From Bacteroidota bacterium (GTDB lineage Bacteria > Bacteroidota > Rhodothermia > Rhodothermales > Rubricoccaceae), in contig JBCDKM010000007.1 in NCBI GenBank assembly GCA_038746605.1, forward strand, positions 11,761 through 43,760: a DNA stretch of 32,000 nucleotides. Direction: 5' to 3'. This document shows, piece after piece, positions 1 to 32,000 of this stretch (position 1 is the first letter of the stretch; each line of letters begins with the position of its first letter). The position numbers were made by a program, and so were the translations under genes. The notes beneath the pieces were generated by a model. It was not told the DNA's origin and did no database searches. It saw nothing but the letters and a program-made list of their open reading frames with translations.

Positions 1-759
1 ATCGACCTGCGGCTGTTCTGCGCGCGATGGCGCTTCGGGTTCGCCGTCAGCACGCCCTGGGACGGCAGCCGCGACGGCCTCCGCCGCAGCCTCCAGTTCT
101 TCGACGCCCACGGCGACGCCGTCCACAAGGTCTTCCTCACGCGAAAGAGCGACGTGGAGGCCTACGAGGCTCTCGTAGAGCGCCACGCCGCTGGAATCAT
201 CGCGTTAGAAGTGGACCCCCGCCCGGCTCCCGAGGCGGAGACCCCCGATGCGGAGGTCGACGCCGATGGCTTCCTCGCGGCCTGGGCCGCGCTCCAGGAC
301 ACCCACGACTTCTTCGCGCTGCTGAACGACTTCGGCGTGAGCCGTACCCAGGGGCTCCGCCTCGCGGAGGGACGCTTCGCCGAGCGCGTGGACGGCGTCT
401 CCGCGCGACGCGTGCTGGAGGGCGCTGCGGAGACGCAGACAGAACTGATGATCTTCGTCGGCAATCGGGGCGGGGTGCAGATCCACTCCGGCGTCGTCAA
501 GAAGCTCAAAGAGTACGGCCCTTGGTTCAACGTGCTGGACCCCGGCTTCAACCTCCACCTGGACGAGAACCAGATTACCGAGTCCTGGGTCGTCGTGAAG
601 CCGACGGAGGACGGTGACGTGACCTCGCTGGAGACCTATGATGCCTCGGGCGAGATCATCGTCCAGTTCTTCGGCAAGCGCAAGCCAGGGGAGCCGGAGC
701 TGAGTGCATGGCGCGAGATCCTCGGCGCCCTTCCCCGTCTGGATTCCGTTACGGCATAG
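1..759 (+). CDS. hemS: Hemin-degrading/heme-transport protein of the HemS/ChuS/PhuS family, C-terminal part (5' end lies outside the window)
   Basis: Frame 1 is open from base 1 and continuous with the 154..759 ORF. Motifs FVGNRGGVQIHSG, GPWFNVLDPGFNLHL, KPTEDGDVTSLE and FGKRKPGEPE match the HemS/ChuS repeat domain. Heme-uptake genes lie nearby. Confidence 0.8.
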   Translation: MDLRLFCARWRFGFAVSTPWDGSRDGLRRSLQFFDAHGDAVHKVFLTRKSDVEAYEALVERHAAGIIALEVDPRPAPEAETPDAEVDADGFLAAWAALQDTHDFFALLNDFGVSRTQGLRLAEGRFAERVDGVSARRVLEGAAETQTELMIFVGNRGGVQIHSGVVKKLKEYGPWFNVLDPGFNLHLDENQITESWVVVKPTEDGDVTSLETYDASGEIIVQFFGKRKPGEPELSAWREILGALPRLDSVTA

Positions 760-842
760 CCCATTCCCACGCCTGAGGGGCCAAGGGGAGTGGCATGGGG
801 AAAGCCCCTAGGATTTCGCTCGTCCCTGCGTATTTTTTGGCG

Positions 843-1316
843 ATGCGGTTCCGCCTCGCCCTGCTCGTTTTGCTGCCGCTCGCTGCGTGCGAGACGCGTA
901 CGAATGCGGAAGCGTCAGAGTCAGCTGCGGAGACTGCACCACAGGAGACCGCGATGGATCTCCCTCGTGAAGTAATGTCTCAGGAGACGATCCCCAACGA
1001 GGCTCCGCGCCCTACAGAGCAGATGGAAGGATCGCTTTCGGGACGGTTCGAATCCAAGATGTCGACGAGCCCGGGAGGTCCGAGGGCGCATCGAGAGGCC
1101 CCCTCTACTGTCAGTCCAGAGGGCGAGAACCTGCCAGTGGATCCGATGCACGCCGCCTGGCTCCAGAGCCAAAGGGAGATTCGCCCCGTGAGGCCAGACA
1201 GTGACCGCGTCGCCCCAGTGCCTACGCCCGAACCTGAGTCTGTCGCCGGGACCCAATCGAACCCCGACAGGCTCCGGGAGGAGCTCGTCTTCCCTGGCTC
1301 ATCGGTGATATTGTAG
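843..1316 (+). CDS. Hypothetical lipoprotein
   Basis: MRFRLALLVLLPLAAC is a signal peptide with a lipobox Cys. The rest is a low-complexity Pro/Glu/Ser-rich mature part. The ORF could also start at 795. Confidence 0.45.
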   Translation: MRFRLALLVLLPLAACETRTNAEASESAAETAPQETAMDLPREVMSQETIPNEAPRPTEQMEGSLSGRFESKMSTSPGGPRAHREAPSTVSPEGENLPVDPMHAAWLQSQREIRPVRPDSDRVAPVPTPEPESVAGTQSNPDRLREELVFPGSSVIL

Positions 1317-1387
1317 GAGCGGAAGGGCCTCCTGGCTTTCCCCGCCTCGGCGCCGAGATCGGAGACTCCGCCCTGTTCCTACCGCTC

Positions 1388-2086
1388 ATGGATCGTTCTA
1401 CCGACCCCGGGTTCGACGCGCGCCGCGCCGCGGGCTATGACACTCACATCCGCCGTATCGCGCCGGGCTACGATGTCTTGCACGATCACATCGCGACGCT
1501 CTTCCTGCGCGCGTTGAGTCCAACGGCACACCTCCTCATCGTAGGCGCCGGGACGGGGGCCGAGGTCGAGCGGCTCGGGCGCGTGGCGCCGGGCTGGCAC
1601 TTCACCGCTGTCGATCCATCGCCCGACATGCTCGCGAAGTGCGCCGAGCGTGTGGATGCGGCGGGGATGACCGGCCGCGTTCGCTATGTAGAGGGCACCA
1701 CAGACGCCGCGCCGCTGGGCCCCTTCGACGCTGCCACGTCTATCTGCGTCGCCCACTTCGTTCTCGATTCAGACGGGCGAGTGCAGTTCTTTGCTGCTAT
1801 CGCCGAGCGCCTCCGGCCCGGAGCTCCGTTCGTCCAGGCCGACCTGTTCCGACCGGGCGCCGAGGCGGCACATGAGCTCCTGATGGGGACATGGCGCCGC
1901 ACGGTCCTCGGTGCGGGAATGCCGGAAGAAGAGGCAGAAGCGTTCTTCGGTCGGGTAAACCAGAACGTCTGTCTCGCGGATGAGGAGACGCTCTCGCGAG
2001 AAAGCACCGCTGCCGGGTTCGGCCCGCGCGTCCGGTTCCACCAATCGCTGTTGTGGGGCGCGTGGCTCATGGAGCGCACCTCGTGA
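1388..2086 (+). CDS. Class I SAM-dependent methyltransferase
   Basis: The glycine-rich SAM motif LIVGAGTGAE is followed by FTAVDPSPDML and a Rossmann-type strand pattern. Third-position GC is high. Confidence 0.75.
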   Translation: MDRSTDPGFDARRAAGYDTHIRRIAPGYDVLHDHIATLFLRALSPTAHLLIVGAGTGAEVERLGRVAPGWHFTAVDPSPDMLAKCAERVDAAGMTGRVRYVEGTTDAAPLGPFDAATSICVAHFVLDSDGRVQFFAAIAERLRPGAPFVQADLFRPGAEAAHELLMGTWRRTVLGAGMPEEEAEAFFGRVNQNVCLADEETLSRESTAAGFGPRVRFHQSLLWGAWLMERTS

Positions 2087-2090
2087 GTGC

Positions 2091-2110
2091 CCGCCTCGGC
2101 GCCGAGGCGG
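2091..2110. repeat. CCGCCTCGG palindromic element, short-loop copy, acting as a bidirectional terminator-like hairpin
   Basis: ccgcctcgg-cg-ccgaggcgg is a perfect palindrome, extended by c2090 and g2111. It lies between the convergent stops at 2086 (+) and 2126 (-). Confidence 0.85.
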
Positions 2111-2125
2111 GCGACCTCGCGTCTC

Positions 2126-2482
2126 CTAAGCCGGCGGCCTCGGGCCGAGCGCACCGAGCAGAAGCTCATCGAGGGCGAGGATGACCGTGGCCTGATGAAG
2201 CAAGTCCGAGAGCACGTCTGCGTCGTCGTCCCAGAGGTCGAAGGTGACGGATTGGCGAGCGGTCTCGGCGCGAAGGGACCAGCCCCAGACGGCTCCGGGT
2301 TGGTCCATCGCGCCGCAGACAGCCGAGAGTGTGTCTCGCATGCGCGCCATCTCGTCCCGTGTCATGGTGAGGCCTACGCCGTTGAACCGTAGCGCGATGT
2401 TCCCGCAGCAGTGGCAGAGGCGGATGGTCCCACGATCACAAGTGGCGAGGGTAGGATCCGCGAGGGCCGTGGGGGTAGCCAT
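2126..2482 (-). CDS. Hypothetical protein with a Cys-rich N-terminus
   Basis: 118-aa ORF with coding-like composition and the segment CDRGTIRLCHCCGNIALRF. I recognise no family. Confidence 0.45.
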   Translation of the reverse strand: MATPTALADPTLATCDRGTIRLCHCCGNIALRFNGVGLTMTRDEMARMRDTLSAVCGAMDQPGAVWGWSLRAETARQSVTFDLWDDDADVLSDLLHQATVILALDELLLGALGPRPPA

Positions 2483-2494
2483 AAAAGCGAAGCG

Positions 2495-2521
2495 CCCCGC
2501 TGGTGGTGGGGACCAGCGGGG
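2495..2521 (-). terminator. Putative intrinsic terminator after hmuY
   Basis: The arms ccccgctgg and ccagcgggg form a 9-bp stem with a 9-nt loop, 9 nt past the hmuY TAG stop. On the minus strand it is followed by cgcttcgcttttatg. Confidence 0.4.
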
Positions 2522-2529
2522 CGAGAGAG

Positions 2530-3249
2530 CTAAAGAGTGACCGGGGTGGTGGTCTCGAAGCCGCGCGAGCCGTCCGGCTGGAGAACGTAGTCGAACGTGT
2601 AGTAGCGGCCCGTGTCTGTGTTGGGGTCTGGGGTGGCCGGGTTGTTCTCGTAGTAGCTCAGGATGCGCATCTTCGCATAGTCGCCCTCGCTTGTCTGGAG
2701 AACGATGGTGCGGCCCGCGAGCGGCGAGACGAGGTTGAGCTGGCCGTTGTAGTTGTACCAGCCGTTGTCCGAACCGGTGCAGACGGCATACGGCGCACCG
2801 GGGAAGGTGCCCCCTGGTGTTTCGACGGCGGGGCAGGAGTTCTGACCGTCCTGGAGGTAGCCGTCCGCTGGCGCCTCTGTCAACTCGGCGAAGAGCGTGC
2901 TTTCCAGAAGCTGGCCGCGAACCGTGCCCGGACCACTGATCCCGCTGTTGAAGATGATCGTCGTGGTCTTAAAGCCGATGTCCCAAGCCGTCCCCGTCGA
3001 GTCAGCAGCCCGGACGGCGGGGTCCGTCTCGTTAGACGAGAGGACGATCGAGCCGGTGTCGATGTCGTAGAGGGTGAACAACTCCCGACCGACCGGGCCA
3101 GTCGGGCCGAAGCCGATGGCGAGGTCCGCGGGGATGTTCGTAGCCGTCTGGACATCGAGTGGGATTGGGTCCGGCTCAGGGTCGGCGGAGTCGCAGGCGG
3201 TGAGGGTGAGCGCGCCAAGAAGGAGCGCGCAGAGAGTGAAGCGGTTCAT
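2530..3249 (-). CDS. hmuY: HmuY-family heme-binding lipoprotein
   Basis: Start taken at ATG 3249, giving MNRFTLCALLLGALTLTAC (lipobox). AWDIGFKTTTIIFNSGISGPG resembles the HmuY WDIAF...NGG.SG block. It lies directly downstream of a TonB-dependent receptor. The part of the ORF upstream of 3249 overlaps the receptor and looks spurious. Confidence 0.7.
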   Translation of the reverse strand: MNRFTLCALLLGALTLTACDSADPEPDPIPLDVQTATNIPADLAIGFGPTGPVGRELFTLYDIDTGSIVLSSNETDPAVRAADSTGTAWDIGFKTTTIIFNSGISGPGTVRGQLLESTLFAELTEAPADGYLQDGQNSCPAVETPGGTFPGAPYAVCTGSDNGWYNYNGQLNLVSPLAGRTIVLQTSEGDYAKMRILSYYENNPATPDPNTDTGRYYTFDYVLQPDGSRGFETTTPVTL

Positions 3250-3349
3250 ATCAGGAGGGCGCTGCGAAGCGCCAGTGGTGAAGTCAGGGCCCTCAGGGGG
3301 CGAGTGGGGGCGCCTCGGGAGGTCCCATGGACGAACCGAGGCGGGAACG

Positions 3350-5665
3350 TCAGAGCGTGAAGCCGAGGGATGCGAAGACCGTCCGGCCTGGAAGCGAAGG
3401 CACGAGTGTGCCACGCGTGGTGCCGAGCACGTTGTCCATGCCGAGTTGTGCCGCCAGCCGTCCGGTGGGCAGTGCGAACTCGTGCGAGAGCGTGAGGTCC
3501 AGGACGAGCGTGGCGGGGACGAACTCGTCGGGCCGGTTGGCGATGCCGTTGCCATCGAAGTCCGCGTAGCCGTAGCGGCTGCGCCAGCGCCCCTGTAGGG
3601 CGGCGACGGTCTCGCTGAGACCGAGCGCGCCCAGGCGGTAGCGCGTGCGAAGCGTGGCGGCGTGCGGAGAGCGCCCGAAGAGGCCGTCATAGTCGCCGAG
3701 GGTGAGCCGGTACTCGCGGCCGTCCGGGTCGCGACCGAAGACGCCACCCTCCTGAAGGCCCCGGACGATCTCGCGGTTGCGTGCCTGGAGAAACTGGTAG
3801 CTAGTGGAGACTTCGAGTCCGTCCGCCGGGCGGGCCGTGAGCGTGCTGGTGATACCTCGGGTGTAGACCTCCGCGAGGTTGAAGTAGGCGAAGACCTGCT
3901 GTCCGTTGGACTTCATCGCCACCGGCTGCGTCTCGATAAGGTCGTTGACCTCATTCCAGAAGCCGCCCACGTCCACGTTCAGCCACGAGGCCACGTCCAC
4001 ACTCGTGCCCATGTTGAACGCGATAGAGCTTTCCGAGCGGATCGGATCGAGCGTCGTGGGATCGATGAACTGCTGCGCGATCTGGCCGTCGGCCTCTAGA
4101 CCTGCCAGGCCTTCCGCCAGGCGGGTGGAGCCGAAGACGCTGTAGCCAGCAGCGGCGTTGGTAAACGTGAGATAGAGTTGGCGGAAGGCGGGGGCCTTGA
4201 ACCCACTGCCAACGCTCGCGCGGAGGCGGACGGCCTCGGTCGGGCGGAGCAGAGCGGAGACCTTGGGTGACAGCCGCGCGGCGTAGTCCGAATGAGCATC
4301 GAAGCGGGCGCTCGCGTTGAGTTCGAGCAGACGCGAGGGCGCCCACTCATGCTGCGCGAAGGCGAAGATCTGCGTGGCCTCGGGACGGCCTCCTGCCGCG
4401 TTGGGCTGGTACCGGTCGCCCGCCAGCCGCTCGCCGATCACGCCTGCGCCTGCAACGGTGAGATGCTCCGCATTCCAGAGCCCGTTGGCTTGCACCTCGA
4501 TTTTACCGTACTGCTGGTCGAAGTCGTCGGAGAAGGTGACGGCGCCGTCGGATTGGCGGGTGAAGCGCGTCTCGGTCTGGTAGCGAGCGCCGTAGAGCGT
4601 GCCGGTGACTCCGATCTGATCGGAGAGTCGGACGTTGACTTCGGGGTGGACGCTCCAGTCCGTGCGGTTCGCGCGGTCATCGAAGCGGACCTCGTCTGCA
4701 CCGCTGCCCTGAGAGTACCCGCCGCTCTGGTCCTGAGTCGCGAGGCGGGCGCCGAGGCTGAACGTGGTCCGGCCGAGGTCCGCGCGGGTGCGCAGATCCG
4801 CGGTGTAGTCCGCGAACTCGGGGATCGTCGCGCCGAAGGACTCAGGGGTGAGGTCGTAGCCGTTGGAGCCGTAGCGGTTGAAGAGGACTCGCGCGCCCCA
4901 GTTGTCGCGCCCGATGGCCCCCTCCGCCACGAGGTCGGTCTCACCGTAAGAGCCCGCCCGCAGCCTCGTGCCCGCGACCTGCCGCCCTGCTTCGGGAAAC
5001 GAGGTCACGAGGTTGACGACGCCTGCGAGTGCCTCGGAGCCGTAGAGCGAGGACGACGGTCCCTCCACGATCTCGACGCGCTCCAACCCAGCAACCGGGA
5101 TCCGGTTCAGGCTGAGGGTTCCGGCCGTGCGCCCGATGACCGGCTCGCCATCGAGGAGGATGAGCGTGTAGTCCGGGTCGAAACCCTGAATCTGAAGGCC
5201 GGTGCCGTGGTCCTCTGTGAGGAAGAGGCCCGGGAGCGATTCGAGCGCGTCCGAGAGGCGGACGGCGCCCTGCTCGCGCAACTCCTCCGCCGTCACAACC
5301 GTGATCGGAACGGCGATGTCTTCGAGCGCTTTCGTGGTCCGAGTCGCCGTCACGACGACGCGGCCTGGATCGAGCGCGACTGGCTCCAGTGTCACGTCGA
5401 GGCGGACCGTCTCGCCCTCGGCAGCAGTGCCAGTCACGCGGGCGGTCTCGTGCCCGACGGCGCTGACGAGCAGCATGAAGCCGCCCGCCTCGGGGAGATC
5501 GAGCCGGTAGCGGCCCTCGGCATCGGCGGCGGTGCCGCGCTCAGTCTCGGCGAGGCGTACGCTGGCGAAGGGGACCGGGGCACCCTCGGCCTTGATGGTG
5601 CCTTCGACGGACTGCGCTGCCGCAGTCCCAGCGAAGAGGAGAGAGAAAACGAGGAGGCGTCTCAC
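3350..5665 (-). CDS. hmuR: TonB-dependent outer-membrane receptor (carboxypeptidase-regulatory-like domain + plug + barrel), probable heme receptor
   Basis: A signal peptide (V)RRLLVFSLLFAGTAAAQS follows GTG 5665. The segment VEGTIKAEGAPVPFASVRLAETERGTAADAEGRYRL is CarboxypepD_reg-like. The plug carries VTVVTAEELREQGA and LLDGEPV. The long barrel sits next to hmuY. The ORF could also start at 5752. Confidence 0.8.
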   Translation of the reverse strand: MRRLLVFSLLFAGTAAAQSVEGTIKAEGAPVPFASVRLAETERGTAADAEGRYRLDLPEAGGFMLLVSAVGHETARVTGTAAEGETVRLDVTLEPVALDPGRVVVTATRTTKALEDIAVPITVVTAEELREQGAVRLSDALESLPGLFLTEDHGTGLQIQGFDPDYTLILLDGEPVIGRTAGTLSLNRIPVAGLERVEIVEGPSSSLYGSEALAGVVNLVTSFPEAGRQVAGTRLRAGSYGETDLVAEGAIGRDNWGARVLFNRYGSNGYDLTPESFGATIPEFADYTADLRTRADLGRTTFSLGARLATQDQSGGYSQGSGADEVRFDDRANRTDWSVHPEVNVRLSDQIGVTGTLYGARYQTETRFTRQSDGAVTFSDDFDQQYGKIEVQANGLWNAEHLTVAGAGVIGERLAGDRYQPNAAGGRPEATQIFAFAQHEWAPSRLLELNASARFDAHSDYAARLSPKVSALLRPTEAVRLRASVGSGFKAPAFRQLYLTFTNAAAGYSVFGSTRLAEGLAGLEADGQIAQQFIDPTTLDPIRSESSIAFNMGTSVDVASWLNVDVGGFWNEVNDLIETQPVAMKSNGQQVFAYFNLAEVYTRGITSTLTARPADGLEVSTSYQFLQARNREIVRGLQEGGVFGRDPDGREYRLTLGDYDGLFGRSPHAATLRTRYRLGALGLSETVAALQGRWRSRYGYADFDGNGIANRPDEFVPATLVLDLTLSHEFALPTGRLAAQLGMDNVLGTTRGTLVPSLPGRTVFASLGFTL

Positions 5666-5776
5666 TGCTATGTAGACTGAGTCCAGATAGAAAGCTAGGG
5701 GCTCGTCCCAGGGTTTCGCGCCTGTGGCGGACTCCTTTTCCGCCGGTTTCACAAAGGGCTCTCGGAGCCCGAGGGC

Positions 5777-6502
5777 TTACGTCTCGCGGTCGTATGCGTC
5801 CGCAATGGTGAGTTGGACCTCGTTGGTAAACCGGTTGACTTTGCGCACGAGCGCGACCTGATCCGAGACGGGCTGCTCGTGCAGGTGCGGGTAGTAGGCC
5901 GTGCTCTCGGAGAGCACATCGCGGAAGAAGTGGGTGGCGCGGAGCGCCTCCGCGTAGGGGACGCCGTGCGCTTTGAGCTTGCGCGCGTAGTTGCGCGTCA
6001 GCCGCCGGACCTCGGGCCAGAGGTTGTCCTCGTCGGTGGTTCCAGAGACGTACTGGAGCAGGAGCCCCATGAGCCGCCGCCCGTTCTCGCGGCTCTGTTT
6101 TTTCTCCTCTTCGGAGAGCGCGTCTGACCAGTCCTCGTCTGAGTGGGTGCTGATCTCGTATCGCGTGTGGACGACGGCGTGCTGAGCCCAGGCTCGGTCG
6201 GCGGGGTTGTTGGTCTCCGGGAGGCCTCCGGCGAGCGGCGTCCGCGCGGTGCCTTTGCGCCCGGTCTGGCGGAGGGCTTCGGCCGCATCGCGCGGGATTC
6301 GGCGATGGCCGCCGGGGGTCCGGGTCTCCGGGAGACGGCCCTCGTCCGTCCAGCGCCGGATGGTATCGACGTGGACGCCGAGGAGATCAGCGGCCTGGCG
6401 GACAGTGAGAAGGTTGGGGTCGGGCACTGCCGAGGTTTGGCTTCGGGACCGAGGGTACAGATAGGGCAAAACTAGGTTCGTGAAGAGGTGGCGAGACGGC
6501 AT
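5777..6502 (-). CDS. MerR/excisionase-type HTH DNA-binding protein with a C-terminal helical sensor-like domain
   Basis: LTVRQAADLLGVHVDTIRRWTDEGRLPETRTPGGHRRI is a MerR/excisionase-family HTH. Start taken at ATG 6502 (ORF extends to 6601). About 150 aa of all-helical C-terminal region follows. Confidence 0.6.
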   Translation of the reverse strand: MPSRHLFTNLVLPYLYPRSRSQTSAVPDPNLLTVRQAADLLGVHVDTIRRWTDEGRLPETRTPGGHRRIPRDAAEALRQTGRKGTARTPLAGGLPETNNPADRAWAQHAVVHTRYEISTHSDEDWSDALSEEEKKQSRENGRRLMGLLLQYVSGTTDEDNLWPEVRRLTRNYARKLKAHGVPYAEALRATHFFRDVLSESTAYYPHLHEQPVSDQVALVRKVNRFTNEVQLTIADAYDRET

Positions 6503-6656
6503 CGGGTCCCCTGCGGTCGTGGCTTGGATCTGAATGCTCCGAACTGCCTCGTCAGGCGCATTCTCGGTGCCCCTCCGGCATGTGGATCGTCGCGCGGGCA
6601 TCGTCTGACTCCGGCGAGGTGGGCGACGGCGTAGAGCGGCATCTCTCTGAGGTACA

Positions 6657-6676
6657 CCGCCTCGGTGCCGAGGCGG
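6657..6676. repeat. CCGCCTCGG palindromic element, short-loop copy
   Basis: ccgcctcgg-tg-ccgaggcgg, 68 nt downstream of the glpQ stop on the minus strand. Confidence 0.85.
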
Positions 6677-6743
6677 AGGGAGTCACCGCGAGGGGGGCCC
6701 ACGTCTGGTGCCCCACGTCTGGTGGCCTGCGTCTGCGTGAGAG

Positions 6744-7739
6744 CTATCGCCCAAGGGCTGCAAGCACGAGGTCGGGGTGATCCGAGAAGAGGCCATCCAC
6801 GCCCGCCTCGGCGAGAGCGCGGACTTCCCCCGAGAGGTCGCCGTGGGCGGCATCATCGCCCGTGCGGAAGGGAGGAAGGAGAAAAACGTTCTCAGCACGG
6901 ATCGTCCAGACGTGGACGTGCAGACCAGCCGCATGTGCGGACCCGACCAGCTCGGTTGGAGCGGCCGTCTCCAGATTCAGCACCATCGCCTTGTGAACAC
7001 CGATGGCGTCCGCGTACGTCGCGATCTCGGTGAGGCCATCGGGCGTCACCATCGCGTCGTAGGTCAGGTCTGGGCGGTCCGCTGGGGAGCCGCCGGGGTA
7101 CGCGAGTTGGACGAGCCGGAGATCGGTCGCCTCGCGCAACTGGCGGAGGTTCTCGACCTCAAAGGACTGGATCCAGACGGGCGCCTCGCGTGACGTGTAG
7201 CCCGCGCCGTGCAGCGCGGCGAGCAGCGGCTCCTCCAGCGGTAGACCGATCTCCCGGAAGTAGCTGGGGTGCTTTGTCTCGGGGTAGAGCCCGACGGGTC
7301 GGCCGCGCGCCTCGCCCATCTCGCGGGCCAGCGCGAGCACCTCGTCCAGCGTCGGCACCTCGAACTGCCCGTCGTAGGCGGTAGAACGGAGGTCGGGCAG
7401 GCGCTCGATGGCGCGAAGGGTCTTCAACTCGGCCAGCGTGAGGTCCTCGGTGAACCAGCCCGTGACCTCCTCGCCATCTATGATCTTGGTGGTGCGGCGA
7501 TCGGCGAGCTCGGGGCGCGAGGCGACGTCGGTCGTGCCGGAGATCTCGTTCTCGTGGCGGGCGACGAGGACGCCGTCGGCAGTACTGACGAGGTCGGGTT
7601 CGATGACATCGGCGCCTTGGTCCACTGCGAGGCGGTAGGCTTCGAGAGTGTGCTCCGGCCGGTGGCCGCTGGCGCCACGATGGGCGATGACGAGGACGGT
7701 GTCGGGAGCCACGGCGAGGGCGAGGAGGAGAGCAAGCAT
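6744..7739 (-). CDS. glpQ: Glycerophosphodiester phosphodiesterase, secreted
   Basis: VIAHRGASGHRPEHTLEAYRLAVDQGADVIEPDLVSTADGVLVARHENEISGTTDV is the GDPD catalytic region. A signal-like MLALLLALAVAP follows ATG 7739 (ORF extends to 7787). Confidence 0.8.
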   Translation of the reverse strand: MLALLLALAVAPDTVLVIAHRGASGHRPEHTLEAYRLAVDQGADVIEPDLVSTADGVLVARHENEISGTTDVASRPELADRRTTKIIDGEEVTGWFTEDLTLAELKTLRAIERLPDLRSTAYDGQFEVPTLDEVLALAREMGEARGRPVGLYPETKHPSYFREIGLPLEEPLLAALHGAGYTSREAPVWIQSFEVENLRQLREATDLRLVQLAYPGGSPADRPDLTYDAMVTPDGLTEIATYADAIGVHKAMVLNLETAAPTELVGSAHAAGLHVHVWTIRAENVFLLPPFRTGDDAAHGDLSGEVRALAEAGVDGLFSDHPDLVLAALGR

Positions 7740-7792
7740 GTTACAGGATCGGCACGGCGCGCCGTCCGTGCATCCGGCGGACTCCACCGCGT

Positions 7793-7826
7793 CCGCCTCG
7801 GTGTCTCCGCGAACAACCCGAGGCGG
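7793..7826. repeat. CCGCCTCGG palindromic element, long-loop (16-nt) copy
   Basis: ccgcctcgg-tgtctccgcgaacaac-ccgaggcgg, downstream of the GT2 stop at 7863 and upstream of the glpQ start. Confidence 0.8.
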
Positions 7827-7862
7827 GCGGAACAGGGCGGTGGGTCGCGTCGCGATCTCGCC

Positions 7863-8561
7863 TCAGCGGCGCCCGAGCGCCAGCGCGCCGATGGTCCAGA
7901 GGATCTTCGCGCCTGCTCGTATGCTGCCGGAGAGCGTTCCGCTGATGGTGCTCTCGCCTGCCCGGCGGCGGCGGTAGCCGACAGGCACCTCGGCGCAGCG
8001 GAGCCCAGCCCGTGCTGCCCGCGCCTGCATCTCGACGGTCCATCCCCAGGTCTCGTCCTTCATCCCGAGGGCTTGGAGCGCGTCCCACCGGATCACGCGA
8101 AAGGGTCCGAGGTCCGTCCATGCAGTGCCCCAGCGGGCGCGGACGAGGCGACTCGCCAGAGCATTGCCGAGGCGCTGCACCGGCGTCAAGGCGCCCGTCT
8201 CCACGCGTCCCTCGCGCGCTCCGAGCACGCGGCTCCCGACCACGAGGTCGGCGGTCTCCAGTGCGTCGAGAAGCGCCGGGAGGTCCGTGAGGTCGTCGCT
8301 TGCGTCGGCATCGGTGAAGACGACGGCTTCGGGCGGAGCCTCGGCTAAGGCCGCGAGCCCCGCGAGGCAGGCCCGACCGTAGCCGCGCCGCGTCTCCATG
8401 AGCACGAGGGCGCCCGCCTCGGTGGCCTCCCGGACGGTGCCATCGCGCGAGCCGCCGTCTACCACCACGACCGGATCCGCGCCGTACGACCGCAGCGCAC
8501 GAACCACGGAGGCAACCGTCGCGGCCTCGTTCAGCGCCGGGACGATGGCCGCGAACCTCAC
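7863..8561 (-). CDS. Family 2 glycosyltransferase
   Basis: (M)RFAAIVPALNEAATV...VVVVDGGSRDGT...FTDADASD is the GT-A/GT2 N-terminal pattern. The GTG start overlaps the upstream stop as GTGA. Confidence 0.7.
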   Translation of the reverse strand: MRFAAIVPALNEAATVASVVRALRSYGADPVVVVDGGSRDGTVREATEAGALVLMETRRGYGRACLAGLAALAEAPPEAVVFTDADASDDLTDLPALLDALETADLVVGSRVLGAREGRVETGALTPVQRLGNALASRLVRARWGTAWTDLGPFRVIRWDALQALGMKDETWGWTVEMQARAARAGLRCAEVPVGYRRRRAGESTISGTLSGSIRAGAKILWTIGALALGRR

Positions 8562-9490
8562 CCGTCCTGTCCGTCCTGAAGGTTCACCGCCGCGAGAGCT
8601 TCTGCGGGAACCCGCCAGTCTGCCGTCAGGGTGGCACGCCAGAGGATGAGGCCACGCCCGTCCGCGACCTCTACGGGGCTGGGAGCAGCCGTGCGGTACG
8701 TCACGCGCGCATCTGTCACGATGGCGCGTTGCTGGGGATCATCGTCCGGAAGCCCCAACTCGCCCAGGATGCGGTCCGCATCCCCTCCGAGAGAGACGAG
8801 GATGCTGTTCCGCTGGTTGAAGGGGAAGTAGGTCACGGTGACTGTGGCAGTCTGCCCCGTGTCGAGTCGGCGAGCGTCGTAGGTCACGAGAACCGGCGCA
8901 GGGCGGACCAGGAGGCCGTTGAGGTCGAGTCGGCGGCTTGGGGTGCTGGCAGAGGCTGCACTGGTGTCCGCGATGAGGGGAGTGGGGATCTCGAACTGGG
9001 CGGTGGATGCGGCGCTCTCGTCCCCTGCGCGAGCGGCTCGCAGTTGATAGGTCTGGCCTCCCTCGATGGAGGCTGTCGTCCAGAAGAGATGGCCGGTAGT
9101 GCCTGCGTCCAGAAGCGTGAGGGAATCTCGCAAGGCGACAGCCGCGCCCGTTGAGAGAGACTCCAGCGTCACCCGTGCGTCGAGGAGAGCGGGCTCCGCG
9201 CCCGGGGGGACCCGGAAGTCTTGCACGCGGACGAAGAGGGTATCGTCGCGAGAGTCCAGGGCGGCGTCGAGGGCGAAGTACGGAGGGCCGTCCGCGAAGG
9301 GGTCGAAGTCCGTGGAGCAGGCCGCGAGGCTGAGTGCGAGCATCAGTGCAGCGAGTGCTCTCAGCGCCGGTCCAGTGGACGGCCGCGAGCGGTGACGGTC
9401 TGGTCGCAGGTGGACAGGGGAGCCCGCCTCGGTACCGAGGCGGGAGGAGTCATCCGTGATCTGTGGTCTGGAAGCCGTCTCGCGCATCAC
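8558..9490 (-). CDS. Lipoprotein partner of the upstream TonB-dependent receptor (DUF4249-like by position)
   Basis: Carries the lipobox LMLALSLAAC. The only possible starts are GTG 9490 / ATG 9487, which overlap the receptor stop, or ATG 9343, which leaves too short a signal peptide. The long form translates a palindromic repeat as SSRLGTEAGS. Confidence 0.5.
   Translation of the reverse strand: MMRETASRPQITDDSSRLGTEAGSPVHLRPDRHRSRPSTGPALRALAALMLALSLAACSTDFDPFADGPPYFALDAALDSRDDTLFVRVQDFRVPPGAEPALLDARVTLESLSTGAAVALRDSLTLLDAGTTGHLFWTTASIEGGQTYQLRAARAGDESAASTAQFEIPTPLIADTSAASASTPSRRLDLNGLLVRPAPVLVTYDARRLDTGQTATVTVTYFPFNQRNSILVSLGGDADRILGELGLPDDDPQQRAIVTDARVTYRTAAPSPVEVADGRGLILWRATLTADWRVPAEALAAVNLQDGQDG
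9423..9444. repeat. CCGCCTCGG palindromic element, short-loop copy inside the 5' part of ORF 8558..9490
   Basis: cccgcctcgg-ta-ccgaggcggg is a perfect 22-nt palindrome, 43 nt past the receptor stop. Confidence 0.85.
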
Positions 9491-11724
9491 TCCACCTCCA
9501 CGCGGATGCCGACCGACGGGATGACACGGAACTGGTCCACCCGCTCGCCCTGGAAGAGGTCGAACGTGTAGAGATTCGCGCGATCGGTGGCATTGATGAG
9601 GGAGCCTTGCACGACGAGCCCCGCCGCGCCGAGGTCAAACCGACGTTCGGCGGAAAGATCGAGGCGGAAGTACGCGGGTGTACGGGTGTCGTAGGGCGTG
9701 TCCGTGAGCACGACGGCAGGCTGCCCCTCCTCGGTGCGTGTATCCGAGGGGCGGCGACCGCCTACGTCCAAGAACGCCCCGACGACACGGCTGTAGGGGC
9801 GACCGGAGGCGAGCTCGGCGCGAGCCCCGAGAGACCACCCTGCGGCGTCCACGCGAGCCACGAGGCGACCGCGATGCGTGCGGTCGTGAGGTGGGTTGTA
9901 GGCGTCCGGGGCCTCGCCCTCGGTCGAAGCGCGGTTGCCCTGGCGGTAGGTGTCGCGGTAGACCGTCCGCGAGAGGCCGTACACAGCGTCCAGCGAAAGG
10001 GGACCCAGGCGCCAATCCGCGCGCATGTCCAGGCCGATGACTTCGCCGTCTACGCGGGCGGGCTCCGGGTCTGTGAGGAGAAGAACCTGATTGTAGAGCT
10101 GCTTGCCGTAGACCTCCACGCCGAGGCCGAACGTGCGACCGAAGCGGCCGTCCCACCCCGCGATGCCATGCACGGCGCGAGGAATGCCCCGCCCGTCAAT
10201 GGTGGGGGCCCAAGCGATGAACCCGTCACCGACATCGAGCTGGTCTGCGAGGCCGATGATCTCCTGGCGATAGAGGCCGCCCGCCAGGGAGACCGCATGG
10301 TCGTCTGTGATCTCCCAGGTGGCCCGGCCCCGAGGTTCCACAGAGGGGTTCCGGGTCTGGCTCGGAAAGCCCTGGATTCGGATGCCGGGCTCCAGCGTGA
10401 TCCGCGGGCCAATCGCGATGTCAGCGTCTACGAAGAAGTGGCCTTCGGTTGTGTTCTCGCGGGTACTGCCCTCGAAGGTGTCGAAGGCGTAATCGAAGAG
10501 GAAGGTCTGACCGCCAAATCCGGCCCGAACGGTGTGGGGGCCGAGGTAGTAGACGTAGCCGAAGTTGCCGCCGTAGGCGCTGGCCGTGGAAGCGCGGGTG
10601 GCGCCGCGCGTGGGCTCGAACTCAGCGGTGTAGCGCGTGGCAAAAACGCCGATATCGAGGGCGGCGGCGAAGTGGGGCGAGATGGAAAAGAAGCGCCCTG
10701 CTGCGCCCTCGTTGCTCCAGCGGACGCCCGCCTCGCCGTTGGGTCCGGCCGCGAGTGCCCCCCGGTCGCTCGTGCGGAGCGCGGTGGCGGTCAGGAAGGT
10801 CGTGCCGTCGAGTTGGGCGTGGACCTTCGCGAGTGCGTCGCCGAAGCGGTACGGGAAATCACGCCCCACGGCCTGCCCCACGTCCTCCACGACGGACTCG
10901 CGCACGCTCACCACCGCAGAGACGGCGCCGGGCACGATGGGCCCTTCGAGCTGGAGTCCCGCGAGGAAGGGTGCCGCCGTCGCTCGTGCCGCGAAGCGCT
11001 GCTTGCTGCCGTTGCGCGTGGTCACGTCTACGACGGATGAGATGCGACCACCGTAGCGTGCGGGATAGCCGCCCGCATAGATGTCGGCCTGCGAGACCAC
11101 GTCGGCCGGGATGGCAGAGTAGAACCCGACGATGTGAAATGGCTGGAACAGTGGGATGCCGTCCACGAGCACGAGGTTTTGAACCGGCGTGCCGCCGCGC
11201 ACGGTGAGTTGGCCGCCTCGGTCGCCGAGGGCGACGACCCCGGGTTGGAAGGTGATGGCCTGCAGGAGGTCGCCGCCGGGATCCGGGCCGGGGAGGTTGG
11301 CGATTTCCGCTGGGCGGAGGGCGACGCGTCCGGCCTGGATCGGCTCGCGATCCGAGCCCGCCTCGACGAGCACATCGCCGATCTCGCGCGGGCGCAGTTC
11401 GATCACGTACTCGATCTCGGCACCGGGCTCCAGCGCGAGGGTGTCGGTCCGGGTGACGTGCCCGGTGAACGAAGCGCGGAGCGTATACCGGCCGGGCGCC
11501 ACGTCGGTGAAGATGAAGCCGCCTTCAGCAGTGGCGGCGCGGCCTCTCGGGGTGGCGTTAGGCGCGTCAAGGCTTGTGAGGAGGACACTCGCTCCAGGGA
11601 GCACCTCGCCTGTCCCAGCCTCGCGCACGATACCCGCCAGCGTAGCGGACTCATCACCCGTGGGTTGGGCAGCGAGAGCCGGTGCGAGCACCAGCACGGC
11701 GAGCAGGAGAACAAATCGCGCCAC
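9487..11724 (-). CDS. TonB-dependent outer-membrane receptor with carboxypeptidase-regulatory-like N-terminal domain
   Basis: Signal peptide MARFVLLLAVLVLAPALAAQ. LAGIVREAGTGEVLPGASVLL...GGFIFTDVAPGRYTL is CarboxypepD_reg-like. The plug carries VLVDGIPLFQPFH. A long beta-barrel with alternating pattern follows. Confidence 0.8.
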   Translation of the reverse strand: MARFVLLLAVLVLAPALAAQPTGDESATLAGIVREAGTGEVLPGASVLLTSLDAPNATPRGRAATAEGGFIFTDVAPGRYTLRASFTGHVTRTDTLALEPGAEIEYVIELRPREIGDVLVEAGSDREPIQAGRVALRPAEIANLPGPDPGGDLLQAITFQPGVVALGDRGGQLTVRGGTPVQNLVLVDGIPLFQPFHIVGFYSAIPADVVSQADIYAGGYPARYGGRISSVVDVTTRNGSKQRFAARATAAPFLAGLQLEGPIVPGAVSAVVSVRESVVEDVGQAVGRDFPYRFGDALAKVHAQLDGTTFLTATALRTSDRGALAAGPNGEAGVRWSNEGAAGRFFSISPHFAAALDIGVFATRYTAEFEPTRGATRASTASAYGGNFGYVYYLGPHTVRAGFGGQTFLFDYAFDTFEGSTRENTTEGHFFVDADIAIGPRITLEPGIRIQGFPSQTRNPSVEPRGRATWEITDDHAVSLAGGLYRQEIIGLADQLDVGDGFIAWAPTIDGRGIPRAVHGIAGWDGRFGRTFGLGVEVYGKQLYNQVLLLTDPEPARVDGEVIGLDMRADWRLGPLSLDAVYGLSRTVYRDTYRQGNRASTEGEAPDAYNPPHDRTHRGRLVARVDAAGWSLGARAELASGRPYSRVVGAFLDVGGRRPSDTRTEEGQPAVVLTDTPYDTRTPAYFRLDLSAERRFDLGAAGLVVQGSLINATDRANLYTFDLFQGERVDQFRVIPSVGIRVEVE

Positions 11725-11777
11725 GGGTCGGAGAGGACGGGGCGAAAGCTAGTGGTGGTCCGGGCGGATCGGAGGGC

Positions 11778-13229
11778 ATGCGCCCGTACCCCGCTACGGA
11801 GTCTCGGGCTCCCGGAAGCGCTCCCGAGGCGGTCCGGGCGGGCCGGAAACCTCGCGGATCCCTAGCTTCGGCGCCCGTGCCCCGACCGCTTCCCCGGCTC
11901 CTCCTCGCTTCCACAGCGCTGCTCGCGCTAGGCTGGACGGTCTACGTCCTCGCAGGAGACGCCCTCGCGGGCGTACTGGCCGACCGTCTTCGGGGCGCCG
12001 TCCGCGCCGCCACAGACGGTAAACTCCGCGACGCCGCTCCGTTTTTTCTCCACCGGCTCCGGGACGCGCTCGTCATCGCGGCGGCGATCGTGGGCGCGTG
12101 GGCGCTGAACTGGGCCGTGGTGCCGAGGGTGTCCAAGTGGAAGGGGGCGTGGCTGCCGCTCGGGGCGCTTTTCTTCGTGGAGGCGAACGTGATTCTTGCC
12201 GTGATGGCGCGGACCGGGCTCTTCTGGTTCGCGATGTACGCGGGCGGCAGCGCGCACGATGTCTCGCGCTTCTACGTCCGCCAGGCCATCGCGACGGATG
12301 CGAACGCGGAGCGCCTGGTCGGCATCATTGGGAGCAGCCAGGCGGGTACGCAGATCGACGAGGACCAGATCAACGAGGCCCTTGGCGACGACCTCTACGC
12401 AGCGCAACTCAACTTCCCTGCCGCGAAGCCCTACTCGTTGCTTCTCCTGCAGGACGACCTGGAGCGCGTCCGCCCCGATGCCCTCGTGCTCTACCTCAGC
12501 GAGGTCTCGTTCCTACGCGGCACCGGCCTGGAGCACCTCCCGCTCTTCGCCTCTGCAGGCGCTCTGTCTGACTTCGCCCGCCTCGGTGGTGAGGCGGACT
12601 GGGACCGCGACCGTGTCCGCAACGGCTGGATCTCGGCTGCCGTCCCAGCCTATCGGCTTCGAAGTCCACTCTCGCAGCGATTCTTAGGTCGTACCAGTGT
12701 CCCGCGCCCGGCGGAGATGAACCTCCCCGACGACGACCTTCCGAACCCGAAGGCCATTCAGGACATCGCGGAGGACGATCCCATCTTCCAGGCCGAGTTG
12801 GAGCGCCGCGCGCGGCTCCTCATCTACGGTGAACCCGTCGACTTCCAGTACCGCGCTCTCGAAGTCTTCGCCCAGCGCGCCGACGCGGCGGGCATCGACC
12901 TCTACCTCCTGCCAGGCACGGTTCACCCCGCGTTGGAAGCGCGCCTGCCGGAGGGCACGCGGGCGCAGATGTTGTCCGTCCTGCGCGGCCTTGGGGAGCG
13001 GTACGAGCGCGTCCACTACGTGGAGGAGGCCCGCCTTCCTCGCCTGGAGCACGCCGACTTCAAGGACCCGGCCCATGGCTCGAAGCGGGGCCAAGAGCGG
13101 TTCACCGCCGGACTAGTGGAGGTGCTGCGCGAGGAGATCCTCGGCGAGACGCCCGTGCGGCCGGACTCACTCGTCACAGTCGCGAGCGTTTCCTCTGAGA
13201 CCCATCAGTCGGACGGAGCCGCGCGATGA
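11778..13229 (+). CDS. Membrane-anchored SGNH/DUF1574-like protein, putative acyl-transfer partner of the downstream MBOAT
   Basis: N-terminal TM helices are followed by VGIIGSSQAG (GDS-like block I) and ADFKDPAHGS (D-x-x-H block V). The stop overlaps the MBOAT start as ATGA. The start is uncertain: ATG 11778, GTG 11877, or the ORF start at 11682. Confidence 0.5.
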   Translation: MRPYPATESRAPGSAPEAVRAGRKPRGSLASAPVPRPLPRLLLASTALLALGWTVYVLAGDALAGVLADRLRGAVRAATDGKLRDAAPFFLHRLRDALVIAAAIVGAWALNWAVVPRVSKWKGAWLPLGALFFVEANVILAVMARTGLFWFAMYAGGSAHDVSRFYVRQAIATDANAERLVGIIGSSQAGTQIDEDQINEALGDDLYAAQLNFPAAKPYSLLLLQDDLERVRPDALVLYLSEVSFLRGTGLEHLPLFASAGALSDFARLGGEADWDRDRVRNGWISAAVPAYRLRSPLSQRFLGRTSVPRPAEMNLPDDDLPNPKAIQDIAEDDPIFQAELERRARLLIYGEPVDFQYRALEVFAQRADAAGIDLYLLPGTVHPALEARLPEGTRAQMLSVLRGLGERYERVHYVEEARLPRLEHADFKDPAHGSKRGQERFTAGLVEVLREEILGETPVRPDSLVTVASVSSETHQSDGAAR

Positions 13230-14740
13230 TCTTCAACTCCCTCGCGTTCCTCGTCTTCCTCCCGGTCGTCATCGGGGCGTACTACCTGCTGCGAAAGGCC
13301 CGGCTGCAGAACCGGTTTCTGCTCGTCGCGAGCTACGTCTTCTACGGCTGGTGGGACTGGCGCTTCCTGCTCCTCATCGCGCTTTCCACCGTCGTGGACT
13401 TCTGGGTGGCGCGGCGCATCGACGCGAGGCGCGAGGCGGTCGGGCCGGACGCCGAGGCGGGCGCCCTCAAGAAGACGCTCCGCCCCTACCTCTGGGTCAG
13501 CCTCGCGGTCAACCTCGGGGTGCTAAGCTTCTTCAAGTACTTCAACTTCTTCTCCGGCAGCGCCGAGGACTTGATGCTCAGCCTCGGCATGACGCCGGAC
13601 TGGCCGACGCTGGGCGTCATCCTCCCGGTCGGCATCTCGTTCTACACGTTCCAGACGCTCAGCTACACCGTGGACGTCTACCGCGGCACGATGCGCGCCG
13701 TGGACGACTTCTTCGACTTCGCGCTCTACGTCTCGTTCTTCCCGCAGCTCGTCGCGGGACCCATCGAGCGGGCGCAGACGCTGATGCCGCAGGTCCAGCA
13801 GGCCCGCACGTTCAGCCGCTCCCAGTTCACCGACGGCGCGTGGCTCATCCTCCTCGGCTTCGTCAAGAAGGTGGTCATCGCGGACCAGCTCGGCCGCATC
13901 GCCGACCTCGGCTTCCAGACGGACACCCCCGAGTACGGCTGGCTCGGCGCCTTCCTCTTCTCGGCCTGCTTCGCCTTCCAGGTCTACGGCGACTTTTCAG
14001 GCTACTCGGACATCGCGCGGGGCACGGCCAAGCTGATGGGCTTCGAGCTGATGATCAACTTCGGCAAGCCGTTCCTGATCACCAACCCGAGCGCGTTCTG
14101 GCGGCACTGGCACATCTCGCTCTCCACGTGGCTGCGGGACTACCTCTACATCCCGCTCGGCGGCAGCCGGGGCGGCAACACTGCCGCCTACCGCAATCTC
14201 ACGATCACGATGATTCTCGGCGGGCTGTGGCACGGGGCAGGCTGGGGCTTCGTGCTCTGGGGCCTCTACCATGGCGTGCTCCTCAGCATCCACCGCTACT
14301 GGAGCCGCAACGTGTGGGCCAAGGTGCCGTGGCCGCAGGGCCTCCGCATCGCGACGGGCAAGGAGCAGATCGCTACGCGAGGGATCAGTAACGGGCTCTC
14401 GCACGCGCTGCTCGTGACGGGCTTCTTTGTGTTCTTTCTCTCGCACTGGATGGTGTTCCGCTCCTCCACGCTGCCGGAGGGCAACTCCCAGTGGACCTAC
14501 GTGGTGAACTGGCTCGGGGAGTGGTTCACGAGCGCGGGCATCGAGCAGGCCACGCCGTGGCTGCCCGCGTTTCTGCTCTTCGCGACCCTCGCGATGCTGG
14601 CCCAGTGGAAGGACGAGGCAATGGAGCACTTTTCGACGTGGACGCCCGCGCGGCAGGGGCTCGCCATCGCGGCGGCGCTGCTGACCATCGCGGTCTTCGG
14701 CGTCTTCGAGGGGACGGAATTTTTCTACTTCCAGTTCTAG
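13226..14740 (+). CDS. MBOAT-family membrane O-acyltransferase (AlgI/DltB-like)
   Basis: Polytopic membrane protein with FFPQLVAGPIER, DFSGYSDIARG, FWRHWHISLSTWLRDYLYIPLGGSR and GGLWHGAGW, which contain the conserved MBOAT histidines. Confidence 0.85.
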   Translation: MIFNSLAFLVFLPVVIGAYYLLRKARLQNRFLLVASYVFYGWWDWRFLLLIALSTVVDFWVARRIDARREAVGPDAEAGALKKTLRPYLWVSLAVNLGVLSFFKYFNFFSGSAEDLMLSLGMTPDWPTLGVILPVGISFYTFQTLSYTVDVYRGTMRAVDDFFDFALYVSFFPQLVAGPIERAQTLMPQVQQARTFSRSQFTDGAWLILLGFVKKVVIADQLGRIADLGFQTDTPEYGWLGAFLFSACFAFQVYGDFSGYSDIARGTAKLMGFELMINFGKPFLITNPSAFWRHWHISLSTWLRDYLYIPLGGSRGGNTAAYRNLTITMILGGLWHGAGWGFVLWGLYHGVLLSIHRYWSRNVWAKVPWPQGLRIATGKEQIATRGISNGLSHALLVTGFFVFFLSHWMVFRSSTLPEGNSQWTYVVNWLGEWFTSAGIEQATPWLPAFLLFATLAMLAQWKDEAMEHFSTWTPARQGLAIAAALLTIAVFGVFEGTEFFYFQF

Positions 14741-14770
14741 GAGCGCGCGGCGGTGGGCAGCGGAGTCGCC

Positions 14771-14804
14771 CCGCCTCGGTGGGTCCGTGGGCGTGCCGAG
14801 GCGG
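14771..14804. repeat. CCGCCTCGG palindromic element, long-loop copy, terminator-like after the MBOAT gene
   Basis: ccgcctcgg-tgggtccgtgggcgtg-ccgaggcgg, 31 nt past the MBOAT stop. Confidence 0.8.
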
Positions 14805-14872
14805 GCGGAGTACAGCACGGTGTGCCCGCAGGGATCGTCAGTCGAACGCGCAGCCATAGGTTCGGCCACGCG

Positions 14873-14890
14873 GGGCGCGCCGGCGCGCCC
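14873..14890. promoter_or_regulatory. Perfect 18-bp palindrome just upstream of the STING-domain gene (candidate operator or 5'-UTR hairpin)
   Basis: gggcgcgccggcgcgccc is its own reverse complement and ends 19 nt before ATG 14910. Confidence 0.3.
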
Positions 14891-14909
14891 ACCGCCTTCC
14901 CCCTGACCG

Positions 14910-15983
14910 ATGAGTACCGACTGGGCCAGCGACCGCCGTCTCGACATCCTCGTCCTCGGCCCAATGGGCGAGGATCCCGCAGGTCCGACCTCGACCGTTC
15001 CAATCCGCGACGCACTCGAACGCCTCCTGCAGGAAGACGAGATCCGTGCGCTCCTCGACGCTCGCAGCGTCCAGAGCGCGACGGTTCATATGCCCGAGGG
15101 GCAGAACGAGCCCGAGATCGTTCAGCGAGTGCTCCACCTGCTCGACACCGCCGACCTCGTGGTGTTCAACCTCAACCCGAAGGAGAGCACCCCGGACCGC
15201 GCCAACGTCTTCTACGAGCTTGGGCTCGTCCACGCGCTCGGCATCCCGTCCATGCTCGTTGCCTCGGCAGGCACCGAGGTGCCGTTCTACGTTCAAAGCG
15301 TCCGCCGTTACATCGCCAGCGACTTCGAGGTCTCGACGCTAGCCGACCTGCTCCGCCAGCCTCTCCGCGACTTCCTCGATACCACCAACGCGGCCACGTT
15401 CGCCAATGACCGCGTGAGCCAGTTCTACCGGGCGCCCGTCATCAATATCTCGGCGGCGGCCGGATTAGCGGTGGGCTACTACTTCAACTTTCTCGCCCGG
15501 CTGATCACCGAGGGCGGCTTTCTCGCGGAGTACCCGGATGCCTATCGGCACGTCGTCTACGTCCGCCCGTCCTCTCTGGAGACGACCTATCAGGCCGACC
15601 AGGAGCGGCTGCGCCGAGCGCTGGAAGCAGAGGGGCTTACACTCGAAACCGGGCGTCAGCTCAAAGCGATCCCAGCCGACAACAAGGGGCCGATCTGGTA
15701 CGACCACGTCGAGGACATCGTGATCGACATTCCCCGAGCGATCTACACGCTGCGGCGCTCGCCGCGGCTACTCTCGTTCCTGGCGCGAGCCCCGGCCGAG
15801 CGGATCCAAGAAGCTGCGTTCGAGCAGCGACTCCTGCAGATCGGACAGGACTTGCTCTCAGACGTGGAAGCTGCGCTGCGGTATCAGGTCCGTGAGGACG
15901 CCATGCGCGTGCGGCGCGAGATCCTGCACCTCAGCACAATTGAGGAGGCCCCGGCGCTCGTGCAGAGGCTGCTGGAGGGCTGA
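14910..15983 (+). CDS. TIR-like (Rossmann, catalytic-Glu type) N-terminal domain fused to a STING cyclic-dinucleotide-sensor domain
   Basis: C-terminal half: AAGLAVGYYFNFLARLI matches human STING GLAWSYYIGYLRLIL, HVVYVRP matches LYILLP, and VIDIPRAIYTL matches VLEYATPLQTL. N-terminal half: LDILVLGPMGE...ADLVVFNLNPKESTPDRANVFYELGLVHALGIP resembles the TIR module of bacterial TIR-STING effectors. Confidence 0.6.
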   Translation: MSTDWASDRRLDILVLGPMGEDPAGPTSTVPIRDALERLLQEDEIRALLDARSVQSATVHMPEGQNEPEIVQRVLHLLDTADLVVFNLNPKESTPDRANVFYELGLVHALGIPSMLVASAGTEVPFYVQSVRRYIASDFEVSTLADLLRQPLRDFLDTTNAATFANDRVSQFYRAPVINISAAAGLAVGYYFNFLARLITEGGFLAEYPDAYRHVVYVRPSSLETTYQADQERLRRALEAEGLTLETGRQLKAIPADNKGPIWYDHVEDIVIDIPRAIYTLRRSPRLLSFLARAPAERIQEAAFEQRLLQIGQDLLSDVEAALRYQVREDAMRVRREILHLSTIEEAPALVQRLLEG

Positions 15984-16307
15984 GCAGGATCACCGCGACC
16001 CTGCGGGTGTGCTGGCGGTGCTCACGCACGGTGATGACAGGCGCCAATCGGCACGGCTCTCGCGAGGTCTCTGGCGCGGCACCGCTCGCACTCTCTACAT
16101 TTTCAGCGTCTTCCCCGGGCGCTCGCTTGACTGTTTTTCTCTCAGACGTTTCCTTCGAGCTGGGCGGCTACCGCCGCCGCCTCGCGCACAACTCCACGCT
16201 CTCCCGGGTGCGCCCGCAGATGTGGTGGCGCGAGAAGATTTCCGGCAAGAGCCAGAGGCGCTACTCCCCTGCCCTGGCTGGCGGACCAGATTCGCGAGGC
16301 CGACGCT

Positions 16308-16703
16308 GTGGTCCACCTCACGGGCGAGGTGCCCGGCGCGATGCCGATCGAGGTGCACGTCTGTCGTCTCTACGCCCACCTCAGCGACGAGCCCGAGGCG
16401 CGGCGCCTGCTGGAGGAGGCGATCCGCATCGAGCGGCTGCAGTTCGATCCCCGTCACGTCAATCTCGTCATCCGGTATCTCAACCTCGCCCACGTTCTGT
16501 GGGACAGCGGTGAGCAGGACGGGGCTGCCACGCTCGCTCAGATCGCCCTCGCCATCTTTCTCTTCCGACTCGGTCCCGAGCACGAGCACTCGTACGCGAA
16601 TACCGCGCAGGGTGCACTGCACACTCTCGATCCCGCGTGGGTGGAAGCTGTCAAAGCAGGAGAAGCGAACCCCTTCGAATACCTGCCCCTTGAAGCGCTA
16701 TGA
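16308..16703 (+). CDS. TPR-like helical-repeat protein; probably the 3' part of a longer frameshifted gene starting near 16127
   Basis: EARRLLEEAIRIERLQFDPRHVNLVIRYLNLAHVLWDSGEQDGAATLAQIALAIF forms TPR-like helix pairs. The start shown is GTG. High third-position GC continues upstream in this frame to about 16269, then switches to another frame (see finding). The stop overlaps the next start as ATGA. Confidence 0.5.
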   Translation: MVHLTGEVPGAMPIEVHVCRLYAHLSDEPEARRLLEEAIRIERLQFDPRHVNLVIRYLNLAHVLWDSGEQDGAATLAQIALAIFLFRLGPEHEHSYANTAQGALHTLDPAWVEAVKAGEANPFEYLPLEAL

Positions 16704-19084
16704 ATCCCTCTCGTCGCTCCGCTTGGCTCCTGCTCATCATCGCCGCCAGCGGTTTGGTTGCGTATTGGAGCACGTTCGCCGCGCTCGCGGGGACCAGCTT
16801 CGGGCCGGAACGCTTTTTCTCGGCGGCTACCATCTTCTCGTTTTCCGTCCCAGAAGGCGCGGATGGCATCGGGGTGCCCCTCGCGCAGATCGCTGCGCTC
16901 GTGTTCGGGTTCACAGCCGTCCTAGGCGTTGCTCTCGAACTCTCGCCGAGCGTCCGAAGCGCTCTGCGACGTCTCCACTTCCGGCTCCGCCGAGGCATCC
17001 TCCGTCGCCGTCCGGCGGTGGTGATCGGGCTAGGCTGGGTCGGTGGAGCGCTCGCCGAAGAGATCCGCCAGTCGGGCCGTCCGGTCTACGCCCTCGCGCT
17101 GGACAAACGCGGCCCCCGCGCCGAGGCTGCTGTTCGCGTCGGCGTCCTCGTGGAAGAGGGCGACGCGACGACGGACGAGGCGCTGGAGAGGGTACCGCTC
17201 GCTGCCGCCGAGGAGGTGTTCATCGCTACCGGTGAGGACATGCGCAACCTCGAAATCGCGGGCTCCATCCTGCGCAGCACGTCTGGCCGGGGCCGTCGAG
17301 TGTACGTCCACATCGGAGATCCGAGCATCGGCGTCACGGCCGTCAAGCGTGAGGTGCTGCCCCGCGAGGCTGGCGGCACGGAGTACTACCTCTTCAGCGT
17401 CCACGACAACGCCGCGTCGCTGGTCGCGGCCGATCTCCACCGCCAGGCCTCGTGGGCGGACGATGAGGCGCTGCATGTCGTCCTCGTCGGGTTCGGGATG
17501 CTAGGGCAGACGCTCGCGCTTCGGCTGGCACGGTCGCTGCACGGCCCCAATCACCGCCGCCTCCGGCTGACGGTCCTGTGCAGCCCATCTGAGCGGAGCG
17601 CCGTGGCTCGCTTTCGCGCCCTCCATCCCGGCTTCGCTCCTGCGCCTGGCTTCTCGCTCCGCGACTGGAATCCGGCCCGCGATGCATGGGACGTGACCGC
17701 TGGTACCGATCCCGCCGCCGAGTCATGGCGCACAGCCGCTCTCCATCCTCGGGCGGTCGAGGTGGCCGTGCTGGCGGAGTTCGTCGAGACGGCGACACCT
17801 GTGTCTCCCGAGACCACCGCCTTACTTCTGGACCGGTTCACGGCGCGCGAGGGCGTGCGGGTGCGCCCGGCGATTGTGGTGGCGACGGATCAGGAGAAGC
17901 TGAACGCCCGGTACGCGGTCGGTCTGCAGGACGCGCTGCTCGTCGCCCGCCAGTGGCCCCCGGTCCCGCCGAGGCGTCAAGACGAATCGCCAGACCTCGC
18001 ACACACGCCCGTTCCCACGGATGGCATCGCGCCCGTCGTGCCGCTCCACCCGTACCTCTTCGACGAGACGGGCTTGCACGCCCTCATGGAGGAGATGCAG
18101 CGACTAGACCTTGCCTCCGGTGTGCCGCGAGACGTGAAGGGTTGGGAGAAGCAGCAGCGTGCCCGCAGCCACCCGCTCCGGCCCTTCGGCTTCCGCACGG
18201 CGACTGCCAGCTACGGCGTCGTCACGCGCACCCGCGAACGGGAAGACGCGAAGCGGCTCCATGAGATGTACCGGCTCCTCGCCGGTCAGCCGGATGAGCC
18301 GATCCCGTCCGCCTTCGAGATCTCGAACCTGGACGCCGTCGCGCTGGCGTATCGCGTCTTCGAACGCTACTTCGTGGCCTCGCCGTATCGCCTCACACCA
18401 GACGAGGCTGAAGCTGCCGGTGTACAGTTCGATCCCGTTCTGGCTCCCTCTCTTCCAGATGAGTTGCTCGACGAGAGTGTCCGCCCGTTCTGGCTGCTGG
18501 CTCGTCTGTTCAGTTGGTCACCGGACAATCCCTCAAGGAAGGAAGCCCAATGGTTTCAGGAAGAATGGGCGATGGACTTGCATCCCACCATCCGCCCGCG
18601 TCTGGGGGAGTCCGAGGAGCGCCGCAAGCTCCGCGAGGATGCAATCGGGGATCTACAGAAGTGGATCAAAGAGTGCGCTGACCATGATAGGCGTCGGCAG
18701 ATCATGCTCGACGAGTACCGTAGCGATACGCCAGTCGAAAGAAGTATCCACACCGACAAATTCCTGGAGGGATTCAAGCAAAAGATCGGTCAAGACCTCG
18801 CCGACCGACTGGCGGAAACGGAGCACAACCGCTGGATGGCCGAACGCCTCGCCCTAGGCTGGCGCTATGGCCAGCGCTCAGACTCCGGCCGACGCCGCGA
18901 GACGTTCCTCGTCTGGGACGATCTCACCGAAGAGCAGCGGGTGTACGACCGAGCGCACCTGCCCCGCCTGATTCTCGAAAGTCAGGCCGCTTTCGGGAGC
19001 TGCAAGCCGGGCACATTCTACTATCTCCGTACGATGCCTCAGCCCTCACTAGACGACCCGCCCGCTAGTGGAGTCACGGCGTAG
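16700..19084 (+). CDS. Membrane protein with two Rossmann (RCK/TrkA-N-like) domains and a C-terminal RyR domain
   Basis: TM helices AWLLLIIAASGLVAYWSTFAAL and VPLAQIAALVFGFTAVLGVAL. GxGxxG motifs occur in VVIGLGWVGGALAEEI (then VYALALD) and VVLVGFGMLGQTLALRL. The C-terminal AETEHNRWMAERLALGWRYGQRSDSGRRRETFLVWDDLTEEQRVYDR matches the RyR-domain pattern. Confidence 0.65.
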   Translation: MNPSRRSAWLLLIIAASGLVAYWSTFAALAGTSFGPERFFSAATIFSFSVPEGADGIGVPLAQIAALVFGFTAVLGVALELSPSVRSALRRLHFRLRRGILRRRPAVVIGLGWVGGALAEEIRQSGRPVYALALDKRGPRAEAAVRVGVLVEEGDATTDEALERVPLAAAEEVFIATGEDMRNLEIAGSILRSTSGRGRRVYVHIGDPSIGVTAVKREVLPREAGGTEYYLFSVHDNAASLVAADLHRQASWADDEALHVVLVGFGMLGQTLALRLARSLHGPNHRRLRLTVLCSPSERSAVARFRALHPGFAPAPGFSLRDWNPARDAWDVTAGTDPAAESWRTAALHPRAVEVAVLAEFVETATPVSPETTALLLDRFTAREGVRVRPAIVVATDQEKLNARYAVGLQDALLVARQWPPVPPRRQDESPDLAHTPVPTDGIAPVVPLHPYLFDETGLHALMEEMQRLDLASGVPRDVKGWEKQQRARSHPLRPFGFRTATASYGVVTRTREREDAKRLHEMYRLLAGQPDEPIPSAFEISNLDAVALAYRVFERYFVASPYRLTPDEAEAAGVQFDPVLAPSLPDELLDESVRPFWLLARLFSWSPDNPSRKEAQWFQEEWAMDLHPTIRPRLGESEERRKLREDAIGDLQKWIKECADHDRRRQIMLDEYRSDTPVERSIHTDKFLEGFKQKIGQDLADRLAETEHNRWMAERLALGWRYGQRSDSGRRRETFLVWDDLTEEQRVYDRAHLPRLILESQAAFGSCKPGTFYYLRTMPQPSLDDPPASGVTA

Positions 19085-19347
19085 CCCAGTAGGAGGGTGG
19101 CTTTAATGGCCTCCAGCGCGGTCCGGCGGTCGTAGTCCTTTTCTTCCTCGCTGAGTTCGGCGTATGGCATCAGCCCGGGGTGCCTCTTCGCGTCGTCGTC
19201 ACGTCGCGGGCCGTAGGTCCAGCCCTCCGAGAGCCGCCCCTTCGCCCACACATCGTGGACGTGCTCAGCCAGCTGTTCCACGAGCCCATCTAGACCAGAG
19301 GGGAGCACGATGGAATCAGTCGGGAGGGGAGCGGGAGTGTAGGCCAC
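19039..19347 (-). CDS. Stand-alone RyR-domain protein
   Basis: [56 protein letters not shown] is a near-textbook RyR (ryanodine-receptor repeat) motif. The 3' end overlaps the convergent 16700..19084 gene by 46 bp. Confidence 0.65.
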
Positions 19348-19556
19348 GGGGGAGGGGGCAGCGATAGTGCAAGATCGCCCGGCTGCAGGTACCGGCGAGC
19401 GGTATCGAGCCGCGCGTGGGGCGATTGCCAGTCGAGCGAGAGGAAACCCCGCGAAGCAGTGCCAGAACCCAACAAAACCGCACCGAGAGCGTTGATTCCG
19501 GGTCTGACACCCGACCGTCGCGGCTGTAGATTTACACCGTAGAAATCGGCTCCTAA

Positions 19557-21611
<2,055 letters not shown>

Positions 21612-21690
21612 GGGATGGGGCCAGTGGCCAGCGGCCAGTGGTCCACCCGACCTGCCATGCCTGCTGCTGCGTCTTCCCGTTCCACTCCGT

Positions 21691-21710
21691 CCGCCTCGGG
21701 CCCGAGGCGG
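21691..21710. repeat. CCGCCTCGG palindromic element, short-loop copy, terminator-like after gyrB
   Basis: ccgcctcgg-gc-ccgaggcgg, 80 nt past the gyrB stop. Confidence 0.85.
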
Positions 21711-21743
21711 GGGGACCCGGTCGGGGCTGAACCCAGGGGGCCG

Positions 21744-22217
21744 ATGACGTGGGCGGAGGTCTGCGCCCGTCCCGAACTCCGCGACCTCCCGTACAAGATC
21801 GAACTCGACCGCTACGGCCGGATCGTGATGAGCCCTGCTCCCTCGCGCCACAGGATCCTCCAGCGCCGCCTACAGAAAATCCTCGAAGACGCGCTGGGAG
21901 GCATCGCCATCCCGGAGTGCCCTGTGGATACGCCCGAGGGCACGAAGGTGGCCGATGTGGCGTGGATGGAGGAGACGTTCGCGATGGAGCATCAAGACAC
22001 AGCCGCATTCCCTGTCGCACCACCGGTCTGCGTCGAGATCATGTCGCGCTCGAACACGACGGGCGAGATGGAAGAGAAGGTGATGATTTACCTTGCGAAG
22101 GGCGCGCAGGAGGTCTGGGTGCACCAGCGTGACGGGCGGCTCCGGTTCTTTGCGCACGAGGGCGAGATCGAGCGCTCTCGCCTCGCACCGGACGCGCCCA
22201 TGGCGGTCGAGCTGTGA
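21744..22217 (+). CDS. Uma2-family (DUF820) PD-(D/E)xK endonuclease
   Basis: From ATG 21744: YKIELDRYGRIVMSPAP, VADVAWM, PPVCVEIMSRSNTTGEMEEKVMIYLAKGAQEVWV is the typical Uma2 core. The upstream part of the ORF covers a repeat and looks non-coding. Confidence 0.7.
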   Translation: MTWAEVCARPELRDLPYKIELDRYGRIVMSPAPSRHRILQRRLQKILEDALGGIAIPECPVDTPEGTKVADVAWMEETFAMEHQDTAAFPVAPPVCVEIMSRSNTTGEMEEKVMIYLAKGAQEVWVHQRDGRLRFFAHEGEIERSRLAPDAPMAVEL

Positions 22218-23227
22218 GCGCGATGCGCCCCGATCTCTCCATCGTCGTCCCGGTCTACAACGAGGCCGAGAGCTTGCCCGAACTGGCCGATGCCATCCGC
22301 CAGGCGATGGACGCCGCTGGCCTGACGTTCGAGGTCTGGCTCGTGGACGACGGCTCCACGGACGGCTCGTGGAACGAGATCGCCCGCCTCGGAGAAGCGG
22401 ACAGGCGGTTCGGCGGCGTGCAGTTCCGGCGCAACTATGGAAAGAGCGCTGCGCTGGCGGCAGGCTTCGAGCGCGCCGAGGGCCGATACGTCGCTACCCT
22501 CGACGCCGACCTCCAGGACGATCCCGCGGAGCTTCCCGCGATGGTCCAGAAGCTAGAAGCGGGCGCCGACCTCGTGAGTGGCTGGAAGCAGAAGCGCCAC
22601 GACCCGCTCGGCAAAACCATCCCGAGCCGGTTCTTCAACGGCGTGACACGGCTCGTCTCCGGCATCCCCCTGCACGACTTCAACAGCGGCATCAAGGCGT
22701 ACCGCCGCGAAGTGATCAAGAGCGTGCGCGTCTACGGCGAGTTGCATCGCTACATCCCGCTCCTCGCGAAGTGGGAGGGCTTCACTGCCATCGAAGAGCA
22801 GGTGGTGCAGCACCACCCGCGCAAGTACGGCCACACCAAGTTCGGTCTGGAGCGCTTCCTTCGCGGGTTCCTGGACCTCATCACGGTTGTCTTCCTGACG
22901 CGGTTTGCACGGCGCCCGATGCTATTCTTCGGCGGGATGGGGACGCTCGCGTTCCTCGTCGGCTTCGGCGTGTTGCTCTACCTGAGCGTCGCGAAGCTGG
23001 TCTACGGGCAGCCCCTCGGAGACCGCCCGCTGCTACTCTTCGGCGTGATGCTGGCCATCCTCGGGACGCAGTCGTTCCTGGCGGGCCTGCTTGGCGAGAT
23101 GATCGTCCGGCCCGAGATGGAGGGGACGACACGGCTGGAGATCCGTGAGGAGGTCGTGCCCGGTGGCTCCCCCCGCCTCGGCGCCGAGGCGGAGGAGGCT
23201 GTCGTTACGGCCGCCAGCCCAGCGTGA
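22214..23227 (+). CDS. Family 2 glycosyltransferase, polyprenyl-phosphate glycosyltransferase type (GtrB/ArnC-like) with C-terminal TM helices
   Basis: LSIVVPVYNEAESL, LVDDGSTDGS, NYGKSAALAAGF, LDADLQDDP and GWKQKRHDP, then two TM helices. The start is GTG 22214 (overlapping the upstream stop as GTGA) or ATG 22223. Confidence 0.8.
   Translation: MSAMRPDLSIVVPVYNEAESLPELADAIRQAMDAAGLTFEVWLVDDGSTDGSWNEIARLGEADRRFGGVQFRRNYGKSAALAAGFERAEGRYVATLDADLQDDPAELPAMVQKLEAGADLVSGWKQKRHDPLGKTIPSRFFNGVTRLVSGIPLHDFNSGIKAYRREVIKSVRVYGELHRYIPLLAKWEGFTAIEEQVVQHHPRKYGHTKFGLERFLRGFLDLITVVFLTRFARRPMLFFGGMGTLAFLVGFGVLLYLSVAKLVYGQPLGDRPLLLFGVMLAILGTQSFLAGLLGEMIVRPEMEGTTRLEIREEVVPGGSPRLGAEAEEAVVTAASPA
23173..23192. 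repeat. CCGCCTCGG palindromic element, short-loop copy within the 3' tail of the GT2 ORF
   Basis: ccgcctcgg-cg-ccgaggcgg, read as SPRLGAEAEE. It lies between the convergent ends at 23227 (+) and 23205 (-). Confidence 0.85.
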
Positions 23228-24356
23228 GGCCCGCGTAGCGCGTGTCGCCAAAGAAGGAGGAGGTCTCCCCGCTCGTGAAGTCGTAGCTCCCGACGGTGGC
23301 GTGGAAGGTGAGGCGCTCGCCTACAGACCGGAGCGCGTCGTCCTCCGCCACGATACCGATGCCTCGCAGGAGACCATCGATGCGAAAGCTGAGGCTGCTA
23401 CCGGAGCGGTCAGATTGGCGGCGGTCGTCCACGAGAAGGAAGCCGCTCCGAAGCGCGAGCGTCTCGAAGAGCGTGACCGCTAGCGCGAGGCGTGTGCCGT
23501 CGAGACCGGCGGGTTGCACCTCGTTGGAGCCCACCCACTCGCGCTCCACGCGCGAGTCCAGCGAGGCGAGGGTAAAGGTGCCGCCCGCAACAGCCTGATC
23601 TACGGCAAGTCGCGTTCCCGCGCCGAGGACGGTCTCAGAGGGAGGCAGCGAGCCCTGGAAGGACTCCGGTCCACCGGGAAACTCACCGAGGACATCGCGC
23701 TCCGGGAGACCGCTCGCGAGCCCCACGTTGCGATGGGCGGCTCCAGCCACCAGAGAGAACGGAAACCCAACCGTCCCTTCCACGATAGGGCCTGGGCTGA
23801 GCGGTATCTCGACGAGGCTACCCAGGTCGAGCGTGAGGCCGCGGTCTCGCTCGTAGTCCTCGCCGCCTCCCAGGTCCGCTCCCAGGCGATAGGTCGCTGC
23901 GATGCCGAGTGAGGTGCGGACGGGGCCGTCGAGTCGCACTCCGGCACCGAGGGTGTGGGCTGTCTCCGTGAGATCGAAGGTGAGCGACGTAGGATCCGGC
24001 GCGGCAATGGCGATGTTTTCTATCCGGAACACATCGCGCACCGCCCCGACCCCCAGCCTGACAGGGCGACCCGCGACCTCCAGATCCGCGCCATAGGAGA
24101 CCGCGAGGCCTCTTAGTCCAATGTCATCGAAGCCGAGCCAAGCGGAAGATCCCGAGCCGCTCACGCGCAGTCCAGAAGCCTCGCCCAGGAACGCCGGATT
24201 GAGCATCATCTCGTGTGGGTCACCGGTGCCGCTGAGGGTGGCCGAGCGTGCCGCCGAGGCGGCTGCTGTCGATGTGGGGATGCTGGGGAGATTAAAGACG
24301 GGCTGAGCGTGCGCCAGGGATGCAGCGAGCAGAAAGAGAACAGCGAGGCGTAGCAT
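23205..24356 (-). CDS. Outer-membrane beta-barrel protein, PorV/PorQ-like (paralogue 1)
   Basis: Signal peptide MLRLAVLFLLAASLAHAQ follows ATG 24356. It has an MLNPAFLGEA (NPA) motif, alternating beta-strand pattern, and ends YAGLTLGWRP. Paralogous to 24473..25582. Confidence 0.55.
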   Translation of the reverse strand: MLRLAVLFLLAASLAHAQPVFNLPSIPTSTAAASAARSATLSGTGDPHEMMLNPAFLGEASGLRVSGSGSSAWLGFDDIGLRGLAVSYGADLEVAGRPVRLGVGAVRDVFRIENIAIAAPDPTSLTFDLTETAHTLGAGVRLDGPVRTSLGIAATYRLGADLGGGEDYERDRGLTLDLGSLVEIPLSPGPIVEGTVGFPFSLVAGAAHRNVGLASGLPERDVLGEFPGGPESFQGSLPPSETVLGAGTRLAVDQAVAGGTFTLASLDSRVEREWVGSNEVQPAGLDGTRLALAVTLFETLALRSGFLLVDDRRQSDRSGSSLSFRIDGLLRGIGIVAEDDALRSVGERLTFHATVGSYDFTSGETSSFFGDTRYAGLTLGWRP

Positions 24357-24441
24357 GGAGGCGATAGGAACGAGACCCGAAGATCGTCCCTCTTTTCGCT
24401 CCGGGAACGGGCACATCGCCTTCCCTTCGTTCTGGCGTTGT

Positions 24442-24461
24442 CCGCCGCGGCGCCGAGGCGG
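24442..24461. repeat. CCGCCTCGG palindromic element, short-loop copy with one arm mismatch
   Basis: ccgccGcgg-cg-ccgaggcgg, between the two tandem barrel genes. Confidence 0.7.
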
Positions 24462-24472
24462 GAAGAGCCGGG

Positions 24473-25582
24473 CTATGGTCGCCACCCGAACGTGACGCCG
24501 TAGACGGTCGTCTCGCCAATCGTCTCCCCGACTCGCAGCACGGCGACCTCGAACCGGGTGGTGAGCCGATCAGCCAGCGCGAGCATGGAGGCGCTCTTCT
24601 GCTGCGCACCGACAGCACGCACGACCCCGTCGATGCGGAGCTCGGCGCCGAGGGATACGAACGGGTCGCTTCCCCTGCTCTCGGGGGCGGCGTACCCGGC
24701 GCGAACCGCCAGAATCTCGGCCAGAATCACCGTTCCTGCGAGCCGGGCCTCACCGGCGCGGATATCACTTCCGTTGAAGGGTTCCGCCCTCACGTCACCC
24801 TCCACGAGATGGAACCGGCCCCGCCGACCGAGTTGACGCACATGTGCTGCGCGGACGCTCACCCCGAAGGTGTTCGCCCCTCGTACGCCGTTCGCCGGAC
24901 GCGCAGAAAAGTCTTCCGAGAGAACAGCAAGGTTGCGCAAAACGGCTGCACCCGTTATCTCCACCTCGGGCGCAATCTCGCCATCTCCGCTCGGTCCAGT
25001 CAGCAGGGGGTAGGAAACAGCCGCGCCCACGTCGAGTGTCGTCGTGCGGTCGCGTTCGAGATCCTCGGGGAGGGAGAGGTCGGGAGGAATCGCAAAGGAC
25101 TCGCGCACGTCCGCGTTGGCGCCGAAGCGGACGTGAACGGGTCCGTCCCAGCCAAGCGCCAGCCCGCCCGTGATCTCGCGCTCCTGCGTGTCATACTCGA
25201 TCTCCCCGATGCTAGGCCCGATGAGACGGAGGGTCGAGCGGAGTTCGGTATAGCTGCCGCCCAGCCCGATGCGCAGCGATCCGCCGCCGACCTCGCCCGC
25301 GTCGATCCCGATAGAGGCGGCCGAGGAGCCGAGGAGCAGGTCGTCTACGCCGACGAAATCCGGTGCGAGTCCGGCAGAGAAGCGGAGGGCAGGGCGCTCG
25401 CCCGCGTCCGCGAGGAGGGCGGGATTGTGGCGGATCGCGTACGGGTTGTCGCTCGGCCCGGCCGCGAGGGCCTGGCTCACGCCGACTTCGTGCGCGGAGA
25501 CCGGGAAGCCGGAGAGGGCGAAGGAGCTTTGCGCGAAGGCAGGGGGGGCCGCGAGCATCGCAGCGAGCAGAAGACGGACCAT
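24473..25582 (-). CDS. Outer-membrane beta-barrel protein, PorV/PorQ-like (paralogue 2)
   Basis: Signal peptide MVRLLLAAMLAAPPAFAQ follows ATG 25582. It has an IRHNPALLADA (NPA) motif, a shared EDxERDR(G/T)xTLDxG block, and ends YGVTFGWRP. Confidence 0.55.
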   Translation of the reverse strand: MVRLLLAAMLAAPPAFAQSSFALSGFPVSAHEVGVSQALAAGPSDNPYAIRHNPALLADAGERPALRFSAGLAPDFVGVDDLLLGSSAASIGIDAGEVGGGSLRIGLGGSYTELRSTLRLIGPSIGEIEYDTQEREITGGLALGWDGPVHVRFGANADVRESFAIPPDLSLPEDLERDRTTTLDVGAAVSYPLLTGPSGDGEIAPEVEITGAAVLRNLAVLSEDFSARPANGVRGANTFGVSVRAAHVRQLGRRGRFHLVEGDVRAEPFNGSDIRAGEARLAGTVILAEILAVRAGYAAPESRGSDPFVSLGAELRIDGVVRAVGAQQKSASMLALADRLTTRFEVAVLRVGETIGETTVYGVTFGWRP

Positions 25583-25693
25583 GAGGCGGAGCGAGGAGAC
25601 GAGGCTCGGAGTATCGGCGGGTTGCCGCCGACCTGCGGCCTCCGCGTATTCCACACGCAGCCGTCACGTTCCGTCGTCATCTTCCGCCCTCGC

Positions 25694-26845
25694 ATGACCG
25701 CCCGTCGCCTCGCCCTGCTCGGCCCGTTCGCGCCCTATCGCGGCGGCATCGCCCACTTCCACGACGCCCTCGCGGACGGGCTGGAAGCGCGCGGGCACAG
25801 GGTCCTCCGGCTGTCCTTCGCGAGGCAGTACCCGGCGTTTCTCTTCCCCGGCACGAGCCAGTTCGAGCCTGGCGTCTCCCGCCTCGGTGCCGAGGCGGAG
25901 GGACCCGCCCGCGTGCTCGATCCGCTGAACCCGCTCGCGTGGCGCCGCGCCGCGCGCGAGGTCCGCCGGTTCCGAGCAGACGCGATGGTCTTCCCGTACT
26001 GGATGTCCTTCTTCGCGCCGATGTGGGGAGGCCTCGCGCGAAGCCTGTCGCCGCAGATCCCGTCTATCGCGCTGGTACACAACGCCATCGGGCACGAGCC
26101 GAGGCCGGGGGAGCGTGCCCTCGCGCGGTACGCGCTTCGCCCCGCTGCCGGACTGCTCGCGCTCTCCGACCGCGTGCGTCAGGACCTCGGGGGGCTTGGC
26201 CTGGGCGACCTCCCGCTCCGGCAGGTAGCCCACCCAGCGTACCGCCAGTTCGGCGAGGCGCTCCCGCGAGGCGAGGCCCGCTCTACGCTAGGCCTCCCGG
26301 GAGACGCGCCGGTGCTCCTCTTCTTCGGGTTCATCCGCGCGTACAAGGGCCTGGCCGCTCTGCTGGACGCGATGCCGGTCATCCGCGAGGCGTTGCCCGG
26401 CGCGCGGCTGATCGTGGCCGGAGAGTTCTACGACGATGAGGCGCCCTACCGCGAGCAGATCGCTCGCCTCGGCCTCGGCGAGGCCGTGACCATCGAGGAC
26501 GGGTACGCGCCCTCGGAGCGGGTTCGGCTGCTCTTCTCCGCCGCGGATCTCGTCGTGCAGCCTTATGTCTCCGCCACGCAGAGTGGCGTCGCGCAGGTGG
26601 CGTTCGGTCTCGGACGCCCCGTGCTCACGACCGACGTGGGCGGGCTGGCCGAGGCAGTCGGAGAGGGCGGGCTGGTCGTGCCGCCGAGTGATCCGCAAGC
26701 TCTCGCGAGAGAGGCTGTTCGCTTTTTCCAGGAGCCCGGCCTGCTCGACCGTCTCACGCAGGGCGCGCGTCAGCGTGGCGAGGCCGGGGACTGGACGCTG
26801 GTGGTGGACGCCGTGGAGGCGCTAGCCGCACAGGCCTACCCGTAG
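25694..26845 (+). CDS. Family 4 (GT-B) glycosyltransferase
   Basis: From ATG 25694: MTARRLALLGPFAPYRGGIAHF. The C-terminal half has LLFFGFIRAYKG, AGEFYDDE and VQPYVSATQSGV (E-x7-E-like region). The ORF upstream of 25694 is antisense to the barrel gene. Confidence 0.75.
   Translation: MTARRLALLGPFAPYRGGIAHFHDALADGLEARGHRVLRLSFARQYPAFLFPGTSQFEPGVSRLGAEAEGPARVLDPLNPLAWRRAAREVRRFRADAMVFPYWMSFFAPMWGGLARSLSPQIPSIALVHNAIGHEPRPGERALARYALRPAAGLLALSDRVRQDLGGLGLGDLPLRQVAHPAYRQFGEALPRGEARSTLGLPGDAPVLLFFGFIRAYKGLAALLDAMPVIREALPGARLIVAGEFYDDEAPYREQIARLGLGEAVTIEDGYAPSERVRLLFSAADLVVQPYVSATQSGVAQVAFGLGRPVLTTDVGGLAEAVGEGGLVVPPSDPQALAREAVRFFQEPGLLDRLTQGARQRGEAGDWTLVVDAVEALAAQAYP
25879..25898. repeat. CCGCCTCGG palindromic element, short-loop copy embedded in-frame in the GT4 gene
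   Basis: ccgcctcgg-tg-ccgaggcgg, read as VSRLGAEAEG about 62 codons into the GT4 CDS. Confidence 0.85.
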
Positions 26846-26851
26846 CTCCAT

Positions 26852-26871
26852 CCGCCTCGGTACCGAGGCGG
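26852..26871. repeat. CCGCCTCGG palindromic element, short-loop copy, terminator-like after the GT4 gene
   Basis: ccgcctcgg-ta-ccgaggcgg, 7 nt past the GT4 stop. Confidence 0.85.
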
Positions 26872-26931
26872 GCGCACCGGGCAGGCGACACGCGCTCGTC
26901 GTTTCTTCCGCGCGACTCGCCCCCACCCCCA

Positions 26932-28650
26932 ATGCGCCCGCTCGCCTTCGCCTTCGCCCTCGCGCTCTTCGCCGCACCCGCCCTCGCGCTCTTCGCCGCA
27001 CCCGCCCTCGCCCAGCCGCTCGGCCTCCCGGACGGCCCCCCGTACGTCCTCACCGGCGCGACGATCTACACCGTGGACCGCGCCAACCCCACCGCCGAAG
27101 CGTTGGCCGTGGGCGCGATGGGGGAGGTGGTCGCCGTCGGCACCGAGGCGGACGTGCTTGCGGCCTACCCGGACTGGCCCCGCGCCTCCGCCGAGGGTCG
27201 CGCCGTCATCCCGGGCTTGATCGACGCGCACGGGCATCTGATGGGTTTCGGTGAGACTCTCCTCCAGGCCGACCTCGTCGAGGCAGCATCCATCGAAGAG
27301 ATCGTCGAGCGTCTCCGCCAGTTCGCCGATGGGTTGCCCGAAGGCGCGTGGCTCGTCGGGCGCGGCTGGGACCAGAACGACTGGCCCGCGCAGCCCGATG
27401 GCTCGCACCCGTTCCCTACCCGCGCCGACCTCGACTCGGCCTTCCCGAACCGCCCCGTCGCGCTGACTCGCATCGACGGGCACGCGCTCTGGGCGAATAC
27501 TGCCGCGATGGTCGCCGCCGGTCTGGACCCCGAGACCCCTGCCCCCGCCGATCCGGAGGACGGACAGTTCCTCCGCGATGACCGAGGCCGCCCGACAGGC
27601 GTCTTCGTGGATGCGGCCGAACTCGTCGTCACGGACGCTATCCCGACGCTCTCTGCCGAGACCCGTGCAGAGGCGCTGACCCGCGCCCTCGCGGAGACCG
27701 CGCGGCACGGCCTCACGGGCGTCCACGAGGCGGGGATCCCGATAGCGCTTCTTCCGCTCTACGAGCGGCTCATCACTGAAGGCCGCTTCCCGATCCGCAA
27801 CTACGCGATGCTGAGCATGGACCAACTCGGCACGTTTTGCAAAGCCTACCCCGAGGGTTACGAGGGCAACGCCCGCCTCCGGGTGCAGTCGCTCAAAGTC
27901 TACTCCGATGGTGCGCTCGGGAGCCGGGGCGCCGCGCTCCTCGCGGACTACTCCGACGATCCCGGCAATACGGGCCTCCTGTTCCAGAACACGGAGACGC
28001 TGACGCGGACCGTCACACAGGCGATGAACTGTGGGCTCCAGGTCAACTCCCACGCCATCGGCGACCGGGGCAACCGCGCCGTCTTGGACGCCTACGAGGC
28101 CGCGATGGAAACCACGGGCGGCGGTCTGGGGCGGCACCGCATCGAGCACGCGCAGGTAATGTCCCTGCCCGACATCGAGCGGATGGCACGCCTCGGCATC
28201 ATCGCGAGCGTGCAGCCGACCCACGCGACGAGCGACATGCCGTGGGCCGAGATGCGCGTCGGGCCGGAGCGGATCAAGGGCGCGTACGCGTGGCGGCGGA
28301 TCGTGGACGCGGGGGCCCGCATCGCGCTCGGCTCAGACTTCCCGGTGGAGCGCGTCGCGCCGCTGCTCGGTTTCCACGCCGCCGTGACACGTCAGGACGC
28401 GGAGATGAATCCCGCAGGCGGCTGGTACGGCAATCAGGTGCTCTCGCGCGAGGAGGCCCTGCGCGGCTTCACGCTCGACGCGGCCTACGCCGGGTTCATG
28501 GAAGACGAGGTCGGCAGTCTGGAGCCGGGCAAGCGGGCGGACTTCGTGATTCTCTCCCAGGACCTGATGCGTGTTCCGCCGGAAGAGATCCTTGCCACGG
28601 AGGTTCTCGCGACCGTCATCGACGGAACGCCCGTCTTCGTCGCGGAATGA
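26932..28650 (+). CDS. Secreted metal-dependent amidohydrolase (Amidohydro_3 / YtcJ-like)
   Basis: Has a signal peptide, then VIPGLIDAHGHL (the HxH metal motif), NSHAIGDRG, RIEHAQV and ALGSDFPVE. Confidence 0.8.
   Translation: MRPLAFAFALALFAAPALALFAAPALAQPLGLPDGPPYVLTGATIYTVDRANPTAEALAVGAMGEVVAVGTEADVLAAYPDWPRASAEGRAVIPGLIDAHGHLMGFGETLLQADLVEAASIEEIVERLRQFADGLPEGAWLVGRGWDQNDWPAQPDGSHPFPTRADLDSAFPNRPVALTRIDGHALWANTAAMVAAGLDPETPAPADPEDGQFLRDDRGRPTGVFVDAAELVVTDAIPTLSAETRAEALTRALAETARHGLTGVHEAGIPIALLPLYERLITEGRFPIRNYAMLSMDQLGTFCKAYPEGYEGNARLRVQSLKVYSDGALGSRGAALLADYSDDPGNTGLLFQNTETLTRTVTQAMNCGLQVNSHAIGDRGNRAVLDAYEAAMETTGGGLGRHRIEHAQVMSLPDIERMARLGIIASVQPTHATSDMPWAEMRVGPERIKGAYAWRRIVDAGARIALGSDFPVERVAPLLGFHAAVTRQDAEMNPAGGWYGNQVLSREEALRGFTLDAAYAGFMEDEVGSLEPGKRADFVILSQDLMRVPPEEILATEVLATVIDGTPVFVAE
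26957..27004 (+). repeat. Perfect 24-bp tandem duplication inside the amidohydrolase signal-peptide coding region
   Basis: ccctcgcgctcttcgccgcacccg occurs twice back to back (26957-26980 and 26981-27004), giving ALALFAAPALALFAAPALAQ. Confidence 0.9.
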
Positions 28651-29054
28651 CGCGCGAGGACATCCGCCGAAGCCGGTTCCTCTCGCTGGTCCTCCGCCAC
28701 CGCCCCGAGGCGGCTGGACTTGTGCTCGATGCGGAGGGCTGGGCTGAGGTCTCAGCGCTTCTACGCGGCGCGACGCAGCGCGGGGTGGATCTCTCACCTG
28801 GGGACGTGGTGAGGGTGGTGCAGGACAACGACAAGCAGCGATTCGAACTCAGCCCGGACGGCGCTCGCATCCGTGCGAGGCAGGGGCACTCCGTCCCCGT
28901 CGACCTCGGCCTAGCGCCACGCATCCCGCCGGACGTTCTCTTCCACGGGACGGTCGCCCGTGTGCTGCCCGCGATCCGCCGCGAAGGTCTCCGCCCGATG
29001 CAGCGTCACCACGTTCATCTCTCGCCCGACCGCGAGACGGCGGAGCGCCGGTAG
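28647..29054 (+). CDS. kptA: RNA 2'-phosphotransferase (Tpt1/KptA family), C-terminally truncated relative to E. coli KptA
   Basis: SRFLSLVLRHRPEAAGLVLDAEGWA, KQRFELSPDGARIRARQGHS, LFHGT and QRHHVHLSPDRETAERR* are present. The ORF stops about 45 residues before where E. coli KptA ends (from memory). The ATG overlaps the amidohydrolase stop as ATGA. Confidence 0.7.
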   Translation: MTREDIRRSRFLSLVLRHRPEAAGLVLDAEGWAEVSALLRGATQRGVDLSPGDVVRVVQDNDKQRFELSPDGARIRARQGHSVPVDLGLAPRIPPDVLFHGTVARVLPAIRREGLRPMQRHHVHLSPDRETAERR

Positions 29055-29059
29055 ACCTG

Positions 29060-29094
29060 CCCGCCTCGGCACATCCGCGAGCGTCCCGAGGCAG
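29060..29094. repeat. CCGCCTCGG palindromic element, long-loop copy with an imperfect right arm
   Basis: ccgcctcgg-cacatccgcgagcgtc-ccgaggcAgg begins 6 nt past the kptA stop. Confidence 0.7.
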
Positions 29095-29143
29095 GAAGGG
29101 TGAAGATGGAACGGCCGGTATCGAACCGAGTCCCGGAAACGAA

Positions 29144-29181
29144 ACGAGCCCGCACGCTCCGGGCATGGCGTGCGGGCTCGT
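29144..29181 (-). terminator. Strong hairpin with a U-rich trail on the minus strand
   Basis: The arms acgagcccgcacgc and gcgtgcgggctcgt form a 14-bp perfect stem with a 10-nt loop. On the minus strand it is followed by ttcgtttcc. There is no T-run on the plus strand. Confidence 0.5.
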
Positions 29182-29291
29182 GCGAGGTCCCCGTTGCCGG
29201 GGTGGCCTCGCGAGGCGGTGGTGGTGGTGCACCGCCTCCCGAGGACAGACGACGAGCGCGGAGGTGACGCGCTCGCCGCCCGGCGGGGGCC

Positions 29292-29543
29292 TCAGTCTGG
29301 GGTGCGGGTGCCAGCAGCCTCCGCGGCGCTCTCCGATACCTTCCCCGGTACCACGTAGTGATGGAGAGCGCCGCGGGGCTGGTCCGGCGAACGCGTGTGA
29401 ACGCGCTCAGGAATCGGGGCACCTGCGGAAGTAAAGAGCAATCGGTCAGTCTCGTCAGTATTGCTGGATGGAGCGGCCAGCCCAGCGAGCGCCACCCCAA
29501 CGATGAGGGCGATGAGCCAGCGGGGGAGGAGGTCACGGGTCAC
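29292..29543 (-). CDS. Questionable small membrane-anchored protein (83 aa)
   Basis: GTG start and an N-terminal TM helix WLIALIVGVALAGLAA. However, third-position GC is only about 71% by hand count, and a 14-bp inverted repeat (29321-29334 / 29363-29376) lies inside it. Confidence 0.25.
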   Translation of the reverse strand: MTRDLLPRWLIALIVGVALAGLAAPSSNTDETDRLLFTSAGAPIPERVHTRSPDQPRGALHHYVVPGKVSESAAEAAGTRTPD

Positions 29544-29798
29544 AGCAAGACGTGGTGTCGAGGACCGCTGGGAACATCGGGGCTCGCATGCGCTGCACTC
29601 ATGGGGAAGCGCTTCGGAGTGGCTGATGAAAACGTGAGGACGGCCGTACGAGCCGGAACGGGCGGTTTCCCTTTGAGGTCGAAACTGGCCTCAGCCCCCA
29701 AGCAGGTCTATCCTGCCGTTCACAGCGACTGGGTGAGGCGCTCCTGAGGTGGGGTGCCCTGCCCCGCCTCCCTGGCGGTCGCGTGGCGAACTCTCTCC

Positions 29799-31985
29799 AT
29801 GGAACCGGCGATCGATCCTCTCACGTCCGGCCCTGCGCTCCCCACCCGTCTCCGTGTCGGTGACTGGCAGGTAGAGCCAATGGCAAACCGCCTGCAGCGG
29901 GGGGATGAGGTACGCCGTGTTGAGCCGAAAGTGATGGAGGTACTCGTGTGCATGGCGCGGCGCCCCGGCGAGACCGTCTCACGCGACGAGTTCATGGCCG
30001 ACGTTTGGGCGGGAACGATCGTTACAGACGACGTTCTCGCGCGGTGCATCTCCGAACTTCGGAAGGCTCTCGGCGATAGCGCCCGGTCGCCCGAGTACGT
30101 CGAGACCATCCGCAAGCGGGGATATCGGCTGATCGCCCCTGTGCGTATCTCAGAGGGGCCCACGCAGACGGCGTTTGTCGCCCGGCCTGCGGCATCATCG
30201 ACGCACGAGGTCCGCCGCGACCAGCTTCGGCAGCGCAAGCGTGCAGGAACTCTCCGGTGGATCGGCGTCGGGTTGGTGCTGCTTCTCGCCGGGGGCGCGT
30301 TTGCGGTTTATCAGTTCCTTGCGGGCGGCGTGCAGCCTCTCGCCTCCGTTCCGGTCACGAGCCTACCTGGTGTGGAGCGAGACCCCGCCCTCTCACCCGA
30401 CGGCGAGATGGTCGCGTTCGCCTGGAATGGCGGCGACGGCGAACGCTTCGATGTGTACGTCCAGCCTGCATCCCTTGACGCGTCTGGCGAGGCGCTCCCA
30501 CTCACAGGAGGTGACGCGGATTACCACAGCCCCGCTTGGCATCCAGACGGCGAGCGGATCGCCTTCGCGCAGTGCCGACCCGAGGGATGCGATCTCTACA
30601 CAGCCGCCGCTGATGGGTCCGATGAGCCCTCGCTCCTGGCGACCTTGGACCGGTTCCAAGTCCGCCACCTCGTCTGGAGCCCGGACGGTACGCAGCTAGC
30701 CTTCGCGGGGCGCCGAGGCGGCTCTGGTGCCTTCGGTCTCCATCTCGTCCCGCTCGACGGGGGTGCGGCGCAACGACTCACCGCACCTCCCGCCACCTAT
30801 CCCGGCGACCTCCACCCCGCCTTCAGCCCCGACGGTGCCCGCCTCGCGTTCGTCCGCACCCGCCTGGATGGGCAGCAAGACGTCTGCACCGTTCCGGTAG
30901 AGGGGGGAACGGTCTCGCTTCATGTCCTGGAGCAGAAGGGCGTGACGGGCCTGGACTGGAGCACGAACGGCAGCGAGATCGTCTACGCGGCCAACCGCGA
31001 GGGAACGGCGGGTCTGTGGCGAGTGGACCTACAGGGGAGCGATCCGCGCTGGGTCGCCCTCGGGACGGACATCGGCGAGGTCTCCGAGCCGTCTATCGCG
31101 GATGGCGCACGGGGGCTTGCCTTCGCGCAGCGGCTCTCTCGCACTCAGATCGTCGGCGTCTACCGCGATGGGCAGCCCGAGCCTGTCATCTCCTCCACCC
31201 GCGAGGACACTCAGCCCCACGTCTCCCCCGATGGGGAGCGCATCGCGTTCGTCTCCACGCGCTCCGGCGCCCACGAAGTCTGGATCGCGGACCGCAACGG
31301 ACAGCAGCCGCGCCCAGCGACCAGCTTCGGCGGCCCTCGCGTGAGCACTCCGCGATGGAGTCCCGACGGTGAGCGCATCGTCCTCGCTGCGAGAACGAGC
31401 GACACCGGTGCTAACCTCTTTGTTATCGAACCCAGCGGTGAGGTGCGTCCACTGACCGACGCTCCCGGTGACGAGGTGGCGCCCTCCTGGAGCCGCGACG
31501 GCGAGTGGATCTACTTCGCGTCGCCTCGCGCTCGCAACGGCATGTGGCAGATCTACCGGATGCCTGCTGCGGGTGGCGATGCTCAGGTTATCACGCGCTA
31601 CGGCGGCGTCGCTGCGATGGAAGCGTCGGACGGGGCTCTCCTCGTCGTCCGTCCCGATCTCAAGGGGCTGTACCGCCTTCCGCCCGGGCCCGACGGCCTC
31701 GCGCGAGACAACGGCGTGACCCGCCTCCGTGCCGGTCTCGCGCCAGCCGACTGGGCCAACTGGATGGTGGACGGTGCGTGGGTCTATGTCTTGGAGCGCC
31801 GCGTGGATGGGACGGCGCTCATCGTGCGCGTCGAGACGGGGCGCAACGAGCGCGAGACGCTCGCGACGCTCTCCAACATCCCGGATCAGCCTGGACTGGC
31901 GGTCATCCCCGGTGGCGAGCGTGTCTTCGTGACGCAGGTGGAGCGCGGCGATAGCGACATCGCCTTCGTCCCAGACTTCCAGTAG
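29799..31985 (+). CDS. OmpR/CadC-type winged-helix DNA-binding domain + TM helix + TolB-like beta-propeller (PD40 repeats)
   Basis: WQVEPMANRLQRGDEVRRVEPKVMEVLVCMARRPGETVSRDEFMADVW...VETIRKRGYRL is a trans_reg_C wHTH. The TM helix is WIGVGLVLLLAGGAFAVYQF. PD40-type units recur: PALSPDGEMVAFA, PAWHPDGERIAFA, LVWSPDGTQLAFA, PAFSPDGARLAFV, PHVSPDGERIAFV, PRWSPDGERIVLA and PSWSRDGEWIYFA. Start taken at ATG 29799 (ORF from 29754). Confidence 0.75.
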   Translation: MEPAIDPLTSGPALPTRLRVGDWQVEPMANRLQRGDEVRRVEPKVMEVLVCMARRPGETVSRDEFMADVWAGTIVTDDVLARCISELRKALGDSARSPEYVETIRKRGYRLIAPVRISEGPTQTAFVARPAASSTHEVRRDQLRQRKRAGTLRWIGVGLVLLLAGGAFAVYQFLAGGVQPLASVPVTSLPGVERDPALSPDGEMVAFAWNGGDGERFDVYVQPASLDASGEALPLTGGDADYHSPAWHPDGERIAFAQCRPEGCDLYTAAADGSDEPSLLATLDRFQVRHLVWSPDGTQLAFAGRRGGSGAFGLHLVPLDGGAAQRLTAPPATYPGDLHPAFSPDGARLAFVRTRLDGQQDVCTVPVEGGTVSLHVLEQKGVTGLDWSTNGSEIVYAANREGTAGLWRVDLQGSDPRWVALGTDIGEVSEPSIADGARGLAFAQRLSRTQIVGVYRDGQPEPVISSTREDTQPHVSPDGERIAFVSTRSGAHEVWIADRNGQQPRPATSFGGPRVSTPRWSPDGERIVLAARTSDTGANLFVIEPSGEVRPLTDAPGDEVAPSWSRDGEWIYFASPRARNGMWQIYRMPAAGGDAQVITRYGGVAAMEASDGALLVVRPDLKGLYRLPPGPDGLARDNGVTRLRAGLAPADWANWMVDGAWVYVLERRVDGTALIVRVETGRNERETLATLSNIPDQPGLAVIPGGERVFVTQVERGDSDIAFVPDFQ

Positions 31986-32000
31986 GCCCCAGCGACCGAT

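Follow-up and report, generated by a model that had tools for sequence, protein, structure and literature searches.

A recurring bacterial immune-type gene island that joins a STING-domain protein to a RyR-bearing channel-like protein and a small RyR protein

The 32,000-nucleotide stretch of Bacteroidota DNA analyzed here (the window) contains a recurring bacterial immune-type gene island encoding a STING-domain protein (g1), a RyR-bearing channel-like protein (g3) and a small RyR protein (g4), situated between housekeeping genes (Table 1), with other flanks in relatives. A sequence-only reading had proposed a four-gene block between the MBOAT gene and gyrB; the placement is right, and three of the genes (g1, g3 and g4) are intact, but gene 2 (g2) is a relic. 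Its view of the block as a conserved conflict-type nucleotide-signaling unit is likewise upheld; the block is inserted among housekeeping genes, and its flanks vary among relatives. STING beside a RyR-domain channel-like protein, with no maker of the usual STING ligand nearby, suggests that nucleotide immune signaling is wired here in a way not yet described. We found no paper describing a pairing of STING with RyR/RCK proteins, in agreement with the earlier claim of novelty, nor any pairing of STING with Thoeris effectors in the literature searched.

Table 1. The island, its flanks and its non-coding elements (positions in the window)
Feature	Position	Strand	Description
MBOAT gene	13226-14740		upstream flank
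Hairpin, GC-rich	arms 14770-14779 and 14796-14805		10-nt perfect arms, 16-nt loop; between MBOAT stop codon and g1
Palindrome GGGCGCGCCGGCGCGCCC	14873-14890		perfect, 18 bp; 20 bp 5' of g1 start
g1	14910-15983	+	357 aa; NDT/DrHyd-like N-glycosidase domain (~aa 9-160) and prokaryotic STING domain (~aa 170-357)
g2	16127-16703	+	decayed relic of DUF4062/TIR-(NTPase)-TPR sensor gene; sole open ORF 16308-16703
g3	16700-19084	+	794 aa; 2 TM, tandem TrkA_N/RCK, helical middle, C-terminal RyR
g4	19039-19347	-	102 aa; stand-alone RyR domain
gyrB	19584-21611		downstream flank

Both non-coding elements noticed earlier, the hairpin and the palindrome, are present. Hairpins occupy a comparable position, ~80-140 bp 5' of the STING start, in the relatives L001 and L138, each followed on its 3' side by a short conserved GGTGTGCC; the hairpin may be part of the island rather than of the MBOAT operon. 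The palindrome sequence is not kept in the relatives compared, and the palindrome may be either an operator or a chance product of GC-rich sequence. An ATGA stop/start overlap (16700-16703), also seen in the sequence-only reading, joins the end of the g2 ORF to the start of g3; g4 converges on g3, and the two genes share 46 bp at their 3' ends.

The g1 protein matches Pfam prok_STING over residues 182-310 (42.2 bits, cutoff 27.1) and Nuc_deoxyrib_tr in its N-domain (29.6 bits, cutoff 28.8). With its AF2 model (pLDDT 85), Foldseek matched the whole protein to the TIR-STINGs 9lmq and 7un8, the STING domain to 6wt4 (TM 0.73), and the N-domain to MilB (4ohr/4jel) and DNPH1 (8rps/8qhr). That is, the STING half of the initial TIR-like/STING assignment stands, and its TIR 'NADase' half gives way to an NDT (alias DrHyd) type; a canonical TIR was rejected on the NDT/MilB/DNPH1-like matches from both Pfam and Foldseek. 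JGI labels g1 homologues 'nucleoside 2-deoxyribosyltransferase'. DrHyd/NDT-fold enzymes in conflict systems are held to be NADases or ADP-ribosyl cyclases (PMC9503650). The g1 family has 131 clusters (50% identity) at E <= 1e-30. Among g1 residues, D82 and Y102-E103, the latter in a NVFYELG stretch, are invariant and would be catalytic-type residues. Conserved in the STING pocket are the stacking residue F194, N193 and D273-x-P275 (counterparts FsSTING F92 and D169); where c-di-GMP-binding STINGs carry their guanine-reading lid Arg (FsSTING R151; PMC8748872), g1 has a conserved acidic residue, D257, so that its STING domain may have a different ligand. Closest in sequence to the g1 N-domain are the N-domains of NDT+TPR-S (ThsI-like) proteins, two of which, neighbors of STING genes in L025 and L031, were matched by the STING-family HMM (E = 8e-8 and 2.5e-5) and by BLAST (33-41% identity); by sequence it looks as though one effector domain had exchanged its TPR-S sensor for STING.

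Gene 2 had been described as a TIR/DUF4062-like plus TPR gene, which we cannot uphold. The TTG at 16127 lies in a different reading frame from that of the ORF ending at 16703, and the only frame open up to the ATGA encodes 131 aa (TPR_12, 34 bits). A DUF4062-like N-terminus needs two frameshifts and arises only by eye-splicing three frames (16130-16189, 16192-16272 and 16278-16346), the product scoring 14.2 bits (E = 0.053) against a DUF4062 cutoff of 24.7. The sole significant homology (53% identity over 101 residues) is to an 897-aa TIR_2-NB-ARC-TPR protein from a related locus, in its C-terminal TPRs. Given the frame breaks, the sub-cutoff score and the confinement of homology to TPRs, we consider g2 a truncated, frameshifted relic. 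Its full-length equivalents are DUF4062-TPR proteins of ~700 aa encoded directly 3' of the STING gene in L015 and L141; in L001 the equivalent is a TIR_2-NB-ARC-TPR protein.

For g3, Pfam (TrkA_N, 46 bits; RyR, 32.5 bits, cutoff 27.4) and hydrophobicity agree with the earlier description of TM helices, two GxGxxG motifs and a C-terminal RyR domain. Two TM helices (hydrophobic stretches, about 10-28 and 61-79) and a short helix between them make up the region aa 6-81; the TrkA_N/RCK tandem (aa 105-330) carries GLGWVGG (110-116) and GFGMLG (264-269), and a helical region separates it from the RyR domain (aa 698-753). The AF2 model (pLDDT 67) is confident in the RCK core only, with low values in the TM and RyR regions, and Foldseek returned TrkA (4j9u/4g65), GsuK (4gx0/4gx5) and MthK (6oly). 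No TVGYG-type K+ selectivity filter was found in the g3 sequence. An extra N-terminal SLOG-like domain is present on the g3 relatives in L008, L022, L019 and L062. The g3 protein is probably a channel-type membrane effector. Its NCBI label is 'NAD-binding protein', and TrkA_N domains are widespread among K+ transport systems.

[quoted passage not shown] The g4 protein is indeed a bare RyR domain, as first described, scoring 110.7 bits against Pfam RyR, and it matches RyR2 residues 861-949 (per-domain E ~1e-19) and the B. thetaiotaomicron protein 3nrt (whole-sequence E = 4e-28). Its H31, W34, H56 and D73 have spacing identical to that of H75, W78, H100 and D117, the ligand and catalytic residues of RyDEP (PMC13232231). 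In the g3 RyR domain the H, W and D (H709, W712 and D750) are kept, and are invariant family-wide, with R replacing the phosphate-binding H. Orthologues of g4 (97-104 aa) are present in L001 and L138, and additional RyR-domain proteins, several of them small, occur alongside g3-type genes in 11 of 80 loci; no member of the g3 or g4 family was found in IMG/VR contigs.

Synteny among homologues, the check proposed with the sequence-only reading, links STING and RCK-RyR genes far above chance, and the small RyR protein recurs. The STING gene is adjoined by a g3-type gene in 15 of the 36 loci encoding g1 homologues (the window, L001, L138, L008, L021, L022, L019, L024, L027-L030, L034, L062 and L142), from several phyla (Bacteroidota; Comamonadaceae and other Pseudomonadota) and with differing flanks, showing that the g1-g3 linkage is not accidental. 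The synteny recurs in at least nine lineages with unrelated flanks, and L142 is a two-gene island of STING and g3-type genes with housekeeping genes on both sides. The majority of the remaining STING loci have SLOG+4TM (L012, L014, L015, L017), SLATT (L020) or NDT+TPR-S (L025, L031) partners, matching Thoeris effector classes given in Table S2 of 10.64898/2025.12.03.692087 as 'SLOG and 4TM', 'SLATT' (type VII) and 'CMP hydrolase and TPR' (type VIII); at least five (L005, L033, L035 and others) lack a recognizable partner. Association in the reverse direction is weak, a STING gene adjoining only 1 of 80 g3-type loci. Among these 80 metagenome loci TIR is present in 30 and DUF4062 in 5, with 34 distinct loci adjoining TIR/DUF4062; this is a Thoeris-type architecture, and the 'ion channel' effector of type X is probably one of its members. 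Of the roles first suggested for the RCK/RyR proteins, membrane effector fits these mostly-TIR neighbors, and signal generation finds no support.

Our preferred reading, held tentatively, is that the island is not CBASS but an anti-phage-type signaling system of the Thoeris kind, partly decayed and using NAD/ADP-ribose-derived messengers, with g1 as input and synthase, g3 as effector and g4 as buffer. What the analysis shows are the domain identities, the synteny, the lack of a CD-NTase in what was scanned, the tie of the g3 family to TIR and the conserved RyR ligand residues; signal chemistry, a flow of information from g1 to g3, channel activity and buffering by g4 are inferred. Upon infection an N-glycosidase-fold enzyme would produce a small ADPR-type messenger; g1 would take the place that the TIR signal synthase has in Thoeris operons, its STING domain binding a nucleotide cue or driving oligomerization so as to switch on the NDT-fold domain. 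The messenger would be bound by the C-terminal RyR domain of g3, whereupon the tandem RCK ring would open or disrupt the membrane domain and the membrane potential would collapse (abortive infection). Binding or hydrolysis of the same messenger by g4 would make it a buffer of host origin, there to set the threshold or to return the system to rest, and g2 would be a former extra TIR-like (DUF4062)-TPR sensor, now dead. TIR is found in just 3 of 12 STING+g3 lineages (L001, L019, L021). Among close relatives TIR is present in L001, a relic in the window and absent from L138, with g1, g3 and g4 intact throughout, as one would expect if TIR were being displaced by g1.

It is possible, if somewhat doubtful, that g1 is instead a second effector of the same Thoeris-like island, the ADPR-type signal being made by a TIR/DUF4062 sensor that is dead in the window and encoded elsewhere in many relatives; the g1 STING would have been re-tuned to the TIR product, and the NDT-fold domain would break down nucleotides or NAD+ while the g3 channel acts in parallel. 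To our knowledge, STING is in every characterised case a ligand-activated sensor on an effector, the known TIR-STING proteins included, and this together with the closeness of its N-domain to those of ThsI-like (type VIII effector) proteins makes g1 resemble an effector by homology. The change of the lid Arg to D257 would allow for another ligand, and L031 (in order TIR, ThsI-like, TPR-S protein, patatin, STING) looks like a multi-effector array. TIR/DUF4062 sensor genes occur in 12 of the 36 STING loci, so that a TIR generator could act in cis or in trans, and TIR-type sensors adjoin STING in L001, L012, L015, L018, L019, L021, L139 and L141. Against this, most loci with STING and a Thoeris effector (e.g., the window, L138, L008, L022, L014, L017, L025, L029, L142, L034 and L062) have no TIR within 5-10 kb; these would be effector islands without a generator, and g1, g3 and g4 stay intact where the TIR gene is lost.

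We regard it as improbable that g1 is an orphan CBASS-type STING effector, served with c-di-GMP or cGAMP by a CD-NTase/GGDEF enzyme encoded elsewhere or by the phage, with g3 and g4 a separate module sharing defense-island space. Its STING fold is closest to the c-di-GMP/cGAMP-bound bacterial STINGs 9lmq, 7un8, 6wt4 and 7ebl and the pocket residues listed above are kept, but the Arg that confers c-di-GMP specificity is not. Characterized STING effectors belong to CD-NTase operons (PMC8748872), whereas a CD-NTase was found in none of the approximately 36 loci: none was seen in the 32-kb window, in precomputed Pfam lists for 11 neighborhoods, or among the 25 most-populated families that Pfam and PADLOC listed for another 100 flanking ORFs, a listing in which a lone hit could have been missed. 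The repeated tight adjacency of g1 homologues to g3-type, SLOG and SLATT genes, including the two-gene L142, argues for functional coupling. Accidental juxtaposition of housekeeping ion-transport regulators (g3 and g4) with an unrelated nucleotide-salvage enzyme (g1), for which the database names and the K+-transport association of TrkA_N might speak, is hardly credible and already contradicted by the neighborhood analysis: besides the recurrence amid unrelated flanks, one partner is replaced by another only within immune-type sensor and effector families, defense genes (TIR, STAND, Roc-COR sensors, patatin and others) lie nearby, and presence is patchy even between close relatives.

Among known systems, the best full-length structural matches of g1 are the TIR-STINGs (Cap12) of CBASS (SfSTING 7un8, 9lmq; FsSTING 6wt4), which share its plan of a Rossmannoid N-glycosidase-type domain followed by STING in ~310-360 aa and its pocket with a stacking aromatic and D-x-P motif; g1 differs in its NDT/MilB/DNPH1-like N-domain, in the acidic residue replacing the lid Arg, and in loci that have Thoeris-type effectors as neighbors where Cap12 has a CD-NTase. 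Type X Thoeris consists of a TIR and an 'ion channel' effector, ThsK (Yirmiya et al., bioRxiv 10.64898/2025.12.03.692087); the g3 family (TM + TrkA_N + RyR) likewise adjoins TIR genes most often, and beside the g3-type gene of L082 stands a TIR with 63% identity to its type X counterpart from Vibrio sp. JCM 19052 (effector annotated 'Ion channel'), a link made through one truncated TIR ORF whose same-cluster TIRs also partner macro-domain effectors. The g3 family is probably the ThsK family, a match made through the TIR partner and the effector annotation; the window differs from type X in having a STING-NDT gene in the position of a functional TIR, and a separate small RyR protein. The type VIII effector ThsI ('CMP hydrolase and TPR'), which canonical cADPR activates, shares the NDT/MilB fold of the g1 N-domain, but the g1 sensor is STING and not TPR-S, and the window has no adjacent TIR.

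Like the phage RyDEPs, which act on 2'cADPR and 3'cADPR by hydrolysis or as sponges, g4 has the four key residues, in its case on a PF02026 domain that stands alone, yet g3 and g4 are host genes in a defense-type island, with predicted roles in signal reception (g3) and self-buffering (g4) rather than immune evasion. With RCK-gated 2TM K+ channels and TrkA rings (GsuK 4gx5, MthK 6oly, TrkA 4j9u) g3 shares two TM helices around a short helix and then tandem TrkA_N/RCK domains; unlike them it lacks the TVGYG-type filter and adds the helical region and C-terminal RyR domain. The gating ligands of GsuK are NAD+ and ADP. Although no test run here places g1 in the ARC clade and the channel is RCK-type rather than RyR-type, the gene for an NDT/DrHyd-superfamily enzyme beside one for a RyR-repeat channel protein may be seen as an analogue of the animal axis from CD38/ADP-ribosyl cyclase through cADPR to the ryanodine receptor.

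Three of the four genes proposed by the sequence-only reading are intact ORFs with the boundaries it had assigned: the STING-domain gene g1, the gene g3 for a membrane protein with RCK and RyR domains, and the small stand-alone RyR gene g4. The hairpin, the 18-bp palindrome and the ATGA overlap that it reported are likewise all present in the window sequence.

Features of the STING/RyR island and its flanks, in window coordinates
Feature	Coordinates	Strand	Description
MBOAT gene	13226-14740		flanking gene
Hairpin	arms 14770-14779 and 14796-14805		GC-rich
Palindrome	14873-14890		18 bp
g1	14910-15983	+	357 aa, intact ORF
g2 relic	16308-16703	+	131 aa, TPR_12; sole ORF ending in ATGA
ATGA overlap	16700-16703		
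g3	16700-19084	+	794 aa, intact ORF
g4	19039-19347	-	102 aa, intact ORF
gyrB	19584-21611		flanking gene

The window is high-GC DNA (~67%) in which GC composition does not clearly mark an island, and scanning it for tRNAs, Rfam families and promoters or terminators returned nothing informative; the nearest relatives are Rhodothermaceae MAGs. The 3' ends of the convergent g3 and g4 overlap by 46 bp (19039-19084), and a convergent small RyR gene is also found in the metagenome locus L056 (L-numbers denote loci of other genomes or metagenomes with g1-family or g3-type genes). A GC-rich hairpin stands ~80-140 bp 5' of the STING start in the window (14770-14805) and in its two closest relatives, L001 (9887-9922) and L138 (910-945), followed by a conserved GGTGTGCC; since all three share it, the supposed 'MBOAT terminator' may be part of the island. 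On the other flank, a gene for a putative endonuclease of the Uma2 family (21615-22217) begins 4 bp past the gyrB stop codon. Farther on, a Tpt1/KptA domain (RNA 2'-phosphotransferase, NAD+-dependent; ~28656-29036) falls in an ORF at 27837-29054, just after an amidohydrolase gene (26932-28650); because this ORF call overlaps the amidohydrolase gene, the true Tpt1/KptA gene is probably short.

In Pfam, the g1 protein scores 42.2 bits for prok_STING (PF20300, cut-off 27.1) and a borderline 29.6 bits for Nuc_deoxyrib_tr (PF05014, cut-off 28.8). When its AF2 model (pLDDT 85) was compared by Foldseek, the top structural matches of the whole protein were the TIR-STING structures 9lmq and 7un8, and the STING domain matched 6wt4 with a TM of 0.73; the N-domain resembles the CMP N-glycosidase MilB and DNPH1 (TM 0.58-0.67) more than any TIR. 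The STING call thus holds, while the TIR-like N-domain read from the sequence gives way to one of NDT/MilB/DNPH1 type. Throughout the g1 family, which comprises 131 clusters at 50% identity (E <= 1e-30), D82 and the pair Y102-E103 (in NVFYELG) never vary, and D79 almost never does. Members of the NDT/DrHyd (nucleoside-deoxyribosyltransferase) superfamily, such as MilB and DNPH1, combine this fold with a catalytic Glu set in G-x-x-Y/F-E-L/I-G and an upstream Asp; by comparison with the DNPH1 motif, g1 has the fold, a catalytic-type Glu in such a motif and the upstream Asp. Recognition of c-di-GMP by STING employs a stacking Phe, a guanine-reading lid Arg, an Asp for N2 and a Thr for phosphate (PMC8748872). 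The pocket of the g1 family conserves F194 (stacking), N193 and D273-x-P275, and at the phosphate-Thr position most members have T, g1 having A277; opposite the lid Arg (FsSTING R151) the family has D257, an acidic residue that is conserved, in a stretch where the alignment is uncertain.

We collected 36 loci with g1-family proteins, counting, here and in the locus counts below, complete and truncated contigs together, and in 15 of these a g3-type gene adjoins the STING gene. The STING+g3 loci come from Rhodothermales-like MAGs, Cyclobacteriaceae, Lacihabitans, Telluribacter, Comamonadaceae, other Pseudomonadota and one metagenome contig, and their flanks are unrelated to one another. L142 consists of just the two genes, flanked by those for xanthine dehydrogenase and acetyl-CoA synthetase. 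In loci that lack g3, g1 usually has as its neighbour SLOG-like + 4TM (L012, L014, L015, L016-18), SLATT (L020) or NDT + TPR-S (L025, L031), several domain calls in the relatives being sub-threshold and the SLOG-like ones combining E values of 3e-4 to 2e-3 with motif reading. These partners fall in effector classes catalogued beside TIR genes, namely 'SLOG and 4TM', 'SLATT' (type VII) and 'CMP hydrolase and TPR' (type VIII) (Yirmiya et al., 10.64898/2025.12.03.692087).

TIR or DUF4062 proteins, mostly STAND, Roc-COR or TPR sensors, were found in 12 of the 36 loci, and TIR in only 3 of the 12 STING+g3 lineages. Among close relatives the TIR gene is present in L001, a relic in the window and missing from L138, with g1, g3 and g4 intact throughout; the window thus has no intact adjacent TIR signal synthase (the ThsB of Thoeris), only a frameshifted, truncated relic. 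A decayed TIR-STAND gene was also sought in Cyclobacterium marinum (L008) and Lunatibacter (L022) and rejected, there being no trace of it; the gene is simply absent. Pfam detected no CD-NTase (SMODS) in the large ORFs of the 32-kb window, nor is one in the Pfam lists of L001-L010 and L138-L143, and no SMODS/cyclase appears among the recurrent families listed for 100 further flanking ORFs, where a single match could be hidden.

Other genes also adjoin STING. In L001 and L138 it is directly followed by a gene for a TraG/VirD4-like ATPase (425 aa) that is missing from the window; the stretches L001:11173-17030 and L138:2197-5385 hold this gene and the Cas_NE0113 gene described below. Two small conserved ORFs (~136-160 aa) without Pfam match lie 5' of the STING gene in three Pseudomonadota loci (L034:8963-9880, L032:8914-9860, L036:2787-4144), those of L034 sitting between it and the g3-type gene. 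Proteins of 780-807 aa, again without Pfam match, are encoded directly 5' of the STING gene at L012:7620-9962 and L139:7535-9958; that of L012 combines a region with a SLOG-like GADD motif and, C-terminally, four TM helices, and its homologue at L023:3659-5450 is split into two ORFs directly 3' of the STING gene.

The earlier view of g2, the gene between g1 and g3, as an intact TIR/DUF4062 + TPR gene did not survive: the frame that starts with the TTG at 16127 stops short of 16703, no single frame of the region matches DUF4062, and the DUF4062-like pieces, spread over three frames, give when spliced by eye 14.2 bits (E = 0.053), under threshold. We therefore reject g2 as an intact gene; an intact DUF4062 domain, a feature of Swarozyc-type TIR-like NADases, is lacking in g2. 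The C-terminal TPRs of g2 share 53% identity with the terminal part of an 897-aa TIR_2-NB-ARC-TPR protein of a related locus, and L015 and L141 have intact DUF4062-TPR genes (~700 aa) directly 3' of the STING gene. Judged by these intact genes, the TPR homology and the split frames, g2 is the relic of a putative sensor gene of this DUF4062/TIR-TPR type. The near-identical marine contigs L001-L004 (~12776-15847) differ only in the length of their TIR_2-NB-ARC-TPR gene (771, 897, 981 and 1023 aa), i.e., in TPR_12 repeat number, which suggests that the repeats of this sensor expand and contract rapidly.

In the g3 protein, two hydrophobic helices with a short helix between them are accompanied by two Rossmann units of GxGxxG type and a RyR domain. 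Pfam finds TrkA_N at 46 bits, the RCK tandem module of RCK-gated K+ channels is present, and the RCK core, the only confident part of the predicted model, matches TrkA, GsuK and MthK by Foldseek (TrkA/GsuK E = 5e-8 to 1e-5). The K+ selectivity filter (T-V/I-G-Y/F-G) is absent from g3, whose inter-TM segment is a poorly conserved FFSAATIFSFSVPEGADG. Its RyR domain (32.5 bits, Pfam) has H709, W712, R733 and D750, all except R733 invariant in a divergent family alignment. The g4 protein is a canonical RyR repeat (PF02026, 110.7 bits in Pfam; per-domain E ~1e-19 against RyR2, whole-sequence E = 4e-28 against 3nrt), and its H31, W34, H56 and D73 are spaced as are H75, W78, H100 and D117 of the phage RyR-domain protein RyDEP, the residues that bind and cleave 2'cADPR and 3'cADPR (PMC13232231). 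By analogy with that study, from which the case for binding is drawn, the g3 RyR domain is a candidate receptor of an ADPR-type signal. The small RyR gene recurs in L001 and L138, coupled there to a gene for a CARF-like Cas_NE0113 protein (422 aa) that lies immediately 5' on the same strand and is missing from the window.

Protein homologue searches with g3 alone or with a broad g3-family alignment returned only 7 close relatives, and the wider family was collected by DNA-pattern scans. The metagenome scan yielded 80 loci, and in ~70 of these the TM-TrkA_N-RyR protein is full-length. STING was a neighbour in only one (L062) and TIR or DUF4062 in 34; an additional RyR-domain protein occurred in 11 loci, small in several and in L056 convergent like g4, and patatin in some. 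Some relatives of g3 have an extra SLOG-like domain beside the RyR domain; it is N-terminal, with the motif TGFAKGADELVA ... WDG ... GGT, at L008:11401-14265, L022:11729-14491, L019:6026-8434 and L062:9314-11812, and this architecture of SLOG, channel-like TM, RCK and RyR recalls the SLOG domain of TRPM channels. Directly 3' of the g3-type gene, L096 (11929-14688) and L098 (4796-7555) encode an AAA/STAND-like NTPase of 920 aa that carries RyR at its C-terminus; RyR domains are thus also fused to NTPase sensors.

Behind the g3-type gene L082:621-2414 lies a TIR ORF (L082:2418-2735) that shares 63% and 56% identity with two type X Thoeris TIRs, the closer being that of Vibrio sp. JCM 19052. In type X the effector is annotated 'Ion channel' and the signal is unknown (Yirmiya et al., 10.64898/2025.12.03.692087). 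With this TIR and the TIR neighbourhood of the family at large, g3 proteins very probably form a Thoeris effector class. They are likely ThsK, the type X effector, which is encoded beside a TIR of cluster 2598792572; the comparison was made through this neighbouring TIR and the 'ion channel' annotation, and the g3-TIR pairing has probably been catalogued already as type X Thoeris. On plasmids, TIRs of that cluster are paired with macro domains: tblastn of the type X TIR against plasmids gave only type II (TIR + macro) relatives, and that of the L082 g3-type protein nothing useful. A viral origin was rejected, as a search of IMG/VR turned up relatives of neither the g1 nor the g3 family.

For the function of the island, all of it inferred, we propose that an N-glycosidase-fold enzyme would make an NAD-derived messenger, as in Thoeris; that the g3 RyR domain would read it, with g3 acting on the membrane; and that g4 would buffer or degrade it. 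The place of g1 in this scheme could be that of a parallel co-effector, a doubtful reading with which two points agree: its N-domain and that of ThsI-like effectors are homologues, and STING is, in all cases known to us, a ligand-activated sensor on an effector. Our leading, though still tentative, reading is that g1 is the synthase and input component of a Thoeris-like island, since it occupies the TIR position beside four different Thoeris effector classes, since TIR is so rare among the STING+g3 lineages and comes and goes among close relatives that keep g1, g3 and g4, and since DrHyd-fold enzymes include ADP-ribosyl cyclases (PMC9503650). Carried further, into what we regard as a somewhat unlikely conjecture, the NDT/DrHyd-STING protein would replace the Thoeris TIR as a STING-controlled, ADP-ribosyl-cyclase-like synthase, whose (c)ADPR-type product an RCK-gated membrane channel would read by its RyR domain and the free RyR protein would buffer, a prokaryotic counterpart, possibly forerunner, of the CD38 -> cADPR -> ryanodine-receptor axis of animals. 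If true, STING would stand upstream, not downstream, of signal production.

To our knowledge, the one role described to date for bacterial STING is that of cyclic-dinucleotide receptor in CBASS operons; that g1 is an orphan effector of that kind is improbable, no CD-NTase having been found in the same operon in the window. Chance juxtaposition is scarcely credible beside the outcome of the proposed synteny check, namely a g1-g3 linkage that recurs in 15 of 36 loci with unrelated flanks.

Every module of the island is already known. In the literature searched we found no STING family that has an NDT-fold domain and lacks a CD-NTase, no systematic pairing of such a family with Thoeris-type effectors, and no host-encoded RyR-domain receptor and buffer proteins. 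The island points to a sizeable STING family wired to Thoeris-type effectors, no CD-NTase being seen beside the members examined, in which STING would either read another messenger class or control messenger synthesis. For the 'ion channel' effector of Thoeris, it also offers a molecular model that can be tested. RyDEP is a phage-encoded immune-evasion protein, whereas g4 lies in a chromosomal island between MBOAT and gyrB; the bacterial RyR domain thereby gains a proposed host-side role, as receptor and buffer, that complements the phage-side role reported for it. STING, an enzyme of CD38 fold and the RyR repeat, three modules that serve eukaryotes in immunity and Ca2+ signalling, would here stand side by side, a juxtaposition that opens the origin of cADPR-RyR signalling to experiment.

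Follow-up and report, generated by a model that had tools for sequence, protein, structure and literature searches.

Bacterial STING has, to our knowledge, hitherto been understood solely as the effector of CBASS systems, in which a neighboring CD-NTase supplies its ligand. The locus analyzed here, a window of 32,000 nucleotides from a Bacteroidota bacterium, encodes a STING-domain protein with no such enzyme in view, and it raises the question of which system the protein belongs to and what its sensor would respond to.

The fusion protein and its two domains

The gene spans 14910..15983 on the forward strand, starts with ATG, and encodes a 357-aa protein that is identical (100%) to the NCBI entry 'MAG: STING domain-containing protein [Bacteroidota bacterium]'. 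It is present as a preliminary description of this DNA had given it, and all of the peptides quoted there were located: AAGLAVGYYFNFLARLI at residues 183-199, DIP at residues 273-275, and YEL with E103. The AF2 model of the protein (pLDDT 87, pTM 0.76) was aligned by Foldseek to the full-length TIR-STING of SfSTING, 7un8_A, over 359 columns (E=4e-7, TMt 0.58, probability 1.00). On the strength of Pfam, the model, and Foldseek, the product is a bacterial STING sensor fused to a predicted deoxyribosyltransferase-like (TIR-related) enzyme. Both elements of the deoxyribohydrolase (DrHyd)-STING architecture, an N-terminal deoxyribohydrolase-type domain and a C-terminal STING domain, are present (Pfam, Foldseek). 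The protein almost certainly belongs to the computationally defined DrHyd-STING class catalogued by Burroughs & Aravind 2020 (J Bacteriol; as cited in PMC10732462 and PMC10739871), because its domain architecture appears identical to the one those citations describe. A search of the accessible literature for experimental characterization of DrHyd-STING fusions found none.

The prokaryotic STING domain occupies approximately residues 175-357 (15432..15980, forward strand). Pfam prok_STING (PF20300) matches residues 182-310 with 42.2 bits (E=9.9e-11, cut-off 27.1 bits) over 130 of 137 profile positions, a PDB search with the family profile finds bacterial STINGs of known structure, 6wt5 and 6wt4 (E~1e-4), and the model has the STING fold (alpha1, beta1, alpha2, beta-hairpin lid, beta4, and C-terminal helices). 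Foldseek also aligned the model to FsSTING 6wt4 (TMt 0.69-0.71) and PcSTING 7ebd (TMt 0.61), and the STING assignment of the preliminary description is thus borne out by profile cut-off, PDB profile matches, and structure search alike. The alpha1 helix (15453-15506, forward strand) carries N193, F194, and R197, D273-I-P275 lies at 15726-15734 (forward strand), and S284-P285-R286 is invariant across the family (column statistics). This helix and the D-I-P strand had been read as parts of the ligand pocket, and both map onto it, since in the HMM alignment F194 falls on the base-stacking F92 of FsSTING and D273 on D169 of its 'DFP'. F194 and D273 are found in 44/46 and 45/46 members, respectively.

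The beta-hairpin lid (15645-15710, forward strand), with D257, K259, G260, W263, and H266, reads 'PADNKGPIWYDHV', and the family consensus is D-x-(K/R)-G-x-(L/I)-W-(F/Y). Bacterial STINGs of class I carry the lid motif RX(Y/F) and recognize c-di-GMP, and those of class II carry RXR and recognize cGAMP (PMC8748872). Neither motif is recognizable in the family by column statistics or HMM alignment, in which D257 and K259 fall on FsSTING R151 and R153 within a loop whose alignment is uncertain. Since the lid motif is unrecognizable, c-di-GMP should not be assumed to be the ligand of the 357-aa protein.

The N-terminal domain (about residues 10-165; 14937..15404, forward strand) is a nucleoside-2-deoxyribosyltransferase (NDT)/DNPH1-like N-glycosidase domain of the TIR superfamily. 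Pfam Nuc_deoxyrib_tr (PF05014) matches residues 36-122 with 29.6-30.8 bits, likewise above its cut-off (28.8 bits), and the best structural matches are DNPH1 and NDT (DNPH1 8rps, TMt 0.64; Foldseek). PF05014 was matched by 16/16 family members tested, TIR_2 by 2/16 (weakly, E~0.01), and CAP12-PCTIR_TIR by 1/16 (at 0.064). No canonical TIR domain (PF13676 or PF10137) and no TIR Pfam match was found in the 357-aa protein, PADLOC TIR-effector matches were weak (E~3e-4), and a single-sequence search of the domain against the PDB found nothing. The Rossmann-type TIR/deoxyribosyltransferase-like domain described earlier is therefore specifically NDT/DNPH1-like, and the Glu put forward as catalytic is the invariant E103, a candidate nucleophile from its alignment with the Rcl/DNPH1 motif.

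Invariant residues of the domain are D82, Y102, E103, G111, P113, P125, and Y127, with E103 (codon 15216-15218), Y102, and D82 unchanged in 46 sequences, and profile alignment pairs the domain with 'ADVVVAEV..GVGYELG' of Rcl/DNPH1 (2klh/4fyh). The usual substrates of NDT and DNPH1 are 2'-deoxynucleosides or 2'-deoxynucleotides, not NAD+. We take the DNPH1 'LYFCGS' and NDT 'IYFAG' motifs to be equivalent to 'ILVLGP' here, which places the active-site Tyr at L14; this position is never Tyr in the 46 sequences, with Leu, Val, Met, Ile, or Phe found instead (column statistics). On this motif alignment, the active-site Tyr of NDT/DNPH1 appears to be replaced by Leu. In NDT and DNPH1 that Tyr, hydrogen-bonded to the Glu, gives the 2'-deoxy specificity (PMC11204291).

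The search for a cyclase and the genes downstream

No CD-NTase, GGDEF, or DAC gene was found within the 32-kb window, and the reported lack of a nucleotidyltransferase between 11.7 and 19.4 kb thus holds and extends to the whole of it. The same genes were absent beside all 56 non-redundant homolog loci, drawn from at least four phyla (0/56; Pfam tables, neighbor clustering, and motif scan). The Pfam tables of six STING-homolog contexts plus L095 (the P0004 locus) contain no SMODS, GGDEF, or DisA, and clustering revealed no recurrent NTase among the neighbors. Loose Pol-beta, GGDEF, and DAC motif matches in the 56 loci turned out to be NHL, AraC, AAA, DAO, and similar proteins (Pfam). Further candidates in the window were also rejected: a 515-aa ORF (11682-13229), considered as a cryptic cyclase, has no Pfam match and sits with an MBOAT gene; the middle region of the 794-aa protein described below, considered as an NTase, is a second Rossmann/RCK domain; and an Rfam search for a c-di-GMP or c-di-AMP riboswitch in the 325-bp gap 3' of the fusion gene found nothing. 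Judged by a family without an adjacent CD-NTase, the fusion protein is probably not a CBASS effector.

The fusion gene is followed on the forward strand by a gene for a 131-aa TPR protein (16308..16703), which overlaps the next gene in an ATGA start/stop. Its similarity (53-55% identity) is confined to the C-terminal ~100 residues of a 1113-aa TIR_2-TPR protein, encoded next to a 73%-identical STING homolog in locus L007. Decay of a full-length TIR-TPR gene was considered and rejected, as blastx of 15900-16800 shows no upstream remnants and no match beyond those ~100 residues; the ORF is accordingly either a short gene or cleanly truncated, and its product a small adaptor or a relic.

The next gene (16700..19084, forward strand) encodes a 794-aa partner (Pfam, TM scan, Foldseek) with two predicted TM helices (residues 10-28 and 61-79), a TrkA_N/RCK Rossmann domain (residues 107-207, nt 17018-17320; Pfam TrkA_N 7e-12), a second Rossmann domain (GFGMLG, about residues 258-280), and a C-terminal RyR domain (residues 691-761, nt 18770-18982; Pfam RyR 1e-7) with the motif EHNRW...YDR. 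Its core resembles the TrkA gating ring (4j9u/4g65), the NAD/ADP-gated GsuK channel (4gx0-5), and MthK (Foldseek). Model pLDDT is below 50 for the N-terminal TM region and the RyR domain, and no TVGYG-type K+ selectivity filter is visible in the protein. A 102-aa stand-alone RyR-domain protein (19039..19347, reverse strand; Pfam RyR 4e-32), which also gives PHROG matches, is encoded convergently with the 794-aa gene and overlaps its 3' end. The spacing of H31, W34, H56, and D73 in this protein equals that of the ligand/catalytic residues H75, W78, H100, and D117 of RyDEP (PMC13232231), and the H, W, H, and D residues are kept in the RyR domains here. Binding or cleavage of 2'/3'cADPR by RyR domains was reported for phage proteins in one 2026 preprint (PMC13232231; bioRxiv 2026.05.28.727677). 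The preliminary description does not mention these RyR neighbors.

RyR linkage and family spread

RyR neighbors were sought with an iterated RyR HMM in the 56 non-redundant STING-homolog loci. A protein with a C-terminal RyR domain is encoded in 17 of them, window included, and in 12/25 loci that are well flanked (at least 5 kb on both sides), versus 0 matches in 205 kb of control loci. The RyR gene lies within about 700 bp of the STING gene in 12/17 loci, in convergent, divergent, or co-directional orientation, and the linked loci span STING identities of 30% to 100% in Bacteroidota, Beta- and Gammaproteobacteria, and Chloroflexota. The big and small RyR genes are convergent at L078 and L096 as in the window, the small gene lies elsewhere in the island at L007 and L095, and L011 and L032 are clean two-gene modules between housekeeping genes. 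At L097, just 4 bp separate a TrkA_N-RyR gene from the preceding gene for a STING-less NDT-like protein (hhalign E=5.5e-5), and a small RyR gene lies upstream in the opposite orientation; on an Arcobacter plasmid the genes for NAD-binding, RyR, and DUF4062 (TIR-like NADase) proteins are consecutive. RyR/RCK proteins therefore seem to pair with TIR-superfamily enzymes generally. A literature search found no paper that joins an RyR/RCK partner with a bacterial STING.

In roughly half of the well-flanked loci (e.g. L004, L015, L024, and L028), no RyR gene lies closer than 10 kb, and the STING-fusion enzyme can thus evidently act on its own or with partners encoded elsewhere. Defense islands bring unrelated systems side by side, a caveat that applies to the linkage as a whole.

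The preliminary description had left a choice between an orphan sensor-effector and a part of a different system. The latter is now favored, and the former less so, because the cyclase is absent family-wide (0/56) and an RyR-domain membrane protein is a conserved neighbor.

The family comprises 134 full-length clusters at E<=1e-30, or about 130-300 clusters at 50% identity, in unrelated phyla, and genomes with members include Cyclobacterium marinum and Hoeflea marina. Neighbors of the STING homologs include TIR_2-TPR, DUF4062-TPR, SIR2_2-TIR_2 + nSTAND1, McrBC, and Zorya-like genes; the phylogeny is patchy and the neighbors are of defense flavor. The STING gene gave no tblastn match in either the plasmid or the phage collection. 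Another neighbor family, U800 (L009, L013, and L034), is probably part of SIR2-TIR + nSTAND1 systems because it is also found beside these without STING. Tested as an RCK-RyR or NDT relative, U800 had no PDB match and only sub-threshold SLOG-like Pfam matches, and a relationship to the NDT domain was rejected (hhalign probability 0.1%); its 'GxAGGTxETV' motif presumably resembles LOG/SLOG.

Proposed mechanism, alternatives, and related systems

With moderate confidence, we propose that the protein is an N-glycosidase gated by a ligand and working outside CBASS; RyR partners would read or buffer its NAD+/ADPR-type chemistry in a CBASS/Thoeris hybrid. On binding a small nucleotide as its ligand, the C-terminal STING domain would oligomerize, as SfSTING does, which would turn on the N-terminal N-glycosidase (NDT/DNPH1 branch of the TIR superfamily) with E103 as the nucleophile. 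Once activated, the NDT-like domain may cleave or transglycosylate NAD+ or a related nucleotide. The family would be functionally coupled to the 2TM, tandem-RCK, and RyR membrane protein, and often to the small RyR protein too. An ADPR-type product and/or a drop in NAD+ would be sensed by the channel-like RCK-RyR partner, which would perturb the membrane and lead to abortive infection, and the small RyR protein might buffer or degrade stray signal. This circuit is proposed because RyR domains bind or hydrolyze 2'/3'cADPR and RCK domains, the NAD/ADP-type gating ring, bind NAD(H) or ADP. A more specific version is possible and is offered tentatively: NDT-STING and 2TM-RCK-RyR, with or without the small RyR protein, would form an undescribed two- or three-gene immune system bridging CBASS and Thoeris, in which a STING-gated transglycosidase makes an ADPR-derived messenger and a host RyR domain (ancestor-type of the R12 domain in animal ryanodine receptors) reads it and opens an RCK-gated ion channel.

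The fold and architecture mirror TIR-STING, F194 and D273 are kept in the pocket, and many loci stand alone, as would be expected of an orphan CBASS-type effector, that is, a STING-gated suicide enzyme depleting NAD+ or nucleotides on c-di-GMP or 3'3'-cGAMP supplied by a distant CD-NTase or by a phage, with the RyR/RCK proteins unrelated. We nevertheless consider this rather unlikely: RyR adjacency exceeds chance in frequency and phylogenetic spread, the lack of a CD-NTase near any of the 56 loci is unexpected for a dedicated partner, and members occur in Proteobacteria, where c-di-GMP is a housekeeping signal. A location away from CBASS cassettes is on record for about 16% of bacterial STINGs (Morehouse 2020, cited via PMC13276650), but the guanine-reading lid Arg (RX(Y/F)/RXR; PMC8748872) is not conserved here. 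The altered lid would also fit a STING domain that receives a messenger derived from ADPR, for instance a cADPR isomer, from neighboring TIR or TIR-like sensors (TIR_2-TPR, or SIR2-TIR + nSTAND), with NDT-STING and RCK-RyR as parallel, Thoeris-like effectors. TIR or DUF4062 TPR/STAND proteins adjoin the gene in about 10/56 loci, and RyR and SLOG-like (U800) putative readers of ADPR signals occur in common islands. Such an arrangement is quite improbable, as the two-gene modules L011 and L032 have no separate TIR gene, the window retains only the 131-aa TPR fragment, and the DUF4062 proteins characterized to date are self-contained NADase executioners, not signal makers; we also know of no STING that binds cADPR.

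A role in housekeeping is very improbable. Here STING would sense a physiological dinucleotide, e.g. c-di-AMP, and control K+/nucleotide homeostasis, not defense, with the TrkA/RCK-type membrane protein. The partner core is indeed TrkA/GsuK/MthK-like, c-di-AMP regulates K+ transport via RCK proteins, and certain loci have metabolic genes alone as flanks. ElSTING, a bacterial STING, binds c-di-AMP (PMC10739871), but the rare, patchy spread of the family is typical of mobile accessory genes, co-location with known defense genes is frequent, there is neither a TVGYG-type filter nor a TrkH/KtrB partner, and the RyR domains suggest ADPR-type ligands.

What appears to be new here is the RyR linkage; the DrHyd-STING architecture and the NCBI protein name were already known. 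A coherent, multi-phylum, cyclase-less family raises the question of STING sensing without a dedicated synthase and forms a tractable protein set with cultured hosts included (Cyclobacterium, Hoeflea marina). With the RCK-RyR linkage, bacterial RyR domains gain a concrete candidate function on the host side that can be tested, and nucleotide regulation of ryanodine-receptor channels gains a possible evolutionary origin. If a STING-RCK-RyR system bridging CBASS and Thoeris is real, cADPR-type gating of channels via RyR would be an ancient bacterial invention; if the linkage is mere island co-location, the protein remains an uncharacterized effector class, a STING-gated NDT-like glycosidase.

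TIR-STING (Cap12; SfSTING 7un8 and PcSTING 7ebd) and TM-STING (FsSTING 6wt4) share with the protein the prok_STING fold, the stacking Phe (F194), and the D-x-P strand (D273), and TIR-STING has the same layout, with an N-terminal Rossmann-type glycosidase bearing a catalytic Glu and the whole chain aligning to SfSTING. Unlike in CBASS TIR-STING, the N-domain is NDT/DNPH1-like and not a canonical TIR, no CD-NTase neighbor (0/56) and no RX(Y/F)/RXR lid is found, and the RCK-RyR membrane protein recurs. CBASS TIR-STING is further marked by filaments and NADase activity that c-di-GMP induces. Thoeris (the ThsB TIR signal generator plus ThsA with a SLOG/Macro sensor) would share the logic of a TIR-superfamily enzyme and an effector that binds an ADPR signal, sometimes membrane-embedded, and the Thoeris signals 2'/3'cADPR are ligands of RyR domains (PMC13232231). 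The enzyme here differs in its STING receptor and NDT-type active site, and the putative reader in being an RyR domain fused to tandem RCK domains. Phage RyDEP proteins (anti-Thoeris glycosidases/sponges; bioRxiv 2026.05.28.727677) share PF02026 domains and the H-x-x-W ... H ... D residues, whereas the RyR proteins here belong to the host, where their genes are linked to that of a TIR-like enzyme, and one of them has its RyR domain on a channel-like RCK module. Because of that fusion, the RCK-fused RyR is probably a sensor or regulator, not an immune-evasion factor. Retron NDT-like effectors (e.g. Ec86) and DNPH1/Rcl have the fold and the motif A-D-x-V-V...(F/Y)-E-L-G...G-(I/K)-P in common with the N-domain, and the retron NDT effector is reported as NAD+-depleting (review PMC13276650). 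Here, by contrast, the N-terminal active-site Tyr of NDT/DNPH1 appears to give way to Leu, Val, Met, Ile, or Phe, and the enzyme would be regulated by its fused STING domain.

The STING-domain protein and its fused glycosidase

The ORF at 14910-15983 (+), described earlier from sequence as a 357-aa TIR-like/STING fusion, is present as claimed, with all of the quoted peptides. Pfam matched prok_STING (PF20300) to residues 182-310 (E=9.9e-11; 42.2 bits vs a curated cut-off of 27.1) and Nuc_deoxyrib_tr (PF05014) to residues 36-122 (29.6 bits vs a cut-off of 28.8), while PADLOC returned weak TIR-effector matches to this protein and NCBIfam none. The exact protein is deposited in NCBI under the name [quoted passage not shown], its contig being 209 kb long. 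Its identity as an NDT-type domain joined to a STING domain is nearly certain.

The AF2 model (pLDDT 87, pTM 0.76) was compared with the PDB using Foldseek, and the top match was full-length SfSTING TIR-STING 7un8_A (359 columns, E=4e-7, TMt 0.58); matches also included FsSTING 6wt4 (TMt 0.69-0.71), SfSTING 7un9, and PcSTING 7ebd and Riemerella STING 8hy9 (TMt 0.61 each). At the sequence level, the family profile matched CgSTING 6wt5 and FsSTING 6wt4 with E~1e-4. The STING domain has a conserved pocket: F194 ('GYYxNF') aligns in the profile alignment with the base stacker F92 of FsSTING and D273 ('DIP') with D169 ('DFP'), each kept in 44 or more of the 46 members, and the preliminary description was therefore correct in mapping its signature helix and D-I-P strand onto STING.

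Bacterial STINGs are classed by their beta-hairpin lid, RX(Y/F) for c-di-GMP and RXR for 3'3'-cGAMP, with the first Arg of the motif reading the guanine Hoogsteen edge (PMC8748872). Neither motif is present in the hairpin of the window protein (strands 246-251 and 262-267 in the AF2 model). The lid of this family differs from that of canonical bacterial STINGs and reads D257-x-K/R259-G260-x-(L/I)-W263-(F/Y)264-x-H266; the HMM alignment sets D257 and K259 on FsSTING R151 and R153, in a register that is uncertain. Hou et al. mention some non-canonical STING fusions without lid motifs and of unknown specificity (PMC10739871).

The N-domain is a glycosidase of the NDT type whose nucleophile is invariant. 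PF05014 matched 16 of 16 tested members and TIR_2 only two of these, weakly, and with the N-domain alone Foldseek matched DNPH1 (8rps, 8qhr; TMt about 0.64-0.66) and, more weakly, trypanosomatid NDTs. The profile 'aDlvvlnltp..spnvfYElgLvhaLGlP' aligns with Rcl/DNPH1 'ADVVVAEVTQ..PSLGVGYELGRAVALGKP', which places E103 on the catalytic nucleophile established for DNPH1 and NDT. Together, PF05014, the DNPH1 fold matches and the invariance of E103 bear out the earlier reading of this half as deoxyribosyltransferase-like with a catalytic-motif Glu. The 2'-deoxy specificity of NDT/DNPH1 is owed partly to a Tyr that hydrogen-bonds the Glu (PMC11204291). By motif alignment, the corresponding position would be L14 in the window protein, where none of the 46 family sequences has Tyr, so ribo-substrates such as NAD+ may be possible.

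Family distribution and lack of a cyclase in cis

A word-indexed search found 77 clusters of two-domain relatives of 340-390 aa, and exhaustive profile searching of 1.84 billion representatives yielded 134 clusters at E<=1e-30 (307 at E<=1e-10), with full-length matches in nearly all cases. Invariant positions in the 46-sequence alignment A1 are P62, I70, D82, Y102, E103, G111, P113, P125, Y127, L148, A187, G189, Y190, P220, P285 and R286. Hosts are patchily distributed, comprising Bacteroidota (Rhodothermaceae, Cyclobacterium, Lunatibacter, Parafilimonas, Lacihabitans), Verrucomicrobiota, Alpha-, Beta- and Gammaproteobacteria and Chloroflexota; no homologs of the STING gene were found in plasmid and phage collections.

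Between 11.7 and 19.4 kb, Pfam annotation gives an unannotated 515-aa protein, an MBOAT protein, the STING gene, a 131-aa TPR protein, a 794-aa TrkA_N and RyR protein (16700-19084 (+)) and a 102-aa RyR protein (19039-19347 (-)). The earlier statement that this interval holds no nucleotidyltransferase agrees with Pfam and extends to all 32 kb, in which no SMODS/CD-NTase, GGDEF or DisA_N domain and no Rfam riboswitch was matched. The stop of the 515-aa ORF, which has no Pfam match, overlaps the start of the MBOAT (AlgI-like) gene (11682-14740 (+)), a pair that we take to resemble a polysaccharide O-acylation pair, with no relation to the STING gene. Remaining window genes include TonB-dependent receptors, HmuY, GDPD, glycosyltransferases, gyrB, Uma2, an amidohydrolase and Tpt1/KptA. 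The Uma2-family putative restriction endonuclease directly follows gyrB (21615-22217 (+)). The Tpt1/KptA RNA 2'-phosphotransferase domain (PF01885, E=2e-34; 28650-29054 (+), within ORF 27837-29054) is another NAD+/ADPR enzyme in the window, consuming NAD+ and making ADP-ribose 1''-2'' cyclic phosphate; it is some 12.7 kb further downstream than the STING gene, to which it is probably unrelated.

For comparison, 34 genome and 45 metagenome loci were fetched, leaving 56 after dereplication at 90% STING identity. No cyclase was found in the Pfam-annotated surroundings of six STING homologs and of L095, the locus of homolog P0004, and a scan for GGDEF, DAC and Pol-beta motifs within 5 kb on either side of the STING genes gave only false positives by Pfam check. 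Lack of a cis cyclase is a trait of the whole family.

RyR/RCK partners and island setting

Neighbouring ORFs were clustered for the first 31 loci and recurrent partner classes then counted over all 56. The largest recurrent neighbour family consists of homologs of the 794-aa protein, and an iterated RyR HMM found a C-terminal RyR domain in all of these partners, including those where Pfam gave TrkA_N only. An RyR partner is present at 17 of 56 non-redundant loci (12 of the 25 flanked by 5 kb or more on each side), lies within about 700 bp of the STING gene in 12 of the 17, and persists across STING identities to the window protein of 30% to 100%; no RyR match occurred in 205 kb of control loci. 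Gene orientation varies (convergent, divergent or co-directional), and in two betaproteobacterial loci (L011, L032) a divergent STING-partner pair has metabolic genes on either side. The small RyR gene converges on the large gene and overlaps its end in the window and two other loci (L078, L096), and lies elsewhere within the island in L007 and L095. Terminator-like hairpins with T-runs, which are consensus matches only, flank the STING gene at 14701-14726 (+) and 16116-16139 (+) and hint that it is monocistronic, with the TPR and RCK-RyR genes as a separate transcription unit.

The partner has two predicted TM helices, a TrkA_N Rossmann domain, a second GxGxxG Rossmann domain and the C-terminal RyR domain. 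Its model is moderately confident (pLDDT 67, with TM and RyR parts below 50), and the core resembles the TrkA gating ring (4j9u, 4g65), the NAD/ADP-binding GsuK channel (4gx0-4gx5) and MthK. At L078 an AAA-type region replaces TM-RCK and RyR is kept, as would be expected if the sensor domain stayed constant while the output varied.

Phage PF02026 proteins (RyDEP) are reported in a May 2026 preprint to bind 2'cADPR and 3'cADPR, some hydrolysing the ribose-ribose bond; of the key residues, which are conserved Pfam-wide, H75 and D117 are catalytic, W78 stacks on adenine and H100 serves the phosphates (PMC13232231). The 102-aa protein, which has further matches among phage families without an assigned function, has H31, W34, H56 and D73 at these positions, all four offset by exactly 44. 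Linkage to RyR/RCK proteins is conserved and their RyR domains keep ADPR-ligand residues: E-H-x-x-W and (Y/F)-D-R are retained in the partners, with Glu at the H100 position in the 794-aa protein. A real functional link between the STING enzyme and RyR proteins is likely. RyR genes are missing from about half of the well-flanked loci, an argument for at least some self-sufficiency of the STING enzyme.

Beyond STING, RyR/RCK genes also have TIR-superfamily or NAD+-consuming enzymes as partners. At L097, a 380-aa protein (2002-3144 (+)) has an N-domain that aligns with the NDT domain of the STING family (hhalign E=5.5e-5, 'NVLLELG') and, in place of STING, a different unannotated C-terminal domain; a TrkA_N-RyR gene follows 4 bp downstream in the same operon, and upstream there is a small RyR gene on the opposite strand. 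This arrangement suggests that NDT-like enzyme plus RyR is the core pairing, with a swappable sensor domain. An Arcobacter plasmid (CP146529.1, 6060-9783) carries NAD-binding (RCK), RyR and DUF4062 genes consecutively on one strand, in an island whose other genes include a type I restriction enzyme and an integrase, and on a Methylobacterium plasmid an RyR protein adjoins a SIR2 gene.

DUF4062 is known from the literature as a TIR-like NADase defence protein, and DUF4062-TPR or TIR_2-TPR proteins adjoin the STING gene in about 10 loci (directly downstream in L016 and L027); the match of the window's 131-aa TPR ORF to the TIR_2-TPR protein of L007 is confined to ~100 residues at the C-terminus of the latter. 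An unannotated protein of about 700-800 aa, U800, with an N-terminal Rossmann-like region and four C-terminal TM helices, lies directly upstream of the STING gene at L009 (7535-9958), L013 (7620-9962) and L034 (7904-9958). It has no Pfam or PDB match, forms more than 160 clusters and is a far larger family than STING. Of the N-terminal motifs 'LVTGLCEGAD' and 'GxAGGTxETV', we take the latter, by eye, to be LOG/SLOG-like. Elsewhere, including L091-L094, U800 occurs without STING beside SIR2_2-TIR_2 and nSTAND1 or DUF4062-TPR, and it may serve TIR systems as a nucleotide-sensing membrane effector.

STING-gene surroundings are defence islands, with McrBC and ZorA-like genes nearby in some loci. 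Islands of the two closest relatives (L007 11173-17030; L095 2197-5385) have a TraG/TrwB-like ATPase (425 aa) after the STING gene and a Cas_NE0113 (CARF-like, 422 aa) gene that shares an operon with the small RyR gene; both genes are missing from the window.

Possible mechanism and known systems

By analogy with SfSTING filaments, ligand binding by STING would oligomerise the protein and might switch on its glycosidase, with NAD+ or a related nucleotide as substrate. An ADPR-type product, a drop in NAD+, or both could then be sensed by the RyR and RCK domains of the partner, as Thoeris would suggest; the membrane partner would perturb ion balance, and the small RyR protein would buffer or clear the signal. 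We give this scheme as a whole, a STING-gated glycosidase outside CBASS with RyR partners, roughly an even chance, and the specific direction from enzyme to RyR effector is proposed tentatively.

The cyclase-free loci speak against an orphan CBASS-type effector, which is unlikely, and the family is probably independent of CBASS. STING as receiver of a TIR-made signal, for which the DUF4062 and TIR_2 neighbours speak, is improbable, as, slightly more so, is a housekeeping dinucleotide/K+ module, favoured by the TrkA-like partner core and countered by the nearby defence genes.

No experimental work on deoxyribohydrolase-STING fusions was found in the open-access literature, nor, in that literature without two key primary papers, any paper tying bacterial STING to RyR/RCK proteins. 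The fusion architecture itself is already known from comparative genomics (cited in PMC10732462), and the interest of the window system depends on its RyR link. CBASS cassettes hold 84% of bacterial STINGs by the figure of Morehouse 2020 as quoted in a review (PMC13276650); the window family belongs to those outside them.
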